Notes under the pieces: generated by a model | Database searches by the model: none | Told to the model about the DNA's origin: nothing | Seen by the model: the letters and a program-made list of their open reading frames with translations, nothing else | Position numbers and translations under genes: made by a program | Shown: positions 1-64,000 of the stretch, in pieces | Layout of the letters: every line of letters begins with the position of its first letter | Numbering within the stretch: the first letter of the stretch is position 1 | From: Candidatus Rariloculaceae bacterium | GTDB lineage: Bacteria; Pseudomonadota; Gammaproteobacteria; Steroidobacterales; Rariloculaceae | Assembly (NCBI GenBank): GCA_965205045.1 | Contig: OZ242031.1 | Location: forward strand, 2,268,044 to 2,332,043 | Direction: 5' to 3' | Length of the DNA stretch: 64,000 nt

Positions 1-248
1 GCAGTTGCGCGGGATGCCACGGCGCCAACGGCGAAGGCATCTGGGCCGTCAACGCCCCGGCGCTGGCCGGCCAGAACGACTGGTACCTGGTAGCGCAGTT
101 GCGGAACTTCCGCGACGGTGTCCGCGGCGCCCATCCCGGCGACCTGTACGGCGACCAGATGATGCTGATGGCGGACATCCTGCCGACCGACGATCACGTC
201 GACGACGTGGTCGCCTACCTGAATACCTTGAGCGGGGGAACCAACTGA
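1..248 (+). CDS. 3' end of a c-type cytochrome domain, probably the cytochrome c fused to the C-terminus of cytochrome c oxidase subunit II (5' partial)
   Basis: Frame 3 reads SCAGCHGANGEGIWAVNAPALAGQNDWYLVAQLRNFRDGVRG... with a CxxCH haem-c motif. The TGA at 246-248 overlaps the ATG of subunit I (TGATG). Confidence 0.7.
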   Translation, partial: SCAGCHGANGEGIWAVNAPALAGQNDWYLVAQLRNFRDGVRGAHPGDLYGDQMMLMADILPTDDHVDDVVAYLNTLSGGTN

Positions 249-2011
249 TGGCGTACGTTGCGATCGCCGACCGCGATCAACACCTTCACGATCCCGACAC
301 CTTCATCACGAAGTACATCTGGAGCCAGGATCACAAGGTGATCGCGATCCAGTATGCGATCACCGCCATTTTCGTCGGCGTGGTGGCGCTGGCGCTGTCG
401 CTGCTGTTCCGGCTGCAACTGGGTTTTCCCGACACGTTCAACCTGGTGGATCCCAACCAGTACTACCAGTACGTGACCATGCACGGCATGATCATGGTCA
501 TCTACCTGCTGACCGCGCTGTTCCTGGGCGGCTTCGGCAACTACCTGATTCCGCTCATGTGCGGCGCCCGGGACATGGTCTTCCCCTACATGAACATGCT
601 CAGCTTCTGGGTCTACCTGCTGAGCGTCATCGTGCTGCTGGGCAGTTTCTTCGTGCCCGGCGGGCCCACCGGCGCCGGCTGGACGCTCTACCCGCCGCAG
701 GCGATCAGCGCGGGCACCCCGGGCATCGGCGGGGGCATCGTGCTGATGCTGGTCTCGCTGGCCATCTTCATCGTCGCGTTCACCATGGGCGGGCTGAACT
801 ACGTCACCACGGTGCTGCAGGCGCGCACCCGCGGCATGACCCTGATGCGCATGCCGCTGGCGGTGTGGGGCATTTTCGTCGCTACCATCCTGGGTCTGCT
901 GGCGTTTCCGGCCTTGCTGGTGGCGGCGGTGATGATGACCCTCGACCGGGTCGTCGGCACCAGCTTCTTCATGCCCGAGATGCTGTCCCTTGGCCGGGAA
1001 CTGGACTACGGCGGCGGCAGCCCCATCCTGTTCCAGCACCTGTTCTGGTTCTTCGGGCACCCGGAGGTCTATATCGTCGCGCTGCCCGCCTTCGGGATCG
1101 TCTCCGACGTGCTGAGCGTGCACGCGCGCAAGAACATCTTCGGCTACCGGATGATGGTCTGGGCGATCGTGCTCATCGGCGCGCTCAGCTTCGTGGTCTG
1201 GGCGCACCACATGTACGTCAGCGGCATGAATCCCTACTTCGGGTTCTTCTTCGCCACCACCACCCTGATCATCGCGGTGCCCACGGCCCTGAAGGTGTAC
1301 AACTGGATCCTGACCCTGTGGCGGGGCGACATCCATCTCAGGGTGCCCATGCTGTTTGCCATCGGGTTCATCTTCACGTTCATCCATGGCGGGCTGACCG
1401 GGCTGTTCCTGGGCAACGTCACCGTGGACCTGCCGCTCTCAGACACCTATTTCGTGGTCGGTCACTTCCACATGGTCATGGGCGTCTCCCCGGTGCTGGT
1501 GGTGTTTGCCGCGATCTACCACTGGTTCCCGAAGATCACCGGGCGGATGTTCAACGAGACCCTGGGCAAGGCGCATTTCTGGCTGACGCTGCTTGGGACC
1601 TACTCCATCTATCTGCCCATGCACTACCTGGGCATCCTCGGCGTGCCGCGCCGCTACTACGCGTACGGCGACACGGATTTCATCCCCGAATCGGCGCAGA
1701 CGCTCAACTCGGGCATCACCATCGCGGCGCTGATCGTGGCCGCGGTGCAGATACTGTTCTTCGTCAACGTGATCTGGAGCCTGTGGAAGGGTCCGAAGGC
1801 CGATCCGAACCCCTGGCGGGCGACCACGCTGGAGTGGATGACGCCGAACACCCCCCCCAAACACGGCAATTGGGGTCCCAACCTTCCCGAGGTGCATCGC
1901 TGGCCCTACGACTACAGCGTGCCGGGGGAGAAGGAAGACTTTATTCCGCAAACCGAGCCGCCCCATGCCGGCGTGGCGGCCGGGCGTGACCACGGCGTCC
2001 AGCACGGATGA
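248..2011 (+). CDS. ctaD: cytochrome c oxidase subunit I (A-type haem-copper oxidase)
   Basis: 587 aa from ATG 248 (MAYVAIADRDQH...). Multi-TM pattern with hallmark motifs WFFGHPEVYI, WAHHMY and VVGHFHMV. The listed ORF from position 5 is only an upstream read-through extension. Confidence 0.95.
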   Translation: MAYVAIADRDQHLHDPDTFITKYIWSQDHKVIAIQYAITAIFVGVVALALSLLFRLQLGFPDTFNLVDPNQYYQYVTMHGMIMVIYLLTALFLGGFGNYLIPLMCGARDMVFPYMNMLSFWVYLLSVIVLLGSFFVPGGPTGAGWTLYPPQAISAGTPGIGGGIVLMLVSLAIFIVAFTMGGLNYVTTVLQARTRGMTLMRMPLAVWGIFVATILGLLAFPALLVAAVMMTLDRVVGTSFFMPEMLSLGRELDYGGGSPILFQHLFWFFGHPEVYIVALPAFGIVSDVLSVHARKNIFGYRMMVWAIVLIGALSFVVWAHHMYVSGMNPYFGFFFATTTLIIAVPTALKVYNWILTLWRGDIHLRVPMLFAIGFIFTFIHGGLTGLFLGNVTVDLPLSDTYFVVGHFHMVMGVSPVLVVFAAIYHWFPKITGRMFNETLGKAHFWLTLLGTYSIYLPMHYLGILGVPRRYYAYGDTDFIPESAQTLNSGITIAALIVAAVQILFFVNVIWSLWKGPKADPNPWRATTLEWMTPNTPPKHGNWGPNLPEVHRWPYDYSVPGEKEDFIPQTEPPHAGVAAGRDHGVQHG

Positions 2012-2682
2012 ATATTTCCGTACTCTTTGCGGCCCTGGGCGGAGCCATCCTGGTGTGGCTGTTCCTGCTGCAGCGCCTGAAGACCAAGCCCTGGCTGGAA
2101 CAGGGCGTGATCGAGGAGGGCGGCGCCGTCAACGCCGCGCCGCAGCGGGTCGGCCTGTGGGTTTTCCTGGCCGTGGTCACCAGCCTGTTCGGCCTCTTCG
2201 CCATCGTCTACAACATGCGCTCCCAGTTCCCGGACTGGCGTCCGATGCCCGACCCGGGGCTGTTGTGGGTCAATACGGGGCTGCTGATTCTGGCCAGCGT
2301 CGCGCTGCAGCGCGCACGCATGGCGGTGGCGCGGGAAGACCTGGACGGACTGAAGCCCAATCTCATGGCCGCGGGAATACTGACGTTCGCCTTTCTCGGC
2401 GGCCAGTTGCTGGTCTGGCGCCAGTTGATCTCGGGCGGATACTACCTGGCCACCAACCCCGCCGATGCGTTCTTCTACATCCTCACGGCGCTTCACGGAC
2501 TGCACCTGGCGGGCGGGCTGTGGTTCTGGGCGCGGGCGTCGAACGCGGTGTGGAAGGGTCTGGAATCGCGCCCGGTCACCGAAGTCGCCAGGGTACGCCT
2601 GTCCGTCACCCTGTGTTCGGTGTACTGGCATTACCTGTTGCTGGTCTGGCTGATCCTGTTCGGCCTGCTGCTGTCCACCTGA
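2008..2682 (+). CDS. haem-copper oxidase subunit III-like protein (first of two, CoxO-like)
   Basis: 224 aa, multi-TM. FFYILTALHGLHLAGGL and VYWHYLLLVWLILF resemble the conserved subunit III helices. ATGA overlap with the ctaD stop. Confidence 0.8.
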   Translation: MNISVLFAALGGAILVWLFLLQRLKTKPWLEQGVIEEGGAVNAAPQRVGLWVFLAVVTSLFGLFAIVYNMRSQFPDWRPMPDPGLLWVNTGLLILASVALQRARMAVAREDLDGLKPNLMAAGILTFAFLGGQLLVWRQLISGGYYLATNPADAFFYILTALHGLHLAGGLWFWARASNAVWKGLESRPVTEVARVRLSVTLCSVYWHYLLLVWLILFGLLLST

Positions 2683-2692
2683 TCGATTAACG

Positions 2693-3385
2693 ATGGCTTC
2701 CGAGATGACCGATACCGACGGCGCAGTCGCCCTGCCACAGGGTTTGCGGGGCTTCGCCCGCGACTGGACCGCCGACAGGCAGACCTTCCACGTCCCGTGG
2801 GGGAAGGCCATGATGTGGATATTCCTCCTGAGCGACACGTTCATCTTCTCGCTCTTCCTGACGTCCTACATGAACGTGCGCATGTCCACGCGGGTGCCGT
2901 GGCCCAATCCCAGCGAGGTCTTTGCGCTCAGTTTCGGCGGCGACCCCATCCCCCTGATCCTGATCGCGATCATGACGTTCATCCTCATCTCCAGCAGCGG
3001 CACCATGGCGCTGGCGGTGAACTACGGTTACCGCGGGGACCGGGCGAAGACCGCCGCGCTGATGTTCGTCACCGCCGCCTTCGGCGCCACGTTCGTCGGC
3101 ATGCAGGCGTTCGAGTGGATGAAGCTCATCGTCGACGAGGGGGTGCGGCCCTGGGGCAACCCGATGGGCGCGGCACAGTTCGGTTCGACATTCTTCATGA
3201 TCACCGGGTTCCACGGCTTCCACGTGTCCTGCGGCGTGATCTACCTGGCGGTGATCGCGCTGAAGGTGCTCAGGGGCGACTACGAGGCATCGGGAAACTA
3301 CGAAGTGGTCGAGATCGCCGGCCTGTACTGGCACTTTGTCGACCTGGTGTGGGTCTTCATCTTCGCTTTCTTCTACCTGTGGTGA
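2693..3385 (+). CDS. ctaE: cytochrome c oxidase subunit III
   Basis: 230 aa. FFMITGFHGFHVSCGVIYL and LYWHFVDLVWVFIFAFFYLW form the canonical subunit III C-terminus. Confidence 0.9.
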   Translation: MASEMTDTDGAVALPQGLRGFARDWTADRQTFHVPWGKAMMWIFLLSDTFIFSLFLTSYMNVRMSTRVPWPNPSEVFALSFGGDPIPLILIAIMTFILISSSGTMALAVNYGYRGDRAKTAALMFVTAAFGATFVGMQAFEWMKLIVDEGVRPWGNPMGAAQFGSTFFMITGFHGFHVSCGVIYLAVIALKVLRGDYEASGNYEVVEIAGLYWHFVDLVWVFIFAFFYLW

Positions 3386-3438
3386 GGGCATTTGAACCGG
3401 GGCGGCGCGGCGGAGTCCAGACACGGGGACGATCCGCC

Positions 3439-3510
3439 GGACGGGACACTTGACGGAATCGAGCGCGAGACGCGGGACGGGACACTTGACGGAATCGAGC
3501 GCGAGACGCG
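3439..3510. repeat. perfect 36-bp tandem duplication (2 copies)
   Basis: ggacgggacacttgacggaatcgagcgcgagacgcg occurs at 3439-3474 and again at 3475-3510, between the subunit III stop and the likely subunit IV start. Confidence 0.95.
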
Positions 3511-3526
3511 GAGCGGGAAACTGACA

Positions 3527-3886
3527 ATGGCAACGGCAACGGAAGGACATCAACAGCACCCTCTGGCCATCTACCTCTGGGTCTGGGTGCTGCTGTTCGT
3601 GCTCAGCGCGTTCTCCTACATGGTGGACTACATCGGTCTGCAGGGTTATCTGCGCTGGTCGCTGATCATCATCTTCATGCTGGCCAAGGCGGGCTTCATC
3701 GTCGCGGTGTTCATGCACATGGCGTGGGAGCGCATCGCGCTGATCTACGCCATCCTCGGACCGCCGATCCTGTTGCTGTTTGCGATCGGCTTCTTCGCGC
3801 TGGAGGGCGACTACACGTTGCTGACGCGGCTGGACTTCTTCGGCGAGACGACGTTCGTCCCGAGCCATCCTGGCGAGGCCCACTGA
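3527..3886 (+). CDS. small cytochrome c oxidase subunit IV-like membrane protein
   Basis: 119 aa from ATG 3527 (MATATEGHQQHPLAIYLWVWVLLFVLSAF...). Three hydrophobic helices, including FIVAVFMHMAWE typical of prokaryotic subunit IV. Its position directly after subunit III fits this call. Confidence 0.65.
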   Translation: MATATEGHQQHPLAIYLWVWVLLFVLSAFSYMVDYIGLQGYLRWSLIIIFMLAKAGFIVAVFMHMAWERIALIYAILGPPILLLFAIGFFALEGDYTLLTRLDFFGETTFVPSHPGEAH

Positions 3887-3941
3887 GCCGGATCGGGGCA
3901 GTTCGTCTGAAGACCTGCCGCGCCAAGACACGGAGACCGCG

Positions 3942-4202
3942 ATGTTCTGGACCATGACCGCCTTTATCGTCTTCCTCCTTCTGTGGGGGCTGACCTGGCG
4001 CAGCCAGCCGAAGCTGGCGTTCGGCATCGTCATCGGGCTGGTCATGGGCGCGCTCGCGGCGGGCTTCATCGGTCCCTACCAGGGCATCGGCGACGTGCCC
4101 ATCTGGCTGCCGCCGCTGCCCTTCGCCGTGGTCGCCGCCGGGCTGATGATCTACGGCGGTCTGGCGTGGTGGGGTCTCAGGGACGAGGCCGACGAGGACT
4201 GA
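3942..4202 (+). CDS. small membrane protein (86 aa), unknown function
   Basis: ATG preceded by GGAG. Three hydrophobic segments and an acidic tail (RDEADED). Confidence 0.55.
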   Translation: MFWTMTAFIVFLLLWGLTWRSQPKLAFGIVIGLVMGALAAGFIGPYQGIGDVPIWLPPLPFAVVAAGLMIYGGLAWWGLRDEADED

Positions 4203-4740
4203 CGCGGGCTCGCCGCCGAATTCGACTTGCCCGGAGACAACCCGGAACTCGCATGCCGATCGGGCGCGGCGGCGACCATGTTCGACCCCAATCCAATGGA
4301 GGTTATCGACGAGGGCGGCCGCATCACCATCATTCTCGAGGAATGCGACATACGCCGAACGATCCATCTCGGCAAAGATGCGGGTCCCGGGCAGGAACGC
4401 TCGCCGCTCGGTTTCCCGGTCGGACGCCGGGAGGACGGAACGACCGCATGGGGAGTTTGCGCAAGGGCGGTTGCGCAAGTGTAGAACGCAACCCGCCGGT
4501 GCCTGTGACCTCCAATTCCTGTGCGCGGGAGAACCCCCGTTGATCTGGACCCTCGACCAGGGTTCGCCTGTTGCTTACAGCGAGCAACCCGACTCAGCGG
4601 ATTACCGAATAACAGACGCAGGTCAAATATGAATGCCTGACGATGATCCGTCAAGAGGATTGAAGGGCTGGGCGACAGTCAGCTGGCTAAACTCATTCAC
4701 CATCCACACCTACATCACAAGCAGACAAGAGATAAGAGAG

Positions 4741-5070
4741 ATGAAAGAGATCAATGCAACAGTCCTGATGCTCAGGGAAGAAGCCCTGTGGTGTGCCCAG
4801 TGCCTGGAACACGACATCGCTGCACAAGGCGAGACGATTGACAAAGCCGTCGAAGAGTTGTTCGTATCGCTCGTCGCTCAGGCAATCGCCCAAGACCAAG
4901 CCGGTCAAACATTACACGACCTACCCAAGGCGCCAGATCGGTACTGGAGGGAATTCAGGAAAGCCAACACAACGGTCACGACGAACATACCTCCCATCAA
5001 GACCATCGAGGACATGCCGTCTGCGTTCATGGTGCCGAGGCTATCCGAAATCATCCGGAGCTGTACATGA
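4741..5070 (+). CDS. HicB-like (antitoxin-fold) protein, orphan
   Basis: 109 aa from ATG 4741. [24 protein letters not shown] resembles the HicB/UPF0150 pattern (x-A-x-C-x-E-x-D-I-x-x-x-G-x-T-x-[DE]-[EK]-A). Lower G+C than the flanks. No HicA partner seen. Confidence 0.45.
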
Positions 5071-5267
5071 CGCTGTGCTTCGCGGCGGTGATGGACGGCA
5101 GCGTCTACGGCGACCAGTGCTCGCCGATCTCCGACACCACGGTGCTCAGTTCCGTGTGCACCGGCTGCGACCTGATGGATCATGTCAAGACGCAGATCCC
5201 GCAGGCGTCGATGGCGGCGGTGATGGCGGCTGTCTGCTGGACGGCGGTGTCGTTCCTGACAGCCTGA
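5067..5267 (+). pseudogene. C-terminal fragment of an NhaC-family Na+/H+ antiporter
   Basis: [39 protein letters not shown] matches the conserved NhaC C-terminal block ([13 protein letters not shown]...GC..IDHV.TQ.PYA). About 400 upstream residues are missing. Confidence 0.65.
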
Positions 5268-5272
5268 ACGCG

Positions 5273-6334
5273 TCAGGTGTGGCGGCGGTCCGGGTGGGCG
5301 GTCTTGTCGAAGAGGTGGTCGTCCTTGGCGATCACGTCGCCGCTTGAGCCGACGATCAGGGGATCGGGCTTTCCGACCCGCGCCTTGTCCCTGGCCGGGT
5401 AGGGAAGCTGCGAGAGGAAGTGCCGCATGGCGTTCAGGCGGGCGCGCTTCTTGTCGTCCGACTTGACGATCGTCCAGGGTGCGTCGGCGGTGTCCGTGTA
5501 GAAGAACATCGCCTCCTTGGCGTCCGTGTAGTCATCCCACTTCTTGAGCGACTGACGGTCGATCGGGGAAATTTTCCACTTCTTCAGGGCCTCGGTCTCG
5601 CGCGACTCGAAGCGCCTGATCTGCTCTTCGCTGGTCACCGAGAACCAGTACTTGAAGAGGATGATGCCGCTGCGCACCAGCATCCTTTCGAATTCGGGCG
5701 CCTGGCGCATGAATTCAAGGTATTCGTTGGGCGTGCAGAACCCCATGACCCGTTCGACGCCGGCGCGGTTGTACCAGGAGCGGTCGAAGAAGACGAGTTC
5801 GCCGGCCGACGGCAGGTGCCGAACGTAGCGCTGGAAGTACCACTGGGAGCGTTCCCGTTCCGTGGGCTTGTCCAGCGCCACGACCCGCGCGCCGCGGGGG
5901 TTCAGGTGCTCGGCAAAGCGCTTGATCGTCCCTCCCTTGCCCGCCGCGTCCCGGCCCTCGAAGAGAATGACGATCCTGCGGCCGTTGGCCTTCACCCATT
6001 CCTGAACCTTGAGCAGTTCGATCTGCAGTTCCTTTTTCTGCCGCTGGTAGAACTTGCGGCCGATCTTCTGCTTGTAGGGATATTCTCCGGTTTCGAAGAA
6101 CCGGCGGATCGAGTCGCGGTCCCGGCGGATGTCCGCGAGCCGCCGGGCGGCGCCTGCCTCCGCGGCCCGGGCGCTTTCAACCTGCCCGGTTTCGCCGGGC
6201 CCGCCCCCGCCCGACTCCTCCGGCTTGCCCCCGCGCACTTTCTCGGACCCGCCCTCGCCGGTTTCGGCAATTTTCCGGGAACCCGCGCTTACAGGCGGTT
6301 CCCCGTTCCCGGCGGCATCGGATTTGAGGGCCAT
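5273..6334 (-). CDS. ppk2: polyphosphate kinase 2
   Basis: Walker A FEGRDAAGKGGTIKR plus FDRSWYNRAGVERVMGF are PPK2 signatures. Start placed at ATG 6334 (MALKSD...). About 85 aa of Gly/Glu-rich N-terminal extension. Confidence 0.9.
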   Translation of the reverse strand: MALKSDAAGNGEPPVSAGSRKIAETGEGGSEKVRGGKPEESGGGGPGETGQVESARAAEAGAARRLADIRRDRDSIRRFFETGEYPYKQKIGRKFYQRQKKELQIELLKVQEWVKANGRRIVILFEGRDAAGKGGTIKRFAEHLNPRGARVVALDKPTERERSQWYFQRYVRHLPSAGELVFFDRSWYNRAGVERVMGFCTPNEYLEFMRQAPEFERMLVRSGIILFKYWFSVTSEEQIRRFESRETEALKKWKISPIDRQSLKKWDDYTDAKEAMFFYTDTADAPWTIVKSDDKKRARLNAMRHFLSQLPYPARDKARVGKPDPLIVGSSGDVIAKDDHLFDKTAHPDRRHT

Positions 6335-6590
6335 TTCTGTGAATCTCGCAGATTTCGGACTGAAGAATTTCGGACTGGAGATAATAGCCCATCGGCCGCC
6401 ACTCCGACACCGGCCCCCGGAAACCCCCGGCGCGTCCCGGAGTGGCCGACCGCCTCCTTTCAGGCCCGACCAACCAGAGGGATCGGTCGAAATTCCCCGA
6501 CTCCGCGACATTCTCCGGCTCCACATGGTGTAGGATTCGCCCGTCCGGCCGGTCGGCCGGGGAACGCATTGGCAACCTTCAAACGCAGAA

Positions 6591-7322
6591 ATGGACACTC
6601 AGGCCGCAACCGCGTGCGTACTCATCATCGGCAACGAAATTCTGTCCGGCAAGACCCGGGACGCCAACCTTCAGTTCCTGGGCGCCGAGTTGGCGGACAA
6701 GGGCATCGCGCTGGCGGAAGCCCGCGTGCTGCGGGACGACAAGGCCGCCATCGTCGCCGCGGTGAACGAGTGCCGGGCCGCCTATACGTATGTATTCACG
6801 ACAGGAGGCATCGGACCGACCCACGACGACATCACCGCCGAGTGCGTCGCCGCCGCGTTCGGCCTCGAACTGGTCCTCCACGAGGAAGCCGCGCAACGTC
6901 TGCGCAGGCGCGGACTCGAACTCAACGCCGCGCGCCTCAAGATGGCGCATGTCCCCGCAGGAGCCGGCCTCATCGACAACCCGCTGAGCGGGGCGCCCGG
7001 TTTCCGCATCGACAACGTTTTCGTCATGGCCGGCATTCCCGCCGTCGCCCGCGGCATGTTCTCCACCCTGGACGAGCAGCTAACCGGCGGCGCGCCCATC
7101 CATTCCCGCAACGTCGATGTCTACCTCCCGGAAGGCGAACTCGCCGCTCCCCTGGAGACCATCGTGCACAAGTATCCCCAGGTGGAAATCGGCAGTTACC
7201 CCTTCTTCCGCGAACGCCGCTTCGGCGCCAACCTCGTAGTCCGCGGCACCGACAAGCACCTGGTCGACCGCGTCCTCCAGGAGATCATCACCATGGCCAA
7301 CCTCGGCGCCGAAACCAACTGA
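6591..7322 (+). CDS. CinA-like / molybdopterin-binding (MoCF biosynthesis) domain protein
   Basis: IIGNEILSGKTRDANLQFLG and FTTGGIGPTHDDIT are the CinA N-terminal domain motifs. Confidence 0.85.
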   Translation: MDTQAATACVLIIGNEILSGKTRDANLQFLGAELADKGIALAEARVLRDDKAAIVAAVNECRAAYTYVFTTGGIGPTHDDITAECVAAAFGLELVLHEEAAQRLRRRGLELNAARLKMAHVPAGAGLIDNPLSGAPGFRIDNVFVMAGIPAVARGMFSTLDEQLTGGAPIHSRNVDVYLPEGELAAPLETIVHKYPQVEIGSYPFFRERRFGANLVVRGTDKHLVDRVLQEIITMANLGAETN

Positions 7323-7353
7323 GCTATGCGGCTGACCGATAACGAGTGCGCGT

Positions 7354-7372
7354 GCGGACAGCCACTGTCCGC
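7354..7372 (+). terminator. possible stem-loop downstream of the CinA-like gene
   Basis: gcggacag-cca-ctgtccgc is an 8-bp perfect stem about 30 nt after the stop. No U-tract follows. Confidence 0.3.
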
Positions 7373-7535
7373 AGCAGCAATCGAACAGATCCAAGTCGGA
7401 GACCTCGCCCAGGTTGGTCGAGGCGGCGCCAAATCCTGGTGCACATGGCTGTAGAAGCACCAACCCCAAGGTCGCCCGACACACTCACCATGAGTCAGCC
7501 GGCGAGGCGCCGCAGTACCCGTTGGTCCGACATGC

Positions 7536-7742
7536 TTAACCGAATCTACCAAACGCAGGCGGGCTCATCGACCAATCGTATGGCCTCCAGGCAGCGCCGG
7601 CTGAGTGTTCTCCATCACGGCAAATATACGTGTAGTTGCTTATGCCCGAGCAGTCCATGCCTATCGATTCCTGGGCAAGGGCTATATCTGGGAGAAGAAA
7701 GCGACCTGCAAGAATAAGCAATGCCAGTTTGAATATGTTCAT
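7536..7742 (-). CDS. small secreted Cys-containing protein (68 aa), unknown function
   Basis: ATG 7742 is preceded by a strong SD (GGAGGGGAGG + 4 nt). Signal peptide MNIFKLALLILAGRFLLPDIALAQE. Low G+C. Confidence 0.65.
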   Translation of the reverse strand: MNIFKLALLILAGRFLLPDIALAQESIGMDCSGISNYTYICRDGEHSAGAAWRPYDWSMSPPAFGRFG

Positions 7743-7758
7743 CGAACCTCCCCTCCGG

Positions 7759-8241
7759 TCAGTGACAACAATTTGGATTCTCGGCAATCAGTCGATAGGC
7801 AAGGGCCTTCCCTGCCTGAGCCACTGAATAGGAAGCAGTATTTTCCAACCGCATCATTTCCTGGATCAGATCTTCCCGAAGGACTTCCACCCCAACGACA
7901 CCGTCTACATCGGCAATTATCAGCATCAGGCTTGCGTAACTGTAGGCAAAAACCTTTACCGCCTCCGAATGCGACGCCGGTTGCCTCTCACCGTAAATGC
8001 CCGCCAGCATATTCAGCGCTGAGGCGCTCCCGTGTTCGTTCCAGAGGCGGCTGAAAACTCTTTCCGCAACTTCTGGTTGCGCGTCTCGTATCTCCATCGC
8101 CCACTTCATGGCGTTTAGCGAGTTACCAGCTTCACCCGTTTGGCGCAACAACTCAACCGCCGTGGCCATCATGTCATCGGTCGCACCCTGACAGCGGCGA
8201 TACGAAATCTGAAGGTTCCGAATGTATTCCTCTTGATGCAC
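7759..8241 (-). CDS. hypothetical protein (160 aa)
   Basis: ORF in a low-G+C operon. GTG start lies 6 nt after the upstream stop. Helical-looking sequence with no motif I recognise. Confidence 0.55.
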   Translation of the reverse strand: MHQEEYIRNLQISYRRCQGATDDMMATAVELLRQTGEAGNSLNAMKWAMEIRDAQPEVAERVFSRLWNEHGSASALNMLAGIYGERQPASHSEAVKVFAYSYASLMLIIADVDGVVGVEVLREDLIQEMMRLENTASYSVAQAGKALAYRLIAENPNCCH

Positions 8242-8247
8242 GGGGTA

Positions 8248-8856
8248 TTATCCGCGCAGCTGGTTTTCCAACGCATTGTATTCAGCTGGCGTTGTTGGCG
8301 CCTTTGAACAATCCTTAAGAGATGTGTAAAGCTGATGTGCGGCTGCACCGTTACCATTGGAAGCGGCCACACTGAGAGGCTCAAAAAAACCAGGACTGAT
8401 TCCGTCTTCCAAGTGCGACCAATCCTCGTCAAGAAAGGATGGCGAATCGAATTCAACGTCGAGTGCGTCGCCATCAGGAAAAACCACCCGCTTCGAACGA
8501 GCCTGTTCGGAGTGGACAATCGCAGGGTCGTTCGGTTCATAGGCCAATGCAAGTTCCTGGCTTGCAGCATTCTCCGAGAATAGTTCCACGCTAGCGGCGT
8601 TGATGAGCAGTAATTCTGCCGATGTCCACGTCTGCCCCGCTTCAATCGGAGCATGTTCATTGGACTGGAGTACGGACATGTCCTCTTCTTGCGCCACTTC
8701 CCCTGAAGATTCGCCGCCATCCGTAGCGGAAACCGGCAATTCCGGCAGAGTTGTTTCGCTCGAAGGCCCAAGGATCTTACCGCCCAAGATGAATGAGGTA
8801 ACGACAGCCGTGAATAGAAGCGGCATCCAAACTACGATTTTATGCACGATCTTCAT
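8248..8856 (-). CDS. hypothetical membrane-anchored/secreted acidic protein (202 aa)
   Basis: N-terminal hydrophobic anchor MKIVHKIVVWMPLLFTAVVTSFILGG followed by an acidic domain. First gene of the three-gene minus-strand operon. Confidence 0.6.
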   Translation of the reverse strand: MKIVHKIVVWMPLLFTAVVTSFILGGKILGPSSETTLPELPVSATDGGESSGEVAQEEDMSVLQSNEHAPIEAGQTWTSAELLLINAASVELFSENAASQELALAYEPNDPAIVHSEQARSKRVVFPDGDALDVEFDSPSFLDEDWSHLEDGISPGFFEPLSVAASNGNGAAAHQLYTSLKDCSKAPTTPAEYNALENQLRG

Positions 8857-9014
8857 ATTCCGTCCGTTTACTCCGTCATCTCCGTGCTGGTGCCCTCACA
8901 ACGACAGCAACCTTCATTCTTTTCGGTCAATGCGTCAATTGAGGGGCTGAGGATTGCTTCCTGGACCGAAAATCATCGACATGTGGCAAATGTACCACAG
9001 GGGGGCGCTTGTCA

Positions 9015-9044
9015 AGGATTTTTGGTTGCAGGATTTTTGGTTGC
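9015..9044. repeat. perfect 15-bp tandem direct repeat (2 copies) in the promoter region of the 8856 operon
   Basis: aggatttttggttgc occurs at 9015-9029 and at 9030-9044, about 160-190 bp upstream of ATG 8856. Confidence 0.9.
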
Positions 9045-9138
9045 AAATGTGCACAAGGCGCAAACAATAGACACTCTCAAACAGACGCATGCCTCATCGG
9101 TAGCGTCGCCCCCCAGGAAAGCCCCCGTTTCGCGCTGC

Positions 9139-9661
9139 TCATTTGCCAACCGGGCAACCGCGGCCGGCCCAGGACATGGCGCCCAGCGAGGCGATCCCGA
9201 GAACGGCGAATCCTCCGGCCAGCGGCACGACCGTTCCGTCGTAGAACTGGCCGATCAGCCCGCCCAGCAACATCGACAGCAGCGTGGCAACGGTCCCGAT
9301 CAGCGCGGCGGCGATGCCCGCGATGTGGCCGAAAGGCTCCATCGCCAGCGAATGGACGTTGCCGAAAACCGAGCCAAGGCAGAAGAACGCGGCCATGCCC
9401 CATAGCACGAACGTCCACAGGGGGGGCCGGACCGTCCATCTGAATCAGGGCAACCAGGAACCCGGCCGACAACAGGCTCAGCGCCTGCAGGCCGCGAATG
9501 GCCAGCGTGCGCATACCATGCCGCACGACCAATTGCCCGTTCAGGCAGGACGCCAGGGCAAACGCCAACGACATCACGGCAAAATACGCCGGGAACAGCA
9601 CGCCCGCGTGGAACTGCTCCCTGTAAATCCAACCATTTGTTCGGTCATGACCGATTATGTA
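9139..9661 (-). pseudogene. MFS transporter (Bcr/CflA-like), N-terminally truncated and frameshifted
   Basis: Two frames carry MFS C-terminal-half sequence: ...FPAYFAVMSLAFALASCLNGQLVVRHGMRT... and ...LWGMAAFFCLGSVFGNVHSLAMEPFGHIAGIAAALIGT... The frames switch at a G7/C7 run at 9420-9426. The first ~6 TM helices are absent. Confidence 0.7.
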
Positions 9662-9710
9662 GAGTTGGTTTGCCCCTTCGGGGCCACGCCAACCACGGGG
9701 ACCACCAGAA

Positions 9711-10313
9711 ATGACCGAGCCACGCAGCATCTTTGCGGCTGACGGCGCGAACGACGAAGAGCGCCTGTATTTCAAAATGATCGACGCGGCATTCACTGCC
9801 AGGAATGACAGGGTCATCAGCAACGGCAAGCCGGCTCACGCCGTGTACTTGCTTCACAAGTTCTTGGACAACGCCGAGAGCAACGTGAAGGTCTTGTCGG
9901 GCAGGCTCTCCAGGACGTTCGACGGTGTGCTCGCTTACGCCGATCCCGAGATGGCCAGGGCTGCCATCAAGTTTCTTCGCCGGCGGGATTCACGGCTCTC
10001 GATCCTCATCGCGGACGACATTGACGTCGATCCGGGACAGGCAGCCCCGGATCATCCTCTCCTGGCCGCCATCGAGCGCGCAGAGATCAATGGGCGAGAG
10101 ACGGTTGCGCAGGCGGACGCGCAAGACCGGGACGATTTCGATCACCATTTCATCGTCATGGATGAGTCGGCCTCGCGGGTCGAGTTTGACACAGAGAACG
10201 CCAAGGCTTTCGCAAACCTCGGCGATGCGGGCTTCGCCTCCCGGTTGGCCGGCGCGTTCGACTTCTTCGAGCTGAATAGCGTTCCGCTGTATTCGAAGCC
10301 GGCAACGGGTTAA
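9711..10313 (+). CDS. hypothetical protein (200 aa)
   Basis: ATG-initiated ORF with protein-like composition. No recognised motif. Convergent with the R-M operon. Confidence 0.55.
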   Translation: MTEPRSIFAADGANDEERLYFKMIDAAFTARNDRVISNGKPAHAVYLLHKFLDNAESNVKVLSGRLSRTFDGVLAYADPEMARAAIKFLRRRDSRLSILIADDIDVDPGQAAPDHPLLAAIERAEINGRETVAQADAQDRDDFDHHFIVMDESASRVEFDTENAKAFANLGDAGFASRLAGAFDFFELNSVPLYSKPATG

Positions 10314-11601
10314 CCCCGAGAAAGAGCCTTTCATGGAGGAGTGCGCACAATGCACGCTGGGTGCGTACGCCAGCGGCATGGCGATGGCGTTTGCGGCAAA
10401 CTTGCTGGTGACGGCCTGGGCCAGCTTCTACAGGCTGCTTCAGAATCGTCAGCGCGAACTGGCTACCGAAGCGGAAGGGCTCGCCAGGAATCCGCTCATT
10501 GAAGAAGAAGTCGGCATCGAGATTCTTCAGGAACAGATTTCGAGATGGCGGCGGTACCGCGGCGGGGGGCATTTGGAGAGGTTGGCGAGCGTGCGTTTCT
10601 TGACCTTGCCGCGCGACCGGTAGAACTCGCGCAACAGCAAGGCGGGCGGCGAGTTGCGATCGCTTGTTCGCAAGGAAGTCCTGCGTCTTGGTCAACTCGA
10701 CCCTGGCTTGTGCGAAGTGCGTCATCGCGCCCTCCGCGTCAATCTTCGAATGATCCAGCATCGCCTCTGCGGCGATCAACTGAGCATCCGCCCACACATC
10801 GCAATCGCGTTCTGGATTGAGCGCGTTCTGCGCGCCGAGGCATTCTTCTACCGCCCTGCGGAGAAACTCCGGCCCGTCCGCGCCTTCCTCGGCGCGGCCT
10901 CGATTGACAAGCAAGTAGCCATAATTGATGCGGGTCTTCGCCCATTGAAGCGACTCGCCCTTTGCCTCAAACACTTCCATGGCCGTCCGGTAAAATGCCT
11001 CCGGAGCCGTCCACATGCCGATGGTACATGGCTCTCCGGTTTCCGGGTGCCGAAACGCGAAATTCGCTTGCGCCAGCCCCTGTGCACTAGTGGCAGCCGC
11101 CCAGTCAACCGGGAACCCACCATTGTCAAATCGCCATGTCGCCTTGCGGAACGCGTACTCGGCATTCAGAAACAGATCGAGCGCCTCCGAAGTGCCCTTC
11201 AGCCGACCGGCAGCAAGTTGTGCGTTTCCCGCGTCCATCTGACGTGCGCCCTGGTTCCATACGTGAGTGTGGCGGTAGCGCGTGTTCTCGGCGCACAACT
11301 TCATGGCATCTTCGATCCAGCCACCGTCGCCGCCGAACGTGTCGGCGTGCTGGATCAGCCGCCCGACCGCGCGGCTGCGAAACAGCATCGTCTTCTCGTG
11401 GTCGTACGGATCTTCCTTTGCCGTCGGCAAGTAACCCGCCGCGCATACGAAGTGCATGGCTGCGGCAACCGCATCTCCCCGGAAGAGAGCCGCCTCGGCG
11501 CGCGCCTGCCGGGCGGAAACGCGAATCTTCGTACTCACCAGCTCCGGAGCCCGCTGAGAGTTCTCCAACTCTGCCAGCGCGGCGTCGGCTTCGTCGTCCA
11601 C
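10156..11601 (-). CDS. helical-repeat (TPR-like) protein, last gene of the R-M operon; 3' end uncertain (possible frameshift near 10640)
   Basis: GTG start 9 nt after the hsdS stop. The first ~330 aa look like a genuine alpha-helical repeat protein. The last ~150 aa are Arg/Pro-rich and overlap the convergent gene 9711-10313. Confidence 0.5.
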   Translation of the reverse strand: MDDEADAALAELENSQRAPELVSTKIRVSARQARAEAALFRGDAVAAAMHFVCAAGYLPTAKEDPYDHEKTMLFRSRAVGRLIQHADTFGGDGGWIEDAMKLCAENTRYRHTHVWNQGARQMDAGNAQLAAGRLKGTSEALDLFLNAEYAFRKATWRFDNGGFPVDWAAATSAQGLAQANFAFRHPETGEPCTIGMWTAPEAFYRTAMEVFEAKGESLQWAKTRINYGYLLVNRGRAEEGADGPEFLRRAVEECLGAQNALNPERDCDVWADAQLIAAEAMLDHSKIDAEGAMTHFAQARVELTKTQDFLANKRSQLAARLAVARVLPVARQGQETHARQPLQMPPAAVPPPSRNLFLKNLDADFFFNERIPGEPFRFGSQFALTILKQPVEAGPGRHQQVCRKRHRHAAGVRTQRALCALLHERLFLGVNPLPASNTAERYSARRSRTRRPTGRRSPHRRGLRKPWRSLCQTRPARPTHP

Positions 11602-11610
11602 CTCTTTCTC

Positions 11611-12801
11611 TTATAGCTTGCCGCGAAATGCACGTTGTGAGAGAGACGCCAAGAGCTCTTTAGTTTCCTCAAGTGCCCTCCGATCCCTTGCTATAACCTT
11701 CCGAGTTTGCGAGACAAGTCGCGCGTAAGTGGCTTGAGTCTCTTTCGGCGGTTCGATTATTGGCAAGCTGCGAAGGCCCCTGATATTGATGTTGTAGTTC
11801 CCCGCTGTGGTCTTGGCTTCTTGAATCATGCGTTGTCGATATGATGGCATCGAGACCGCCGTCTGGACATGCAAGGGTGTAACGTTGACGTCATTGCGAA
11901 GACGTGCGCGAATCAGATAGGAAGCGAAAGCTGCTTCCTCGCTGGATTCGAAGACCGCGCACCGCCCAATGAAATCGGGGTTTCCGTTCGTTCTGACAAA
12001 CAAAATGTCCCCCAGCATTAACTGCAATCGCTGAAGATCTTTCGTAGGAAGACGCGCATACTTCAACTTCTCCCAAGAAACCATTCCGTCTACAATGTTC
12101 GGAATCCTCAAGACAGGTATGCAATCTTCGCAATCCAAGTCCCAGCACTTAATTGACGTTCCATATCTAATCTCAAGCAGATAATCCTTGAGCGGGCGAA
12201 CTGGCCAATTCTTCGGATTTGACAATGGATCCCCAAACATTTCCAGAAAGGCAGATTTTACAAGTTCGTCAGCATGGACGAGAGACTGTTCCCGCTTGCG
12301 GCGGATGGCGTCAGCCTTGTCTAGGATTTTTGCAATCCGACGCTGTTCATCCACCAATATGTCCGGCACTTCCATCGCGGCGATTTCCGAAGTTCTAATC
12401 GAAGGGTAGTCTTGGGCTCTAATGAGCCGGGAAGGCGAATTCATTCGAAGCCAATATGTCAAATACGATGGGTCATACTTGCCTGTTGGAGTAAGTGCTG
12501 CGAGGTGACTGACGACATATGAAGGCTCACGAAGCCGGTACACACGTCCAAGTTTTGCTGACATGCCACTCTTAGCGAAAAGGACGGTTCCTACCGGATA
12601 GAGTTTGAGCCGCCTACTTCTCGCGGTTGGATCGTCGACCATTTCACAGTCATTCTCAGATTTTTCGCCTTTGACAAGACCCTCTAGACTTCCCGCACGA
12701 ATAAATGGATGCCCATGTGAAGACAGCTCATCTGGTTTGGGAGCAGGTTGACCAGCCGATACTTCAACTACCTTGCCCAAGGGGGTCGTCGGCATCATCA
12801 C
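11611..12801 (-). CDS. hsdS: type I restriction-modification specificity subunit
   Basis: 396 aa with two target-recognition-like halves and conserved helical spacers ([16 protein letters not shown]; C-terminal [13 protein letters not shown]). ATGA overlap with hsdM. Confidence 0.9.
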
Positions 12802-14318
12802 AATAGTCCATCGAGTTGCGCAAGATTAGACGCGATGTCGTCATTTAGCTTCTTCATCCTCTTTAGAATTATTTTGGGTGGATCATAGCTTTCTGTTTCA
12901 TAAACCCGCTCCTTATAGCGGTTGAGAGAGAGATCATAGTTCGTCTCTCGGATATCCTTGACCTCGACAAAAAACGCCTTGTCCTTTCGATCCGTATCCG
13001 TCTCGGGATCACGGGATCGCCATCGGACAAGGCAATCCGGCAAATCGTTCGCATCGACCGGATCCCGCTTGTCGTCGAGCGAAAATCCATCGGCCTCGAC
13101 ATCATAGAAAAACACATTGTCCGTGCGCCCGCCCTTGGTGAACACCAGAATGCCGGTAGAGACTCCCGCGTAGGGTTTGAACACGCCGCTCGGAAGGGAG
13201 ATCACCGCTTCAAGCTGGTTGGCGTCCACAAGCTGCTTACGAAGCGCCCGGTGCGCCCGGGACGACCCGAAGAGCACTCCATCCGGCACGATAGTCGCCG
13301 AACAGCCGCCGGTCTTCAACATTCTGAGGATCAGAGCGACGAACAGCAGTTCGGTCTTCTTCGTCTTTACTTGGCGGAGCAGGGAGGAATGCACATCCTC
13401 GAAGTCGAGACTGCCCTTGAACGGCGGATTTGCCAGTATCACGTCGAAACCATCATTGGCCGCTTCCGGAAACCGGTCCGTGAAGCCCTGGCTCAACGTA
13501 TCCTGATAGTGAATGTCCGGATCGTCCACGCCATGAAGCATCAGGTTCATGGCGGCGATCCGCAGCATGGTCGCGTCGAAATCGAATCCGTGAAACATTC
13601 CGCTGCGGATATGTTCGAGGTCCTCCTCCAGCAAGTCGCCCGTATAGATTTTCTCGGTCGCTCCGGTTTCTTCATCGAGATGCTCAATGGTTCCCTCAGG
13701 CGAGGAGTAGGTCCGAAGCAGATATTCCATGACGCCAACCAGGAACCCGCCGGTTCCGCACGCCGGATCGGCAACCGTCTCGGTCGGCTTCGGTTCCAGC
13801 ATTTCCACCATCAGGCGGATGATGTGCCGGGGCGTTCGGAACTGCCCACTGATACCGGCAGTCGTCAGCTTGCTGAGCAGGTATTCGTAGAGATCGCCCT
13901 TGGTGTCGCCTTCCGTCAGCGGCAAGTCATTGATCATGTTGACCGCCTTGACCAGGAGACTCGGCTTCTGGACCATGAGTTGCGCGTCCTTCATGAACTC
14001 CGCGAAGGCCGAACCGGCCGCCGCTGGGGTCTTCAGATGAGGAAAAACCTTGTCCCTGACCAGCGGGAGCATCTCATCTGCAGCGAGATGGCGGAACCGC
14101 GACCAACGCAGATTTTGCTGCTCGTCATTGAAGCGGCGCTGGAACGTTGTTCCCGTGCGTTTCCGTCGGTTCTCATCGCGGGTTTCGTTGATATCCAGCA
14201 GGCGCGCGTACATCAGGAAAGTGATCTGCTCGATCACCGTCAAGGGATTGGTAATCCCACCCTGCCAGAACTCGGTCCAGAGAGCGTCCACCCGCCGCTT
14301 CAGTTCACCTGTAACCAC
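12798..14318 (-). CDS. hsdM: type I restriction-modification DNA methyltransferase subunit (N6-adenine)
   Basis: AdoMet motif [10 protein letters not shown] and catalytic ILANPPFKG (NPPF). Confidence 0.95.
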
Positions 14319-17300
14319 TAGTGCTCATACCTCCCATCTGTGTCTGGTTTCGGTCGCTCTTCCTGAGGCACGCCGAACATTCGGATCACCTCGAGTAGAT
14401 CGTTGACCTCCTCGTCCGTCTTGAACACGCCATCCAGGCCATCGGCATCGACTATCGTGAAGGGTCGTTCGTAGAGGCGTTCCACTGTGATCGAGCCGTA
14501 ACGGGCGATATGGTTCTGCAGAAGCCCGAGAAAACGTGTCTGCTTCGCGGTCAGTTCGGAATGCTTGCGGGCAAACTCGCTGAAGCGTTCCGCGACGGCA
14601 TTCGGGTCCATGCCGACGATGTCCCGAATGGCGAATTCGAGCGGCTCCGCAGAACGGAAGAACTCGGCGAGCACAGAGCGGCTGGCGTTCGGGCTCTGGG
14701 TCAGCACCAATGAGACCAGGGACTCTATGTCGTCCTCGGACACGGGTTGGCCCGCGCGGATTTTCCGAAGCGTCGGGTCCGTTTCGAAGTGTTTTTTCAG
14801 CTCCGCTTCGACGATCTGCTTGTACGCTCGCATGTCCACTGTCTTGAGGCTCGTCGAACGGCGGCTGTGCTCCACTTCGGTCACGTCTTCAATGATGTCC
14901 ACGATCCGGGGCGGAAGAGGCGTTCCGCGGCCACGCTCGCGGTGATGCATGATTTCGCGAAGCGGCTGACGCACTTCTTCGAGCGCCTGTACCGATATCT
15001 GCTTCCAGAACTCGTCGGACTTCACGCGCCGAATGACCGCCTCTTTCTGCCGTACCGGGTTCAGGTGCATCCGGAGCGCCGCCAACCGATCCATGAGGTC
15101 CACCTTCAGGTCGGCAAGTTCCCCGGACTTCGTCAGTACCGCTTTCTGCATGCGGGCGATGAGCAAGTCCAGTGCGTAGGCATCGCCGTATCCCCGGATA
15201 TTGCGCCATTGCATCAGGGGCGCGATTTCCCGGTGCAGACGGGCCACCGTGGCCGGTGCGAATCCGTTAAGAACGTCGGGCGCCGAGAGCGAGCGCTTCT
15301 CCCGCCATTTTTCCCGGACGGCGATCGATTCCTCCGGCAGTGCCTCGATGTCTGCGGCGACAAGGCCGATCGCCATGTCGAACGCCGGCATCGCGCTCTC
15401 CAGCAATGCGGTCTCAGCCAGCTTCAGCTTGGCTTCGAAAACAGACTGCATCAGGGACTTGACTGGCTGCGGCTCCGCCGCCCGGTAGCCCATCTCGAAA
15501 CGTTCGAAATTCTTCCAATGGTCGAAGACGCGGAAAATGGTCTTGTCCTGCCCCGGACCGAACAGGTTTTCGCACAGGCGCGTGCCGCGGCCGATCATCT
15601 GCCAGAACTTGACCGGGGACTTGATGGGTTTGGCGAACACGAGATTCAGTATCTCCGGAATGTCGATGCCGGTGTCGAGCATGTCCACGGAGATCGCGAC
15701 GGTCATCTCGGCGTTGGTCCCATCGCCCTTGAAATCGTCGATGAGTTGCTCCGCGCGGGGGTCGTAGTTGTCGATGACCTGACAGAATCGGCCGCCGTAC
15801 TGAGGGTACATGTCGTCGAAAATCTGGCGCATCAACACTGCGTGCCGGTGATTGCGGGCAAAGATGATGCTCTTGCCGGGCAGTTGTCCCGTTGCATCCC
15901 GGAGTCCGTTTTCCATGAGGTTCCGTAGAATTACACGGTTGGTGTCCTTGTTGTAAATGCTCTTATCTACCTGTTCCGACGAGAAATCGAACTGGGACGG
16001 GTCCTCGCCCTGTTCTTCCAGCGCTTCGATCTGTTCCTTGGTGAGGGTTTCGAGCTTGATGCCCTCGCGCAAGAAGTGCGTCGTGTGTTCGAAGACCTCG
16101 AACGGCGTCAGGTACTCATCGGCGACAGCCTGCTCCAGATCGTAATTGGCCGTGGGTAGCTGGCCCTCGCAATCGAACAGCCGGAACGTGCTCCTGGTCA
16201 CGAAATCCACCGGCGTCGCCGTGAGCCCGATCTGGTAGCAATCGAAATACCGGAAGATGTCTCCGTAGACGTTGTAGATGCTGCGGTGGGATTCGTCCGC
16301 GATGATGAGATCGAAGAAACCGACGTCGAAGGACTGGAACACCTTCTGCATGGCCGGGTAGGTCGCCAGGAAGATGCGTTCGCTGGCGCTGGGCTCGATG
16401 CGGGAGGATACGATCCGGATGGGTTCCGACAGGAAGTCGTTGAAGGCGTTCCTGGCCTGCTTCCTCAGCTCCCGCCGGTCGCAAAGAAAGAGTACCCGTT
16501 TCACCCAGCTGGCGCGTATCAGAAGGTCGGTCAGCGCGATCGCCACCCGCGTCTTGCCGGTGCCGGTGGCCTGCACGATGAGCGCCTTGCGGTGCTTGTT
16601 CGCGAACCGCTCGCCGACTCGCTTGATCGCCTCGATCTGGTAGAGGCGGTCGACGATCTGTTTCCTGATCTCGAGGGTGTCGAGGGGCCGCCTCTCCAGC
16701 CGCTGGAAATTCACCAGGTACTGAAGACTGTCCTTCGAGTAGAAGCCGTGGAGTTTTCGCGGCGGAAATCCCTGTGCGTCGTCCCACATCCAGGTGTCGA
16801 ACCCGTTCGTGTAGAAGATCACGGGCCGTTGCCCATGCATCTTTTCCAGTCCGTCCGCGTACAGCTTGGCCTGGTGGCGGCCGCGCTCGGGATCGACGGA
16901 TGTTTTCTTGGCCTCGACAACGGCCAGGGGATTCCCGTTGTCGTCCCAGAGGACGTAGTCGGCATAGCCGATGCCGGTGTCGGTGGGCTGACGTTCCACC
17001 TCGATTTCCTTTCCGACCTCAGCCGTACTGTCGAGACCTTCGCCGACATCCCAGCGCGCGCTGGCGAGTTGATTGTCGATCAGGCGCGTGCGGGTAGTGG
17101 CCTCATCGAATCCCAGCGCGTCCGCCGCCTCGCCTGCCGTGGCAGTCCGATAATGGGCTCTCTGTTCGCCTACGGTCATCGCGCCGGCGATGCGCCGTTC
17201 GTCCAACTCCCGCAGCAAAGCCGCCATTCGCGCTTCCTGTGCGGCCAGCTTGTCCAGGAGCCGCCGACGCTCCCGCGCGTACCCGGCTCCGGACGTTTTC

Positions 17301-17722
17301 GGCCCGGTGCCCGGTTTTCGGAAGGCCGGTATCGAACCGGGATCGCCGCCTCCATACTGAACCCGCAGCCAGCGCGCCAGGTCGTAGGCTTCCTGGAGCA
17401 GCCACGATACCGTTCGCGGCTTGACCGGTTCTCCGTGCGCGGCGCGATTGCCGTAAATTCTCAGCGCATGCAGCTTGTCGAGCACAACCCTCGGCGTGAG
17501 CGCGGTAAACGCGTGGTTCTTGAGCAGATCGATGAACGAAGGTTTGTCGGGCTTCGGCAGGCGCAATTCGTGGTAAATGCCCTTGGTGAGGTTTTCCCCG
17601 AAAAGGCGGAGTTTCACCAACGAGCTGGCCGGGTCGGTGCCAGCGTAGGCCTCGGCGAATCCTCCGAGCGACGCAAGCTCCGACCAGTCTTCACGAAGAA
17701 ATTCGAAGTTCTCCGATTTCAC
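14318..17722 (-). CDS. hsdR: type I restriction enzyme R subunit with an extra N-terminal helical domain
   Basis: 1134 aa. PD-(D/E)xK-like core [10 protein letters not shown]...VVEAKK. Helicase motifs VQATGTGKT and IIADESHR. N-terminus resembles a DUF4145-type domain. C-terminus resembles the EcoEI R C-terminal helical domain. Confidence 0.93.
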
Positions 17723-18576
17723 GCCATCGCCTCGCGTAGCGCGGCGTCGAATTCCGCCCTGTTCGAAATGACGATCGGAGTCTCATGCGGTTCATCCAGT
17801 TCGCCGGATACATCGAGCCGCAGCCGCTTCTGAAAGTAGTAGAGCAACGCCTTGCGCACGGGAATGGATATTCTGTCGTTCTCCATTCGAAAGTCTCTCG
17901 CGATCACTTTCCTTTGGTCTTCGTTCAATTGCGGATTTGGCATGATCGTCACGGCGAGTCTCTCGACCCAATATGTATCCGTCCCCGATTGCCTTCCCGC
18001 CCGGCCCTCGCTACGTACGTCCAGACAACGCGAAAGAATGAAGTCCTTGAACTTCTCATCGATATGGCAATAGGCCCGCACGTGCCAACGCAGCCCATCG
18101 TTGCCGAAGGCGTGGGGCGTAACGCGGCGCCACAGCGGGAGAGGGCGTTCCGGATTCATCGACTGATATCGAATCTCTATGGAAAGGTTCTCACTGGCAG
18201 CCCCCACGATCCGGCGAAGAATATACGCGTCGATGCGCCGGTAAGGAATGGGCATGACACCGTAATCCGGCGCCGATGACAACCAGGACTCTTGTGGGGT
18301 TCCCTCAGGGTTGGCCTCGGTCTGAAGTTGGGCGAGATACGAGTCGGACTCGGGCCGAAGAAAGACCGGCGCGAAGTCGTCCGCTGCCAGATATCGCTTC
18401 GCGCTCTTGTCGTAGACCAGATTCCCGGGGGCATTTTCCGCGTACAGCCGCAGATCCTTGGATGCCTGCGGCACGGACACGCCGAACTGCCCGATGATGT
18501 CCGCGCGATTGATTCCGCCTTCCCAGAAAAGACGGAATTCTATGAACGTCAATCGCTTTTCTACACCCCAACGCAT
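17719..18576 (-). CDS. BrxR/CapW-type wHTH-WYL transcriptional regulator
   Basis: The N-terminus RLTFIEFRLFWEGGINRADIIGQFGVSVPQASKDLRLY...LVYDKSAKRYLAADDF is the characteristic BrxR/CapW wHTH. The WYL-like core is GLRWHVRAYC. 4-bp overlap with the hsdR start. Confidence 0.85.
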   Translation of the reverse strand: MRWGVEKRLTFIEFRLFWEGGINRADIIGQFGVSVPQASKDLRLYAENAPGNLVYDKSAKRYLAADDFAPVFLRPESDSYLAQLQTEANPEGTPQESWLSSAPDYGVMPIPYRRIDAYILRRIVGAASENLSIEIRYQSMNPERPLPLWRRVTPHAFGNDGLRWHVRAYCHIDEKFKDFILSRCLDVRSEGRAGRQSGTDTYWVERLAVTIMPNPQLNEDQRKVIARDFRMENDRISIPVRKALLYYFQKRLRLDVSGELDEPHETPIVISNRAEFDAALREAMA

Positions 18577-18656
18577 AACGTACTTTGCTGGCGGCAGATG
18601 ATTCCGCTGTTTTCGGCTCCATTGGAAATCAATAACGAAACTATACTAATATACTT

Positions 18657-18670
18657 TATATACGTATATA
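18657..18670. promoter_or_regulatory. perfect 14-bp palindrome in the AT-rich promoter region of the WYL-R-M operon (candidate operator)
   Basis: TATATACGTATATA lies 81-94 bp upstream of ATG 18576. It sits inside the only strongly AT-rich stretch (about 18620-18680), which carries several -10-like hexamers on the minus strand. Confidence 0.5.
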
Positions 18671-18993
18671 ATGTTTGGCTCCGTCTGCAGGACTCTTGCC
18701 GCCGGGCGGGCGATGACCCACGGCAGCACCTCGAATCCCTGGCCCGACTTCAGCAACTCGACCGAGTTTTCGCCTGATTTGACTGGTTTTGGACCGTCAC
18801 GCGCGGTTTAAGTGACTGATTTCATTGGTTCGTGTGGCCGCCGAACGGCTGTAGCGCCGACCTACGGCCTCCATCGACCAAAAATCAATCGCTTGCGACC
18901 GTTTTGGCGCTGAGTTGCGGAAATCGGGCTAACCCAACTGAGGTTCAGGCCCGTTGACGCATGCGGTCAATCGCTGACCGGGCGTGCCCGACC

Positions 18994-20337
18994 TTAGCCG
19001 AAAGCGTCGCGCCCCAGGCGATAAGCCATCCAGCCGACCGCCAGCGCGCCGAGCGCCAAGGCAATCCACAGCAGAGCCGAGCGCCACGGAAATTCCCGCG
19101 GCGGGATAAACGCGGCGTCTCCGCCCAACTCCCTCATGGCGCCGAGTCCCGCCGCCGAGACGGAAATCGGCTCATCCAGCCGATCCCAGACCTGGCCAAG
19201 CACGGCGTCCGGGCCGGCCTCGGTGGACAGTCCGCCTCCGGCCAGAAGATAGGGCGCGGCCCCGTTTGCGGCGAACCGAAGGAATTCCTGCGGATAGTGA
19301 AGCTGAAGCTCGACGGCGTCCTCGTCGAGCGGGCGGCGCGGCTGAACTCTCCAGTAGCGAGCGACGCTACGCGCCACATCCACCGCGGGCGAGCGCACCT
19401 GCTCGGCCTGGAAGTCGATCCGGTAATAGAACCGCCTGGCAGCCACCAGGTCCCACGGACCGTCCAGCGAAGCGCCGCTGTGGATCGCAGCATTCGCCCA
19501 TCCATTCGGATTCGCGAATTCCAGCTGCACTGCACGAACGGGCAGGAGGCCGCCCGCATCGAAGTACAGCGCATTCTCCTCGGCCTCTTCCGGCCCGGGC
19601 ACCGCTTCAAGTTCGACCTGTTCCACCGGCGTCGGGTCCGGCTCGGCGGAACCGATCAATTCCAGTTGTTCCAGGACCCACGGTGAAGGCGTGTCGCCTG
19701 CCCACTCGATCCGGTAATAGCCGCCCGGGCGCCCGTTGAGCGCGATCCGGCTGTGGCGCACCCGGGTATCGTCGATCGCAAGCGCCGCAACGCTGCCCTG
19801 GCCGACGACGCTCCAGCGGTCGAGGTCGCTGCTGTGTGAGATCGTCACCGTGGTCAGAAACGGTTGATCCATCTCGTTCCATTGAAGATCGGCGGCGACC
19901 GGCGCTGTTTCAAGCGACCGCGCATCGGCGACGAACGCGACAATCCCGGCGCGAGGTTCCGCGGGCAACCCGAGCGAGACGTCGACGCGCTCGTCCGTTG
20001 CCCCGACTGTGAGGCCCCCGATCGCCTCGCCGGCCTGTGTGCGATACACCGGCGACACATCCAGTGCGACACTCGATTCCGTCGCGGGCCCCGGCTCCGC
20101 GATAACCCGGTAAAACGGCATCGCCTCGCCGTCCGCATCGAGCACGGCCACCTCCTCCAGGCGTCTTGCCTGGCGATACACCTCGGCTCTCAAGGGAATG
20201 TCGTAGAACGCGCTCTCGGCGCCGAGCTCCAGCGGCCATCCAACCGCGAAGTCGTTCGGGTCCAGCGCGTTCGCCGAGCCGATAGACAGACCGGCGACCA
20301 GGCCCACAAGAAGTTTCTGTCGTTGCATGTACGTCAT
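18994..20337 (-). CDS. DUF3999-like secreted protein
   Basis: 447 aa. Signal peptide MTYMQRQKLLVGLVAGLSIGSANA and a C-terminal TM (ALLWIALALGALAVGWMAY). Located next to a DUF2339-like gene, a pairing I recall as typical. Confidence 0.7.
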   Translation of the reverse strand: MTYMQRQKLLVGLVAGLSIGSANALDPNDFAVGWPLELGAESAFYDIPLRAEVYRQARRLEEVAVLDADGEAMPFYRVIAEPGPATESSVALDVSPVYRTQAGEAIGGLTVGATDERVDVSLGLPAEPRAGIVAFVADARSLETAPVAADLQWNEMDQPFLTTVTISHSSDLDRWSVVGQGSVAALAIDDTRVRHSRIALNGRPGGYYRIEWAGDTPSPWVLEQLELIGSAEPDPTPVEQVELEAVPGPEEAEENALYFDAGGLLPVRAVQLEFANPNGWANAAIHSGASLDGPWDLVAARRFYYRIDFQAEQVRSPAVDVARSVARYWRVQPRRPLDEDAVELQLHYPQEFLRFAANGAAPYLLAGGGLSTEAGPDAVLGQVWDRLDEPISVSAAGLGAMRELGGDAAFIPPREFPWRSALLWIALALGALAVGWMAYRLGRDAFG

Positions 20338-20437
20338 TTTAGCCTCGAAGCTTCACCCGTATCCTGCCGGCTCATGTATTCGGCTCCGGTCTTGCCGGGA
20401 CAATCCATGCGGACACCGTTACCGGGCCGTGTCCGCC

Positions 20438-22475
20438 TCAGCCTCCACGCGTGGGGGCACCGGGCTGTTCCAGAATTCCGCGTTGTTCATTGAGTCCCTC
20501 AGCCTCCACGCGCGGGGGCACCGGGGCAAAGTACCCGACAACCAGGAGCAGCACGCCGACACCCAGGAACGAGACAACGCGCGCGAAGTTCCCGGTGCTG
20601 GCCAGATCCACCAGGAACAGCTTGACCACGACAACAGTCATCAACACGGCGCCGCCGACCCAGACCTCGCGCCGGCGGGTCCGGGCGCCGAGCACCATTC
20701 CCAGCAGTCCGGCCGCACCCCAGACGATCGAGATCGAAGTCTGCAATACAACGGATTCGAACAGCGCCGCCGAGTCGAACGGCACGTCAGACCAGTGATT
20801 GCGGAGGCGCCAGGAACTGCTCGATGTCCGCCAATCCCGCCCACAGCCACCACGCCGCCGACCATCCCAGCAGGAGCCATCCGGTTGGCGCAAGCACCGG
20901 TTTTCCGACTGCCCCGACATCGCCCCGGTCGAGCCACCAACCGGAGAACCAGCCGGCCAGCGCAATCAGGGCCGCCCCAAGGACAAACCCGTTGAACAAC
21001 GGCCCCGCCCCTGCCGCATATATGCCCGGTTGGGCGACATAGGAAGCGCCGGCGAGAAGCTGCAGCACCAGCCCCGCCAGGAGCGCCAACCCTCGCTGCT
21101 GACGGCAGCCCAGCCAGACCATGGCCGCGCCCTGAAACGCCCATGCCACCGACGTCCAGCGGGCATCCAGAGCAAGCGGCACGGCGATCGCGAGGAACAC
21201 GATCGCCAGTCCGAAAAACGCCTCCATCAGCACGCGCAGGTCCTTCCTGTGGCGGTGCATGAATGACGAGACCGTCACGTACAGGGCCGCGAGCACGACA
21301 GCGGAGATTGCAAGCCCGTATTCCGTATCGCCGACCAGTCGTGCCTGCAGGCCAAAGCCCACGATGGGCGTGCCGAACACAAGTGTTCCGTCCACGAACC
21401 CGCGCAGATGCGGTGCATGACGCCAGGAAAAGAGGACCGGAATGAGCGTATACGTCAGGATGAACAGGACCAGGAAAGGCTCGGTTGTCGCGAATTGGTC
21501 CGGCCGGTACGCCTGATAGCCCCAAAAACCGCCGATTCCGAAGGTGAAGATGAAGCCCAGCAGATTAAGCGCCCGCCAGGCCTTGAACCAGGCCACCCCG
21601 ACCACCGCACCGTTCAGTATTGCGTAGTAACTGAAGAGCAGGACATGGTCGGATGCGTCCGATGCGGCGAGCATCGGTGCCATGAACCCGCCGACGATTC
21701 CGAGCACGGCCAGCGCCCGGGAATCCTGCAGGACCGCAAGCGTTCCGCCCGCAACGGTGAAGATCAGCAGGAAGCCAAACGCGGCGGCCGCCGGCAGCAA
21801 GTCGAACAGGGCGAACGCCGCGTAGGCGGTGAGGTAGAGCACCGCGACGCCGCCACCCTGAAGACTGAGCGCGTAGACCCGGCGACGTTCCCTCAATCGC
21901 CAGCCCACCGCAAGCAGGCCGAGCCCGAACGCCGCCACGCCCGCAAGCCGAAACTCGATGGGCAGATTGAAGAGTTGCCGGTCGATGGCTTCGCGAATGA
22001 AGAACGCCAGACCCAGCAAGGAGAGCACGACGCCGACCCTGACGGGCACGTTGCCGGTCGTGAACCACCCCGTCACGGCATCGGTAATCCGATTCGTGGC
22101 GGACGATATCCGGCCGGTCGTGCCGGCACCGCTCCTCGGAGCGGTTCCCGGCGCCGGTGCGCTTTCTTCGGGTGGCGGGCGCGGCGGGTCCTGCGAAGGA
22201 TCCGGCGTCGGCGGCTCGGGCGTCCCCGCCTGCTCCGCGTGCACGCTGACCGGTTCGGCAACCTGCGGCCCAGGCGCCGGAGCCGGGTCCCCGACTTGCT
22301 CGGTGGCAGCCCTGCCGGCTTCCAGTGTCGTCACGCGGTCGCTCAGATGCTTGACCCTACCGATGAGGAAACCGATCAACGCACCCAGGACGACTCCGGC
22401 AATTCCCCCCAGAGCGTAGCCGGCAACCGCACCGACAAGGATCGAAAAAACCAACACGCCAATTCTCCCTAACAA
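20438..22475 (-). pseudogene. DUF2339-like polytopic membrane protein with an apparent frameshift near 20790
   Basis: ORF 20787-22475 (562 aa, many TM helices) stops at ...IEQFLAPPQSLV*. The neighbouring frame continues with ...LRNHWSDVPFDS...VVKLFLVDLASTGNFARVVSFLGVGVLLLVVGYFAPVPP, the usual C-terminus of this family. Confidence 0.6.
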
Positions 22476-22513
22476 GTAATCACGCCCCGACCGAGCACCA
22501 GCCCTTGGAAAGA

Positions 22514-22658
22514 GCGAGGGTGCGTGCGTCCATCCCTAGCGCGCGTCGTGGGTTCTGCGCGGGGCCAGGGATGGCCAGGAGCGCCGAACCCCGATTTGAG
22601 CCCGCCATGGATGGCGGGCGAAATTGAGCGCGCAAGGGATGGACGCACGCACCCTCGC
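22514..22658. repeat. 145-bp intergenic element with 24-bp perfect terminal inverted repeats and a nested internal palindrome (REP/MITE-like)
   Basis: gcgagggtgcgtgcgtccatccct (22514-22537) is the exact reverse complement of 22635-22658. There is also an internal hairpin gcccgccat/atggcgggc at 22600-22619. Confidence 0.85.
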
Positions 22659-22676
22659 GGCGCGCCTACACCGCGA

Positions 22677-24044
22677 CTACCCCCCGTAAACCACCCCCGG
22701 CAACCAGGTGGCCAGCTCCGGCCAGAATGCAAGCAGCGCCAATGCGACCAACTGAATGACCACGAACGGAATGACCCCCCGATAGATCGCCGTCGTCTCC
22801 ACACTCCCGGGCGCCACCCCGCGCAGATAGAACAACGCGAACCCGAACGGCGGCGTCAGGAACGATGTCTGGAGGTTGATCGCGATCATGACCCCCAGCC
22901 AGACCGGGTCGATCCCCATGGTCAGGAGGATCGGTCCCACGATGGGAACCACCACAAACGTGATCTCGATGAAGTCCAGCACGAAGCCCAGCAGGAACAT
23001 CAGCAGCATCACGATGAGCATCGCGGTGACCACACCGCCGGGCATGCTGACCAGCAGTTCGTGCACCAGGCGGTCTCCGCCGTAACCGCGGAAAACCAGT
23101 GAAAACACCGATGCGCCGATCAGGATAAGGAACACCATGCTGCTCACGCGCACCGTGCTCTTCATGACGTCGATCAGGCGCGCCAGCGAGAACTGCCCCT
23201 TGCCCAGGGCCAGCAGCAGCGCGCCGACACCGCCCACGCCGGCGGCTTCCGTGGGTGTGGCCAGTCCGCCCATGATGGAGCCGAGCACCGCCAGTATCAG
23301 GAACAGCGGGGGAAACAGCGCCAGCGCCAGTTCGCCGAAGCGGACCTTTTCGGCTTTCTCGCGCGCCGGCATGGTGGCCGGCCTGAGCAGCGCCACAGAA
23401 GCGATGTAGATGACGTAGAGCGCCACGAGGCCCAGGCCCGGTATCAGCGCGCCCACGAAAAGATCGCCCACCGACACGGTATCCGGCGAGAAGATGCCGG
23501 CGTCGAGTTGCGCCTGGCTGTAGGCCGAGGAGAGCACGTCGCCCAGCAGCACCAGGATGATGGAGGGCGGAATGATCTGCCCCAGCGTGCCGGACGCGCA
23601 GATCGTGCCGGTGGCCACGGCCGGGTCATACCCGCGGCGCAACATGGTTGGCAGCGCCAGCAGGCCCATGGTCACCACCGTGGCGCCGACGATTCCGGTG
23701 CTCGCCGCCAGCAGCATGCCGACCAGGGTCACCGAAATCCCCAGCCCGCCCCGCAGCGTGCCGAACAGCCGGCTCAGGCTGTCGAGCAGGCTTTCGGCAA
23801 TCTGCGCCCGCTCCAGGGTGACGCCCATGAACACGAACAACGGCACCGCCATCAGTGTCTCGTTGCTCATGATCCCGTAGATGCGGTTGGGCATCGTGCC
23901 CAGGAAGGCGCCGTCGAATATCCCCAGCGCCATGCCGATCCACGCAAACAGGAGCGCAACGCCGCCCAGCGAGAATGCCACCGGGTAACCGGCCAGCAGC
24001 ACCGCCACGACGGCGGCAAACATCAGCAGTGCGACCCACTCCAT
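22677..24044 (-). CDS. dctM: TRAP transporter large permease
   Basis: 455 aa from ATG 24044 (MEWVALLMFAAVVAVLLAGYPVAFSLGG...). ATGA overlap with the dctQ stop. The longer listed ORF is an Arg-rich upstream extension. Confidence 0.9.
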   Translation of the reverse strand: MEWVALLMFAAVVAVLLAGYPVAFSLGGVALLFAWIGMALGIFDGAFLGTMPNRIYGIMSNETLMAVPLFVFMGVTLERAQIAESLLDSLSRLFGTLRGGLGISVTLVGMLLAASTGIVGATVVTMGLLALPTMLRRGYDPAVATGTICASGTLGQIIPPSIILVLLGDVLSSAYSQAQLDAGIFSPDTVSVGDLFVGALIPGLGLVALYVIYIASVALLRPATMPAREKAEKVRFGELALALFPPLFLILAVLGSIMGGLATPTEAAGVGGVGALLLALGKGQFSLARLIDVMKSTVRVSSMVFLILIGASVFSLVFRGYGGDRLVHELLVSMPGGVVTAMLIVMLLMFLLGFVLDFIEITFVVVPIVGPILLTMGIDPVWLGVMIAINLQTSFLTPPFGFALFYLRGVAPGSVETTAIYRGVIPFVVIQLVALALLAFWPELATWLPGVVYGG

Positions 24045-24592
24045 CAGATCGCCTCGCTCGGGGGGCCGCCCGGCTCGCCGTCCGGCTCCACCGCCCGGGT
24101 GAGCACCAGCACTGCGCCAAGCAGGTCCGCGATGCCCTGCAACATCAGCAGCAGCGCCGTGGCGGGTATCAGGCTCTTCATTATGGGCACGAAGGGGAAG
24201 GGCAGTCCGCCGGCTTCCCTGGATGCCTCGCGGATCGCCCACGACGTGGACACGTAGTCCCAGCTCGTGACCGCGACGAAGGCGGCAAGGGGGAGCAGAA
24301 ACACCACCGTTCCGACGACGTTCACCCAGGCGCGGCGTTGTGCGGTACTGCGCCGGTAGAAGATGTCGACGCGGACGTGTTCGTTGTGCTTCAGCGTGTA
24401 GCTGGCCCCCAGCATGAAGACCGCGGCGTGCATCCACACGATGCTTTCCTGCATCGCGATCCAGCCCAGGTCGAAGACATAGCGCAGTACCACGATCACG
24501 AAGGTCCCGAGCACCATCAGGACCGTCAGCCACGCCATCGCGGAGCCCGTCAGCTCGCTGATGCGCTCGAGATTTGACTTCAGTCGCTGCAT
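24044..24592 (-). CDS. dctQ: TRAP transporter small permease
   Basis: 182 aa with 4 TM helices. Positioned immediately upstream of, and overlapping, dctM. Confidence 0.85.
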   Translation of the reverse strand: MQRLKSNLERISELTGSAMAWLTVLMVLGTFVIVVLRYVFDLGWIAMQESIVWMHAAVFMLGASYTLKHNEHVRVDIFYRRSTAQRRAWVNVVGTVVFLLPLAAFVAVTSWDYVSTSWAIREASREAGGLPFPFVPIMKSLIPATALLLMLQGIADLLGAVLVLTRAVEPDGEPGGPPSEAI

Positions 24593-24642
24593 GAGTGGAA
24601 TGTCAGATTGGGCGGCCGCAGTCGCAGTGGGAGCCGCCCGCC

Positions 24643-24972
24643 TCAGCGGTCAGGCCGTTGCTGTGCCGATTTGCGCAGCCGCTTGAGAAATACGGTCATT
24701 TCGCGGGCGGCCTGGATGTCGCCGCGCTCGTTCGCCACGCGGATGCCGCGCCGGTAGCTTTCCATGGCCCGATCCTCCAATCCGGCGTCCGCCTGCGCCC
24801 GCCCGAGCTGCTTCCATGCGGCCGAATAGCCCGGTTCGAGCGCCACGGCCCTGCTCAGGTGCCCGGCGGCCCTGACGGGTTCGCCCGCCTTCAGGTATTC
24901 GCATCCCAGCGCGTACCGCAGGCCCGCGCTGTCGCCGCCGCGCTCCAGTATAGCCTCCAATCGCGGCGCCAT
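24643..24972 (-). CDS. tetratricopeptide-repeat protein (109 aa)
   Basis: From ATG 24972. TPR-like helices (LGCEYLKAGEPVRAAGHLSRAVALEPGYSAAWKQLGRA...). Confidence 0.7.
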   Translation of the reverse strand: MAPRLEAILERGGDSAGLRYALGCEYLKAGEPVRAAGHLSRAVALEPGYSAAWKQLGRAQADAGLEDRAMESYRRGIRVANERGDIQAAREMTVFLKRLRKSAQQRPDR

Positions 24973-24980
24973 GCTCACGT

Positions 24981-26435
24981 TCACGGCCTCCAGAAAGTGG
25001 GTGTGATCAGCACCAGCAAGGTGAAGATTTCCAATCGCCCCAGCAACATGGCGCACACCGCTGCCCATTTCTCGATCGGGCCCACGTTACCGAAGCCGGA
25101 CGCCACCTCGCCGAGTCCGGGACCGAGGTTGTTCAACGTGGCCGCCACCGCGGAAAACGCGGAAACCTGGTCCAGGCCGGCAGCGACCAGGATCAGCAGC
25201 AGGACGCTGAAGACGACCACGTAGACGGCAAAGAATCCCCAGACCGCGTCGACCACCCGGTGGGGCACGGGCTTGGACCCCAGCTTGACCGGCACTTCGG
25301 CGCTGGGGTGCACCAGCCGCTGCACTTCCCTGAGCCCCTGCCGGTACATCAACAGCCAGCGGATGACCTTTATCCCACCGGCCGTTGAGCCGGCACAACC
25401 GCCGACGAAACTCGAAAAGATCAGCAGCACGGGCAGCACGCCGGGCCATACGGCGAAATCGGCCGTGGTGAATCCGGTGGTGGTGGCGATGGAAACAGTC
25501 TGAAACAGACCGTGGGTGAGGGTTTCGGTGAGCGTCGGATAGTACCCCTGGAAATGGAGGTACACGACCACCGCCACGATCAGCCCGCCGAGCAGCTTCG
25601 AGTAGGCGCGAAACTCCGGGTCCTGGAGGTAATGCTTGACGGAACGATGCCGCCATGCGAGAAAATGCAGCGAGAAATTGATGCCGGCAACGAACATGAA
25701 CACGACGGCGACCAGCTCGATCGCGGCACTGTTGAAGTACCCGAAGCTCTCGTCGTACGTCGAGAAACCGCCGATGGCGACGGTGCTGAACGCGTGGCAG
25801 ATGGCGTCGAACAGGCCCATCCCGGCCAGCAGGTAGGCCAGCGCGCACAGCACGGTGATGCCCAGGTAGACATACCAGAGCGCCTTCGCCGTCTCGGTGA
25901 TCCGCGGCGTCAGCCGGGTGTCCTTCACCGGTCCGGGCGTCTCCGCCCGGTAGAGCTGCATGCCGCCGACGCCCAGCATGGGCAGCACCGCCACGGCGAG
26001 CACGATGATGCCCAGGCCGCCGAACCACTGCAGTTGGTGGCGGTAGAACAGGATCGACTCGGGCAGCTCGGCAAGCCCGGTCAATACCGTCGCGCCGGTG
26101 GTGGTCAGACCCGACATGGACTCGAACACCGCGTCGGTGAGGCTCATCTGCGGATTGCCGGTGAGCAGCAGCGGCACCGAGCCGAACAGGCCCAGCACGA
26201 TCCAGAACGCGGCCACCACCAGGAATCCTTCGCGCAGCCGCAGCTCGTGGGTCTGCGCGCGAACCGGCCACCAGATCGCGATCCCGGAGCCGAGAACGAT
26301 TAGGAACGATGCCGCGAATGCCAGCCACTGGCCGTCCCCGAAGATCACCGAAACGACGATCGGCAGCAGCATCGCGGTGCTGAACATCGTCAGCAGCAGA
26401 CCGAGAATGCGTTGTATCGTTGCTCTGGCTCGCAT
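24981..26435 (-). CDS. trkH: Trk-type K+ uptake membrane subunit
   Basis: 484 aa, polytopic. Repeated selectivity-filter-like segments (SGLTTTGATV, TVAIGGFST, IATTTGFTT, TLNNLGPGLG). Confidence 0.92.
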   Translation of the reverse strand: MRARATIQRILGLLLTMFSTAMLLPIVVSVIFGDGQWLAFAASFLIVLGSGIAIWWPVRAQTHELRLREGFLVVAAFWIVLGLFGSVPLLLTGNPQMSLTDAVFESMSGLTTTGATVLTGLAELPESILFYRHQLQWFGGLGIIVLAVAVLPMLGVGGMQLYRAETPGPVKDTRLTPRITETAKALWYVYLGITVLCALAYLLAGMGLFDAICHAFSTVAIGGFSTYDESFGYFNSAAIELVAVVFMFVAGINFSLHFLAWRHRSVKHYLQDPEFRAYSKLLGGLIVAVVVYLHFQGYYPTLTETLTHGLFQTVSIATTTGFTTADFAVWPGVLPVLLIFSSFVGGCAGSTAGGIKVIRWLLMYRQGLREVQRLVHPSAEVPVKLGSKPVPHRVVDAVWGFFAVYVVVFSVLLLILVAAGLDQVSAFSAVAATLNNLGPGLGEVASGFGNVGPIEKWAAVCAMLLGRLEIFTLLVLITPTFWRP

Positions 26436-26493
26436 CTCGCATCTCGCATCTCGCGTCCGCTGGCCCGTGGCAAAAGTCCCGCGGCGCGGGCGG

Positions 26494-28488
26494 TCAGACG
26501 GGATGCCGAACGCGCGTCACGCGAAACTTGAAGTTTTTCGCCGGGCTGAGCTTGGGGAACGGGTTCAGCTTCAGCTTGTAGTTCTTCGGGACCAGCTCGA
26601 GCTCCAGGTGACGCGCGATCAGCAACATGTTCAGGGCCATCTGCAGTTCGGTCCAGCGCCGTCCTCCGCAGATGTGCGTGCCTGTTCCGAACGGCGCGTA
26701 GGCGCCCGCCTGTCTGTGTTCGTTTCGTGGCGGCGCGTACCGCTCGATGTCGAACTTGTCCGGGTCCTTGTAATGCTTCTCCATGAAGTGAGGCGCCGTA
26801 AACGCGATCAGTACCGAACTGTAGGGCGGAACTTCGAGACCATCGACTTCGAACGAGTTCATCGCGGTACGCCGGTGTACCGGTATCACCGGATGCAGCC
26901 GCAGCACTTCCATGGCGAATCGATGGGTAACGTCGATCGCCTCCGGCGTGAGGTCCTTCGCGGTCGGGTCGCCGTCCGCAAAGAGCGCATCGGCTTCGGC
27001 AACGATTTTCTCGTGCAGATCCGGATTCGCCAGCATCTCGTAGATGGCGAATGCCACCTCGCTGCCGGTGTAATGGCCCGCGATGATGGGTGCGATGAAG
27101 GCAAACCCCAGGTCCGTTTCGGGCAGGAACTGCGGGTCGGAGTAGTGCAGATCCATCAGATCGTCCACAAGATCGCGACGCTTGCCCTCGCGTTGCGCAG
27201 GCGTGTGCGCGGCGTGGATCTGGGCGTATAGGTTGAGGATATTCGCCTTGTATCGCTTCATTCGCGGCGTACGGAGCAGAAATTTCGGCACCAGGCCGAA
27301 CACGTGAACCATCAGCGCCCGATACTCGAACGCGAGCAGATCGTCGAGCACCTTCGTCGCTTCCATGCTGACGCTGAGATGCGAGATCTGATCGCCGATC
27401 AATCGCTGGCACGCGGTCTCTCCGGCCATCGTCTGGCCGACGCCCCAGCCGGCGAACGAGCGCCTGGCGAGACGGAAAAGATCATCCATGCGGTCCTCGA
27501 CCACGGCGCGGGAGTTCCCCGCTCGGACGGCCCTGCGCATGCGGAAGTGATCCGCTCCGTCCATGCTGGCGATGGACCGGGCCGTACCCCATTCCTGCTG
27601 AAAGGCTTCGAGATAATCCCGCGTTCGCAGCAGCAGCCGGCCCTTGCGCCCCACCCATCGGTTCAGTTCGGCGCTGGCGAGAACCACGATACTGTTGTCG
27701 CCCGGCGCATCGATTCGGTAGACCGGTCCCAGTTCCTCGCTCACTTCGGCAAAGAACTTGGGAAGATTGCCCGACCGCATCGTGCGCGACTTGAGCATGT
27801 CCAGCACGCTGATCGATGGCATCTTTCGCCTGCGAACCGTGCGATAGGCTTCCGGCGGACGATACGAACTGGCTACCGCGGCCCCGATGGTCCGCCCGAT
27901 GAGGTCCATCCCGCTGAGCAGTTCGATCCGCTTTTCGGCGACTTCGAACTCTTCCGGATCCAGCAGCGTCGGAACGCCTCCGCAGTTGTTCAGCAGCCCG
28001 ACGATGGCGATATCGCGCGGATCCGGAATCTCGTCGGTGAGCAGGACCCGGGTGATTCGGCTCTTGATCTCTTCGCGCTGTTCACCGTCTCCCAATGGAT
28101 AGCGGCCCGACCGCGAGACCTTGTTCGACAGGGACCAGAACCCGCCGGAATGCGAATCGAGAATGCCCTGCTTGGCCAACCGATCGAACGCCGCGTCGCT
28201 GATGGCTTCGGCCCGGCGAGCCGCGATCCGTTCAACCCAGTACTGCGGGCTGTGACTATGCGGGTTGTCGGCGATTGCCTTCAATGTGGGGTCCAGGAGT
28301 TCGTCGCCCGTCGGCGTTGCGTCGATCAGCGTGAGCGTCTCCAGGTCCGAATCGATGCGATTCTCCAGCGCCAGATCCATAAGGACTGCGCCCCCCAGCG
28401 CACAGGACATCTTCCACTCCGGAATGGGAGCGAAGTAGCCCGTGTTCTCGTCGAGCAGCAGCAGCAGAATTTCTTCGGCGAATCTCAT
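26494..28488 (-). CDS. GPP34(GOLPH3)-like N-terminal domain fused to cytochrome P450 (paralogue 1)
   Basis: 664 aa. N-terminus MRFAEEILLLLLDENTGYF...LIDATPTGDELLDPTL...GFWSLS...EIPDPRDI. P450 part has I-helix AGHYTG, ExxR (EVLR) and the Cys loop FGTGTHICGG. Confidence 0.85.
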   Translation of the reverse strand: MRFAEEILLLLLDENTGYFAPIPEWKMSCALGGAVLMDLALENRIDSDLETLTLIDATPTGDELLDPTLKAIADNPHSHSPQYWVERIAARRAEAISDAAFDRLAKQGILDSHSGGFWSLSNKVSRSGRYPLGDGEQREEIKSRITRVLLTDEIPDPRDIAIVGLLNNCGGVPTLLDPEEFEVAEKRIELLSGMDLIGRTIGAAVASSYRPPEAYRTVRRRKMPSISVLDMLKSRTMRSGNLPKFFAEVSEELGPVYRIDAPGDNSIVVLASAELNRWVGRKGRLLLRTRDYLEAFQQEWGTARSIASMDGADHFRMRRAVRAGNSRAVVEDRMDDLFRLARRSFAGWGVGQTMAGETACQRLIGDQISHLSVSMEATKVLDDLLAFEYRALMVHVFGLVPKFLLRTPRMKRYKANILNLYAQIHAAHTPAQREGKRRDLVDDLMDLHYSDPQFLPETDLGFAFIAPIIAGHYTGSEVAFAIYEMLANPDLHEKIVAEADALFADGDPTAKDLTPEAIDVTHRFAMEVLRLHPVIPVHRRTAMNSFEVDGLEVPPYSSVLIAFTAPHFMEKHYKDPDKFDIERYAPPRNEHRQAGAYAPFGTGTHICGGRRWTELQMALNMLLIARHLELELVPKNYKLKLNPFPKLSPAKNFKFRVTRVRHPV

Positions 28489-28690
28489 CGTTGTGCCAGG
28501 CTGGTAGAATCGCTACAGCGAATTTTCAGCCCGTCATCGCCGCAATGCAAATCCGGCGTCCGTTGAGCGGCATTGTACGTTCTTATGGGGCATGAAAGGA
28601 ATCGGTATTGGCGTTGACTGCCGGATCGGGCTAGATTGAATTTATCAATCGTCGCCGCCTCGCGCGTGTCGACATGAACGGAGTTGCTTT

Positions 28691-30682
28691 GTGAGGCTGG
28701 CCGAAGAAGTAGTCCTCCTGCTGCTGAACGAAGAAAGCGGTTACCTGGAGCATGTCGGAGGGTGGAACATGGCCTGCGCCATCGCGGGCTCCGTGCTGGC
28801 GGACCTGGCGCTGGACTTTCGCATCGACACGGACCTGGATGCCCTCACGCTGCTCGATGCCACCGAAACCGGCGACGAGTTGCTGGATCCCGTGCTGGCG
28901 CAGATTGCCGCGGCGCCGCCCCCGAACCAGAACGCCCAGTATTGGATCGAGAAAACGGCGGGCCGGGCGGATTGGGTGATCGAAACGGTGCTCAACCGGC
29001 TGGTGGAAAACAACATTCTCGACCATGACAGCGGCGGTTTCTGGTCGCTGAACCGCCAGATATCGCGAACCGGCGCGTATCCGCCCACCGGGGGAGTCAC
29101 GAGACAGGAAACGAAGTCGCGGATCTTCAGGGCGATTCTCGATGAAGAGATTCCGGACCCGCGGGACGTTCTCCTCATCAGTCTGGTCGATGCCTGCGAC
29201 GCGTTTCGCCTGCTCCTCACCGACGATGAGTTCGAGCAAGCCCGCGAACGGATCGATCTGATCTGCAGGATGGACATTGTCGGCCAGGCGATCGGCGCAG
29301 CCATCGAAGACAGCAGGGCACGGCCGGCGCCGACCTATGTGTCGCATACCAGGCCGGTCCCCAGGGCCAGCCTGTCGTGGCTGATGGGGAATCGACACTT
29401 GCGGCGGGGCGACTTTTCCCGGCTCATGACGGACGCGTACCGGGAGTACGGCCCGGTGTTCAGGATAGGCACCCCGTTTTCCGACAAGGGCATGGTCGTT
29501 CTCACCGGCCACGAAACCAATACCTGGATCAACCAGAACGGCCGCTACTATTTCCGGTCCCGGGACCACATGTCGGATTTCGAGCAGCTTTACGGTGCAT
29601 CGCGCACGTTGCCGGGGATGGACGGCGCGGAGCACTTCAGGATGCGCAAGTCGCTGCGTGCCGGTTATTCGCGCAAGTTGCTGGAAGCCCGCCTGGACGA
29701 ACTCTACCGGTATTGCCGGACGTCACTTAAGGAATGGCGGGAAGGGGACGAGTTGCCCGCGGCGGCGACCTGCCAGAAGTTGATGAGCGTTCAGGTTTCG
29801 CGCCTCTTCGTGGGCGTGGACACCTCGGATTGCATCGGTGATGTCCTGAAGTACGAGCACCGCTCGCTGATCACTCACGTTCAGGGCGCGTTGCCCAAGT
29901 TCCTGATGAATACCCCGGCAATGAGGAAAAAGCGCCGGGTCATTCTGGATCTGATCGGGAAAATCCACTCTGTGCATACGCCGGCGCAACGAAAGAACAA
30001 GCCGCGCGACCTGGTCGATTCCGTGCTGGACCTGCACGCAGCCGATCCGCAGTTCTTCCCCGAAACGGATGTGGGTTTCCTGTTTGTCGCAACCCTGATC
30101 GCGAGTATCTACCTGGGCAGCGGGCTGAGCTTTGCGGTCTACGGCATGGCCGCCCATCCCGAAATCTACCGAAAGGTGCAGGAGGAGGCTGACGCCCTGT
30201 TTGCCGACGGGGACCCGGACAAGGTTGCCCTGTCCGCGATCGCCGTGGCCAATCGGGTCTACCTGGAATCGCAGCGTCTGTACCCGGTGATCCCGGTACA
30301 ACTGCGGACCGTCATGAACCACCTGGTGCTGCACGGATACGACATACCCAAGGGTACTCGCGTGCTTTTCGGACACACGGCAACGCACCATCTCGAGGAA
30401 TTTTTCGCCGATCCGGGCCGATTCGATATCGACCGGTATGCGCCGCCGCGGGAGGAACACAGGAAAACCGGCGCCTACGTGCCGTTCGGTCTCGGCACGC
30501 ACCGATGCCTGGGGTCGAGGCTGGTGGAACTGCAGATGGCGGTCAACCTGCTGCTGATCGCGCACCGCTTCGATATCAGCGTGGCGCCTTCGGATTACGA
30601 GATGGGGTTCAATCCATTTCCCACGGCCGCGCCCAACAAGAAGCTGAAGTTTCGTATCGACCGGCGCCGCAACAGGTTCTGA
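28691..30682 (+). CDS. GPP34(GOLPH3)-like N-terminal domain fused to cytochrome P450 (paralogue 2)
   Basis: 663 aa, colinear with paralogue 1. MRLAEEVVLLLLNEESGYL...LLDATETGDELLDPVL...GFWSLN...EIPDPRDV. ExxR (ESQR) and Cys loop FGLGTHRCLG. The I-helix reads ASIYLG with no Thr. Confidence 0.85.
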   Translation: MRLAEEVVLLLLNEESGYLEHVGGWNMACAIAGSVLADLALDFRIDTDLDALTLLDATETGDELLDPVLAQIAAAPPPNQNAQYWIEKTAGRADWVIETVLNRLVENNILDHDSGGFWSLNRQISRTGAYPPTGGVTRQETKSRIFRAILDEEIPDPRDVLLISLVDACDAFRLLLTDDEFEQARERIDLICRMDIVGQAIGAAIEDSRARPAPTYVSHTRPVPRASLSWLMGNRHLRRGDFSRLMTDAYREYGPVFRIGTPFSDKGMVVLTGHETNTWINQNGRYYFRSRDHMSDFEQLYGASRTLPGMDGAEHFRMRKSLRAGYSRKLLEARLDELYRYCRTSLKEWREGDELPAAATCQKLMSVQVSRLFVGVDTSDCIGDVLKYEHRSLITHVQGALPKFLMNTPAMRKKRRVILDLIGKIHSVHTPAQRKNKPRDLVDSVLDLHAADPQFFPETDVGFLFVATLIASIYLGSGLSFAVYGMAAHPEIYRKVQEEADALFADGDPDKVALSAIAVANRVYLESQRLYPVIPVQLRTVMNHLVLHGYDIPKGTRVLFGHTATHHLEEFFADPGRFDIDRYAPPREEHRKTGAYVPFGLGTHRCLGSRLVELQMAVNLLLIAHRFDISVAPSDYEMGFNPFPTAAPNKKLKFRIDRRRNRF

Positions 30683-30738
30683 CGGCGGAACGCCCCGAGT
30701 ATCGCTGTGCCCCGCGTACTCCGTCCGATGCAATCCGG

Positions 30739-33700
30739 TCAACCCTGAATTTCCACCTGCGCGGGGGCCAACGGAGCGCTGTTCCCACGGCGCGGCAGCG
30801 TCACGCTCAGGTGGAGCATGGAGATCGCGGGCACCACCATCATCAGTATCGCCGTGGTGACCATGATGCCGATTCCGAGCGAGGCCGCAAACGGCATCAG
30901 GAACTGCGCCTGGATGGCGCGTTCGAGAATCAGGGGCGTGAAGCCCATGAAGGTGGTCACGGAGGTGAGCAGGATCGGGCGAAATCGTCCCTTGGCTCCG
31001 TCGATGATCGCGGTCCGCGCTGTCGCGTTCTCCCGCAGGCGTTGATCGATGAAGTCGATCATCACCAGGGAATCGTTCACGACGACGCCGCTGAGCCCCA
31101 GGATACCCATGATCGCGGTAGCGCTGAAGGCGAGGCCCAGGATCAGGTGGCCAAAGATCACCCCGACCACCCCGAAGGGGATGACCGCCATGACGATGAA
31201 CGGTTTGGTGTAGGAGCGCAGCGGTATCGCCAGCAGCGCGAATATCATCAGCATGGCGACCGCGAATCCGCGGTACAGCGCGCCCAGGGACTGGACCTGC
31301 TGCTGCTGTTCGCCGCCGATCATGTAGGTCAGGCCGGGGTTCGCCGCGGTGAGATCCGCCAGAATCGATTCGGTCAGGATGCTGTTGGCCTCGCCGCCGG
31401 AGATCACCGCTGTATCCACGTCCGCCGTGACCGTGACGACCCGCTCGCCGTCGCGGCGCGAGATCGCCGGCGGCGAAATGCCGGACTCCAGCCGGGCCAC
31501 CTGACTCAGCGGAAGTTCGGCGCCGCCGGGTGTCCGGATCAGGTATCCCTCGATGTCGGTGATGGCATTGCGCTCTTCGGTCGGGAGGCGCACGAAGGCG
31601 CGCACTTCTTCGGCGCCCCGCTGCACCCGCACGGCCTCGGCGCCGAAGATCGCCGCGCGGGTCTGCAGCGCCAGATCCTCCAGGGTAAGCCCCAGCGTAC
31701 GCGCCTCGGGCCGTAACTCGAGCTGGATCTCCCGCACGCCCGGCGTGTGATCGGAACGCACGTCGAAGACGCCCCGCACGCTGCGCAGGCCGTTGACCAC
31801 GGAGTTGGCGGCCTCCGCGAGGCGATCCGGATCCGGGTGGGAAAGCAGGACCTCGACGGGATTGCCCAGGTCGATGACCTGGCCGCTCAGGGTGATGCCG
31901 CGCACGTAGGGCAGCACGCCCAGTTCCTCCCGCCAGGCCTGCACCACTTCGATGGTCCCGATCTCCCGTTGCTGCGCGCCCAGCAACTTGAACTCGACGG
32001 TGGCGATGTTGGCTTCGGGATTCAGCGTCGGGTCCGGCGCGAGTCCGCCGCCCTCGACACGCGGCCGCATGCCGACCGTCACCGTGACCCCGGAGAGCAG
32101 GGGAGGCGCATCCGCCGGACGATCCCGCGACAGCCGTTCGATGGCCCTGTGCCCGGCGGCCTCCAGTTCCCGGGCCACCTCGTAGGTGCGCTGCGCCGTG
32201 GTGCCGTCGGGCATCTCCAGGCTCGCCGTCACGAAGTCGCCCTCCACCACGTCCGCGAATGTCGTCTGCACGATTCCCGCCGGCAGCAGCGATATGCTCA
32301 CGATGAGCAGGCCGATGGCCCCGGCGACGGTCGCCAGCGGCTGCCCGGTCGCGAAGTGCAGCGCCCGGTCCAGCGGGCCGTCGATGAAGCGCTTGAGGCT
32401 GCGGTCGACGAAGCCCTGGGTCGTTGCGAAGAACCGGTCGACCCGGTTCTCCGGCGCCCACTCGGGACCGGGAATGTGCGACAGGTGGTTGGGCAGGATC
32501 AGCAGCGACTCCACCAGGGAAATCAGCAGCATGCCGATGACGATGATCGGCAGCGCCCGCCATATCTCCCCGATGCCGCCGGGTATGTAGAGCAGCGGGA
32601 AGAAGGCCGCGATGGAGGTCAGTACCGCGAACGTCAGCGGGACCTTGATGCGGCGCGCGCCGCGGATGGCCGCGGCGACGCCCGGCGTGCCCCGTTTTCG
32701 TTCCTGGTGGACATGCTCGGCCACCACGATGGCGTCGTCGACAATGATGCCGATGGCCAGGACGAAGACGAACAGCGAGATGGTGTTGATGGCGATGTCC
32801 ATCGCCAGCATCACCGACAGCACGCCGACAAACGTGACGATCAGCCCCAGCGTCACCCAGATCGCGAGCCGGATCTCCAGAAACAGGGCCAGCACGACGA
32901 ACACCAGCAACAGTCCCAGCCCGCCGTTCTTGAGCAGCAGGTTGACGCGCTCGGAGTACGTTTGGGAGTCGTCGTTCCAGACGGTCACGCCGGCGCCTTC
33001 GGGCAGGGACGGGACGATGACGTCGGCCAGGTGTTCGTGCACGGCGTCGGCCACATCCATCACCTGTTCGCCCTCCACCCGGTGGACCTCGACGAAGACC
33101 GCCGGCTGGTTCTGGTGGCGGATGATCAGGTCGATGTCCTGGAATTCGTCGTGCACTACGGCGATATCGCTCAGCCGCACCACCGTGCCGTCGCCGCGGC
33201 TGAGCACGACGATGTCCTCGAAGTCCTGCTGGTTGTAACGCTGGCCCAGGGTGCGTACGCGCACCTGGGAGTCGCGCGTGTCGATGCTGCCGGCGGACAG
33301 TTCGAGGGACCCGCGGCGAACGGCGTTGGCGATGTCCTGAAGAGTCAGCCCGAGGGCGCGCAGACGGTGCGAGGGCACTTCGATGGAGATCTCGTACTGG
33401 CGCGCGCCGCTGGTTTCCACCAGGGAGACGGTGGGCAGCGACGCCAGTTCGTCTTCGATCCGGTACGCCAGTTCCTTCAGGGAACGCTCGGAAATGTCGC
33501 CATACACGATCAGGCGAATGACGCTCTGGCTGTTGGTCATTTCCCGGATTTCGGCGCGCTCGGCGCCGGCGGGGAAGGTCTGGATGCGCGCCACGGCGGA
33601 CTCGATGTCGTCGATGGCCTGGCGCATGTCCGTACCCGACCGCACCTCGATCCTTACCGAGGCGACGCCCGGGGCGGCGACGGACTTGACCGCGATGACG

Positions 33701-33960
33701 CCGTCCAGCGAACTGACCTGCTCCTCGATCTTGACGACGATGGACTCCTCCACCTCGTCCGGAGTGGCCCCCGGATAGGCCATGGTGACTTCCACGTGGT
33801 TGAAGGGCACCGACGGCCACGCTTCCCTTTCCAGGCCGGTGAGCGATACCAGGCCTCCGGCCAGCAGGGCGAACATGAGCAGGTTGGCGGCAACCCCGTT
33901 GCTCGCCATGTAGGCGATCGGACCGCCAGGCTCGCCGGAATAGTCGTCGTTCGGGCTCAT
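30739..33960 (-). CDS. RND efflux permease (AcrB/HAE-type)
   Basis: 1073 aa with 12-TM/two-large-loop RND organisation. Conserved TM4 region AIGIIVDDAIVVAEHV. Confidence 0.93.
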   Translation of the reverse strand: MSPNDDYSGEPGGPIAYMASNGVAANLLMFALLAGGLVSLTGLEREAWPSVPFNHVEVTMAYPGATPDEVEESIVVKIEEQVSSLDGVIAVKSVAAPGVASVRIEVRSGTDMRQAIDDIESAVARIQTFPAGAERAEIREMTNSQSVIRLIVYGDISERSLKELAYRIEDELASLPTVSLVETSGARQYEISIEVPSHRLRALGLTLQDIANAVRRGSLELSAGSIDTRDSQVRVRTLGQRYNQQDFEDIVVLSRGDGTVVRLSDIAVVHDEFQDIDLIIRHQNQPAVFVEVHRVEGEQVMDVADAVHEHLADVIVPSLPEGAGVTVWNDDSQTYSERVNLLLKNGGLGLLLVFVVLALFLEIRLAIWVTLGLIVTFVGVLSVMLAMDIAINTISLFVFVLAIGIIVDDAIVVAEHVHQERKRGTPGVAAAIRGARRIKVPLTFAVLTSIAAFFPLLYIPGGIGEIWRALPIIVIGMLLISLVESLLILPNHLSHIPGPEWAPENRVDRFFATTQGFVDRSLKRFIDGPLDRALHFATGQPLATVAGAIGLLIVSISLLPAGIVQTTFADVVEGDFVTASLEMPDGTTAQRTYEVARELEAAGHRAIERLSRDRPADAPPLLSGVTVTVGMRPRVEGGGLAPDPTLNPEANIATVEFKLLGAQQREIGTIEVVQAWREELGVLPYVRGITLSGQVIDLGNPVEVLLSHPDPDRLAEAANSVVNGLRSVRGVFDVRSDHTPGVREIQLELRPEARTLGLTLEDLALQTRAAIFGAEAVRVQRGAEEVRAFVRLPTEERNAITDIEGYLIRTPGGAELPLSQVARLESGISPPAISRRDGERVVTVTADVDTAVISGGEANSILTESILADLTAANPGLTYMIGGEQQQQVQSLGALYRGFAVAMLMIFALLAIPLRSYTKPFIVMAVIPFGVVGVIFGHLILGLAFSATAIMGILGLSGVVVNDSLVMIDFIDQRLRENATARTAIIDGAKGRFRPILLTSVTTFMGFTPLILERAIQAQFLMPFAASLGIGIMVTTAILMMVVPAISMLHLSVTLPRRGNSAPLAPAQVEIQG

Positions 33961-35171
33961 GGGCCCGGAGCGGCTCCGGTGCGCACGAGCATGCCGTCGG
34001 TGGCGAACTGGATGCCGCCGGTGATCGCCGCCTGGCCGTCTACCAGGGCGCCGGTCACGTAGACTTCATCGTCGCCGCGCTGCAGCGCGCGCACCGGGAC
34101 GATGGTCACGGCCCCGCTGTCGTCCACGGCCCAGATCTCGTTGCCGGGTTGCAGCGCGGCGCGCCGGACGCGGAAGTAGCTCTGCGGCGCCAGCCCCTGG
34201 ATTTCCACGTCCACGAACTTGCCCACCAGCAGGGGTGGAGTGCTGTCGAGCGCCGTCGCCACGCCCGCCGGTGTGCCCGCGGTGAAGGGATCCGGTACCC
34301 GCACGATCACGTCGATGGTCCGGGACTGCTCGTCCAGCGATGCCTCGGCCCGGTCCACGTAACCGTCCCAGGCATAGCGGATGTCGCCGTACTCGGCGAT
34401 CACTCGGGCTGCGATGCGCTGACCGGCATCGCCGGCGCGCTGGTCCCAGAGGCCCGGGATCAGCGCCGCGTTGGCGTCCGAGAGCGGCGCGACCACCTCG
34501 ACGGCGTCGGCGGCAAACAGTCGTCCCACCGGCTGGCCGGGCGCCACGAACTGGCCCACGTCCACCGATTCGTCTCGGACATAGCCGTTGAAGGGTGCGT
34601 TCACGCGGGTGCGGGCGACGGCCAGGTTGGCCTCGGCGACCCGCGCTTCGTCGCGGTCGAGCGCCGCCCGGGCGGCATTGAGCTGAGGTTCGCGCAACGC
34701 CAGCGGGCTGGCCTCGGACAGCGGGATCGAACCCGGCTCCTGTTCCGCGTAGCGTTCGTATTCGGCCCGGGCGATCGCCGCTTCCTCCTGGGCCTCCAGG
34801 AACGCCACCTGCCGGTCGGCGAGGGTGGCTTCGGCTTCCCGGAGCCGCACGACGTAGTCCTCCTCCTCGATCCGGAACAGGGTCTGGCCGGCGTCGAACC
34901 GCCCGCCGCTCCGGAAAGCGGGATCCACCCACGCGACCCGTCCGCCCACCTGCGGGGTGATGGCGACCTCCGCGCTGGGCCGCACCGTCCCGGCGCCGAA
35001 GACGGGGATCGGCCCCGAACCGGCGGCGACCGCGGCGGTCGTCACGAACGGCAATTGGGACGGCGGCTCGAGGCGCTCCGGTTCCGGCGCCAGCGATACC
35101 AGGAGGACCGCCACCGCCACGGCGCCGGCGACAATCCCCAGTGCGATCAATACACTTCCGATTCTGCGCAA
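33957..35171 (-). CDS. RND efflux periplasmic adaptor (membrane fusion protein)
   Basis: N-terminal TM, coiled-coil hairpin and beta-barrel pattern. 4-bp overlap with the RND gene. Start placed at TTG 35171, 4 nt after the OMF stop, so the start is uncertain. Confidence 0.8.
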   Translation of the reverse strand: MRRIGSVLIALGIVAGAVAVAVLLVSLAPEPERLEPPSQLPFVTTAAVAAGSGPIPVFGAGTVRPSAEVAITPQVGGRVAWVDPAFRSGGRFDAGQTLFRIEEEDYVVRLREAEATLADRQVAFLEAQEEAAIARAEYERYAEQEPGSIPLSEASPLALREPQLNAARAALDRDEARVAEANLAVARTRVNAPFNGYVRDESVDVGQFVAPGQPVGRLFAADAVEVVAPLSDANAALIPGLWDQRAGDAGQRIAARVIAEYGDIRYAWDGYVDRAEASLDEQSRTIDVIVRVPDPFTAGTPAGVATALDSTPPLLVGKFVDVEIQGLAPQSYFRVRRAALQPGNEIWAVDDSGAVTIVPVRALQRGDDEVYVTGALVDGQAAITGGIQFATDGMLVRTGAAPGP

Positions 35172-35175
35172 GGCC

Positions 35176-36711
35176 TTACTCCGTTGCCGTCCACGCGCCG
35201 CCCAAGGCGCGGTGCAGCGCCAGGCGGGCGAAGCCGAGATCGCGTTCCGCCGCCGCCAGCGCCGAGTTTGCGCTGACCAGGGTCCGGGATGCAACCAGGT
35301 AGTTGGCGTAGTCCGTGACGCCGGAGACGTAGCGCCGCTCCTGCAGCGCCGCCTCGGTGCGGGCGTCTTCCGCCAGCGAGGCGATCAGGGCGTGGCGGCG
35401 GAGACTGCCGTCCCACCCCGCCAGCGCCGCCTCGACCTCGTTGACCGCGGTCACCACGGCGCGCCCGTATGCCGCGGCGGATTCGTCAAGCTGGGCTTCG
35501 GCCAGCGCGAGGTTGCTCTGCAGCCGCGTGCCCTGAAATGCCGGCGCGAGCAGGTTGACGGTCAGGTTCTGGAACCACTGGTCCGGATCGAACCAGTCGC
35601 CGGTGTCCGTGCCCTGCAGGCCGATGGTGCCGGAGAGGGACAATGAAGGCAGCAATTCCGCGCGCCGGGCGCCGACCATGTAGCGGGAGGCCTCCATGCG
35701 CTGGCGTGCGGCGCTGACGTCGGGCCGCTGCTCGAGCAGGTCGGCCGGCACGCCGGCCGGGACGGCTTCTAGCGCCGGGGTGGGCGCCAGGGCATCGGGA
35801 AGAATGCCCGCCAGGTCGTCGCGGTAGCCGCCCAGCAGCACCCAGAGCCGGCCTTCGGCATCAGCCAGCGCCGCTTCGATGGGCGGCAGCTCCGCCTCGG
35901 CGGCGCGAAGGTTTCGACGTGCGGTGTAGAGACCTCGTGCGTCGACCAGGCCGCCGTCATAGCGTGAGGATTGCTGTTGTTCCAGTTCCTGCAGGATCCT
36001 TGCGCTTTCGCCGGCCAGGCTGCGCTGACGCCGCAGGTCGGCGATCTCCAGGTACGTGGCCACGGTTTCGGCGAGGACCCCGATGCGGGCGGCCCGCAGG
36101 TCCGACTCCGAAGCGAGGCGCTGGGCCCCGGCGGCGCGGGCGGCGTTGCGGTTGCGGCCCCAGAAGTCGGCTTCGTAGGCAAAGGCCCCGCCCAGCGAGT
36201 AGGTGGTCAGGCCGATCGCTTCCGGAAGGTCGATGCCGAAGGCAGCGTAGGTTTCGTCGTCCAGCCCCAGTTCCTCAAGCTGCGCGCCGATGCCGGCGTT
36301 GGTGGGCGTCTCGAAGTCGTTGCTGCCGATGGACGGGTTGATCAGCGGGAATGCGGGGGCGTTGGCGATGCGCGCCCTGGCGCGGGCCTGGTCCACCCGG
36401 GCCACCGCCGCCGCCAGGTCGAAGTTCGAATCCAGCACCGCGTCGACGATGCGGTCCAGGACCGGGTCGTCGAACGATTTCCACCATTCAAACGGCTCGT
36501 GGGAACCTGTATCGGCGACTGCTGAAAATGCATCGCCCAGGTCGGTCGCCGATTCCGAAATCGGCGGCGTCGGAAGCATGGAACAGGCTGCAAGACAAGC
36601 CCCGGCGAGTACCGGAAAGAGCGGCAAAGCCACTGCATTATCGGGCAAATTCAATGATTTACGATTCAATCTTGCGGGGAGGAATTCTAACACCTGACCC
36701 GGCGCGCGCAA
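35176..36711 (-). CDS. outer-membrane efflux lipoprotein (NodT/OMF family)
   Basis: Lipobox LAGACLAAC|S. Two-repeat OMF helical pattern. First gene of the OMF-MFP-RND operon. The true start may lie downstream of 36711. Confidence 0.85.
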   Translation of the reverse strand: MRAPGQVLEFLPARLNRKSLNLPDNAVALPLFPVLAGACLAACSMLPTPPISESATDLGDAFSAVADTGSHEPFEWWKSFDDPVLDRIVDAVLDSNFDLAAAVARVDQARARARIANAPAFPLINPSIGSNDFETPTNAGIGAQLEELGLDDETYAAFGIDLPEAIGLTTYSLGGAFAYEADFWGRNRNAARAAGAQRLASESDLRAARIGVLAETVATYLEIADLRRQRSLAGESARILQELEQQQSSRYDGGLVDARGLYTARRNLRAAEAELPPIEAALADAEGRLWVLLGGYRDDLAGILPDALAPTPALEAVPAGVPADLLEQRPDVSAARQRMEASRYMVGARRAELLPSLSLSGTIGLQGTDTGDWFDPDQWFQNLTVNLLAPAFQGTRLQSNLALAEAQLDESAAAYGRAVVTAVNEVEAALAGWDGSLRRHALIASLAEDARTEAALQERRYVSGVTDYANYLVASRTLVSANSALAAAERDLGFARLALHRALGGAWTATE

Positions 36712-36755
36712 ATCGGCCGCGCACGGGAGTCAGGCCGGCGCCGTGGCGCGGTCGC

Positions 36756-36827
36756 GCGGCTCGGCGCGGGACCATTGCCGCGGGCTGCCGGGCGGCTCGG
36801 CGCGGGACCAACGCCGCGGGTTACCGG
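36756..36827. repeat. 36-bp tandem duplication (2 copies, 5 mismatches) spanning the trkA stop codon
   Basis: gcggctcggcgcgggaccattgccgcgggctgccgg (36756-36791) versus gcggctcggcgcgggaccaacgccgcgggttaccgg (36792-36827). Confidence 0.9.
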
Positions 36828-38188
36828 GCGGCCTCGAAGAGCCGTTCCACTTCGTCGATCTGCCGGCGGTCGGCGACGAACAGGATGACGTGATCGTCCT
36901 CCTCGATCACCGTGTCGTGGTGGGCCATCAGCACGTCCTCGCCGCGAACGATCGCGCTGATCGTCGCGCCCCGGGGCAGCCGGATGTCCTCGATGGCGCG
37001 GCCGACGACCCGGGATTCGCGGATGTCGCCGTGGGCGACGGCTTCGATCGCCTCCGCGGCCCCGTGACGCAGCGAGTGCACCTTGACCACGTCGCCCTTG
37101 CGAACATGGGCCAGCAGGGAACCCAGCGTGATCTGTTGCGGGGAAATGGCGATGTCGATCATCCCTGTGGCGGCCAGATCGGCGTACGCAGGCTTGTTGA
37201 TCAGCGCCATGACCTTGTTGGCTCCGATTCTCCTGGCGAGCATGGCGGACAGAATGTTGGCTTCCTCGGCATTGGTCACGGCGACGAAGACGTCGGCGCG
37301 GTCGATATTCTCCTCCAGCAACAGGTTTTCGTCGGTTGCGTCGCCGTGCAGCACGATGGCCTTGTCCAGCCGCTCCGAGATGCGCCGCGCCCGCTGGTAA
37401 CCGCGCTCGATGACCTTCACCTGGTTGGAATTCTCCAGCGCGGCGGCCAGCCGCATGCCGATGTTGCCGCCGCCGGCGATGACGACACGCCGGATGGGGT
37501 CCTCCTGCCCGCGTACCTCGCTGAGCACGGCCTGGATGTCCTTGCGGGCGGCGACGAAAAAGACCTCGTCGTCCTCCCTGACCACGGTATCCCCATCCGG
37601 CAGGATGCTCTTGCCGTCCCGGTAGATCGCGGCGACACGGCACTCGACGTTGGGAATGTGCTCCGGGAGTTCGCGGATCGGCCGATTGATCAGGGCGCCC
37701 CCTTCGCGGGCCCGGGCCGCCACCAGTCTGACGCGGCCCTCGGAGAACTCCAGGACCTGCAGCGCCCCCGGAAAGTCGATGAGTTCATCTATATGGGCCG
37801 TGACCAGTTGCGCCGGGCTGATGATGATATCCACCGGTATGCCGTCGGGCCGGAACAGCGAGCGGTGCATGGCGTACTCGCGAGAGCGGATTCTTGCGAT
37901 CTTGCGCGGCGTTTCGAACAGGCTTCCGGCCACCTGGCAGGCCACCATGTTGATCTCGTCGCTGTTGGTCAGCGCGATGATCATTTCCGCTTCGCCCGCG
38001 CCGGCCCGCTCGAGAACGTCGGGGTGGGCGGCGTGGCCGAGGACGGTGCGCGCATCGAGGCGCTCCTGGAACTCGCGCAGCTTGTCCGGGTTGCGGTCGA
38101 CGATGGTGACCTCGTTGGCCTCCTCCCGGGCCAGACTGTAGGCCGCCGTGGTACCGACCTGTCCCGCACCCAGAATCAGGATCTTCAT
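36821..38188 (-). CDS. trkA: Trk-type K+ uptake NAD-binding peripheral subunit
   Basis: 455 aa with two Rossmann/RCK repeats (MKILILGAGQVGTT... and VVIAGGGNIGMRLA...). Confidence 0.93.
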   Translation of the reverse strand: MKILILGAGQVGTTAAYSLAREEANEVTIVDRNPDKLREFQERLDARTVLGHAAHPDVLERAGAGEAEMIIALTNSDEINMVACQVAGSLFETPRKIARIRSREYAMHRSLFRPDGIPVDIIISPAQLVTAHIDELIDFPGALQVLEFSEGRVRLVAARAREGGALINRPIRELPEHIPNVECRVAAIYRDGKSILPDGDTVVREDDEVFFVAARKDIQAVLSEVRGQEDPIRRVVIAGGGNIGMRLAAALENSNQVKVIERGYQRARRISERLDKAIVLHGDATDENLLLEENIDRADVFVAVTNAEEANILSAMLARRIGANKVMALINKPAYADLAATGMIDIAISPQQITLGSLLAHVRKGDVVKVHSLRHGAAEAIEAVAHGDIRESRVVGRAIEDIRLPRGATISAIVRGEDVLMAHHDTVIEEDDHVILFVADRRQIDEVERLFEAAR

Positions 38189-38252
38189 AGTGGGATGACG
38201 CGTGAATCGGCGTTGGGGCCTGCGTTCTCGGATCGGGAAACCGGACCCTAGT

Positions 38253-40526
38253 TTACATCAGCTCCAGGTTGGCGTAGGCGAGGACCAGCCACTTGGTTCC
38301 GGCCATCTCGAAATTCACCTGTACCCGGGCGTGCGAGCCGCTGCCCTCCCAGTCGAGCACGACACCCTCGCCGAACGTGCCGTGGCGGACGCGCTGGCCC
38401 AGCTTCATGGGCGGGCCGTCGCCGCCGACCGGCGCGCCGGACATGGCGCGGTAACGTGCGCCGGACCGCTTGCCGGCGCTCCCGCCGGACGGCCCTCCGA
38501 AGCGCCCGCCGGACGGCCCTCCGAAGCGCCCGCCGGACCGCCCGGCATACCGTTCGCCGCGGTACACGGGCCTGGATACCGACATTCGCTGCCCTTGCTC
38601 CTCCAGCAGGTTGCGGGGAATCTCGCGGATGAACCGGGATGGCGTCGTGTAGCGGTAACTGCCATGAAGCCGGCGCTGTTCGGCGTGGGTCAGGTACAGC
38701 TTGCGTTGCGCCCGGGTCAGGCCCACGTAGCAAAGCCGCCGCTCCTCTTCCAGCCCGCCGACGTCCTCGACGGAGCGCTGATGGGGGAACAGGCCCTCTT
38801 CGAGCCCGCACACGAACACCAGCGGAAACTCCAGGCCCTTGGCCGAATGCATTGTCATGAGCTGAACCGCTTCCTCGTCCGCCCCGGCCTGGGCTTCCCC
38901 GGATTCGAGTACCGCGTAGGAAAGGAATTCATCCAGCGGCGACAGCTCCGAATCTTCGTCGCGTATCAGGCCGCGGGCGGAGTTGGCCAGTTCCTCGAGG
39001 TTCTCCACACGCGCTTCGGCTGTTTCGTCACCGGCGCGTCCGTGATGGGCGAGAAGGCCGCTCTCGTTGTTGACCCGGCTCACCTGCTCGTGGAGAACCA
39101 GGTCCCGGGTTCCGGCTTCCAGGCCGTCCACCAATTGCACGAAGCCCGCGACCGCCCGTTTGGCGCGGCTTGCCAGGTGCCCGTCTTCCAGGCAGTGGGT
39201 GGCTGCGGCCCACAGACTCGATCCCGCCTCCACCGCCCGGGCGCGCACCGCCTCCATGGTCCTGGCGCCCACGCCCCGGGGCGGCCTGTTGACCACCCGG
39301 TCGAAGGACGCGTCGTCGTGCCGGTTGGCGATCAGCCGAAGGTACGCCAGCGCATCCTTGACCTCGGCGCGCTCGAAGAACCTCAGCCCCCCGTAAACGC
39401 GGTAGGGAATGCCGGCGGCCAGCAGCGCCTCCTCGAACACCCGGGACTGTGCGTTGGAGCGGTACAGGACGGCGGCTTCGTCGCGACGGTGCCCCCCCGC
39501 CAGGTATTCGCCGATGCGGTCGATGACGAAGTCCGCTTCGTCGCGTTCGTCGAGGGCGGCATAGAGCGTGATGGGGTCGCCGGCCTTGCCTGCGGTCCAC
39601 AGGTTCTTCCCCATGCGCATCGCGTTATGCGCGATGACGGCATTGGCGGCGTTCAGGATGTTGCCCGACGAGCGGTAGTTCTGCTCCAGGCGCACCACGC
39701 GGGTGCCGGCAAAGTGGCCCTGGAATCCCTGCAGATGCTCCATCCGCGCCCCGCGCCAGCGGAAGATGGACTGATCGTCGTCGCCCACCACGAACGGTGC
39801 GCCCTCCGGCCCGGCCAGGAGTCTCATCCACCGGTACTGGATCGAGTTGGTGTCCTGGAATTCGTCCACCAGGATGTGCTGAAACCGCCGCCGGTACTGC
39901 TCCTTCAACTCCGCCCGTTGCTCCAGCAATTCAAACGCGCGCAGCAGCAACTCGCCGAAGTCCACCACCGAGGCGGCAGCGCACACTTTTTCGTAGCGCG
40001 CGTAGAGGTCGATGAGCCGCTTCCATTGGGTTCGCCCCTCGTCGTCGACACGCTCGGGGCGCAGCCCCTCGTCCTTCTGACGGTTGATGAACCACTGAAC
40101 TTCCTTCGGATCGAATTCACTCCCCCCCGCGCCCAGGTTCTTCAACAGGCGGGTGATCAGCCGCAACTGGTCCTGGGAGTCGATGATCTGAAAGCCCTCC
40201 GCCAGCCCGGTCTCGGCCCAGTGAATCCGCAGCAAGCGATGTGCAAGGCCGTGAAAGGTGCCGATCCAGAAATGACGTGTGGGGAAGCCCAGCAGGTCTT
40301 CGATGCGATGGCGCATCTCCCACGCGGCCTTGTTGGTGAAGGTCACCGCGAACAGGTGCTGGGGCATGACGTCCTCGACCAGGATCAGCCAGGCGATGCG
40401 GTGCACGAGCACACGCGTCTTGCCGCTTCCGGCCCCGGCGAGCACCAGGACGGGTTTGCCGGGAGGCGTGGTCACCGCCTCGCGCTGCGCGTCGTTCAGC
40501 GGATCGAGAATTGCGGTGACGTCCAC
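38253..40526 (-). CDS. uvrD: DNA helicase II (UvrD/Rep SF1 family)
   Basis: 757 aa. LNDAQREAV, motif I AGAGSGKT, VDEFQDTN, and the C-terminal Tudor-like block GQRVRHGTFGEGVVLD. Gly-rich repeat insertion GGRFGGPSGGRFGGPSGG. Confidence 0.93.
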   Translation of the reverse strand: MDVTAILDPLNDAQREAVTTPPGKPVLVLAGAGSGKTRVLVHRIAWLILVEDVMPQHLFAVTFTNKAAWEMRHRIEDLLGFPTRHFWIGTFHGLAHRLLRIHWAETGLAEGFQIIDSQDQLRLITRLLKNLGAGGSEFDPKEVQWFINRQKDEGLRPERVDDEGRTQWKRLIDLYARYEKVCAAASVVDFGELLLRAFELLEQRAELKEQYRRRFQHILVDEFQDTNSIQYRWMRLLAGPEGAPFVVGDDDQSIFRWRGARMEHLQGFQGHFAGTRVVRLEQNYRSSGNILNAANAVIAHNAMRMGKNLWTAGKAGDPITLYAALDERDEADFVIDRIGEYLAGGHRRDEAAVLYRSNAQSRVFEEALLAAGIPYRVYGGLRFFERAEVKDALAYLRLIANRHDDASFDRVVNRPPRGVGARTMEAVRARAVEAGSSLWAAATHCLEDGHLASRAKRAVAGFVQLVDGLEAGTRDLVLHEQVSRVNNESGLLAHHGRAGDETAEARVENLEELANSARGLIRDEDSELSPLDEFLSYAVLESGEAQAGADEEAVQLMTMHSAKGLEFPLVFVCGLEEGLFPHQRSVEDVGGLEEERRLCYVGLTRAQRKLYLTHAEQRRLHGSYRYTTPSRFIREIPRNLLEEQGQRMSVSRPVYRGERYAGRSGGRFGGPSGGRFGGPSGGSAGKRSGARYRAMSGAPVGGDGPPMKLGQRVRHGTFGEGVVLDWEGSGSHARVQVNFEMAGTKWLVLAYANLELM

Positions 40527-40556
40527 GTCGAACCCCGGACTCGTTCGGTCTGGCGG

Positions 40557-41471
40557 CTATTCCGGCCAGAACACGGGGATGTAGTGATCGATCAGCAGGA
40601 ACCCGAACAGCGCCGCCAGGTACGTGATGGAATAGTTGAACGTCCTCATGGGCATGCTGCTGTCGTCGCCGTATTTCAGACGGATGCCGTGATAGAGAAA
40701 TCCGCCCCCCAGCAGCAGCGCCGCAAACAGGTACAGGGTCCCGCTCATCCCCGTCAGGTAGGGGAGCAGGGTGACCAGGACCAGCAGGCAGGTGTAGTAC
40801 AGCACGAACGACTTGGTGAACTCGGGACCGTGGGTGACCGGCAGCATCGGTACGCCGGCACGGACGTAGTCTTCCTTGCGGGCCACGGCAAGCGCCCAGA
40901 AGTGCGGCGGTGTCCAGGTGAAGACGATCAGGAACAGCAGCAGGGCATGGCCGCTGATCTCGTTGGTCACCGCCGTCCAGCCCAGCAGGGGCGGCGCCGC
41001 GCCGGCCGCCCCGCCGATGACGATGTTCTGGGGCGTCGCCCGCTTCAGATACACCGTGTACACCACCGCATACCCCACCATGGAAAGGAAGGTCAGCGCC
41101 GCGGTCAGCGGATTCACCAGCAGGACCAGAATGCAGATGCCCGAGAGGCCCAGCACCATGGCGAAGGCGATGGCATCGCGCTCCTCGATTCGCCCGGTGG
41201 GCAGGGGGCGGAGGCGGGTTCGGGCCATCTTCGCGTCCAGGCGCTGGTCGAGCACGTGATTCAGGGTGGCGCCGCAGGCCGAGGCCAGTCCGATACCCAG
41301 ACTGGCGAAAACCAGGATCTGCCAGGAGACCATGCCGGGTTGCGCCAGGAACATGCCCACGATGGCCGTGAACACCAGCAGCCTGACGACGCCCGGCTTG
41401 GTCAGCGCATAGTAGTCCCGCCACCGGGCGGGCACGCGCTCACTGGTAATGTCCAATTCTCTGGTTTGCAT
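40557..41471 (-). CDS. cyoE: protohaem IX farnesyltransferase (haem O synthase)
   Basis: UbiA-family TM pattern. WRDYYALTKPGVV and NHVLDQRLDAKMARTRLRPLP. An alternative GTG start at 41435 would remove the 32-nt overlap with ctaA. Confidence 0.9.
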   Translation of the reverse strand: MQTRELDITSERVPARWRDYYALTKPGVVRLLVFTAIVGMFLAQPGMVSWQILVFASLGIGLASACGATLNHVLDQRLDAKMARTRLRPLPTGRIEERDAIAFAMVLGLSGICILVLLVNPLTAALTFLSMVGYAVVYTVYLKRATPQNIVIGGAAGAAPPLLGWTAVTNEISGHALLLFLIVFTWTPPHFWALAVARKEDYVRAGVPMLPVTHGPEFTKSFVLYYTCLLVLVTLLPYLTGMSGTLYLFAALLLGGGFLYHGIRLKYGDDSSMPMRTFNYSITYLAALFGFLLIDHYIPVFWPE

Positions 41472-42456
41472 TCAGAACCGCCAAAAGCAACAGTGCCGCC
41501 ACTCCGTTATGCGCAACGGCGACGGCCAGGGGAACACCGTAGACGATGATACTCGCGCCGAGCACAAACTGTACCCCGAGCGCGGCCAGGACCGCGATGC
41601 CGTCCGGCCTAAGCCGGGGCCGCCGGATCATCATCCATCCCAGCACCGCCAGCACCAGGGTCGCTGCGATGGCGCCGAGCCGGTGGCTGAAGTGAATCGC
41701 GACCCGGGCGGGATTGTCCAACACTCCGCCCTCGTAGTCCACGCCCAGTTCCCGCCACAGCACGAAGCCCTCGCGGAAGTCGGCCACCGGCGGCCACCAG
41801 CGAGTCTGGCAGGTCGGGAAATCCGGGCAGGCCAGCGCCGCGTAGTTGGCGCTCGTCCAGCCGCCCAGAGCGATCTGCACGGCCAGGATCGCCAATGCGG
41901 CAACCCCTGCGCGCGGCAGCCACCGCGACGCCATGCGTGCAGGGCGTGCCGGCCGTGCCGGCCGGGATGGATCGTCACGTGACGAAAACAGGCGGTGCCA
42001 TTCCCCGAGCCAGAAAATGAGCCCCAGCGTCGTCAGACCGCCCAGCAGGTGCGCCATCACGATGACCGGCTGCAGCAGCAGCGTGACTGTCCACATGCCC
42101 AGCAGTCCCTGGAAGATCACGACCGCGAGCAGGACGTGGGGAAGGCGGGTGGGCTGTTCCGGATCCCGCCGGTTGGCCCAGGCCAGAACGGACAGGATCA
42201 GGCAGAGCAGGCCCAGTCCGGTGGCCAGGTAGCGGTGGATCATCTCCCGCCACGCCTTGCCCACGTCCAGCGGCCGCTCCGGGAATGCCTCGGCGGCCTC
42301 CCGGGTGCTCTCCGTAACGACGAGCTGCCCATAGCAGCCCGGCCAGTCGGGGCAGCCCAGCCCGGCGTCGGTCAGGCGCACCCATGCGCCGATGACCACG
42401 ACCAGCAGGGCCAGCACCGTGCCGGTGCGGGCCAGGCGCAAGAAAACTGTCGTCAT
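41440..42456 (-). CDS. ctaA: haem A synthase (COX15/CtaA)
   Basis: 338 aa. GAWVRLTDAGLGCPDWPGCYG and conserved His residues in TM helices (HRYLA, AHLLGG, FSHRLGA, VAHNG). Confidence 0.9.
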   Translation of the reverse strand: MTTVFLRLARTGTVLALLVVVIGAWVRLTDAGLGCPDWPGCYGQLVVTESTREAAEAFPERPLDVGKAWREMIHRYLATGLGLLCLILSVLAWANRRDPEQPTRLPHVLLAVVIFQGLLGMWTVTLLLQPVIVMAHLLGGLTTLGLIFWLGEWHRLFSSRDDPSRPARPARPARMASRWLPRAGVAALAILAVQIALGGWTSANYAALACPDFPTCQTRWWPPVADFREGFVLWRELGVDYEGGVLDNPARVAIHFSHRLGAIAATLVLAVLGWMMIRRPRLRPDGIAVLAALGVQFVLGASIIVYGVPLAVAVAHNGVAALLLLAVLNANQRIGHYQ

Positions 42457-42541
42457 TGTTCAATCGCTATCCGGCTGCTTCCGAGGCCCCACATGGCGGC
42501 GGGACCGGAATGCAGACAATCGTAGGAAAGTGTGCGGAAAT

Positions 42542-42575
42542 GCAAGGCGGCAAAAGCCGTCCCATAAAGCCTTGC
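42542..42575 (-). terminator. possible stem-loop downstream of the ASKHA ATPase gene
   Basis: gcaaggc (42542-42548) pairs with gccttgc (42569-42575). On the minus strand ATTTCC follows, a weak U-tract. Confidence 0.25.
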
Positions 42576-42594
42576 CCTTTCGGCCATTGTCGTT

Positions 42595-43902
42595 TCAATC
42601 GCTGTAGAGATCATCCGAGCTTAGTCGGGGCCGCACGGGCTGTGTGGGAGGCTGGTACGTTGGAACCAAACCTGAGCCAACTGTATCCGGTACATCGGCC
42701 AGCCGTCGGGCTAGACCGTAAGCGACCAGCAGGAATGTTGGATCGCCTTGTAATTCCGCTCCGTTCTCCTCAACCAGATCCGACGGTGCCCCCGGGTCGG
42801 CGGATGGCTCGGATTCGTTCAGCCAGACTCGCCTGTGTTCGATCACGCGTTCGCGGACCGAATCGATCTTGCTTCCGCCGCCCAGGAAGAACATGCGGCC
42901 AATGTGATTCCAAGCAAGGTCGCTCCTGTGCCTTTGAAACGCTTCCACGGAAGCAAGCTCCAGAACCTTCGCGATTCGATCAAGAACATGACCGATACCA
43001 GTTCTGACTTGGCTGCCCCAACAAACATGTATCAGCTCGCTTTCCCGTCCACGCACCTCGGCCTTGGTGGGCAATCCCAGATGATCGGCGAGCGCTTCGT
43101 CAATTGCGTCGCAGCCCGGTGGCGCGCATGCGTCGCCCCAAAACACCAACCTGTTCTTTACGCGCAGACCTCCCAAACGATGTTCGGTGATATGGAACCA
43201 GGACGCGCTCGTTGTGCCGGCCCCAACGTCAACGCAAGCATACCTTCCGTCCTCTATGTCTGGAGAGGAGTAAGCCCAGTACAAGGCTGCCTCAGCTTCC
43301 GAACGCACCCAGTCGCGCGGCTGTGAGGATTTGGAATCGGCGAGTTTTTTTCGAGCGGATGCCAGCGCGGACTTCGCGTCCTCCACGGCGATACCATTTA
43401 GCAGATCGGCGCCGCCAAGTAGCTGGAACGCTTCTCTGGCGACATTGACGAACATCGTCTGCAATTCATCGTCTTCGAGTAATGCCATTGGTGCGCCGAG
43501 GGTGACTCCGAATGATGGTTCTGCCTGAAAGCGCTCAGCGTAGCGGACAGCGGTTTCTTGGCCGAGTTGAATCAAGTGGCCGACATACAATGTCGCGAGG
43601 TCACGCGCGTCCAATCCGCCGAAGGGGAGTTCGGCCAGGTCGCCGTAGAAGTCATCTGGGTAGGCACAAAGCATTTTCAGCGATCGATACACGCGATTGT
43701 CGTCGCGCACGCTAGCCTCTGCGTCGAATCCGAATCGAATGAAGCCGTCGTCGATAACGACCGTGGACGGAATCAGAAAATCACCATCTCCACCGCATTC
43801 CAGCGACGGGCGCACCGGAAAGCTGCGATCTTCTTCTTGCGAGCCGTAGTCGGTGAGCACGAGCTTCGATCTGCTTGTACCGTAGTCGACACCCAGCCAC
43901 AT
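42595..43902 (-). CDS. actin/Hsp70-fold (ASKHA) ATPase, unknown family
   Basis: 435 aa from ATG 43902, which is preceded by AAAGGAGGGAA. Phosphate-1 motif LGVDYGTSRSKL, phosphate-2 motif CVDVGAGTTSASW, adenosine motif FFLGGGSKIDSV. Low G+C. An in-frame ATG at 44091 is an alternative start. Confidence 0.75.
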   Translation of the reverse strand: MWLGVDYGTSRSKLVLTDYGSQEEDRSFPVRPSLECGGDGDFLIPSTVVIDDGFIRFGFDAEASVRDDNRVYRSLKMLCAYPDDFYGDLAELPFGGLDARDLATLYVGHLIQLGQETAVRYAERFQAEPSFGVTLGAPMALLEDDELQTMFVNVAREAFQLLGGADLLNGIAVEDAKSALASARKKLADSKSSQPRDWVRSEAEAALYWAYSSPDIEDGRYACVDVGAGTTSASWFHITEHRLGGLRVKNRLVFWGDACAPPGCDAIDEALADHLGLPTKAEVRGRESELIHVCWGSQVRTGIGHVLDRIAKVLELASVEAFQRHRSDLAWNHIGRMFFLGGGSKIDSVRERVIEHRRVWLNESEPSADPGAPSDLVEENGAELQGDPTFLLVAYGLARRLADVPDTVGSGLVPTYQPPTQPVRPRLSSDDLYSD

Positions 43903-44102
43903 TTCCCTCCTTTTGCGAGGGCGTCGATCCTTGTCGCGAAAGGCCGCAGTTCCAGACAGGAACCCTTGCGGCTTGGCTGTTGGCATGATCGACCGGTCCC
44001 GAGTCTCAGGACTAAGTGCTGTTTCTTTCGCCTCTGCTGACATAAGGGATCGTCGACCCAGAGGTCGGACTAGTCTGGAAAGCCAACCCATGCCGCTATT
44101 CC

Positions 44103-47100
44103 TTAATACCCTGATTCGATATGCAAGATGCCTGCCGCTAGAAGTTCCGTCTCCAGCCGCGCATCGACTCCGTCTCGAAGTAAACTGAGGTTCGCGTCCC
44201 GTTCGCAAATCGCATGGCCGACTTTCGCTTCCGCCATCCTTATTGCGAACGGTGCCGCGCCCTTAGCGTTCAACGTGTCCAAACGCATTTGCGCCTCCTC
44301 AATCCTGTGGTTCAGCGCGGATGTAAGCGTAGTTCGCCGTCGTTCCAGACGAACCTTGTTCAATTCGATTTCCCTTGTGTTCACTTGCCCACGAATCGAC
44401 GCAATATGTTCTTCCAATCGAAAACGCAGCTTATCGACCAACACTTCTTCAACGGAAGGTACCGGTTCCAATGAAATCGCCGAAGTTAACATTGAAAGAA
44501 GCAGGTCTTCGGAAGCGGTTTCCTCCAGTGGGGGATTTTCGCCGTCAAAGAAAACCGGAACAAGCCATGCGCGCGGTCGAACGCCTTCCATCTCGAAACG
44601 GTGTATCTCGAACGCATAGTCCCCTGCAATGCCAACGGCTGCATCTACCAGATCGGCGGACCGCATCGCGAGTGCGAATGACCGTGCGGACGTGTCTCGA
44701 TTGCGCTCGCGCTCGCTTGTTACCATCTTGACCAGCGGGTGTCGCGAGTGCACTAGCTCGGCGTTGGGATGTCTGATGGCCGCGTTCTGGTCGAAAGTGG
44801 CTTTCACGGTTCCCGTTTCGATCGTTCGACCGAATCGGATTGCTTCAGGGTCGGATCCACTGGCCTTGAGTACCAACTGGCCAGCTCCAGGCGGTGTACG
44901 AATTTCCTCGACTTGCGTAATCATGCTTTGTGGGAACCGGCTTCCCGCGAATCGATCGCTTAGAAACTTTGCGACATAGGCGTATATCTCCCGGCTGGAA
45001 GGAACCTTTCGTCTACCGATCAGGCCTTCGATCTCGTCGAGAAAAGACTGGTCGGCCGCCATCAAACTGTCGGCGCTATTCGCGAGACTCTCTGCCTGCA
45101 GGTGCTGATCTTTCGTTGCGTCAGCCGCTTGGTCAGCTCGCGATTTCTGATCTTCTGGAGAAAGCTCGCCTCGTAGAGCCATGGAAGCCAGATTTTCGAC
45201 ACGTTCGCCCAGAATCGGATCGATTTCGCCTATTGTGTTCTCGAATATTCCAATACGCTGGTAGAGACGATACAAGATTCGGTCTTCGATCGTGTCCTCG
45301 GCTACGAGGTTCAGAATGACAATTTTGTCGGCGCGCTGGCCGATTCTGTCGAGGCGTCCAATACGTTGTTCAACAACCATCGGATTCCAAGGCAAGTCGT
45401 AGTTGACCACCACCGCGGCAAACTGCAAGTCCAGCCCTTCGCTGCCAACCTCGGACGAGAGCAGGACGCGGACTGCCGGATTCTCCGCGAATTCGCCGAT
45501 CCTCGTTTCTCGCGCGGGAATGGCGATATCGCCATTGATAAGGCGACAATCGACTCCGTCGCGAGTAAGGCATTCACGGAGGTACCGAAGTGTCGGCTTG
45601 AAGAACGAAAAGATGACTATCTTGCGGGGTGGGTCGCCGTTGTCCTTGTCTTCACGCCAAATGTTTCGCAGTTTCCGCCTTAAGCCCGCGTACTTTGTGT
45701 CTTTCTCCGTCAGCTTGTGGAGCGCAGAGGTGATTCGATTGAGTTCGCTCTCAACTGAGAATTGATTGAATCCCCGAACCTCTGCGAATGCGGCAGAAGT
45801 ATCCTGAGCCTCGCTAAAGCCGTCGGAAATGCGATGAAAGAGCGACTGGCGGGACTGCAGCTTCGCTCGAAACTGCCCTGCTGCTGCCGGGATGCAGCTT
45901 GCCGCTGCCCGATAAGCTTGCAATGCGGCCATGGTCTGTCCCCAGCCATAATGATCGGGGTGGACTATTGCGCAAAGTTCGGCCACCGAGTCGTAGAACT
46001 CTTGTTCAGTCGGGGAATACCTGACGGAGATAACGAATGGTTTGCGAATCGGTGGATTCTCGATGACGTCAGCCTTACGGGTACGACTGATAATTTTCCC
46101 GGTCAGGGAAAGCTCATTGATGTCCCGTTGAAGCTCGACAAGCTCGGATCGATCAAGGCTGGTGGCCGCCTCACAGCGCGAAGTCAGTTTTGAGAAGTAC
46201 TCGGTTTGCGTCAATGATCGAGTGTGTTCATTTGAGCGCATCGCGTTCAGCGATTCCAGAGCGGCAACCTTGGCGGGGGGATTTCGCCGGATCGCCGTGG
46301 TAGCACGTACTATAGGTCGGTTCGCTTCGCACTGTTTCTCGAACAGATTGCCGTCCCGGAATTCAAAGGGATCCAGGATGTTCAGCAATCGGAACAAGTT
46401 CTCCAAGCTGGTCTGCACGGGCGTTGCGGTTAGCATGAGCATGTGATCCGCGCACGCGGACAGGGCTTTGCCTAAGCGATGTTGAAGCGTGTCGGGGTTG
46501 CGCATTCGATGAGCTTCATCCACGACGACGATATCGAACATGGGTTGCACTTCACCAAGGAACGCGATGACGTCCCTATTTCGGGCCGACTCAAGCGAGA
46601 TAATCCAGGAAAAGCGATTCAATCCGCGATTCGACTCCAGACGCAGTTTCCAGGCGAGCAAGTCCTTTGCGCTGACAACGTCAAAGTTCTCACAGAAACG
46701 GCGTTCCATCTCGTCTTTCCATTTCGTACGAAGACGGGAGGGAACGACGAGCAGCATACGGTCCAAACTAGTCCGGGACTTGAGTTCCCGGATGATATAG
46801 CCGGCTTCAATAGTCTTGCCTAGACCAACATCGTCAGCTATAAGCAGGCGCTTGCGCGGGTTTTCGAGAAACTTGAGCAATGGCTTGAATTGAAAGGGAT
46901 AAAAGGTAGCCTTTGCCGAACCGAATGAAGCCGCTATGGGAGAGGGCGGCCGGCGCAGTCGCTCGAACGTCATGAGCGAGCGAAACGCCGAATCTCCCGC
47001 CAAACGGTTTTCCCGGATGTCATCCCAGGGCGTGGAGTCCGTTGGCAATGACTCCAAATCATTCTCGGCGACACCCTTTGTAGCGTTGCCGAACTGAACT

Positions 47101-47219
47101 CGATAGATCCAGTCGCCTGTAGCTTCCTGAAGGTAGCCTTTATCTCGAATGACTCCGACGGCGTCAGGCCGGGACTTGCGGCGGATAACGTCACCGACGC
47201 CAAAAAGGCCGCTTTTCAC
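44103..47219 (-). CDS. SNF2-family helicase (1038 aa) with N-terminal SH3/Tudor-like module and a long unassigned C-terminal region
   Basis: LLIADDVGLGKTIEAG (motif I), VVDEAHRMRN (II), LTATPVQTSLENL (III), GSEGLDLQ and QRIGRLDRIGQ (V/VI). Low G+C. Confidence 0.9.
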   Translation of the reverse strand: MKSGLFGVGDVIRRKSRPDAVGVIRDKGYLQEATGDWIYRVQFGNATKGVAENDLESLPTDSTPWDDIRENRLAGDSAFRSLMTFERLRRPPSPIAASFGSAKATFYPFQFKPLLKFLENPRKRLLIADDVGLGKTIEAGYIIRELKSRTSLDRMLLVVPSRLRTKWKDEMERRFCENFDVVSAKDLLAWKLRLESNRGLNRFSWIISLESARNRDVIAFLGEVQPMFDIVVVDEAHRMRNPDTLQHRLGKALSACADHMLMLTATPVQTSLENLFRLLNILDPFEFRDGNLFEKQCEANRPIVRATTAIRRNPPAKVAALESLNAMRSNEHTRSLTQTEYFSKLTSRCEAATSLDRSELVELQRDINELSLTGKIISRTRKADVIENPPIRKPFVISVRYSPTEQEFYDSVAELCAIVHPDHYGWGQTMAALQAYRAAASCIPAAAGQFRAKLQSRQSLFHRISDGFSEAQDTSAAFAEVRGFNQFSVESELNRITSALHKLTEKDTKYAGLRRKLRNIWREDKDNGDPPRKIVIFSFFKPTLRYLRECLTRDGVDCRLINGDIAIPARETRIGEFAENPAVRVLLSSEVGSEGLDLQFAAVVVNYDLPWNPMVVEQRIGRLDRIGQRADKIVILNLVAEDTIEDRILYRLYQRIGIFENTIGEIDPILGERVENLASMALRGELSPEDQKSRADQAADATKDQHLQAESLANSADSLMAADQSFLDEIEGLIGRRKVPSSREIYAYVAKFLSDRFAGSRFPQSMITQVEEIRTPPGAGQLVLKASGSDPEAIRFGRTIETGTVKATFDQNAAIRHPNAELVHSRHPLVKMVTSERERNRDTSARSFALAMRSADLVDAAVGIAGDYAFEIHRFEMEGVRPRAWLVPVFFDGENPPLEETASEDLLLSMLTSAISLEPVPSVEEVLVDKLRFRLEEHIASIRGQVNTREIELNKVRLERRRTTLTSALNHRIEEAQMRLDTLNAKGAAPFAIRMAEAKVGHAICERDANLSLLRDGVDARLETELLAAGILHIESGY

Positions 47220-47348
47220 GATTCGAAGTTCAACATGGCGCCTTTGCTGGCAGCAAAATTGTACTGGCTGGGTGAGTCAATCACGCTAATCCTAATGGTA
47301 TTGGATGCGCTCCAAACGGCAAGCGAAGTTGAGCACAGCGAGTACAGC

Positions 47349-47546
47349 TCACTCGTTCAACCAGTTTTCAAGGCGAAGTTTAGGGACGCGCCCAAACTCG
47401 CGCAAATTGGCCGTGACCAGGACGAGATCCGCCGAGAGCGCGTGCGCGGCGATGAGGAGGTCATTGGGGCCGATCATTCCCGCCGCGCGTCCTTGCGGGT
47501 GCCGGACCACGTCGGAAATAATGACTGTGTCTAGCAAATGGATCAC
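47349..47546 (-). pseudogene. VapC (PIN-domain toxin) relic with an internal deletion
   Basis: The 65 aa join a VapC N-terminus (MIHLLDTVIISDVVRHP) directly to a VapC C-terminus (IGPNDLLIAAHAL...LVTANLREFGRVPKLRLENW). About 65 central residues are missing and there is no vapB. Confidence 0.65.
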
Positions 47547-47639
47547 TGTTTTCCGACCGCTGCCATTGATGCGCAGACGCGCGCCGAATGTCCATAAGAC
47601 ATTGTAAACACTCTATAAATTCTTGGTTCCTCCGGCATG

Positions 47640-47944
47640 CTCCCTCTTGAAATCCCGCCTCAAGTACGCTTCAATATGCCGTGATTTCAGGCCGGGCGCT
47701 ACCTGCGCGAGCACGTCGCGATGCACTGCAGGCCCAACACTTTCAAGCACTACGGCCTGATGGTGCGCAAGCACATCGTGCCGGGCCTTGCAGACCTGCG
47801 CGTGTCGGAGGTGCGGCGTAACCACATCCTCATGTTCCAGTACGGGCTGAGCGACATGCCCACGGTTCGGATTCAGCGGAGCTCGGGATTCGCCACGTTG
47901 AATTCTTCGAGGGGAATCGCCTACAGTGAGAAGATTCCAAACTA
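47640..47944 (+). pseudogene. tyrosine-integrase fragment (core-binding/SAM-like region only), cut by the IS
   Basis: ...YLREHVAMHCRPNTFKHYGLMVRKHIVPGLADLRVSEVRRNHILMFQYGLSDMP resembles the N-terminal core-binding domain of phage-type integrases. No catalytic domain follows. Confidence 0.5.
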
Positions 47945-48798
47945 GGGCGTGTTAACACTAGCAGGCAAAAACGTGGTATCCTTCGTCGCGTTGTCCAGGA
48001 CGCGGAAACCGGAGGAAAATCAGGGATATGGAACTCACCGAAGCCCAATTCGAACGGATCGGGCCGCTGCTGCCGGTGCAGCGCGGAAACGTGAGCCTGC
48101 CGAACATCCAGGTGCTCAACGCGATCCTGTACGTGGCCGAGCACGGCTGCAAGTGGCGCGGGCTGCCCGAAAGGTTCGGCAATTGGCACACCGTCTACAC
48201 GCGGATGAACCGCTGGTCGAAGAACGGCGTTCTGGATCGCGTGTTCGAGCACCTGCAACGGGAGCGGCTCGTGCGCGTCAAGGTGGAGGCGGCGGGGCTG
48301 GACAGCACCGGCGTCAAGGTGCATCCGGACGGCACGGGGGCGGAAAAAAAAACGGCCCCCAATCCATCGGCAAGTCCCGTGGGGGCTGGACCACCAAGAT
48401 TCATATGGTTGCCGCGGATGACCGGACCGCCCTCGCGTTCTCGCTCTCTCCAGGCCAGGCGCACGACGCGCCCGAAGGGCGCAAGTTGCTGAGAGGCATG
48501 GAGAAACCGTCGAACAGCCCGGCGCTGGTGATGGACCGCGCGTATGAGGACGACGCCACCCGCCAACTGGTTCTGGACCTGGGATTCGTGCCGGTCGTGC
48601 CGCCGAAGAGCAACCGCGTCGACCCTTGGGAGTACGATCGGGAGATGTACAAGCGGCGCAATGAGGTCGAGCGGCTGTTCCGGCGCCTGAAGGGGTTCCG
48701 GCGCATCTTCTCGCGCTTCGAGAAACTCGATGTCGTATTCCTCGGCTTCGTCGTCTTCGTGCTCATCGTCGACGCGTTGCTGTAGTGTTAACAGGCCC
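47945..48798 (+). mobile_element. IS5-family insertion sequence (IS427-group-like), 854 bp, apparently intact
   Basis: Terminal IRs gggcgtgttaacact / rc gggcctgttaacact. Flanking TA (or CTA) direct repeat at 47943-47944 and 48799-48800. Two overlapping transposase frames. Confidence 0.85.
48028..48785 (+). CDS. IS5-family transposase (orfA/orfB joined by a probable programmed -1 frameshift at an A9 run, 48344-48352)
   Basis: orfA MELTEAQFERIGPLLP...HGCKWRGLPERFGNWHTVYTRMNRWSKNGV. orfB ...GGWTTKIHMVAADD...VMDRAYEDD...YKRRNEVERLFRRLKGFRRIFSRFEK, giving DDE residues in the usual IS5 context. Confidence 0.85.
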
Positions 48799-48838
48799 TA
48801 GTTGCCAATGTCTTGTGGAACTGGAAGAGGGGTTAGTC

Positions 48839-51800
48839 ATGCGGAATCACCTGTTGGCGGCGCTGGCCGCCGTCGTGCTGTGCACACCGGTCTTCGCCCA
48901 GGACGAGGAATCGACGCCGGGGTTCAACGAAGCTACTTTCGAAGGCCTTGAATTGCGCGGGATCGGGCCCGCACTCATGTCGGGACGAATCTCCGACATT
49001 GTCATCCACCCGGACAACAACAACGTCTGGTACGTGGCTGTGGGCAGCGGCAATGTCTGGAAGACCGATAACTCGGGTACGACCTGGACACCGATATTTG
49101 ACGATCAGGGCTCGTATTCCATCGGCGCAATCACGCTGGACCCCAATAACCCGAACGTTGTCTGGGTTGGTACTGGCGAAAACGTCAGCGGGCGTCATGC
49201 CGGCTACGGCGACGGCGTCTATCGCAGCCGGGACGGCGGCAAGAGCTGGGAGAACATGGGCCTGGAGGCGTCCGAGCGGGTCGGCATGATCCGGATTGAC
49301 CCGAGGGACTCGGACACGATTTTTGTCGCAGCGCAGGGGCCGCTGTGGTCGGGCGGCGGTGAACGCGGCCTCTACAAGTCAACCGACGGCGGCGAAAACT
49401 GGCGCAAGGTGCTGGGAGACGGGCTCGGCAACACTGACGAGGACGACCGGTACACGGGCGTTTCGGAAGTGCACATGGACCCGCGCAACCCTGACGTCAT
49501 GTATGCCGTTTCGTGGCAGCGGCTGCGCAACGTCGCGGTGCTGATCGATGGTGGTCCCGGCACGGGTATCCACAAGTCGGTCGACGGCGGCGAGACCTGG
49601 CGTCAACTGGAGAACGGGCTTCCGGACGGCATGATGGGCAAGACCGGCCTGGCCGTCAGCCCGCAGAATCCCGATGTGATCTACGCCACGATCGAGCTCG
49701 ACAATCGCACTGGCGGTTTTTGGCGCTCGGCCGACGGCGGCGAGACCTGGGAGAAGATGAACGACTACCTGTCCAGCGGCACGGGCCCGCATTACTACCA
49801 GGAAATTTTTGCCAGCCCGCACGCCTTTGATCGTGTTTACCAGATGGACGTGCACCTGCACCGCACGGATAACGGCGGTAAGGACTTCGTCAGAATGGAG
49901 CACGAAACGAAGCACGTAGACCATCATGCGATGGCGTTTCGTGCCAACGACCCGAACTACCTGATCGTTGGCAACGACGGTGGCATTTACGAGAGTTTCG
50001 ACCTCGGCGAAACCTGGAAATACGTTGCGAACCTGCCCATTACGCAGTTCTACAAGGTGGCCGTCGACTACGACGAACCGTTCTACAACATCTACGGCGG
50101 GACGCAGGACAACAACAGCCAGGGCGGGCCTTCGCAAACCTGGGACGTGTCCGGAATTCGCAATGCAGACTGGTTTGTCACGCTCTTCGGTGACGGCCAT
50201 CAGTCCGCGGTGGATCCCGACAATCCGGACATCGTCTACGCGGAGTGGCAGCAGGGCAACCTGACCCGCTATGACCGGCGCACCGGAGAGAACACCTATA
50301 TTCGTCCGCAGGCGCGCGAGGGCGAGCCGCCCGATCGCTACAACTGGGACGCCCCGATCCTGATCAGTCCGCACGATTCGAAGACGTTGTTTTTCGCCTC
50401 GCAGCGCCTGTGGCGAAGCGATGACCATGGCGACACCTGGACGCCGATCAGCGGCGATCTGACACGCGACGAGGATCGCGTCAGCCTGCCGGTCATGGGC
50501 CGCACGTGGAGTTATGACGCGCCGCGCGACCTGTGGGCCATGTCCAGCTACAACACGATCGTCAACATTTCCCAGTCACCGATCGACCCTGACGTACTGT
50601 ACGCGGGCTCCGACGACGGGCAGATCAGTATCACCGAGGATGGCGGCGAAACCTGGCGCACAATTGACGAGCTGCCGGATGTGCCGGACCGGTTCTTCGT
50701 CAATGACATCAAGGCGGATCTGCACGATGCCGACACCGTCTACGTCGTCGTCGACGATCACAAGGCCGGCGATTTTGCGCCCTACATCCTGATGAGCGAG
50801 AACCGCGGTCGAAGCTGGCGCAGTATCTCGGGCAACCTGCCCGAACGCCACGTGCTCTGGCGCGTGGTACAGGACCACGTTGAGCCGGACCTGTTGTTCG
50901 TCGGCACCGAATTCGGCTTGTTCTTCACAGTTGATGGCGGCGGTTCCTGGACCAAGCTCAAGGGCGGAACACCCAACATTCCGTTCCGCGACCTCGCGAT
51001 TCAGCAGCGTGAGAACGACGTCGTGGGTGCGACCTTCGGACGCAGCTTCTATGTGCTGGACGACTATTCGCCACTGCGGCAGGTCAATGCGGACATGCTG
51101 CGCAACGACAACGTGCTGTTCGATGTTGCCGATGCGCTCTGGTACGTTCCGAAACGTTCGCTTGGCTGTGAATCGCCGGGCTGTCAGGGGTCCCAGGGCG
51201 ACAGCTATTTCATGGCGCCAAACCCGGATTTCGGGGCGATCTTTACGTACTACCTGGCCGAGGGTTTCAAGAGCCGCAGGGACGTTCGCCGTGAGGCCGA
51301 GCAAGCACTCGAGGCTGAGAACGAGGATGTCGCGGTGGCGGACTGGGACACGATTCTCAGCGAAGAGCGGGAAGATGAACCCGCCATCGTCTTCACGGTG
51401 ACCGATAGCAACGGCAACGTGGTGCGACAGATCGAGGCGCCCGCCGATGCCGGCTTCCATCGCGTTGCGTGGGACCTCAGGTACCCGGCATTACAGCCAT
51501 GGTCTGACGAACCGGAAGAGAGCGACTCTGGCGGCGGCGGCGTTCTGGTTGCTCCGGGAACCTTTACTGTGCAAATGCAGATTCGTGAAGACGGCGATGT
51601 CAGCGCGATCGGGGATCCGCAGTCGTTCGGAGTCACATCGATTCGTCCGGACCCGGTCTTGCCGGGCAGCACGCAGGAACAACGCGTCATCTTCGAATCG
51701 CAGGTTGCGGAGCTGTCGCGTGCGGCGAACGGTACAGGCGCTGCCATCGACGAGGTGATACAGGAGATCGATGCCGTCAAGGCGACCCTCACTCGCTCAC

Positions 51801-52135
51801 TGACCGACGGGTCGTTGTACGAACTCGCCAACTCGATTCAGCAGAACCTCAAAATCCAGCGCGATCGCCTGAGCGGCAATGCCCAACGAATGGATTACAA
51901 GGACGAGGATGAGATGACGGTCTCCGCACGCCTCTATCATGCGGGCTTCGAATTCTCGCTCGGGGCCTACGGACCGACGCCGGAGCAGCGTGATTCCCTG
52001 CGCATCGGTCGCGCACTGTACGACGAGATCGTCGCGGAGCTCGATCAACTCGTAAACGAGGAGTACGCGGGCCTCAAGGAGGCGATGGACACCGCGAGAG
52101 TGCCCTGGACCCCGGGCAGGAGCATTCAGCCGTAA
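48839..52135 (+). CDS. secreted BNR/Asp-box repeat protein (sortilin/VPS10-like beta-propeller)
   Basis: 1098 aa from ATG 48839. Signal peptide MRNHLLAALAAVVLCTPVFAQ. At least seven S-x-D-x-G-x-[TS]-W boxes (TDNSGTTW, SRDGGKSW, STDGGENW, SVDGGETW, SADGGETW, TEDGGETW, TVDGGGSW). Confidence 0.85.
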   Translation: MRNHLLAALAAVVLCTPVFAQDEESTPGFNEATFEGLELRGIGPALMSGRISDIVIHPDNNNVWYVAVGSGNVWKTDNSGTTWTPIFDDQGSYSIGAITLDPNNPNVVWVGTGENVSGRHAGYGDGVYRSRDGGKSWENMGLEASERVGMIRIDPRDSDTIFVAAQGPLWSGGGERGLYKSTDGGENWRKVLGDGLGNTDEDDRYTGVSEVHMDPRNPDVMYAVSWQRLRNVAVLIDGGPGTGIHKSVDGGETWRQLENGLPDGMMGKTGLAVSPQNPDVIYATIELDNRTGGFWRSADGGETWEKMNDYLSSGTGPHYYQEIFASPHAFDRVYQMDVHLHRTDNGGKDFVRMEHETKHVDHHAMAFRANDPNYLIVGNDGGIYESFDLGETWKYVANLPITQFYKVAVDYDEPFYNIYGGTQDNNSQGGPSQTWDVSGIRNADWFVTLFGDGHQSAVDPDNPDIVYAEWQQGNLTRYDRRTGENTYIRPQAREGEPPDRYNWDAPILISPHDSKTLFFASQRLWRSDDHGDTWTPISGDLTRDEDRVSLPVMGRTWSYDAPRDLWAMSSYNTIVNISQSPIDPDVLYAGSDDGQISITEDGGETWRTIDELPDVPDRFFVNDIKADLHDADTVYVVVDDHKAGDFAPYILMSENRGRSWRSISGNLPERHVLWRVVQDHVEPDLLFVGTEFGLFFTVDGGGSWTKLKGGTPNIPFRDLAIQQRENDVVGATFGRSFYVLDDYSPLRQVNADMLRNDNVLFDVADALWYVPKRSLGCESPGCQGSQGDSYFMAPNPDFGAIFTYYLAEGFKSRRDVRREAEQALEAENEDVAVADWDTILSEEREDEPAIVFTVTDSNGNVVRQIEAPADAGFHRVAWDLRYPALQPWSDEPEESDSGGGGVLVAPGTFTVQMQIREDGDVSAIGDPQSFGVTSIRPDPVLPGSTQEQRVIFESQVAELSRAANGTGAAIDEVIQEIDAVKATLTRSLTDGSLYELANSIQQNLKIQRDRLSGNAQRMDYKDEDEMTVSARLYHAGFEFSLGAYGPTPEQRDSLRIGRALYDEIVAELDQLVNEEYAGLKEAMDTARVPWTPGRSIQP

Positions 52136-52260
52136 GCGGCCATCGGCTTCAGCGCCAGCCAGGTCGCTTTACGGCAACTGAAACGGCTGCGCAAAACGGT
52201 TGTTATAATTGGCCCCGAGCCCACGATCTCGTCGATTTCAGAAAAGAGAGGACACCCATC

Positions 52261-52797
52261 ATGAAGGATCAACCACATCCTGTTCTGACCGCGGCTTGCG
52301 GTCTCGCCCTTGCCGCCGTTGCGACGTCAGCTGCAGCGCAATCGATTTCCGAACAGGACGTCATTGACGCGCAGACAACCTGGGGTGAGGGTATTGTCGC
52401 GATTTCCACAGTTCATGCCGATGGCGGCGACTACACCGCCCGTGCGACGGAACACGTCAATGACCTTTATGCATATGGCCAGACCGACGTCATGTTCAAA
52501 CCGACCATGGCAGCGGAAGATCAGTTCCGTGAAACATTTGACGAAGCCCTGAGTTATTTCATTGGGCAGGACGGAACGGAGGACAACGGGTTCGCAATCT
52601 ATGGCTGGACCAATGTTGGGTGGGAGAACAACGGCATCTACACCAACGACACCTCCGCAATGGCCATGGGCAACTACTACTTCACAGGCCCGGACGGTAA
52701 CGAGACGAAGGTTGAGTACACCTTTGGCTACGTCCTGGTTGACGGTGATCTGAAGATCAATCTTCATCATTCATCGCTGCCCTACAGCCCCGAGTAA
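52261..52797 (+). CDS. secreted protein (178 aa), possibly NTF2/SnoaL-like fold
   Basis: SD AGAGAGGA and signal peptide ...LALAAVATSAAAQ. TATAAT at 52205-52210 upstream. The fold assignment is a weak impression only. Confidence 0.6.
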   Translation: MKDQPHPVLTAACGLALAAVATSAAAQSISEQDVIDAQTTWGEGIVAISTVHADGGDYTARATEHVNDLYAYGQTDVMFKPTMAAEDQFRETFDEALSYFIGQDGTEDNGFAIYGWTNVGWENNGIYTNDTSAMAMGNYYFTGPDGNETKVEYTFGYVLVDGDLKINLHHSSLPYSPE

Positions 52798-52851
52798 TCG
52801 GAGAGCCCGGCCTTTTCAGGCCACAACCGGCGGGGGCGCGGTTCGCGGCGT

Positions 52852-54867
52852 TCATTCGGGGTTCTCCGGGCCGGGGTTCTCGGGCGCGACGCGCAGCAGC
52901 CAATCGCCGTCTTCTTCTCCGGTGGGCACGACGCAGGCCATCAGCCCCGCCGCGCGCTCGGCGGACAGCGTTTTTTCGCTGGAGGGTTCGCCGGCGGGTC
53001 CGGCGGGGGTCGCGCCGCCGGCGGGTTCGCCGCCGGGTTCGGGGTGGCTTGCGTGCCTGGGGAACGCCCCGCCCGCGCCGCGGCAGGAGGCGTAGGCGGG
53101 GGCGTCCTTCCAGTTCTCGTCCGCGTCCCACAGGCACAGGTCGAAGTCCCGCCCGTTGTCGAGCCGGTAGGCCAGGTGCGTGCTCTCGCCGAGGGCGTCC
53201 AGTTCCCCCTGATGGGGAACGAAGCAGTACGGCGAATGGATGGCGCGCGCGCGCCGCCCGACGATCGGCGTGGCGCTCGCCCCGGTGTCTGGCGGATCGA
53301 TGCCGCCGGGGTCCGTGCCGCCGCCGGGTTCGCCGGCGTCATCGCCGGGTTCGCGGGCCGTGGAGTCCGCGATGGTCACCACCACCCAATGCCGGGCGTG
53401 CGCCCTCACCTCCCGCGGAAGCGATTCCAGCGCCATCTCCACCGTGAAGGTCTCGTCGTCGGCGTCCCCGTCGTGCGCCGTCGCGACCTCGGCCGTGCCG
53501 GAGGCGGACCCGGCCGGGATCCGGATGGAGGCGAGCGCGCCGAAGTCGCCGGGCTCCGCCGTGACCGCGAACAGCCCCACCGGGATCGTAACGTCCGCCG
53601 CCAGCGCCGCGGTCAGCGTCACCCTCACGGTCACCGCGGACCCCTCGGCCACCGGGTTCGGGGATGCCGAGATCGAGACCGTGGGCGCGGCCGGGTCGTC
53701 GCCGTCGTCGGCGTCGCCGTCGGCGATGGTCACCGTCACCGAGGCGGGCGTGCCCGCCGACACCGAGGCGGGCAGCGAACCCAGCGCCACCGTGAAGGTC
53801 TCGTCCTCGTCGTCGCCGTCGTGCGCCGTCGCGACCGTGCCCGCGCCGGAGGCGGACCCGGCCGGGATCCGGATGGAGGCGAGCGCGCCGTAGTCGCCGG
53901 GCTCCGCCGTGCCCGCGGTCAGCGTCACCGGGATCGACACGTCGGCCGCCAGCGCCGCGGACAGCGTCGCGGTCACCGTCACCGGGGAGCCCTCCGCCAC
54001 CGTGGCCGGGGAGGCCGACAGCCGGACCGCGGGGACGGCCGGGGGGCGGGGGTCGGAGATGGTCACCGTCGTCTCGCTGCCCGCGTTGGGCACTTCGTAG
54101 GGCGGGTCGTCGCCGGCGGGGGCGCTCAGCAGGAAGGACGCGGTCTCCTCGCCCTCCGCGGCCCCGTCTGCCACGGCGGACAGCGTGAAGGTGGCGCTGG
54201 AGGCGTTGGCCGGCAGCGTCAGTATCCTCAACCCGCGGCGCCCGCCCACCCCGGTCAGGGCATAGTCGTTTTCATCGGCCGATAAGGGGATTGTCGCCGA
54301 GACGTAGACGCTGCTGGCCTCGGCCAGTTGCGGGGAGATGTTGACCGTCAGCGTGACGCTCTCGCCCTCGTGGACGCTGTAGGCGGCCTTGGCGAAGCCG
54401 ATCCGCGGCCGCGCCGGGGGCGGGTCGGCGGGTGCGGCCCGGGGCGTGACGGTCGCCGCCGCGCTGAGGGCGCTGCAGTTCGCGCCGGAGGTCGAGCCGC
54501 CCGCGCACGCCCTGATCCGGGCCCAGTAGGTCGTCCCGTTGGAGATCGTGATGGCGGAGCCGCTGACGATCGTCTTGCTCGTGGCCGTGCCGGGCCTCGC
54601 GAAGACCGCGGCCCATGCCCCGCCCTGGGGGGCGTACCGGATGACGTAGGTGCCGGCGCCCGGCGAGGCGTTCCACCTCGCGGTGAACTGCCCGTCGCCC
54701 GCGGCGAGCGTCAAGCCCGTCGGCGTGGGCGGCGCCTGGGCCCGCGCGGGGGAGGCGGGCAGGGCGATGGCGCCCAGCAGCGCCAGGGCGGCCGGAAGGA
54801 GCGCGGAACGGCGCGGCGGGGCGGTTGCGGCGCGGGCGCGGCGCCCCCGGCTGGCGGACCGGGCCAC
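52852..54867 (-). CDS. secreted FN3 + triple Calx-beta-like repeat protein
   Basis: Start placed at GTG 54867 (VARSASRGRRARAATAPPRRSALLPAALALLGAIALPASPARAQA signal peptide). FN3-like GLTLAAGDGQFTARWNASPGAGTYVIRY. Three repeats of the type VAEGS.VTVT..LSAALAADV.IPV...AGTAEPGDYGAL...IPAGSASG...TAHDGD.DDETFTV. Confidence 0.75.
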   Translation of the reverse strand: MARSASRGRRARAATAPPRRSALLPAALALLGAIALPASPARAQAPPTPTGLTLAAGDGQFTARWNASPGAGTYVIRYAPQGGAWAAVFARPGTATSKTIVSGSAITISNGTTYWARIRACAGGSTSGANCSALSAAATVTPRAAPADPPPARPRIGFAKAAYSVHEGESVTLTVNISPQLAEASSVYVSATIPLSADENDYALTGVGGRRGLRILTLPANASSATFTLSAVADGAAEGEETASFLLSAPAGDDPPYEVPNAGSETTVTISDPRPPAVPAVRLSASPATVAEGSPVTVTATLSAALAADVSIPVTLTAGTAEPGDYGALASIRIPAGSASGAGTVATAHDGDDEDETFTVALGSLPASVSAGTPASVTVTIADGDADDGDDPAAPTVSISASPNPVAEGSAVTVRVTLTAALAADVTIPVGLFAVTAEPGDFGALASIRIPAGSASGTAEVATAHDGDADDETFTVEMALESLPREVRAHARHWVVVTIADSTAREPGDDAGEPGGGTDPGGIDPPDTGASATPIVGRRARAIHSPYCFVPHQGELDALGESTHLAYRLDNGRDFDLCLWDADENWKDAPAYASCRGAGGAFPRHASHPEPGGEPAGGATPAGPAGEPSSEKTLSAERAAGLMACVVPTGEEDGDWLLRVAPENPGPENPE

Positions 54868-54880
54868 GGGGTCAGGCCCC

Positions 54881-54985
54881 GGCTCGGCTCGGCTCGGCTC
54901 GGCTCGGCTCGGCTCGGCTCGGCTCGGCTCGGCTCGGCTCGGCTCGGCTCGGCTCGGCTCGGCTCGGCTCGGCTCGGCTCGGCTC
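54881..54985. repeat. pentanucleotide microsatellite (GGCTC)21
   Basis: 21 uninterrupted GGCTC units. On the minus strand they translate as (AEPSR)n in the TTG-initiated extension of the surface-protein ORF. The tract starts 14 bp upstream of the likely GTG start. Confidence 0.97.
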
Positions 54986-55374
54986 GGCAATTATAACCGA
55001 ATTCCAAGCCGGGATTGTCACGGACTCATTGACATTCATGCTCGATCCCCCCGCCTCACGACATCCCTTTCCGCTCATTGTGGATGCCCGTATATTCACC
55101 GCGCGGCGCGGCCTTGTCAACCGCCCGCCAGGCCGCCCGCCAGGCCATAACCAATCGTTTCATCTGCCTCGCAGAATTTGCCGCAGTTCCTCGACGGTAT
55201 CGGACGGAAGTCCGGTTCCGCGTGCCGTGGCGCCCCAAGTTTCGCGGGCGGCACAAGCGACGGCGAAGGTTCGCATATGTCCGAGGTCGCGGGGCGAGAA
55301 TCCCATGATGTCCGGGAGCTTCTTGAAGATCGTGAGACGGTCGGTCGATGGTATTGAAGCCCCAGCCCCGGTAA

Positions 55375-55837
55375 CTCGGATTGAGGGTGCGCCGCAACGG
55401 GCGCAAGACGTGGGTCATGCACCGGCGCTGCAACGGCTCCGTCATCAAGCGGACGCTCGGCAAGCTGGACGCGCTGACGGTCGAGGATGCGCGGCACGCG
55501 GCGCGGTCTCGCCGGACCAACTGCCCCTGGGTGTTCGCTTCACCCTGCGGCGAGCCTATAAGGTGGACAAGGCATGGAACGCGATTCGCAAGGGGGCGGG
55601 GCTGACGAAGCTCCGCATTCACGATCTGAGGCATTCGCAGGTGTCGACCGCTGTGCGGGCGGCGCTGCTTGGGGCGGACGATTTGGCGAAGCTCTGTGCG
55701 GTCTTGCGCCAGCACGAAGCGGAGAATCCGGTTTGCGTCGCAGCGGTGCGCCTGCTCGGGCATCGACGCGCCTCCACAACAAAGCGGCACGTCCAGATCG
55801 ACGACGCTACGCTGACAGATCGACGACGCTACGCTGA
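55375..55837 (+). pseudogene. tyrosine integrase, heavily decayed (deletions and frameshifts)
   Basis: Arm-binding-type N-terminus LRVRRNGRKTWVMHRRCNGSVIKRTLGKLDALTVEDARHAA. It jumps to WVFASPCGEPI, then in another frame WNAIRKGAGLTKLRIHDLRHS and LLGHRRASTTKRH (catalytic H-x-x-R, and His where the Tyr context is expected). Confidence 0.7.
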
Positions 55838-55963
55838 GCCAAGCCGCTGAGCGGGTGGCGGTAGAGATTCAGCGGAAGCTATGTCATATTGGCGGCCAGC
55901 GGTGACTGCAGCACAATTTGCACTGACCCATTGGCAACGGCCCCACAAAATAGATGCGACGAT

Positions 55964-56848
55964 ATGGCAAAGGTAATTGGATTCATAAGCGAAAAGGGGG
56001 GAACAGGCAAGACTACGGCCTGCTACCACCTTGCTGTTGCGCTCCAACGGGACCACGCCAAGCGCATACTGGTAGTTGATACGGACTATCAAAGGGGCGG
56101 GATTACTGGTCGGTTTTTTCCCGAGCTAATAGAGCCATTCGGCGCTGGCGAAATATCCGGAACGACTTTGTTCCACAAATTCCAAGAACTTTACAGCGCT
56201 GGAGTTCGCTCTCCAGAAGTAGGAATCAAAAGATGGAGGGACAGTATTGATGTGATCGTTTCCGATCCCAGACTTTCTACTGTTACAGAGGACAAACTGC
56301 CCAGCACCCATAACATTCGAGAGAACAATAAATCGCTTTGGAAGCATCTACAGGTGATTGATTATGTGCTGGATGCTGTTAAGGAAAACTATGACTATAT
56401 TCTGATTGATAGTCATCCTGAAGTGTCTGATGCATTACGTTCGGTCATATATTCATCCGACTACTGTGTTTCGCCGGTAAAGTTTGATCGTCAATCGTCA
56501 ATTGGCGTCGCCACCGTAATTGGTGAAATCAACAATGTGAATGCAGACATGGAGCTTATTAAGAATAGCCTGGATGGTGACATACAATACTCAGATACAA
56601 TTTTTTCCGGTTCGATGGGAATGATGGCCCGCGAATATGGCGGAGATCTTAAGTGGTCGGAATATTTGGAGCGCAATCGACTAAGGCGGACAGGAAGCGT
56701 ATTTGATGTCTATATTACTGAAGGCGACGGCTTGCGGAAAGCGTTATTGGAAAAGTGTCCGGTGTATGATGTCGGCGGCAATAACGCCAGCAAGCAAGCG
56801 CAGCAGTTTCGCAGCTTGACTATCGAGTTTTTGGAGAAATGCCCATGA
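55964..56848 (+). CDS. ParA/MinD-family ATPase
   Basis: 294 aa from ATG 55964. Deviant Walker A ISEKGGTGKTT, then VVDTDYQ and LIDSHPE. Very low G+C. Confidence 0.85.
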   Translation: MAKVIGFISEKGGTGKTTACYHLAVALQRDHAKRILVVDTDYQRGGITGRFFPELIEPFGAGEISGTTLFHKFQELYSAGVRSPEVGIKRWRDSIDVIVSDPRLSTVTEDKLPSTHNIRENNKSLWKHLQVIDYVLDAVKENYDYILIDSHPEVSDALRSVIYSSDYCVSPVKFDRQSSIGVATVIGEINNVNADMELIKNSLDGDIQYSDTIFSGSMGMMAREYGGDLKWSEYLERNRLRRTGSVFDVYITEGDGLRKALLEKCPVYDVGGNNASKQAQQFRSLTIEFLEKCP

Positions 56849-57255
56849 AAGAAATCAACATTGAGAAGTTGATCGAATGGCTTGGACCCGATGGGACGAT
56901 CGCCGGATTGGAACGAAGCAATGTTACAGTTTCAAAGCTTTGCGGGATGGCTATTCGTAGCGGTTTTGCCGTGGATAAAGGAACTAGACGACGTGATATC
57001 ATCGTTGATCTCGTGAATAGAAACTTCATCAGGATCGACAAGACATCAAACGAATTGTTGACGATGAGCTATCATGAACTTTGTAACTACTTTAGAGAAA
57101 GGGAGGTTTCCAGAACTGAACTCTTGAAACTACTTTCACAGTTTGACATCCGTCCCGCTGCGAGCGACAAAGTCAACCTGATCGAGTTTGCGGCAAGAGA
57201 GATTAGCGGCGTTGGTATGTACCAAAGGGTAGCGAAGGGTGCGCGGCGCGCGTAA
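56845..57255 (+). CDS. small protein (136 aa) translationally coupled to the ParA-like gene, with two SAP/HeH-like helix pairs
   Basis: ATGA overlap with the ParA stop and GGAGAA 7 nt upstream. Two similar segments (..VSKLCGMAIRSGFAVDKGTRRRDIIVDLV.. and ..ELCNYFREREVSRTELLKLLSQF..). Confidence 0.65.
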   Translation: MKEINIEKLIEWLGPDGTIAGLERSNVTVSKLCGMAIRSGFAVDKGTRRRDIIVDLVNRNFIRIDKTSNELLTMSYHELCNYFREREVSRTELLKLLSQFDIRPAASDKVNLIEFAAREISGVGMYQRVAKGARRA

Positions 57256-57697
57256 GAATCGAAACAGCTTTTGGGCGTGAGGTGGTCCTGGTTTGTTGGA
57301 CAGTTTGAGGGCAGAAATTTGGCGAGCGTTGCCGTGGATTCCACGGTGGAAAGAACCTACGGGCACCTGGCGTCGTTGCTGGTGGGCGCCGGGCAGCCCG
57401 TCCGAAATCGCGTCGGGATGCAAACGCGAAGCGCCGAAGCGAGCATCGGCGTCGCGCGCGTCGCCGCCGCCAGTACCGACCGGAGCACATCGCCAACGTA
57501 CCTTTCTGCGGAGGGCATCGCCAGCGACCGCGGCGATGACTGGCGCCCGAAGAAATGTGTCGAGGCGCTCCTTCGCGCAGGGGTGATGTCACTGGATGAG
57601 ATGTACCGCTGTACTTCCCCGGTTCCGTCATTCTCGCGGTATATCCTCGCGCAAGCCGGCATTCGACCATGAGACCGCGATTCCGTGCGTCCCGCCG

Positions 57698-58660
57698 TCA
57701 TCGCCCGCGCAACTTGCGCCGCAGTTCCTCTATTGAGACCCTCACCTCGGCGGTGTCGCCCGCAGGCCCGGTTTCGCGCTGCGCTACGCCGCCCGCGCCC
57801 CACGCTTGCCCGAAGATCAATTCCACGCTGACGGACAACTTCCCGCCCCTGCGGCCATTGTCGCCGCCACCGTGCGGGGCGTCGCGCCCGGCGCCGTCCG
57901 CGGAGCCTTCCCCGGCGTTGCTCTGAGCCACGAGCCGTTCCCGGAACATCCGCCAACGCCCGCGGCCGGTTAGTTGCGTCCGGCGGCCGTAGGCCACGTT
58001 GGTGGCGCCGCAGGCGCGCAGGTCCGATACGAGTCCGTCCACATCCCGGTAGGTCACGTTTAACCGGTCCACATCGAGCACCGGTTCGGCGAGTCCCGCC
58101 CGGGCGGCGATGTCGCCGAGATCGTGCATGTCGGTGAAGCCGTGAACGTGCGCGGCATCGTCCACTTCCGACCACGCCCAGCGGACTTCCCGCAGGGTAT
58201 CCGGTCCGACGGAGGTGAACAGAAGCACCCCGCCTTCCCGCAGCACGCGCGCGGCTTCGGAGAATACTTCGCGGGGGTCGCACCATGGCAGCAGCAGGTT
58301 TGAGAAGACCAGGTCCACGCAGGCGTCTCGCAGTGGCAGCCTTTCCGCGTCGCCCTCAATGGCGGATGCATTCTCCAGATGCGCGCAGCGCGCCTGCGAG
58401 CGTTCAACCATCTGCCGACAGTTATCCATGGCCAGGATTCGCGCGCCGGGATACATGGCGGCCAATTCCCCGCTCGCCTTGCCGGTGGCGGCGCCGAGAT
58501 CGAGAATCCTGCTCGGATCGAGCTTGAGCAAAGGCAGGCGGGACAACAGGCGCGAGCGGGCTTCGGCGTGCATGAAGTCGGCGTCGTCAAAGGTCACGCT
58601 GGCCCGGCGAAATCGCTTCAGGGCGGCGCTTCGGTCAGGTAGTCCAAACGTGGCTTGCAT
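57698..58660 (-). CDS. bioC: malonyl-ACP O-methyltransferase
   Basis: SAM motif ILDLGAATG. FDDADFMHAEARSRLLSRL and LVFSNLLLPW are typical of BioC. About 45 aa Gly-rich insertion near the C-terminus. Confidence 0.8.
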   Translation of the reverse strand: MQATFGLPDRSAALKRFRRASVTFDDADFMHAEARSRLLSRLPLLKLDPSRILDLGAATGKASGELAAMYPGARILAMDNCRQMVERSQARCAHLENASAIEGDAERLPLRDACVDLVFSNLLLPWCDPREVFSEAARVLREGGVLLFTSVGPDTLREVRWAWSEVDDAAHVHGFTDMHDLGDIAARAGLAEPVLDVDRLNVTYRDVDGLVSDLRACGATNVAYGRRTQLTGRGRWRMFRERLVAQSNAGEGSADGAGRDAPHGGGDNGRRGGKLSVSVELIFGQAWGAGGVAQRETGPAGDTAEVRVSIEELRRKLRGR

Positions 58661-58801
58661 CGGCGGTCGAGTGTCCTGTCACATGAGAGATTGTCATTTC
58701 AACCCGTCCCGCAGGACTGCGGCAAGGCGCTTCCTTCGGGGGCTGCGGCAAGGCGCGTCCCGCCTGCCAGCCAGTGCGAATACTGCTTCAGGAGGAGGCC
58801 G

Positions 58802-59848
58802 TCAGAGGCTCGGGCTTTGCCCCCGCTTGCTCGAGCTTCGAGTTCGGTTGCCCAGGCGCGCCGGTTGTTCGGGCTTCGGCGCCGGTTGTTCGGGTTTCAG
58901 GCCCAGCTTCCTGAAAAGCTTCCGGTCGGCTGCCTCCTCCGGGTTCTCCGTGGTCAGCAGCGTGTCGCCGTGGAAGATCGAGTTGGCGCCGGCGGCGAAG
59001 CACAGCGCCTGCAGTTCATCGCTGAACCCGGTACGCCCGGCGGACAGGCGCACGTGCGCGCGCGGCATGAGGATGCGCGCGACTGCCACGGTGCGCACGA
59101 ACTCCAGCCCGTCCAGGTCGTCGGCATCGGCCAGCGGCGTGCCCGGAACCCGGACCAGTTGGTTGACGGGCACGCTTTCGGGCTGCGGGTCGAGCGCGGC
59201 GAGGCTGTGCAGCAGCGCGATGCGGTCCTCGCGGGCTTCTCCCATGCCCAGGATTCCGCCGCAGCAGACCCGCATGCCCGCCGCGCGCACATGTTCAAGC
59301 GTGCGCAGCCGGTCGGCGAAGGTCCGCGTGGTGATGATGTTGCCGTAGAACGCCTCGGACGTGTCCAGGTTGTGGTTGTAGTAGTCGAGCCCGGCGTCCG
59401 CCAGTGTCCGGGCCTGGGGCTCGGTCAGCAATCCCAGTGTCGCGCACGTCTCCATGCCCATATCTCCCACGGCCCTGATCATGGCGGAGATCTGCTCGAC
59501 CTGGGCGTCCTTCGGGCCCCGGTAGGCGGCGCCCATGCAGAATCGGGTCGCGCCGGCCGCCTTGGCGCGTGCGGCCGCCCGGGTCACTTCCTCGACGCTC
59601 ATCAGGTCTTCGGTGGGGACGCCGGTGTGGTAGCGAATGCTTTGCGGACAGTAGGCGCAGTCTTCCGGGCAGGCGCCGGTCTTGATGGACAGCAGCGTCG
59701 AGACCTGCACGGCGTTGGGATCGAAGTGCTGCCTGTGGACCCGCTGTGCTTCGTAGAGCAGGTCGTTGAACGGCATTTCGTACAGCGCCGTGACCTCGTC
59801 CAGGCTCCAGTCGGTCCTGGGCCCCGTTTCTGCTGATTGTGCGTACAT
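58802..59848 (-). CDS. bioB: biotin synthase
   Basis: Radical-SAM [11 protein letters not shown] and YNHNLDTS. C-terminal extension with [12 protein letters not shown] repeat. Confidence 0.93.
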
Positions 59849-60651
59849 TCGGGGCTGGTCCCCTGCAAGGATGGCTGCGAAAGTCAGACGGGAGTATTGG
59901 AACGGAAGCAGGGGTCTGTCAACTGAAGATCGGCGGAAAAATCTTTCATCGCGCGCTGGCCGGGCTTCTCCCGGAGCGTTGCCAGAGTTGCGGCGGACCG
60001 GCCGATGCGGGTTTCTGCGTGCACTGCCGCGCGCTGGTGCGGAGCGTCGGCGACGCCTGCGCGGGTTGCGGCCTGTCGCAGCCGGTGAGCCGCTGCCCCC
60101 GTCCCGGCCGGGGCTGGTGCATCGGGAAGGTGACGGCGCCGTTCGTCTACGAGTCCCCGCTGGACGCGCACATCCAGGCGATGAAGTTCCGGCCTTCCAG
60201 GGCCATGGGGCGGGCGCTGGGGCTGTTGCTGGTCGAGGCGCTTCAACGCGGCGGTCCGGAGGAGGACGTGCACGCCCTGGTGCCCGTGCCGCTGCACCGC
60301 AGGCGGCTGATCCAGCGCGGCTTCAACCAGGCCTTCGAGATAGCGCGGCCGCTGGCGGCGGCGACCGGGAAGCCGCTCCTCGTGCGAGGCATCCAACGGC
60401 AGGTCAATACCCAGCCGCAGTCCCTGTTGGCCGCGCACGAGAGGCATAAGAACATTCGCGGCGCGTTCAGGATTCGCCGCAGTCTCAAGGGAGTGAATGT
60501 CGCCATCGTTGACGACGTCATCACCACCGGTGCCACGGTCAACGCGCTGGCGGCATCGCTGCTCGATGCAGGCGCCGGCGAGGTTCATGCCTGGGCGCTG
60601 GCACGGGTGGAACCTCGGGGTGGGATGGCAGTCGGACCCGGCGTTCATTGA
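59839..60651 (+). CDS. ComF-family phosphoribosyltransferase-like protein
   Basis: Cys pairs CQSCGG...CVHC and CAGCG. RGFNQA and the PRTase loop [14 protein letters not shown]. Start uncertain: the only in-frame start, GTG 59839, overlaps the divergent bioB start by 10 nt. Confidence 0.8.
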
Positions 60652-60816
60652 TGCGACCAAATGACCGAATATGCGATCATACCGCAGTGCAGGATGACTG
60701 CCAGTCAGAACTCCATGTCCGGCCAGCGCATAAGCCAATTGTCCGTGTGCCTGGAGTCTTGTGCGCGAGTATGTGCGTGAGTATGTTGCGCAACCGGGTC
60801 CGGAACATCAACATAA

Positions 60817-61953
60817 ATGCCTGAATTGAATCGACAATGCGTTGTCGTACTCGGCGGCTACGGGCACTTTGGCGGAAGGATCTGCCGGGGACTGGCAAGG
60901 GTTGGCGGCGTGGAGCTCGTCGTGGCCGGTCGGAGCACCGAGCGTGCCAAAGCCTTCGTCGCCGAGTTGCGGCAGTCCAATCCCGAAGGAACCGTCCGAT
61001 CCGCTTTGCTGGATCACTCGGTTCCGGATTTCGAACGGGATCTTGGAGCCTTGGCGCCGTTCATCGTGGTACACGCTGCCGGGCCATTTCAAGGTCAGGA
61101 CTATCGAGTTGCCGAGGCCTGCCTGCGGCACGGCAGTCACTACGTGGATCTGGCCGACGGTCGACGTTTCGTCACCGACTTCTCGCGGCTCGATTCGGCT
61201 GCAAGGCGTCGCGGCGTCCTGCTTGTCGCAGGCGCGAGCACCCTGCCGGCGGTGTCGTCGGCGGTCGTCGAACAGATCGGCGCCGGAATGGCAATCGTCG
61301 GGCGGATCGAAACCGCAATCCTGCCTGCAAACAGAACCGAGCGCGGTCGCAGTACGATTGCCGCCGTGTTCAGCTATGTCGGGAAACCGATCCGGGTTTA
61401 CCAGAACGGCGAATGGACGATAAAGCACGGCTGGATCGATCTTCGCAAGGTCGAACATCCAACGTGCGCCCGCCGGGCAGGCTTATGCGACGTGCCGGAC
61501 CTCGAGTTGTTTCCGGAACGCTACCCGACAGTGCAGAACGTCGCCTTCCACGCCGGGCTCGAGCTGGGCTGGCAGCAGTGGGGCATGTGGCTCATGGCCT
61601 GGCTTACGCGTCTCGGGGTCGTTTCCAACTGGTCGCACCATGCCGGCGCCTTCGATCGTATCGGCGCGCGCCTGATTTCCCTCGGCAGCGATGTCGGCGG
61701 GATGCAGGTTCGCGTTTTCGGCCGGGACGGCGCCGGCAGACGGGTGCGGAGGACGTGGAACCTGACCGCAGGCAGCAATCACGGTCCGGAAATACCGTGC
61801 ATCCCCGCACGGCTCGTGGCGATGAAACTGGTCAATGACGAATTGACAAAACGCGGTGCAATGCCTTGTATGGATTTGATGTCACTGCGGGACTTCGCGT
61901 CCGTTGCGGCAGAGTTCGATATCGAATGGAATATCGACGAGCAGGTGGGATGA
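60817..61953 (+). CDS. saccharopine dehydrogenase-like NAD(P)-binding protein
   Basis: Rossmann VVVLGGYGHFGGRI and VVHAAGPFQGQDY. Confidence 0.75.
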   Translation: MPELNRQCVVVLGGYGHFGGRICRGLARVGGVELVVAGRSTERAKAFVAELRQSNPEGTVRSALLDHSVPDFERDLGALAPFIVVHAAGPFQGQDYRVAEACLRHGSHYVDLADGRRFVTDFSRLDSAARRRGVLLVAGASTLPAVSSAVVEQIGAGMAIVGRIETAILPANRTERGRSTIAAVFSYVGKPIRVYQNGEWTIKHGWIDLRKVEHPTCARRAGLCDVPDLELFPERYPTVQNVAFHAGLELGWQQWGMWLMAWLTRLGVVSNWSHHAGAFDRIGARLISLGSDVGGMQVRVFGRDGAGRRVRRTWNLTAGSNHGPEIPCIPARLVAMKLVNDELTKRGAMPCMDLMSLRDFASVAAEFDIEWNIDEQVG

Positions 61954-61956
61954 GCC

Positions 61957-62436
61957 GTGTCGCTCTATTTCTTCATCAAACTGGTTCACATCGTCTGTGC
62001 GACGCTCATCCTGGGTACGGGAATCGGGACGGCGTTCTTCATGCTGACCGCCTACCTGAACGGCGACGCGGCCGCGATCAGGGTCACCAGCCGCCACGTC
62101 GTCCTCGCCGACTGGATCTTCACGGCACCGGCCGTCGTATTGCAGTTCGGGACTGGTCTTTGGCTGACTTCGTTTCTCGGAATTTCGTACACGTCCGCCT
62201 GGTTCATCGCCGCCCTGGGGATGTTTGTCCTGGTGGGTGCGTGCTGGCTGCCCGTCGTCTGGATACAGATCGGGATGCGTCGGTTGATCGAAGCGAATGT
62301 CGACAACACGCTGCCCGGACGGTTCTCCGTATTGATGCGAATTTGGGTAGCCCTGGGTATACCGGCGTTCATCCTGACGTTGCTGCTTTTCTGGTTGATG
62401 GTATTCAAGCCGGGCTTGAACTGGATCCTGATTTGA
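61957..62436 (+). CDS. DUF2269-like integral membrane protein
   Basis: 159 aa with 4 TM helices. MSLYFFIKLVHIVCATLILGTGIGTAFFML matches my recollection of that family. Confidence 0.7.
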   Translation: MSLYFFIKLVHIVCATLILGTGIGTAFFMLTAYLNGDAAAIRVTSRHVVLADWIFTAPAVVLQFGTGLWLTSFLGISYTSAWFIAALGMFVLVGACWLPVVWIQIGMRRLIEANVDNTLPGRFSVLMRIWVALGIPAFILTLLLFWLMVFKPGLNWILI

Positions 62437-62578
62437 GCGCGTTGAACTTCAGCGCAAGAGCAGGCTCCAATACCGCGGAAAATTTTGCTGGCGCATCCGC
62501 CGTTCGGCGTATATCTTGCTCCGCAGCATCGGCTTTTGCGAGTCGTGCTCATCCGTCGGAGGTTCAGGGAGCGGCAAT

Positions 62579-63034
62579 ATGAATTGGTGGGGCTGGTTGA
62601 TCATCGGATTTCTGTTGATGGGCGCCGAACTGACGGCGGTGGATGCGGCCTTCTATCTCATCTTCGTCGGCGCCGCGGCGATCTGCATGGGAATTCTGGG
62701 ATTGGTGGGGGTTACGCTGCCGATCTGGGTGCAGTGGGTGCTATTCTCCGCGCTGGCCGTGGGCTCGATGGTGCTGTTCAGGCAGAAGCTCTACGACCGG
62801 CTCAGGGGCGGTGAGGCGGGGGGATTCGACGGTTCGGCGGCGGGCGCAACCGTGGGGGTGAAGGAAATGGTCCCTCCCGGAGGGCGGACGCGGGTCAAGC
62901 TGCGCGGTTCCCGGTGGACGGCGGTGAACGTCGGTCCGGCGCCCATCGCAGCGGGCGCCGATGCCCGCGTCGTGGAGTCGGATGGGGTCGAACTGAGAAT
63001 TGAAGGGTTGTCGCGCGAACCGGTCGCCGACTGA
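62579..63034 (+). CDS. NfeD-family membrane protein
   Basis: 151 aa from ATG 62579 (GGGAG 8 nt upstream). Two or three TM helices then an OB-like C-terminus (GRTRVKLRGSRWTAV...). Located upstream of an SPFH gene. Confidence 0.8.
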   Translation: MNWWGWLIIGFLLMGAELTAVDAAFYLIFVGAAAICMGILGLVGVTLPIWVQWVLFSALAVGSMVLFRQKLYDRLRGGEAGGFDGSAAGATVGVKEMVPPGGRTRVKLRGSRWTAVNVGPAPIAAGADARVVESDGVELRIEGLSREPVAD

Positions 63035-63055
63035 TCGAACACGAAGGAGTCATTC

Positions 63056-63994
63056 ATGGATACTGGATTCATAGTCGCCGCGGTCCTGGCCGTTGTCGCG
63101 ATCGTTGTCATCATCAGGACGGCCGTGGTGGTGCCGCAGCAGAACGCCTATGTGGTCGAAAACCTGGGCAGATACTCGAGAACGCTGCAGGCAGGGTTCA
63201 ATATCCTGGTTCCATTCCTGGAGCGGGTGGCCTATCGCCATACCCTCAAGGAACAGGCCATCGACGTGGAGGAGCAGATCTGCATCACGTCGGACAACGT
63301 CCAGGTGGGCGTCGACGGCGTGCTCTACCTGCAGGTGATGGACGCCCGCAAGGCTTCCTACGGTATCGGCGAATACCTCTTCGCCATCGCCCAGCTTGCC
63401 CAGACCACGCTGCGCAGCGAAATCGGCAAGATCGAACTGGACAAGACGTTCGAGGAGCGCAGCCACATCAACCTGAGGGTCGTGGAGGAACTGGACCAGG
63501 CGTCCACGCCGTGGGGCGTCAAGGTGCTCCGTTACGAGATCAAGAACATCAACCCGCCCAGGGACGTGTTGACCGCGATGGAGAAGCAGATGCGCGCCGA
63601 GCGGGAGAAACGCGCCACGGTGCTGCAATCCGAGGGCGAACGGGACGCCAAGATCAACGAGGCCGAGGGCGAGAAGCAGCGGGTGATCAAGGAATCCGAA
63701 GCGGTCAAGCAGCAGCAGATCAACGAAGCCGAGGGCGAGGCCGCCGCCATTCTGGCGGTGGCGGAAGCCACGGCCGAAGGCCTGAAGAAAGTCGCCGCAG
63801 CGTTGAACTCCGAGGGCGGCGACAAGGCCATGCAGCTAAGGGTCGCCGAGGACTACCTGGAGCGGTTCGGCAACCTGGCACGGGAGGGCAACACGCTCAT
63901 CGTGCCGGCGAACCTCAGCGACGTGTCGTCCATGATCGGTGCGGCGACGACTGTCTTCAAGAAGACCGTGGAGGATATGTCGGCGCGGAGCTGA
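63056..63994 (+). CDS. SPFH/band-7 (stomatin/paraslipin-like) protein
   Basis: N-terminal TM, VPQQNAYVVENLGRYSRTL, GVKVLRYEIKNINPP, and an Ala/Glu-rich coiled coil. Confidence 0.92.
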   Translation: MDTGFIVAAVLAVVAIVVIIRTAVVVPQQNAYVVENLGRYSRTLQAGFNILVPFLERVAYRHTLKEQAIDVEEQICITSDNVQVGVDGVLYLQVMDARKASYGIGEYLFAIAQLAQTTLRSEIGKIELDKTFEERSHINLRVVEELDQASTPWGVKVLRYEIKNINPPRDVLTAMEKQMRAEREKRATVLQSEGERDAKINEAEGEKQRVIKESEAVKQQQINEAEGEAAAILAVAEATAEGLKKVAAALNSEGGDKAMQLRVAEDYLERFGNLAREGNTLIVPANLSDVSSMIGAATTVFKKTVEDMSARS

Positions 63995-64000
63995 CCGTTA

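Follow-up and report, generated by a model that had tools for sequence, protein, structure and literature searches.

A divergent pair of GPP34-P450 fusion genes whose neighbours point to sterol-like lipid modification and export

Relation to described systems

Proteins that combine a GPP34 domain with a cytochrome P450 were described in 2025 as GPP34_L, specific to sponge symbionts, in which 656 such proteins were reported (Microbiome 2025;13:4, PMC11706023). Transcription of GPP34 genes is reported in Aplysina aerophoba, and PI4P binding and phagosome evasion were proposed for GPP34 proteins, with no biochemistry given (PMC11706023). No biochemically characterised GPP34-P450 member was found in the literature. 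The statement of the first-pass annotation that it knew of no characterised example holds for the biochemistry, but the architecture itself is already known as GPP34_L.

The window (the whole 64-kb stretch of DNA analysed) encodes two fusions, paralogue 1 (par1) and paralogue 2 (par2), whose two-domain architecture and length are identical to those of GPP34_L, a family of many phyla of uncultured symbionts. GPP34_L proteins occur in 1–6 copies per genome and form distinct old lineages, in agreement with the 47% identity of par1 and par2. Compared with the published account, in which a term search found no mention of efflux, RND or Rieske (PMC11706023), the present data reveal a conserved pump/Rieske/methyltransferase cassette and the loss of the PI4P pocket.

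P450 BM3 (CYP102A1) and the fusion of CYP51 with ferredoxin in Methylococcus are likewise single polypeptides in which a P450 of this structural class is linked to another domain. Their partner is a C-terminal redox domain, whereas that of the GPP34-P450 proteins is N-terminal. Neither a cofactor-binding family nor a conserved metal-ligand pattern was detected in this N-domain, which therefore has no obvious way to deliver electrons.

The divergent pair and its P450 domains

The two genes are par1 (664 aa, clade A; 26494..28488, minus strand, ATG start) and par2 (663 aa, clade B; 28691..30682, plus strand, GTG start), colinear end to end and separated by 202 bp (28489..28690), as first annotated. 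Both start codons agree with the family consensus N-terminus MR[FL]AEE, and a GGAG lies 7 nt 5' of the par2 GTG. Neither a sigma-70-type promoter consensus nor a convincing operator-like repeat was found in 28489–28690; a shared promoter is therefore suggested only by the divergent geometry.

A complete P450 was correctly recognised in both proteins (Pfam PF00067, aa ∼230–645; E 7e-35 for par1 and 3e-44 for par2). In par1 (aa 236–647; 26548..27783, minus strand), the I-helix AGHYTGS (27061–27081), the ExxR motif (E527/R530; 26899–26910) and the Cys-ligand haem loop FGTGTHICGG (26662–26691) are present. The corresponding elements of par2 (aa 228–642; 29372..30616, plus strand) are ASIYLGS (30101–30121), ExxR (30266–30277) and FGLGTHRCLG (30485–30514). 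Among 72 diverse sequences, the Cys ligand, ExxR and an I-helix tyrosine specific to the family (Tyr473) are invariant, and the Cys loop and ExxR are retained in all 240 full-length relatives. Each paralogue is a predicted haem-thiolate enzyme whose P450 domain is net-basic and structurally of the BM3/CYP3A/CYP51-like type.

Among solved structures, Methylococcus CYP51 gives the best profile match to the P450 (E 1e-35), leading the first match outside CYP51 by a factor of ∼10^7, while BM3 and CYP3A4 come out on top in a fold search. The I-helix AGHHTS of Methylococcus capsulatus CYP51 (PDB 6mi0/7jj1/6mcw) aligns with AGHYTGS of par1. However, identity to bacterial CYP51 is just 30% in the C-terminal half (226 residues), the N-terminal half, including the B' region, is unaligned, and in the fusion family the I-helix histidine is replaced by the invariant tyrosine and the threonine is variable. 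The P450 is not a member of the CYP51 family.

As had been noted, no ferredoxin or reductase gene is nearby: the gaps within and around the pair are 58, 202 and 56 bp, and neither family was found among ORFs of at least 100 aa at 14–44 kb of the window. Electrons might be supplied by a ferredoxin or reductase whose gene lies at another place in the genome.

A conserved neighbourhood of pump and oxygenase genes

More than 900 clusters of GPP34-P450 homologues were found, with 412 fusion loci in GTDB species representatives. The best 80 of these 412 loci (species-level, all MAGs, at least 7 phyla or classes) were used for neighbourhood analysis. They come from Gammaproteobacteria, Binatia, Gemmatimonadota, Latescibacterota, Vicinamibacteria, Thermoanaerobaculia, Bryobacterales and Alphaproteobacteria; several bins carry sponge names, and the jk18x bins are Ircinia MAGs. 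Despite this phylum-level spread, their fusion genes are 60–75% identical to par1. The GPP34_L family is spread horizontally and is typical of sponge symbionts.

An RND-MFP-OMF operon (30739–36711, minus strand) directly adjoins par2, as the first-pass annotation had observed. It encodes an RND inner-membrane permease of 1073 aa (30739..33960; AcrB/MdtB-like, HAE-1 type), convergent with par2, a periplasmic adaptor or membrane-fusion protein (MFP; 33957..35294) and an outer-membrane factor of the NodT/OprM type (OMF; 35176..36711), a make-up like that of AcrAB-TolC-type efflux systems. The annotated OMF ORF overlaps the listed MFP start; for one of the two, translation probably begins at a later codon. 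The suspected link between the fusions and the pump is not accidental: across many phyla, an RND gene, 64–78% identical, is found no more than 10 kb from the fusion gene at 57 of the best 80 loci (immediately adjacent in 24), together with MFP genes at 43 and OMF genes at 40. The window pump scores far under every NCBIfam equivalog cut-off, so its substrate is unreadable from homology.

Other neighbours recur in the same set. A Rieske oxygenase with a KshA_C domain is found near the fusion gene at 52 of the 80 loci (directly upstream on the same strand at 35), a Sterol_MT_C methyltransferase at 21 and an FAD amine-oxidase-like gene at 22. The closest solved relatives of the Rieske neighbour are KshA structures (E 1e-20), which likens the cassette to the KshA/KshB 3-ketosteroid 9-alpha-hydroxylase; however, it lacks a KshB-type reductase, and encodes no redox partner at all. 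Related sterol methyltransferases of sponge symbionts methylate desmosterol in vitro (PMC10070321). Similar kinds of gene are met around members of clades B and C, namely RND, Rieske/KshA_C, sterol methyltransferase, FA_hydroxylase, DUF1295 and NAD-epimerase family genes. FA_hydroxylase is the ERG3/ERG25 superfamily, and DUF1295 is related to steroid reductases. The 64-kb window itself contains no Rieske, methyltransferase or FAD-oxidase gene, so the sterol link here rests on orthologues elsewhere.

Based on this neighbourhood and on CYP51 as the closest solved relative, we tentatively propose that par1 and par2 are two distinct sterol- or steroid-type lipid oxidases coupled to efflux, the likeliest reading, to which we give nearly even chances. 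Their substrates would be sterol- or steroid-like polycyclic lipids, on which the two enzymes would carry out different oxidation steps, and the adjacent AcrB-type tripartite pump would move substrates or products across the envelope, to the outer membrane or the host.

Because pumps of the AcrB type act as general multidrug exporters, detoxification would also fit a P450 paired with one. The P450s could oxidise toxic lipophilic metabolites of the sponge or its microbes (terpenoids, brominated alkaloids) for expulsion by the RND system, as phase I and phase III of a generic xenobiotic defence with no particular sterol link. The AcrB/MdtB/MexB-like pump with its adaptor and outer-membrane factor, the TetR regulators flanking some family members, the horizontal mobility of the cassette between co-habiting symbionts, and the fact that the pump is the sole conserved neighbour of the window's own copy are consistent with this. 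It is nevertheless unlikely, given that the commonest immediate neighbour is a KshA-type Rieske oxygenase, that a sterol side-chain methyltransferase, of an anabolic and highly substrate-specific family, recurs in the set and beside clade B, and that by sequence no solved P450s are closer than CYP51 enzymes.

The KshA_C-type Rieske neighbours, and a thiolase gene near one orthologue, could also be read as steroid catabolism, in which the P450 and the KshA-like oxygenase begin to degrade host sterols for their carbon, as CYP125 and KshAB do in actinobacteria. This is improbable: typical enzymes of side-chain beta-oxidation or ring cleavage are absent among the recurrent neighbours, the sterol methyltransferase is biosynthetic, and an exporter fits poorly.

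The I-helix and the acidic GPP34 domain

par1 and par2 are ancient paralogues from different clades of the GPP34_L family. The clade A I-helix reads AGHY[T/L]GS, and this clade is conserved at 60–75% identity across phyla; that of clade B reads ASIYLGS, and par2 has 27 relatives at 62% identity or more among the 240 full-length ones analysed. Every co-located fusion pair (the window and loci L027, L032, L036, L073 and L076) consists of an AGHY-type and an AS[IL]Y-type protein. From the I-helix difference, correctly read, it had been suggested that par1 is the real monooxygenase and the Thr-less par2 a peroxygenase-type or non-catalytic regulatory partner. The constant pairing of the two types agrees with such a division, but we regard it as very improbable. 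The threonine varies between the par1 orthologues of species-representative genomes (Leu 38, Thr 36, Val 4, Ala 1), and the acid residue, noted as lacking in par2, is missing from both clades, with the invariant tyrosine in its place. ASIYLGS-type proteins form large conserved clades in which the Cys ligand and ExxR never vary, and proteins of clades B and C are often the sole copy beside their own pump, Rieske or methyltransferase gene. With the canonical acid-alcohol pair absent, the reaction may differ from ordinary monooxygenation.

The first reading was right that the N-terminal ∼210 aa form a GPP34/GOLPH3-fold domain (Pfam PF05719, aa ∼3–206; E 9e-36 for par1, 27871..28482, minus strand, and 8e-33 for par2, 28697..29308, plus strand). 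A profile search against PDB sequences matched the par1 domain to GOLPH3 (3kn1/9qpq, E 1e-11), and GOLPH3 and Vps74 were the sole Foldseek matches of its AF2 model in the PDB (E 3e-8, TM 0.64–0.71). The fold is that of eukaryotic GOLPH3 and yeast Vps74 (PDB 3kn1, 9qpq, 2zih, 4tu3) across the whole domain, and the TGD.LLD motif and the position of the beta-hairpin are kept. The motifs are DAT.TGDELLD (aa 56–66; DATPTGDELLD in par1, 28291–28323, minus strand), GGFWSL (aa 115–120; the par1 hairpin motif, 28129–28146, minus strand) and EIPDPRD. A basic linker (RTVRRRKMP; aa 207–235, 27784..27870, minus strand) follows in par1, whose residues 210–219 are the sole long low-confidence stretch of the model.

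Unlike GOLPH3 and Vps74, the domain is bacterial, fused to an enzyme and strongly acidic, with a net charge of −14 in par1, −21 in par2 and about −17 overall, compared to 0 for the equivalent GOLPH3 region. Across 240 family members, the GOLPH3 PI4P residues W81, R90, R171 and R174 correspond to V/I, A (230 of 240), D/E and S/V/L, a mapping that depends on a profile alignment at ∼20% identity. A GOLPH3-fold domain stands where an N-terminal anchor would be, strongly acidic and with its PI4P pocket apparently lost, which does not support the phosphoinositide-type membrane tether suggested earlier. The host-directed effector published for GPP34 proteins, which would be secreted, bind PI4P on host phagosomal or Golgi membranes, block phagosome maturation and act with its P450 on host lipids, possibly via host P450 reductase, draws on a family reported from sponge symbionts only and transcribed in Aplysina aerophoba (PMC11706023), a eukaryote-like P450 fold of the BM3/CYP3A type, a cassette without bacterial redox partner and a GPP34 domain located where a microsomal anchor would be, but is most improbable, since not one of the four residues that bind PI4P has been kept, the negative charge would repel anionic membranes, the N-termini of both proteins are the first conserved helix of the fold and not signal peptide-like, and a small-molecule pump and cytoplasmic oxygenases make up the conserved neighbours, with no protein-secretion genes seen among the recurrent ones.

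Judged only by its lost features and its charge, the GPP34 domain of the proposed lipid oxidases may be an adaptor for protein docking or substrate handover and not a phosphoinositide anchor; it might dock, for example, onto the P450 domain, which is net-basic, or onto some basic partner. The observations of the first-pass annotation are confirmed and its interpretation partly supported. To a known architecture, the present analysis adds a conserved gene neighbourhood, bacterial CYP51 as the nearest solved P450 in sequence at just 30% identity, the loss of the PI4P site together with acidity, and a variable I-helix threonine; the gene neighbours point to sterol-like lipid modification and export, not to binding of host phosphoinositide membranes.

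The paralogue pair and its surroundings

The two fusion genes lie back to back as the first-pass annotation had described them: paralogue 1 (26494–28488, minus strand, ATG start, 664 aa) and paralogue 2 (28691–30682, plus strand, GTG start, 663 aa) are separated by 202 bp, and their products are 47% identical and colinear over the full length. Both start codons fit the N-terminal sequence MR[FL]AEE that is shared across the family. In each protein a GPP34 domain (PF05719, residues ~3–206; Pfam E 9e-36 and 8e-33, 124 and 115 bits against a curated cut-off of 29.1) is followed by a p450 domain (PF00067, residues ~230–645; E 7e-35 and 3e-44, 121 and 152 bits against a cut-off of 22.8). The proposed GPP34/GOLPH3 identity of the N-terminus thus holds in both paralogues. 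Each P450 is complete, with the ExxR motif (E527/R530 in paralogue 1) and the cysteine-ligand loop (FGTGTHICGG in paralogue 1, FGLGTHRCLG in paralogue 2). All the GPP34 motifs quoted earlier were also located, as were the I-helix sequences AGHYTGS (paralogue 1) and ASIYLGS (paralogue 2). The original observation is therefore confirmed, and its interpretation is partly supported. Pfam detects GPP34 and p450 only, and no fused flavin or iron-sulfur electron-transfer domain. Neither a simple scan for sigma-70 promoters nor a search for repeats revealed anything beyond chance in the 202-bp spacer; the one long inverted repeat there is made up of the two mirrored MR.AEE coding starts.

An RND permease, a periplasmic adaptor (MFP) and an outer-membrane factor (OMF) directly follow the pair, beside paralogue 2 (30739–36711, minus strand), bearing out the report of an adjacent efflux operon. 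The permease matches ACR_tran (E 3e-151), and RND_mfp (TIGR01730) and outer_NodT (TIGR01845) score above their cut-offs; among PDB entries, MdtB, MexB and AcrB match best. With an AcrB-type permease, an adaptor and an OMF in one operon, this is a tripartite RND pump (HAE-1). The OMF ORF (stop 35176) and the MFP ORF (start 35294) overlap by ~118 nt, and the MFP start is probably a downstream codon. The pump is the sole cassette neighbour of the pair, as homologues of the Rieske, methyltransferase and FAD-oxidase genes described below are absent from the window. A ferredoxin gene would not fit beside the pair, and a scan of ORFs ≥100 aa long from 14 to 44 kb found none, in agreement with the earlier statement that no ferredoxin or reductase gene is nearby.

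The nearest syntenic loci are in two uncultured Gammaproteobacteria metagenome-assembled genomes (MAGs), L001 and L081. In the window and in both of these loci, the trkA...trkH interval (24981–38188 in the window) holds the RND operon together with variable cargo: both paralogues in the window, one paralogue 1-like fusion and a divergent sterol-methyltransferase gene in L001, and an 87% identical paralogue 2 orthologue in L081. The latter is co-directional with the pump (OMF-MFP-RND-fusion), and genes for MAPEG, FA_hydroxylase, MPAB, thiolase and GYD proteins come after it. Cargo thus seems to be exchanged or rearranged at this interval as at a hot spot.

Elsewhere, the window carries a complete type I restriction-modification system on the minus strand (HsdS 11611–12801, HsdM 12798–14318, HsdR 14318–17722), with a WYL-domain protein (17719–18576) after HsdR. 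A lower-GC stretch (42595–52135, about 0.55 at 44–48 kb) contains a SNF2-family helicase (44103–47219) adjoining an unannotated 537-aa ORF, a DDE transposase (47949–48785), and a 1116-aa Sortilin/Vps10-BNR repeat protein (48785–52135), whose domain is eukaryote-like and of a kind often enriched in sponge symbionts. A 418-aa protein (P0168), 83% identical to paralogue 2, is encoded on the same contig outside the window, so the source genome has at least three copies, the third possibly truncated.

Family distribution and conserved gene neighbourhood

Relatives in a collection of 5.8 billion proteins form more than 900 clusters for paralogue 1 and more than 600 for paralogue 2. Nearly all top matches are 655–690 aa long with both Pfam domains, and nearly all of the 240 closest relatives have these two domains. 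The 240 full-length relatives divide into clade A (123, paralogue 1-like), clade B (27, paralogue 2-like) and clade C (90, about 50% identical to paralogue 2). Genes of clades B and C commonly stand alone. Where fusion genes occur together as pairs, in the window and at L027, L032, L036, L073 and L076, an AGHY-type gene is always combined with an AS[IL]Y-type gene, which suggests that the two types may have complementary activities.

The architecture is not categorically new. [quoted passage not shown] The two paralogues, with GPP34 followed by P450 in one ~660-aa protein, share this architecture and are new members of this described, uncharacterised family. According to that paper, GPP34_L is reported only from sponge symbionts, which belong to many phyla; a genome has one to six copies from old, distinct lineages, and GPP34 genes are transcribed in the sponge Aplysina aerophoba. 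The earlier remark that no characterised example was known thus stands as regards biochemistry, of which the paper has none, but not as regards the architecture, which had already been published. The terms efflux, RND and AcrB are absent from the paper, and no other paper in the literature searched treats bacterial GPP34 proteins.

A census of GTDB with one genome per species yielded 412 loci with a relative, the best 80 of which were examined. All 80 are from MAGs. They represent Gammaproteobacteria (Pseudomonadales, Halieaceae, Pseudohongiella and Ca. Porisulfidus), as well as Binatia, Gemmatimonadota, Latescibacterota, Vicinamibacteria, Thermoanaerobaculia, Bryobacterales and Alphaproteobacteria. 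Despite this spread, the fusions at these 80 loci, including those on chromosome-scale contigs, are 60–75% identical to paralogue 1, and for such identity across phyla horizontal transfer is the best explanation. Many relatives have sponge-derived bin names, and the jk18x bins are MAGs from Caribbean Ircinia sponges. The bin name of one locus, L039 (JAAXHV010000174.1, isolate Plut_88898), suggests the coral Porites lutea; if the name is a guide, the family is not strictly sponge-specific.

The main new result of this analysis is a conserved cassette around the fusion genes. ORFs within 10 kb on each side of the fusion were clustered without prior assumptions at the best 80 of the 412 loci. An RND permease, 64–78% identical to the window copy, is present at 57 of the 80 loci, a Rieske oxygenase with a KshA_C domain at 52, the periplasmic adaptor at 43 and the OMF at 40. 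An FAD amine-oxidase-like protein (22 loci) is 77–83% identical between phyla on large contigs. A Sterol_MT_C methyltransferase (21 loci) carries the motif EYGWG.S.HF, which we take to be the sterol-methyltransferase signature. Direct adjacency, defined as lying within 600 bp of the fusion gene, is frequent: the Rieske gene is directly upstream on the same strand at 35 of the 80 loci, a pump gene is directly adjacent at 24 (9 upstream and co-directional, 13 convergent), and the FAD oxidase gene is directly downstream at 18. Clades B and C repeat the pump, Rieske and methyltransferase themes of clade A. For example, one locus (L082) has an NAD-epimerase-family gene, the fusion, DUF1295, Rieske/KshA_C and two TetR genes, two others (L083, L084) have pump and Rieske genes near the fusion, and in L085 the fusion is followed by a Sterol_MT_C methyltransferase. 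Neighbours of lower frequency (glycolysis, transketolase and similar) are lineage-specific housekeeping genes rather than cassette members, and a conserved ferredoxin-like small ORF was sought at the 80 loci and not found.

The closest solved relatives of the Rieske protein are KshA 3-ketosteroid 9-alpha-hydroxylases (E 1e-20). An identity with SdmA was ruled out, as the SdmA equivalog scores 33 bits against a cut-off of 600 (NCBIfam); neither the Rieske neighbour nor the pump has a family-level match in NCBIfam. The closest solved relative of the FAD protein is the lankacidin cyclase/oxidase LkcE. Its gene (L011–L019, L026, L035, L049, L056–L063, L070) lies at about 12.0–13.4 kb in most of these loci; the copies on short contigs, which may be mis-binned, are 94–95% identical. 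Sterol methyltransferases of sponge symbionts related to the cassette enzyme act in vitro on desmosterol and 24-methylenecholesterol, which they methylate (PMC10070321). Both that paper and Kelly et al. describe de novo sterol clusters (OSC-CYP51-ERG24), which occupy another locus. The cluster reported by Brown et al. 2023 comprises OSC, ERG11, ERG24, SMT and sdmAB and is not the fusion cassette; the terms P450, GPP34, Golgi, Rieske and efflux are absent from the supplementary tables of that study.

The two intact haem-thiolate P450 fusions of the window thus represent distinct conserved clades of a family that is linked to this cassette across phyla. The overall explanation that we favour, with appreciable reservation, is that the fusions are oxidases of sterol- or steroid-type lipids coupled to efflux. 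The substrates would be sterol- or steroid-like lipids, the two paralogues may catalyze different oxidation steps, the pump would transport their substrate or product through the envelope, and partners encoded elsewhere in the genome would supply electrons. The main rival is a generic detoxification module that oxidizes and expels compounds, which we consider unlikely. Steroid catabolism, for which one might cite the KshA relationship of the Rieske protein, appears rather improbable.

The P450 domain and its I-helix

The P450 part of the full-length model of paralogue 1 (pLDDT 87.9, pTM 0.73 overall) has pLDDT >90 over most of its length. Its fold is of the BM3/CYP102 and CYP3A4-like class (target-normalised TM about 0.8, including that to BM3; 17–21% identity). 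A fold search with this model is dominated by P450 matches and reveals no family-specific neighbour. Among solved P450s, the best profile matches are entries for CYP51 of Methylococcus capsulatus (E 1e-35); next come mycobacterial CYP51B1 (3e-28), P450DA (8e-28), another CYP51 (3e-25), CYP3A5 (4e-25) and many further CYP51s at about 1e-24. Membership in the same P450 family conventionally requires at least 40% identity. The identity to M. capsulatus CYP51 is 30% over 226 aligned residues in the C-terminal half, with the N-terminal half and the B' region unaligned. The fusion P450 is therefore, as judged from its sequence, not a CYP51, and CYP51 is its nearest characterised family. No family-level NCBIfam model matches the fusion proteins.

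The cysteine loop and ExxR are kept in all 240 full-length relatives, and the cysteine ligand, ExxR and Tyr473 are invariant in a diverse alignment of 72 sequences. In typical monooxygenases, an I-helix acid-alcohol pair, [A/G]G-x-[D/E]-T, activates O2. The fusions have AGHY[T/L]GS or ASIYLGS in place of the CYP51 signature AG[QH]HTS, with Tyr for His. Alignment of AGHYTGS in paralogue 1 with AGHHTSS of CYP51 places Tyr473 at the "acid" site (His in CYP51) and Thr474 at the site of the conserved Thr. Tyr is invariant at the acid position. At the alcohol position, clade A has T, L, V or A, and clades B and C, whose string is AS[IL]Y[LM]GS, have L or M; the whole family thus lacks the canonical pair. 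Its absence probably marks atypical chemistry or proton delivery and is no obstacle to membership in the P450 superfamily.

The first-pass annotation had contrasted a catalytic, Thr-bearing paralogue 1 with a Thr-less partner. The two strings do differ, but the Thr varies within the clade of paralogue 1 itself (AGHYLGS in 38 species-representative loci, AGHYTGS or AGHYTAS in 36, AGHYVGS in 4 and AGHYAGS in 1), so the contrast belongs to this individual paralogue 1 sequence and is not a clade property. As clade B and C genes are also often single copies, a catalytic enzyme with a dedicated partner seems highly improbable.

The GPP34 domain and implications for sponge symbionts

A profile built from eight diverse N-domains matches human GOLPH3 chains (3kn1, 9qpq) with E 1e-11 over aa 2–196, and Vps74 with E 1e-7. 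For an AlphaFold2 model of residues 1–222 of paralogue 1 (pLDDT 82.6, pTM 0.83), the only significant PDB neighbours are GOLPH3 (E 3e-8, TM 0.64–0.71) and Vps74 (E 1e-5), the matches to the two together spanning E 3e-8 to 4e-5 and TM 0.5–0.7. The modelled N-domain is thus a bona fide GOLPH3 fold. The PI4P pocket of human GOLPH3, formed by W81, R90, R171 and R174 (numbering checked on the 9qpq alignment), maps to positions 22, 32, 94 and 97 of paralogue 1 in a low-identity profile alignment. The 240 relatives have V/I, Ala (230 of 240), Asp/Glu and Ser/Val/Leu, respectively, at these positions; Ala at the R90 position also occurs in stand-alone and STAS-fused bacterial relatives. The pocket thus appears to be lost in the fusions, as far as this alignment can be relied on.

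In contrast to the neutral (0) equivalent segments of GOLPH3 (61–277) and Vps74, the N-domain is acidic, its net charge averaging about -17 (-14 in paralogue 1, -21 in paralogue 2), versus +6.7 for the P450 domain. This asymmetry (aa 1–210 versus 225–664 in paralogue 1) is family-wide, and the acidic and basic parts are joined by a basic linker, RTVRRRKMP, disordered at residues 210–219 in the full-length model. It suggests possible electrostatic docking, either between GPP34 and P450 or onto some basic partner. Both paralogues begin with the first conserved helix of the fold and not with a signal peptide. Together with the replaced pocket residues and the acidic charge, this speaks against electrostatic attachment to anionic or phosphoinositide membranes; the N-domain would be compatible with a role in protein docking or substrate handover. 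Membrane contact might still be made through a hydrophobic GGFW hairpin, which occupies the place of the hairpin in GOLPH3. The fusions have no conserved Cys cluster; a Cys pair (C29/C169) was considered as a possible metal or redox site and rejected because C29 is not conserved in the wider fusions.

GPP34 relatives of other architectures include STAS-GPP34 proteins of 330–370 aa (P0370, P0377, P0379, P0393 and probably P0376 and P0384), GPP34-GPP34-P450 (872 aa, P0248) and tandem GPP34 (444 aa, P0246). The passages of PMC11706023 that were consulted name P450, Rieske and PotA as partners, but no STAS-GPP34 proteins.

The published proposal (PMC11706023), in which GPP34 proteins act as secreted effectors that bind PI4P and so keep phagosomes from maturing, is the least probable reading for the long form, given the four replaced PI4P residues, the charge of about -17 and the missing signal peptide. 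A more specific version of the sterol-oxidase explanation is possible, if doubtful: a horizontally exchanged sterol tailoring and export cassette with GPP34-P450 as its core, together with the KshA-like Rieske protein, a sterol C-24 methyltransferase, the FAD oxidase and the AcrB-type pump, by which phylogenetically unrelated symbionts would remodel sterols exchanged with the host, GPP34 serving as a PI4P-independent adaptor for enzymes that oxidise lipids. If this cassette reading is true, the P450 would use a non-canonical, Tyr-based I-helix, and part of the unusual sterol chemistry of sponges, and of the sterane biomarkers attributed to these animals, would be bacterial.

GPP34_L is among the most widespread sponge-symbiont-specific families reported, and evasion of the phagosome through PI4P is the sole idea published for it. 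Loss of the pocket and linkage to the pump, the KshA-type oxygenase and the sterol methyltransferase shift the question to host-symbiont lipid (sterol) chemistry and provide concrete candidate substrates and partners. The result also bears on the debate over the bacterial share in the sponge sterols used as animal biomarkers. For enzymology, a P450 whose I-helix is unusual and whose fusion partner is not a redox domain is of interest as well. In combination, the conserved cassette, the loss of the PI4P site and the atypical I-helix open the function of this symbiosis-specific family to direct testing.

Follow-up and report, generated by a model that had tools for sequence, protein, structure and literature searches.

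We found that two adjacent genes in a stretch of 64,000 nucleotides of Candidatus Rariloculaceae bacterium (contig OZ242031.1; the whole analysed stretch is called the window below) form a conserved, co-inherited unit that recurs across many bacterial phyla and on plasmids. The first, gene A, encodes a Swi2/Snf2 ATPase of the RapA/DrmD type, and the second, gene B, an ATPase that resembles the nucleotide-binding domain (NBD) of Hsp70. We consider the cassette to be a self-contained, horizontally transferred two-protein module that most likely acts against invading DNA (phages, plasmids), and put the probability of this reading at roughly one half. No named system matching the pair was found in the Pfam, NCBIfam and PADLOC models or in a full-text literature search, as had been expected for a combination of SNF2 and an Hsp70/actin-like ATPase when the sequence was read by itself. 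The positions of the genes and their main features are listed in Table 1.

Table 1. Features of the A-B cassette and its flanks (positions in the window).
Feature	Position	Strand	Evidence
ctaA, backbone gene, left edge of the insert	41440..42456	-	Pfam COX15-CtaA, E 5e-77; GC3 0.84
Gene B, Hsp70-NBD-like (ASKHA) ATPase, 498 aa from the probable start ATG 44091	42595..44091	-	homologue alignments, AlphaFold2 (AF2), Foldseek
Gene B, Pro-rich C-terminal tail ending in SSDDLYSD, acidic-aromatic	42598..42705	-	family consensus
Gene B, adenosine motif GGGS	42871-42882	-	invariant or nearly invariant, 38 homologues
Gene B, phosphate-2 motif DVGAGTT	43210-43230	-	invariant or nearly invariant, 38 homologues
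Gene B, catalytic E202 (numbering of the 435-aa form)	43297-43299	-	invariant or nearly invariant, 38 homologues
Gene B, catalytic K76 (numbering of the 435-aa form)	43675-43677	-	invariant or nearly invariant, 38 homologues
Gene B, phosphate-1 motif DYGTSRSK	43864..43887	-	conserved columns, 38 homologues
Gene B, N-terminal extension: basic amphipathic MGWLSRLVRPLGRR, low-complexity linker, GFLS motif	43903..44091	-	recurrence in homologues
A-B junction, 11 nt	44092..44102	-	direct sequence reading
Gene A, RapA/DrmD-like Swi2/Snf2 ATPase, 1038 aa, GTG start	44103..47219	-	ORF and profiles
Gene A, DrmD-type C-terminal region, residues 661-1038	44106..45239	-	AF2 secondary structure and PADLOC
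Gene A, Snf2 ATPase core, residues about 105-660	45240..46907	-	translation and conservation
Gene A, motif VI QRIGRLDRIGQ	45336-45368	-	translation
Gene A, DEAH	46509-46520	-	translation
Gene A, Walker A GLGKT	46812-46826	-	translation
Gene A, N-terminal five-stranded beta-barrel, SH3/Tudor-like, residues 11-57	47049..47189	-	AF2 model
PIN/VapC C-terminal relic, directly upstream of gene A	47349..47546	-	65-aa ORF with IGPNDLLIAAHALSADLVLVTANLREFGRVP, recognised by eye
Putative tyrosine-integrase N-terminal fragment	47721..47945	+	74-aa ORF, recognised by eye
IS element DDE transposase, right edge of the low-G+C insert	47949..48785	+	Pfam DDE_Tnp_1, E 4e-13

Genes A and B are both intact and lie on the minus strand inside an insert of low G+C content (0.52-0.58 across 42.5-48 kb, against 0.63-0.70 on both sides). 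Their GC3 is 0.60 each, compared to 0.84 for ctaA, 0.88 for ctaB and 0.89 for the AcrB gene. This contrast and the presence of a VapC relic, an integrase fragment and an IS element at the flank point to a foreign origin, and horizontal acquisition of the cassette is thus supported. The sequence-only reading had already described both the deviating composition of the two-gene block and these flanks, and the description held on both counts. The ORFs that flank the insert encode CtaA, CtaB, the IS transposase and a sortilin/BNR protein. An ORF and profile survey of the flanks revealed no methyltransferase within the insert; the sole N6_Mtase of the window is the HsdM of a type I restriction-modification (R-M) operon, about 28 kb from the cassette. 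No tRNA that could mark an integration site was found in the window, and a promoter and terminator scan gave no useful signal, with one site on the plus strand and no terminators, fewer than in shuffled sequences. At the junction of the two genes, a Shine-Dalgarno-like AAGGA (44100-44104) shares nucleotides with the TAA stop codon of gene A, and in homologous loci the two genes are separated by 7-22 nt or overlap by 4 nt.

The proposed check of synteny across genomes came out clearly in favour of a unit. A Snf2 gene was found directly upstream of gene B in all 21 informative loci that were retrieved via B, and a B-like neighbour in five of the seven loci retrieved via Snf2, with a reversed gene order in one case (Leptolyngbya). 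The pairwise identities of A and B were strongly correlated in a mirror-tree comparison (r = 0.93, 210 pairs), and no third gene, including a small gene upstream of A, was common to the 21 loci. Pattern scans yielded at least nine loci in genomes and at least 11 in metagenomes, and decayed copies were encountered at two loci (L004 and L005).

Gene A clearly belongs to the Swi2/Snf2 proteins: both lobes score above the Pfam gathering thresholds (SNF2-rel_dom PF00176, 91.4 bits with a cutoff of 24.9, and Helicase_C PF00271, 71.3 bits with a cutoff of 23.5) and motifs I, II, III and VI are intact. The motifs picked out beforehand (DDVGLGKT, DEAHRMRN, LTATPVQ, GSEGLDLQ and QRIGRLDRIGQ) are all present in the translation, and GLGKT, DEAH, TATP and QRxGRxxRxGQ are invariant across 36 homologues (e.g. 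G132, G134, K135, T136, D234, E235, A236 and H237, and in motif VI Q618, R619, G621, R622, D624 and R625). The suspected N-terminal SH3/Tudor-like module was recovered in the AF2 model as a beta-barrel (strands 11-14, 21-30, 37-43, 46-51 and 55-57, pLDDT about 85), in which P18, G22, F43 and G44 are nearly invariant in the 36 homologues. The C-terminal region is modelled as a helical bundle, an alpha/beta domain (residues 771-913), a coiled-coil hairpin (residues 925-1015, positions 44175-44447) and a terminal beta-strand, and a Pfam search found no nuclease or other domain in it. These roughly 400 residues had been thought to lack any recognisable motif, and gene A to be a generic SNF2 protein with a novel tail. 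The PADLOC and NCBIfam models instead identify the tail as a DrmD-type C-terminal region, in a protein that is DrmD/RapA-like over its full length. Searched alone, the region matches only the PADLOC DrmD model (PDLC02623, E 7e-12), and the same model aligns end-to-end with gene A (residues 9-990, 530 bits, E 2e-159). The NCBIfam model DISARM_DrmD (NF038317) aligns with residues 496-982 at 339.7 bits, under its cutoff of 610, and the BrxHI/II models follow in second place behind PADLOC DrmD with 252 bits. As far as can be judged from its sequence, gene A is a relative of DrmD and not a DrmD equivalog; it is a member of the RapA-like lineage of DrmD, BrxHII and ArmA that is known from defence systems. 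Homology and fold suggest that it encodes a double-stranded-DNA translocase of the RapA/DrmD/ArmA type with an intact ATPase site.

The ORF that contains gene B spans 42595..44208 on the minus strand. The near-perfect Shine-Dalgarno sequence that had been noted in front of the ATG at 43902 is present (AAGGAGG), and the resulting protein of 435 aa is nevertheless the less likely product. Since homologues can be aligned upstream of 43902 (TAKPQGFLS versus TAKPQRFLS) and have an N-terminal extension in common, translation probably starts at the ATG at 44091, just past the stop codon of gene A. A WLxRLL-type start and an (R/G)FLS motif recur among the homologues, and in 123 of the 198 family members the phosphate-1 motif is preceded by 25 aa or more. 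All three ASKHA motifs that had been read from the sequence (GVDYGTSRSK, VDVGAGTTS and FLGGGSK) are found in the translation, and the ASKHA assignment with conserved catalytic motifs was confirmed by the alignment of homologues, by profile and by Foldseek: DxGT(S/T), DxGxGTT and GGGS are invariant or nearly so, and the AF2 model (pLDDT 92, pTM 0.91) retrieved Hsp70 and Hsp110 NBDs (E 5e-14, probability 1.00). The family profile matches the DnaK NBD with an E-value of 7e-4. Gene B carries the K70-equivalent, the E171-equivalent and the VAYG motif of the Hsp70 NBD, and its catalytic positions align with IDLGTT, the K70 region, DLGGGTFD and VGGSTRMP of DnaK in the HMMER alignment on which this residue mapping rests; an hhalign comparison of the gene B alignment with the E. 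coli DnaK NBD aligned only the N-terminal 55 columns. Gene B had no Pfam or NCBIfam matches, including none to PF00012, has no substrate-binding domain and ends about 40 residues past the VAYG helix that closes the NBD, so that it falls outside the Hsp70 chaperone family. Homology and fold lead us to regard gene B as a lone Hsp70 nucleotide-binding domain that has kept its catalytic residues and lacks the peptide-binding domain. Its tail follows the consensus DVPxxxxPS...D-[DE]-[LIY]-Y-[SP]-[KD] (pLDDT 70-76), with a tyrosine at position -3 in 106 of the 172 full-length family members. Longer relatives have extra N- or C-terminal parts in which, weak Zn-finger matches aside, no informative Pfam domain was found. 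The family comprises about 400-2900 clusters at 50% identity and is covered by none of the Pfam, NCBIfam and PADLOC models (PADLOC gives only a weak N-terminal match to PDC-M61B), and current annotation tools would therefore report an orphan 'DrmD' and miss the pair.

The neighbourhoods of the relatives contained, recurrently, genes for R-M, toxin-antitoxin, Hachiman, SIR2, GmrSD and Druantia-like systems and transposases. Some pairs are found near type IIG, type IV and type ISP R-M genes, RmuC, HNH and a DruE-like gene, others near Hachiman, restriction endonucleases and AbiEii, near SIR2, GmrSD and HNH, near an AAA_15 and DUF4276 gene pair, MazE and an integrase, or near an Eco57I-type methylase, a MazE-PIN pair and Phd. 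One locus (L016) has an Eco57I-type methylase and a DUF1998 helicase and was therefore considered as a DISARM locus; this was rejected, as PADLOC assigns these genes to type IIG R-M and DruE, respectively. The predicted defence-island setting was thus borne out in that relatives of the pair often reside in defence islands or on mobile elements. The recurrence across many phyla, often beside restriction and anti-phage genes, makes the pair a good candidate defence system, and it is this genomic context that argues for a defence activity. Counting against it are the lack of a recognisable nuclease, methyltransferase, other effector or self/non-self marker in the core pair, copies that lie among housekeeping genes with no defence neighbours (for instance L038 and L013), the lack of tblastn-level matches of gene B in plasmid and phage collections, and the full-length resemblance of gene A to RapA, which also fits a role in transcription.

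The same neighbourhoods are in line with a pair that serves the mobile element on which it travels, by helping incoming DNA to establish, for instance through the eviction of nucleoid or restriction proteins, a remodelling of silencing complexes or support for replication or recombination. Divergent pairs are present on conjugative plasmids beside relaxase, MobC and ParAB genes (Sphingobium p1 and Aminobacter pAA03) and, in one case, on a Leptolyngbya plasmid; most copies are chromosomal, and many of them are flanked by transposases or integrases. The pair itself contains no nuclease and no marker of self and non-self. However, defence systems themselves commonly ride such elements, several chromosomal copies lie in dense R-M, Abi or Hachiman clusters and not beside transfer genes, and defence is the function of the closest tested relatives of gene A (DrmD, ArmA and ietH; PMC13463889, PMC13069673). 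We regard a role in the establishment of the element as unlikely.

The resemblance to RapA would also suit an accessory transcription factor, in which the Tudor-like barrel binds RNA polymerase, the Snf2 motor recycles or rescues stalled polymerase and the Hsp70-like protein is a cofactor, with stress tolerance and not immunity as the outcome. RapA is a Swi2/Snf2 protein that recycles RNA polymerase, and the N-terminal Tudor-like barrels of RapA, Mfd and CarD contact RNA polymerase. By far the best structural match of gene A was full-length RapA (Foldseek E 7e-35, about 1080 columns, TM 0.49-0.57), with other Snf2 proteins at about 1e-17, and RapA was also the best PDB sequence match (E 1e-39). 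E. coli RapA (HepA) and gene A, at about 19% identity, are alike in their layout, with a beta-barrel at the N-terminus, the Snf2 core and a further domain at the C-terminus; there are two such barrels in RapA and one in the AF2 model of gene A. Nevertheless, the NCBIfam RapA model (PRK04914) gives gene A only 199.2 bits, far under the cutoff of 576, so that gene A is not a RapA equivalog. RapA is moreover a single-gene, vertically inherited housekeeping factor without an Hsp70-like partner, whereas the pair has a patchy distribution over the phyla, a foreign GC3, decayed copies (the two mentioned above) and copies on mobile elements and in defence islands. DrmD and ArmA are RapA-like too, yet act in defence. 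A function as accessory transcription factor is in our view rather improbable.

The DrmD and BrxHI/II matches and the decayed elements next to the cassette could also be explained by a degenerate DISARM, BREX or ARMADA remnant, i.e. an orphan DrmD or BrxHII with an unrelated chance neighbour. This explanation is largely refuted and we consider it very improbable: A and B are both intact with invariant catalytic residues, B is a recurrent partner by both searches, the DruE-like DUF1998 helicase of L016 is not conserved at other loci, and DrmA, DrmB, DrmC and DrmMI/PglX-like genes are absent from the flanks in the window and conserved in none of the 21 loci. That gene B forms a cytomotive actin-like filament for DNA segregation, comparable to ParM, AlfA or MreB, with the Snf2 protein as adaptor, as its ASKHA fold, the weak MreB_Mbl match of PDC-M61B (E 1e-4) and some plasmid copies might suggest, is hardly credible, given that the top 50 structural matches were all Hsp70 or Hsp110 NBDs with no actin, Arp, ParM or MreB among them, that profile matches of B to ParM and actin-like proteins had E-values of about 1 and that most copies are chromosomal.

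If the cassette is indeed a defence module, a more specific picture can be drawn, which we put forward tentatively and with odds below even: the pair would be an immune system of two proteins, widespread and unnamed, whose dedicated Hsp70-like ATPase without substrate-binding domain gates a RapA/DrmD-type Snf2 motor. Having neither a nuclease nor a methyltransferase itself, the system would protect by eviction or stalling of the replication or transcription machinery of the invader. Gene B might dock on gene A via its terminal peptides, with the proline-rich tail of B and the SH3-like barrel of A, or the NBD cleft and the coiled coil, as candidate contacts. It could then serve as a switch or sensor, gated by ATP, through which the motor is licensed. 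Once licensed, the motor may translocate on foreign DNA and strip off or stall the complexes of replication or transcription, in a manner comparable to the removal of RNA polymerase by RapA. Profile searches recognised no nuclease, methyltransferase, other effector or self/non-self marker in the core pair, and as the pair has no nuclease, the invader would have to be cleared by host nucleases or by added effectors, for instance the phospholipase D-like (PLD) protein that is added in the Sphingobium variant.

RapA-like Snf2 helicases (DrmD, BrxHII, ArmA and ietH) recur in anti-phage systems and, to our knowledge, there is no mechanical account of what they do. Because the motor is reduced here to a single constant partner, the pair could be a minimal system to establish what a RapA-like motor senses and does. 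If active, the pair would extend the known defence repertoire by a design of two ATPases without a nuclease, and it would provide a function for Hsp70-like proteins that consist of the nucleotide-binding domain only. If gene B does gate gene A in immunity, a functional partnership of a Snf2 and an ASKHA protein would be described for the first time in prokaryotes.

The whole architecture of gene A, with its RapA-like fold, is common to the RapA-like helicases DrmD, ArmA and BrxHII (the last from BREX type 2), and gene A shares with them an occurrence in defence islands. A RapA-like Snf2 protein is required in several defence systems, namely DrmD in class 1 DISARM (10.1101/2021.12.28.474362), ArmA in ARMADA II (PMC13463889) and the DrmD-like ietH in ietHAS (PMC13069673). 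In the systems of DrmD, ArmA and BrxHII, the Snf2 protein has two partners, a YprA/DUF1998 helicase and a methyltransferase of the PglX/DrmMI type (10.1101/2025.09.15.676423; 10.1101/2021.12.28.474362). In contrast to DISARM, ARMADA and BREX, the A-B pair has neither as a conserved partner, and its sole constant partner is the Hsp70-like ATPase. The core of class 1 DISARM consists of DrmA (helicase), DrmB (DUF1998) and DrmC (PLD) (10.1101/2021.12.28.474362), a triplet that is absent at the locus in the window, where we also found no adjacent adenine methyltransferase (DrmMI, PglX-like or ArmB) of the kind that characterises class 1 DISARM and ARMADA. The ietHAS system (Liu-DS4) consists of ietAS and the DrmD-like Snf2 protein ietH, and illustrates that DrmD-like Snf2 proteins are recruited into unrelated defence operons (PMC13069673). 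Unlike gene A, ietH has a protease and ATPase toxin-antitoxin pair as partners and no Hsp70-like protein.

Gene B has the same NBD fold as Hsp70/DnaK at about 14% identity, and lacks the substrate-binding domain. Hsp70-like proteins are known from predicted conflict systems, like CnuD of CoCoNuT (PMC11090510) and the GTPase-tubulin-HSP70 systems (PMC7159879); HSP70 proteins without a peptide-binding domain were noted in conflict systems as well (PMC7159879). The partner is a McrBC protein or a GTPase in those systems and a Snf2 motor here, and the ATPase motifs, which are described as degenerate in CnuD (PMC11090510), are well conserved in gene B. A distant relative is PDC-M61B of the PADLOC candidate system PDC-M61 (A and B). 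This system, too, is an operon of two genes, the second of which encodes the ASKHA protein and overlaps the first. The gene B profile detects PDC-M61B-type proteins (E 3e-16 and 7e-13) that score 277 bits on the PDC-M61B model, while the match of gene B itself to that model (E 7e-5) is confined to about 65 residues in the N-terminal part and to positions 117-187 of the 588 in the profile. The PDC-M61A partner, of about 485 aa, has no Snf2 domain and no such partner accompanies gene B, so that the pair falls outside PDC-M61. The sequence-only reading had also heard an echo of the eukaryotic Snf2-actin/Arp modules. The INO80, SWR1, SWI/SNF and RSC remodellers and the A-B pair each combine a Snf2 motor with an ASKHA-fold protein, and the long helical hairpin of gene A could in principle act as a docking helix, although its position is C-terminal and that of the eukaryotic HSA helix N-terminal. 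Since the best matches of gene B are Hsp70 and Hsp110, the echo did not survive beyond the level of the superfold, and nothing that we found indicates a common descent of the A-B pairing and the Snf2-Arp pairing.

Gene A (encoding an Snf2 protein) and gene B (encoding an Hsp70-like ATPase) very probably form an obligate two-protein unit. Among the matches listed, an Snf2 homologue was found directly upstream and on the same strand at 21 of the 21 loci that were recovered through gene B (in genomes, in metagenomes or by exact-protein look-up) and had upstream sequence, four short, uninformative contigs standing outside this count. The arrangement persisted where gene B identity was only 24-30%, and four further look-ups showed it in identical form. 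Starting from Snf2, a B-like neighbour was found at 5 of 7 loci: two metagenomic loci (B-like protein of about 41% identity), two conjugative plasmids of Sphingobium and Aminobacter, and a Leptolyngbya plasmid with the B-like gene (744 aa) upstream of Snf2. The two genes are thus syntenic across genomes, a point on which the sequence-only reading of the cassette had called for a check. Pairwise identities of A and of B were correlated (r = 0.93, 210 pairs), and an all-against-all comparison of the flank ORFs of the 21 loci revealed no third conserved gene. The A-B junctions of relatives range from gaps of 7-22 nt to a 4-nt overlap; the junction is operon-like and co-inheritance strict.

The gene B family is large: a word-indexed search gave 160 relatives, none of them named, and an exhaustive profile scan gave 2877 representatives at 50% identity (E up to 1e-3), 1686 of them at E <=1e-10 and 396 at E <=1e-30. 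Hosts of the pair include Gammaproteobacteria, Binatia, Acidobacteriota, Planctomycetota, Cyanobacteria, Alphaproteobacteria and a MAG labelled Deltaproteobacteria, a patchy spread that is typical for horizontal transfer. Two Vicinamibacterales copies, both in MAGs, are interrupted by insertions and decayed; in one (L004) Snf2 lies in four pieces across about 9.6 kb, and in the other (L005) Snf2 is mostly lost and gene B is in two parts.

Also in the window the cassette is of foreign origin, since its G+C and GC3 are below those of the flanking genes: G+C is 0.52-0.58 over ~42.5-48 kb and 0.63-0.70 on both sides, and GC3 is 0.60 in genes A and B, 0.84 in ctaA, 0.88 in ctaB and 0.89 in AcrB. 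This bears out the low-G+C cassette first described, and its flanks (ctaA, a VapC relic, an integrase fragment and an IS) were likewise found, the relic and the integrase fragment by eye.

Features of the window and of variant or comparison loci in relatives (L numbers).
Feature	Sequence	Coordinates	Strand	Remarks
Gene A ORF	window	44103-47219	-	1038 aa, GTG start
Gene B long ORF	window	42595-44208	-	
ctaA	window	41440-42456		left flank, with ctaB
Putative PIN/VapC C-terminal relic	window	47349-47546		65 aa
Putative integrase N-terminal fragment	window	47721-47945		
DDE transposase	window	47949-48785		right flank
Probably spurious high-G+C ORF	window	38202-41549	+	1115 aa, antisense to ctaB and neighbours, no Pfam match
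Type I R-M operon	window	10156-18576	-	
WYL-domain regulator of this operon	window	17719-18576	-	
HsdR	window	14318-17722	-	
HsdM	window	12798-14318	-	
HsdS	window	11611-12801	-	G+C dips to 0.48
ORF beside the type I R-M genes	window	10156-11601	-	481 aa, co-oriented, no Pfam match
GPP34 (Golgi phosphoprotein 3-like) + cytochrome P450 fusion	window	26494-28488	-	664 aa
LapA/Calx-beta repeat ORF	window	52852-54990	-	712 aa, 76% G+C
ParA/MinD-like AAA_31 gene	window	55889-56848	+	47% G+C patch, adjoins the LapA/Calx-beta ORF
Four-gene variant (L018)	Sphingobium sp. CAP-1 plasmid p1	9001-17989		
Snf2 lineage with other partners (L019)	Ensifer plasmid	8034-18290		
Snf2 lineage with other partners (L021)	Rhizobium plasmid	8108-14975		
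Complete PDC-M61 A + B pair (L033)	IMG/VR viral or prophage contig	8287-11380		
Complete PDC-M61 A + B pair (L034)	IMG/VR viral or prophage contig	8338-11383		

With its type I R-M operon, the window contains a second defence locus. The GPP34-P450 fusion is unusual, and the sharp compositional mosaic at 52852-56848 suggests further insertions.

Gene A contains SNF2-rel_dom and Helicase_C (each over its Pfam threshold), and its family retains Snf2 motifs I, II, III and VI without variation. PADLOC PDLC02623 (DrmD) aligned residues 9-990 with profile positions 6-981 of 1040 (530 bits, E 2e-159), the next models (BrxHI/II, other DrmD, HmaA, DpdE and ZorD) reaching at most 252 bits; NCBIfam DISARM_DrmD gave 340 bits, under its cutoff of 610 (best stretch residues 496-982). 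The C-terminal ~400 residues, in which no motif had been recognised, turned out to be of DrmD type, because the last 359 residues alone, which hold no Pfam domain, have the DrmD model as their sole PADLOC match (E 7e-12). In the AlphaFold2 model (36 homologues; pLDDT 82, pTM 0.70) the proposed N-terminal SH3/Tudor-like module appears as a five-stranded beta-barrel (residues 11-57), followed by an Snf2 core of two RecA-like lobes, a helical bundle, an alpha/beta domain (771-913) and, at the C-terminal end, a long coiled-coil hairpin (925-1015) and a terminal strand. Foldseek matched it to full-length RapA (E 7e-35, ~1080 columns) well ahead of every other Snf2 structure (~1e-17, ~600-700 columns), and RapA was also the top PDB sequence match. 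Since RapA leads by fold and by PDB sequence, gene A is, as judged from model and alignments, a member of the RapA-like Snf2 lineage, to which DrmD, BrxHII and ArmA (of DISARM, BREX and ARMADA) have been assigned (10.1101/2025.09.15.676423; PMC13463889), and it is a predicted dsDNA translocase of the RapA/DrmD type.

For gene B, the start had been placed at ATG 43902 (435 aa). The SD-like AAGGAGG is indeed present 5' of it, but homologues with an N-terminal extension align to the window further upstream (TAKPQGFLS vs TAKPQRFLS), so that ATG 44091 (498 aa) is the likelier start; it lies 11 nt past the TAA stop of gene A, with AAGGA overlapping that stop. Gene B has no match in Pfam or NCBIfam. 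In a 38-sequence family alignment the motifs GxDxGT(S)xSK, the YRSLKM lysine, WVRSEAEAA, DVGAGTT, LGGGS and VAYGL are invariant or near-invariant, and its profile matches DnaK nucleotide-binding domains (E 7e-4), the motifs lining up with the IDLGTT, K70, DLGGGTFD and VGGSTRMP regions of DnaK. AlphaFold2 modelled the protein with high confidence (pLDDT 92, pTM 0.91), and all 50 of the model's best PDB matches are Hsp70/Hsp110/DnaK nucleotide-binding domains (E 5e-14 to 3e-12, TM 0.46-0.59, ~14% identity); the analogy with actin/Arp drawn in the sequence-only reading therefore fails. The protein ends about 40 residues beyond the VAYG helix, which closes the Hsp70 nucleotide-binding domain, and hence lacks a substrate-binding domain. 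In 123 of 198 family members the N-terminus is extended by at least 25 aa, often with a basic amphipathic start (MWxWLxRLL; in the window MGWLSRLVRPLGRR) and an (R/G)FLS motif. The C-terminal tail is proline-rich and terminates in [DE]-[DE]-[LIY]-Y-[SP]-[KD]; 106 of 172 members have Y at position -3. The motifs originally quoted are all present in the two translations and the catalytic motifs of both ATPases are intact, gene B being a predicted ATP-binding/hydrolysing nucleotide switch of the Hsp70 type without a client-binding domain.

The neighbours of the pair in relatives (tallied within 10 kb) give a qualitative defence-island signal. They include an Eco57I-type methylase, a MazE-PIN pair, Phd, AAA_14/DUF4143 and a UvrD-like helicase of 1200 aa (L010); a Dcm methylase with HATPase_c_3 genes and a GIY-YIG gene (L011); a type IV restriction enzyme overlapping the Snf2 start, an HNH + UvrD-like pair and a type ISP enzyme (L015); a type IIG R-M, RmuC, HNH, Mrr_N and a DruE-like helicase (L016); Hachiman HamA with its helicase, two restriction endonucleases and AbiEii (L020); SIR2, GmrSD and HNH (L035); a PLD gene and a second helicase (L036); and an AAA_15 + DUF4276 pair, MazE and an integrase (L037). 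Two copies (L013, L038) are surrounded by metabolic genes.

We consider it somewhat likelier than even (roughly 0.55) that the pair defends against mobile DNA. B would be docked on A via its conserved terminal peptides, with the proline-rich tail and the SH3-like barrel, or the nucleotide-binding cleft and the coiled coil, as candidate contacts. Upon an infection cue B would license the motor, which might then strip or stall replication or transcription complexes on the invading DNA. The core pair itself lacks a nuclease, so that host factors or added effectors would be needed for killing or clearance. We hold the specific docking and eviction steps with much less confidence.

The module could instead benefit the mobile element carrying it, and transposases also occur near the pair in relatives, as do the restriction and abortive-infection genes. 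It could also be an accessory RapA-like transcription factor; NCBIfam RapA scores 199 bits on gene A vs a cutoff of 576. A DISARM remnant would account for the DrmD-type motor but is improbable, the other DISARM components being absent from the window and, across relatives, unconserved. An actin-like segregation system is the weakest reading, gene B being at chance level by sequence against ParM, MreB and actin.

The Sphingobium plasmid locus encodes an Snf2 (1037 aa), a B-like protein (587 aa, 4-nt overlap), a protein of unnamed function (533 aa) and a PLD-domain protein (822 aa) resembling ZacB and PDC-M27B. This last protein suggests that the pair can acquire a nuclease effector, and the locus may represent the module in effector-bearing form. 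At the two exceptions among the seven Snf2-found loci, the Ensifer and Rhizobium plasmids, Snf2 is accompanied by a protein of ~180 aa and one of ~1035 aa that is Tiamat TmtA- and sacsin-like (HATPase), the former plasmid (L019) also carrying a RecB-like nuclease. Here too the combination seems to be one without a name.

The defining components of DISARM class 1 are DrmA, DrmB and DrmC together with DrmD and DrmMI (10.1101/2021.12.28.474362); in ARMADA they are a PglX-like methylase and two helicases, one of YprA/DUF1998 type and one BrxHII/RapA-like (10.1101/2025.09.15.676423). Membership of either is excluded, since the non-Snf2 components of ARMADA, like those of DISARM, are neither present in the window nor conserved in relatives. 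A DrmD-like helicase has been recruited as a module elsewhere, e.g. ietH of ietHAS (PMC13069673), and Hsp70-like proteins have been predicted in conflict systems, for instance CnuD of CoCoNuT (PMC11090510) and GTPase-tubulin-HSP70 systems (PMC7159879). The PADLOC candidate PDC-M61 comes close in one component: PDC-M61B, an ASKHA protein, is distantly related to gene B, whose profile detects it at two viral-contig loci (E 3e-16 and 7e-13), but its partner PDC-M61A is an unrelated protein (~485 aa, no informative Pfam domain). In line with the sequence-only reading, which knew of no named system built this way, no match for the Snf2 + Hsp70-like pairing was found in the searchable literature, where it appears to be undescribed, or in model libraries, and its constant Hsp70-like partner family has no name in Pfam (2025), NCBIfam (June 2026) or PADLOC (2023). 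Nevertheless, the cassette is not categorically new, because its motor is from an already known defence-associated lineage and two-gene candidates are common in defence islands.

Follow-up and report, generated by a model that had tools for sequence, protein, structure and literature searches.

A perfect GAGCC pentanucleotide tract as a candidate slipped-strand contingency locus in the putative 5′ leader of a secreted Calx-beta-type adhesin-like gene

Host-adapted pathogens, among them Neisseria, Haemophilus and Mycoplasma, characteristically switch their surface proteins by means of repeats: in these bacteria, long perfect non-triplet repeats at the 5′ ends or in the promoters of surface-protein genes lead to ON/OFF or graded expression through slipped-strand mispairing. 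In Neisseria opa, a family of about 11 genes, a (CTCTT)n tract lies within the ORF and encodes the hydrophobic core of the signal peptide, whereby the reading frame sets the ON or OFF state. Each vlhA gene of Mycoplasma gallisepticum is preceded by a (GAA)n tract and is expressed at one permissive length; in the hif, porA and vlhA types, the repeat is situated within the −35/−10 spacer or ahead of the −35 box. The uspA2 gene of Moraxella catarrhalis carries (AGAT)n in its 5′ UTR, which is needed for expression and also modulates it. The repeats of Neisseria have been reviewed (PMC5320596). In Haemophilus influenzae, hmw1A and hmw2A contain (ATCTTTC)n in the 5′ UTR (PMC12721329, PMC8262952), and hmw1A provides the precedent for a 5′-UTR repeat that tunes an adhesin (PMC12721329).

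Here, we analyzed a pentanucleotide tract in a 64,000-nt stretch of DNA, referred to as the window. The closest relative of the window organism is an Ircinia sponge symbiont MAG, and the host is an uncultured, probably sponge-associated gammaproteobacterium. The tract, its spacer and the gene that follows are located as given below.

54881..54985, minus strand: perfect pentanucleotide tract (GAGCC)21, located by Tandem Repeats Finder (TRF) and a pattern scan; the proposed hypermutable element
54868..54880, minus strand: spacer GGGGCCTGACCCC, 13 nt, from the tract to the start codon, identical in 7 of 7 loci
52852..54867, minus strand: main ORF P0001, 671 aa with a GTG start, characterized by ORF call, domain search and structure prediction

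The 21 uninterrupted units described in an earlier, sequence-only reading were borne out by TRF, which reported a repeat at 54880-54988 with period 5, 21.8 copies, 100% matches and a score of 218. The tract is 105 nt long, reads (GGCTC)21 on the plus strand and GCC(GAGCC)21 at 54985-54881 in the gene sense, and is the sole long short-unit tract found by TRF in the window. All 19 matches of a three-unit probe in the pattern scan fall within it, compared with 0.04 expected from shuffles. The gene lies on the minus strand, which corrects the orientation of the first reading, and its GTG occupies 54867-54865. The tract does lie upstream of the GTG that opens the signal peptide, as had been proposed, while the gap measures 13 nt instead of 14 bp. 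The spacer contains a G-run, a weak Shine-Dalgarno candidate, and a TGA at 54874-54872.

The signal peptide of P0001, encoded at 54867-54733, is followed by an FN3-like N-terminal domain, three Calx-beta/LapA-type beta-sandwiches and a conserved Cys-containing C-terminal domain. Pfam returned LapA (E=1.6e-7) and a sub-threshold Calx-beta match, the AlphaFold model contains three confident beta-sandwiches, and the best named Foldseek matches of this model are the Calx-beta domains of NCX1/CALX. The FN3 label stems only from a weak match to PDB 3mpc (E=0.005) and from FN3 matches in paralogues, so that in the earlier description as a secreted FN3/Calx-beta protein, the signal peptide and the Calx-beta assignment stand and the FN3 part is weak. 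P0001 is thus, by these predictions, a secreted adhesin-like beta-sandwich protein of the surface/host-interaction class; it belongs to a paralogous multigene family. Sponge symbionts are enriched in proteins of both the FN3 and the Calx-beta class (PMC9531527). The ORF has a GC content of 76% and a GC3 of 94%. An integrase remnant and IS elements are found near the tract gene, and the flanking genes include one for a 178-aa protein and a ParA-like gene. No tRNA was found in a scan of the whole window, placing the gene outside a tRNA-linked island, and an Rfam search of 54600-55400 returned only HgcE below threshold (E=0.25).

The upstream module is conserved in seven DNA loci, including the window, and in one further paralogue, P0006. 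The tract has 21 units in the window, 23 in L003 and L204, 11 in L203, 26 in L004 and L205, and 43 in L005, while P0006, located in the same genome as the window, has 10 and is called from an ATG equivalent to 55039. A comparison of related copies had been set beforehand, and the unit number proved not to be constant (10/11/21/23/23/26/26/43), the compared loci being paralogues or related strains with differing flanking genes and not proven strict orthologues. The tracts at the DNA loci (11-43 units) are perfect except in L005, which reads (GAGCC)13 (GTGCC)4 (GAGCC)3 (GTGCC)8 and so on. Such alternating blocks of variant units are the pattern expected from replication slippage. Together with the variation in unit number on a conserved module, this supports hypermutability, in line with the initial proposal for the 5′ end of this gene. 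The 23 units common to L003 and L204 indicate that the tract is not altered at every duplication. At the start-codon position, GTG is found in five of the seven loci, ATG in one and GCG in one (L205), where the 618-aa ORF is still intact. A leader-specific DNA pattern gave 0 matches in species-representative genomes and 0 in JGI metagenomes, and the protein-based locus search in genomes gave two matches only, both distant.

Upstream of the tract, the following elements were distinguished.

54990..54995, minus strand: perfect TATAAT, −10-like, 4 nt upstream of the tract, invariant in 7 of 7 loci
55016..55021, minus strand: GTGACA, −35-like with 5/6 matches, invariant in 7 of 7 loci
54872..55039, minus strand: possible leader ORF from the ATG at 55039 to the TGA at 54872; ATG and G-run present in 7 of 7 loci
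55092..55120, minus strand: distal promoter-like element TTGACA-N17-GAATAT, a consensus match only, about 75 nt upstream of the leader ATG
55121..55146, minus strand: 12-nt direct repeat GGCCTGGCGGGC (gene sense) in two copies (TRF, 2.2 copies), adjoining the distal TTGACA

A transcription start about 7 nt downstream of TATAAT would land in the first repeat unit. GTGACA precedes TATAAT by 20 nt and the start of the tract by 27 nt. Both hexamers are invariant while sites between GTGACA and AATTCGGTTATAAT vary among the seven loci, which fits a promoter spacer with the tract in leader position. A strict promoter and terminator scan of 54500-55600 gave no site at the tool thresholds; therefore, the promoter reading draws on sequence conservation and on similar arrangements elsewhere, such as the junction TATAAT(A/T)GCC(GAGCC)n that recurs in L100, L104, L155 and L005. 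Farther upstream, the distal TTGACA and GTGAATAT are conserved in the seven loci, and the GGCCTGGCGGGC repeat varies in copy number among paralogues, L203 carrying three copies and L005 a single one.

The leader ORF consists of the ATG, 17 AT-rich codons (MNVNESVTIPAWNSVII), the tract and, at the present length, the TGA of the spacer. A G-run at 55052-55046 lies 6 nt upstream of its ATG. This ORF would fuse in frame with the main ORF when n = 1 mod 3, and it is closed by the spacer TGA when n is a multiple of 3; in the window copy and in L004, 4 nt separate this stop from the start codon. The leader has a GC content of 44% and a GC3 of 56%, against a GC3 of 94% for the gene. An in-frame TTG had also been proposed as the start of an (AEPSR)7 extension, and such a TTG exists at 54990 (ORF 52852..54990, 712 aa). 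As a start codon it was rejected, as it is preceded by TAA, lies within TTATAATTG and inside the TATAAT box, and is not conserved, with TAG in the related locus L005.

Comparable architectures were found at other loci. In the same sample, related genes show TTGACA-N18-GATAAT-(TCGGCCCA)10.5-12 nt-ATG (L003) and TTGACA-N17-GAATCA-(AGCCGGA)15-ATG (L326), the signal peptide of the latter beginning at that ATG. A distant homologue, L325, has a single start codon, an ATG with a Shine-Dalgarno sequence, followed by a 37-nt poly-C and then by the homologous n-region and signal peptide; on its sequence, this is the arrangement of a coding-type switch. Four different repeat units (1, 5, 7 and 8 nt) thereby occupy the equivalent position before related genes in one sample. 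In L104, L182, L192 and L194, the ATG directly adjoins the tract, so a frame effect is impossible there. More generally, in the other GAGCC families and at the 7-mer and 8-mer tracts, the start codon follows the tract, and upstream there is either no open start or a frame closed by stops.

Across MAGs of many phyla, (GAGCC)n also occupies the start-site side of promoters, and the genes that follow encode large FN3, Calx-beta or LRR proteins. Among the matches listed, (GAGCC)n is preceded by an exact TTGACA at a distance of 25-36 nt at 24 of 102 loci, compared with 6 of 104 on the opposite side, while the control unit GTGCC gave 1/104 and 3/110 at the same distance. Perfect tracts of at least eight units were counted in at least 117-120 stretches of species-representative genomes for GAGCC and for GTGCC alike; most of these genomes are high-GC, and many of the tracts listed are in actinomycetes without obvious gene context. 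This abundance, together with the sponge symbiont MAG as nearest relative, does not support the earlier view of the switch as unusual in a high-G+C free-living-type genome. The idea that GAGCC is unique among GC-rich pentamers was also discarded in its general form, as control (GTGCC)8 is equally frequent overall among the matches listed; in these same matches, the control lacks the promoter association and the sponge-MAG share of GAGCC. The unit number modulo 3 over 118 listed tracts is flat (42, 33 and 43), and no frame preference was found among them.

Combined, these data lead us to propose, with a probability of about 0.5, that the tract, placed in the 5′ leader of a member of a secreted Calx-beta-type adhesin-like multigene family, is a contingency locus made hypermutable by slipped-strand mispairing. 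The features of such a locus found here are a perfect tract well beyond the length from which slippage is frequent, a 5′ position, a polymorphic unit number on conserved flanks and a secreted adhesin-like product. Transcription would start in or just before the first unit, and the tract would form most of the 5′ untranslated leader. Replication slippage would add or remove 5-nt units, and the altered leader length may cause a heritable and reversible change of expression, either graded or ON/OFF, through translation initiation, mRNA stability or premature termination as candidate routes. Cells of one population would then differ in the family members displayed. RNA folding for n = 0-44 left the accessibility of the start codon unchanged (about 0.34 for n≥3) and yields no mechanism for a length effect. 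The idea of an unstructured landing pad was rejected, since tract and shuffles are alike in structure (MFE of −44 kcal/mol versus a shuffle mean of −47). A switch in the promoter spacer or upstream of the promoter was likewise rejected, as the tract lies downstream of TATAAT and, in the 24 other loci listed, 25-36 nt separate the end of the −35 hexamer from the tract.

The main rival places the tract inside the coding sequence, as in opa: translation would start at ATG 55039 under the distal TTGACA-N17-GAATAT promoter, and the tract would encode (AEPSR)n before the signal peptide. Expression would be ON only at n = 1 mod 3, leaving the window copy (n=21) OFF; in a possible three-state variant, the leader ORF at n = 0 mod 3 would end at the TGA, 4 nt ahead of the GTG, and might allow coupled re-initiation, while at n = 2 mod 3 the leader ORF would overrun the start out of frame. 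The retention of the ATG, of the G-run 6 nt upstream and of the distal promoter-like element in all seven loci agrees with this, as do the TGA of the invariant spacer, the in-frame P0006 (n=10) called from its ATG, the intact ORF of L205 with GCG for GTG, and P0007 and P0012, which are called only from an internal Met. One of eight copies is in frame, as expected if most members are OFF, and the poly-C of L325 lies between its sole start codon and the signal peptide. However, the low GC3 of the leader (56% vs 94%) argues against a coding tract, an invariant TATAAT lies inside the leader, and the variable sites match a promoter spacer. Furthermore, the signal peptide would be 60-120 residues from the N-terminus, GTG or ATG is kept at the start position in 6 of 7 loci, and the other GAGCC families and the 7-mer and 8-mer tracts place the start codon after the tract. 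We therefore regard translation through the tract as rather unlikely, and a length-variable 5′ leader as more likely: the tract lies upstream of the likeliest start codon and downstream of the −10 box, so a frame-based ON/OFF switch needs ATG 55039 as the real start. Leader composition and the start codons (GTG five times, ATG once) speak for the leader, against which stand the imperfect promoter with its 20-nt GTGACA-TATAAT spacer, the GCG of L205, the ATG with its Shine-Dalgarno-like G-run and an ORF running through the tract in all loci, and the coding-type poly-C of L325.

Less probable still is a tract without any regulatory role. In high-GC DNA, slippage lengthens GC-rich, non-palindromic pentamers; on this reading, such a tract would simply persist in a non-coding gap and pass among paralogues through duplication or gene conversion. 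The many GAGCC and GTGCC tracts in actinomycetes, the folding result without n-dependent effect and the 23 units common to L003 and L204 would all suit a neutral microsatellite. On the other hand, the position is non-random, the start-site side of promoters being far commoner among the matches listed than for the control unit or the opposite strand. In several phyla, the gene that follows the tract encodes a large secreted FN3, Calx-beta or LRR protein, four repeat units share one position before related genes in a single sample, and the module is kept in seven loci with intact ORFs. An assembly or sequencing artefact affecting the tract or its length is very improbable. Short-read assemblers do struggle with repeats, but perfect tracts of differing length occur with the same module on independent contigs of long-read-style metagenome assembly, and both flanks are single-copy and collinear.

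If a tract in the 5′ leader controls expression, sponge symbionts would diversify their surface by the same logic as pathogens, which bears on symbiont persistence in, or evasion of, a filter-feeding phagocytic host. Calx-beta and FN3 are "eukaryotic-like" classes thought to mediate host contact, and each family copy has its own putatively hypermutable leader tract. Among the papers covered by full-text searches, none described repeat-driven surface-protein switching in sponge symbionts. More tentatively, (GAGCC)n may be a shared 5′-leader module at the transcription start of strong promoters, placed before large "eukaryotic-like" surface proteins in sponge-microbiome bacteria of many phyla. 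Among the matches listed, it occurs in Gamma- and Alphaproteobacteria, Acidobacteriota, Gemmatimonadota, Entotheonella and Nitrospirales, and the proteins that follow are of the FN3, Calx-beta, LRR and cadherin-like classes. If this holds, stochastic slippage switching of host-interaction proteins would be a community-wide trait of sponge symbionts, and the module would have spread by horizontal transfer or arisen convergently, possibly with a sequence-specific role of the GAGCC RNA or DNA.

In comparison with the described systems, the locus resembles opa in that every gene of a surface-protein family carries a pentanucleotide repeat at its 5′ end, each copy with its own unit number. However, the tract precedes the likeliest start codon and is coding only if the upstream ATG is used; even then it would lie ahead of the signal peptide, whereas the opa tract is inside it. 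As in vlhA, each copy of a surface-protein gene family carries its own 5′ repeat, here probably non-coding, the length of which selects the expressed copies in vlhA, but the vlhA repeat is upstream of the promoter and acts on transcription, while the present tract follows the −10 box. The adhesin gene uspA2 likewise has a tandem repeat in its untranslated leader, the arrangement that we infer here; it differs in its tetranucleotide unit, its AT-rich genome and its single gene, compared with a pentamer, a high-GC genome and a family in the present case. Relative to hmw1A/hmw2A, the unit is a pentamer and is GC-rich instead of AT-rich, the organism is an uncultured sponge-type symbiont instead of a human pathogen, and RNA folding of the tract predicts no long hairpin with a G-rich partner, and hence none for RNase III processing as in hmw1A. 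In common with hmw1A/hmw2A, a simple-sequence repeat lies between the putative promoter and the likeliest start codon of a gene for a large secreted, adhesin-like protein, and the genome has more than one gene copy. In hmw1A/hmw2A, the repeat is part of the transcribed leader and its slippage-changed unit number tunes expression, and by analogy the (GAGCC)21 tract may likewise be transcribed in the leader and tune its gene.

By Tandem Repeats Finder, one array stands out in the window, at 54880-54988 (period 5, 21.8 copies, 100% identity); a probe of three units hit the window 19 times, always within this array, whereas shuffling gives an expectation of 0.04 matches. This confirms the perfect pentamer tract claimed by the sequence-only reading. 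Its adjacency to the gene also stands, but the gene lies on the minus strand and the spacing is 13 nt. In gene sense, the order is TTATAAT-TGCC-(GAGCC)21-GGGGCCTGACCCC-GTG, whereby the GTG at 54867 starts VARSASRGRRARAATAPPRRSALLPAALALLGAIALPASPARAQA, a typical signal peptide, followed by the 671-aa protein. Pfam returned a LapA domain and a Calx-beta match below threshold. AlphaFold predicted three confident beta-sandwiches (residues 150-500), which, among named structures, are most similar to the Calx-beta domains of NCX1 and CALX. The Calx-beta part of the earlier FN3/Calx-beta label is thus upheld by structure, and the FN3 part applies weakly, to the N-terminal domain.

The tract gene has 76% GC and a GC3 of 94%, versus ~62% GC in the surrounding genome region (window 53000-55000 compared), and is flanked by the following elements:
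47949-48785, IS5-type transposase, frameshifted
~55300-55850, integrase remnant
55889-57255, low-GC (47%) ParA-like gene with a small ORF
This GC contrast and these neighbours suggest that the gene was either acquired horizontally or shaped by GC-biased gene conversion between paralogues.

The protein search revealed roughly twelve close relatives, 70-90% identical, whose domain architectures are shuffled; several of them are encoded on the 6.0-Mb contig that also carries the window protein. At the DNA level, the window was compared with six related loci, all from one ENA metagenome assembly, and the alignment showed one upstream module common to all of them, which reads 5' to 3':
distal TTGACA-N17-GAATAT
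G-run and ATG
17 AT-rich codons containing GTGACA and AATTCGGTTATAAT
the (GAGCC)n tract
invariant GGGGCCTGACCCC
start codon
The unit number n is 21 in the window, 23 in L003 and L204, 11 in L203 (which shares a contig with L003), 26 in L004 and L205, and 43 in L005. P0006, a paralogue from the window's own genome, is called from the upstream ATG with (AEPSR)3, equivalent to n = 10, and the tract of P0017 has decayed. The L005 tract runs (GAGCC)13 (GTGCC)4 (GAGCC)3 (GTGCC)8 (GAGCC)3 (GTGCC)5 and so on, the pattern expected when slippage copies a variant unit. The range of 10-43 units across copies and these blocks support a probably hypermutable tract, in line with the expansion and contraction anticipated earlier. 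A 12-nt repeat, GGCCTGGCGGGC in gene sense, adjoins the distal TTGACA (window 55121-55146; L203 2760-2800; L005 720-735) in 0-3 copies, differing by paralogue, and may be a further variable element or a site for regulator binding.

Three candidate start codons were compared: TTG 54990, GTG 54867 and ATG 55039. The TTG-initiated (AEPSR)7 extension proposed from the window was rejected, as this TTG is part of the TATAAT box, has a TAA in front of it and gives way to TAG in L005. At the 54867 position, five loci have GTG and L004 has ATG, and the signal peptide follows directly. ATG 55039, with its G-run 6 nt upstream, is kept in 7/7 loci, and its reading frame runs through the tract. It is in frame with the gene solely when n = 1 mod 3, which applies to P0006 alone among eight copies.

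Weighing these points, we favour a tract in the 5' leader with GTG 54867 as the start, at a probability of about 0.5. The leader (44% GC) has a GC3 of 56% versus 94% in the gene, TATAAT and GTGACA are invariant with the variable sites falling between them, and the tract begins 27 nt past the end of GTGACA, all of which argues for a non-coding tract and against a frame switch in which ATG 55039 is the real start and the tract is coding. We rank such a switch second and consider it rather unlikely, even though in L205 GCG replaces GTG with the ORF still intact, and in L325, a 40%-identical homologue, an SD-ATG and a 37-nt poly-C precede the homologous n-region and signal peptide, no further start codon being present. 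In L205, the GCG lies at ~2890-2900, ahead of a 618-aa ORF, and P0007, P0011 and P0012 are called from an internal Met alone, which truncates the signal peptide; these may be silent copies or copies relying on the upstream ATG.

Related adhesin-like genes from the same sample have different repeat units at the corresponding place, behind canonical promoters. L003 shows TTGACA-N18-GATAAT-(TCGGCCCA)10.5-12 nt-ATG, where the gene product is a cadherin-like/LapA-like protein of 771 aa, and L326 (2360-2503) shows TTGACA-N17-GAATCA-(AGCCGGA)15-ATG, with a perfect heptamer and the signal peptide beginning at that ATG. Both support the leader reading of the window tract. In L003 (7393-7515, ENA ERZ25068511 contig ctg59556), the octamer tract is likewise perfect, lies directly after GATAAT, ends 12 nt before the ATG and is situated 500 nt downstream of a window-gene paralogue. 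The L326 product has 1005 aa with ten 324-nt Calx-beta/LapA repeats. In L325 (2236-2520, 2.26-Mb contig, 50.7x), the poly-C (C6TC30) separates SD and ATG from the signal peptide of a 1167-aa product with Calx-beta repeats and, by eye, an autotransporter-like C-terminus. At the present length this ATG is one base out of frame. The poly-C is either a homopolymer phase switch of the classical coding type or a long-read homopolymer error.

A scan for (GAGCC)8 in one genome per species found at least 117 stretches, with (GTGCC)8 as the control unit. Among the matches listed, 24/102 loci have an exact TTGACA at 25-36 nt 5' of the tract in GAGCC orientation, and 6/104 have one on the other side, compared with 1/104 and 3/110 for the control. 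This spacing would place the tract close to the transcription start. Several families (L104, L182, L192, L194) have an ATG adjoining the tract, so that frame cannot matter there, and for 118 tracts among the matches listed the distribution of unit number modulo 3 is flat, with no frame preference. Proteins 3' of the tracts carry Calx-beta (L194), LRR+FN3 (L136), LRR+Big_2 (L200) or FN3+Calx-beta (L196), and several are homologous to the window protein. Among the matches listed (L086-L202), tracts on the start-site side of TTGACA-type promoters occur in many phyla and often precede secreted FN3, Calx-beta or LRR genes (750-2200 aa). A conserved, separate family occurs in gut bacteria (Ruminococcaceae, Gemmiger, Collinsella; L114, L131, L162, L165, L172, L173, L177, L183, L198 and others), with TTGACA-N17-TATGCT/AATACT-(GAGCC)8-15 and the reverse complement of GGAGGGCTTGACAATG ~25-30 nt after the tract, so that promoter-like elements face the tract from both sides. 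Many contigs of MAG CBDHHR01, labelled Metamycoplasmataceae, carry long GAGCC and GTGCC tracts (L142, L231, L238, L245, L256, L262-L264), which, being odd for a low-GC lineage, suggests mis-binning.

About one third of the listed GAGCC matches come from MAGs with names indicative of sponge microbiomes (Entotheonella, Palauibacter, Longimicrobiales, Acidobacteriota, Alpha- and Gammaproteobacteria, Nitrospirales), and the listed control matches are mostly actinomycetes. The window BioB and its counterpart in MAG jk18x25bins.5 share 94% identity. This MAG belongs to a set obtained from Caribbean Ircinia sponges (PMC9531527) and itself carries (GAGCC)11, 6 nt ahead of the ATG that starts an FN3 protein of 2018 aa (L193). 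The sponge origin is verified for the jk18x set only and is presumed from names for most other carriers. FN3, cadherin, LRR and Calx-beta are the 'eukaryotic-like' protein classes in which sponge symbionts are enriched (PMC9531527).

Slippage would alter the leader length in 5-nt steps, a mode of change well supported by analogy and by the compared copies. In predicted RNA folding, start-codon folding is independent of n and the tract is no less structured than shuffled sequence; Rfam gave no family matches at the tract locus. Simple-sequence-repeat contingency loci are already known as a kind of switch. The nearest documented system is H. influenzae hmw1A, with a heptamer in the 5' UTR, where more repeats lower expression through a mechanism that needs a hairpin and RNase III (PMC12721329); in contrast, no such hairpin is predicted at the window tract. 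What appears new, a full-text literature search having returned no description of any of these features, is that the setting is a high-GC symbiont of sponge type, that the genes form a multigene Calx-beta/FN3 family, and that a single pentamer recurs at promoter start sites in different phyla.
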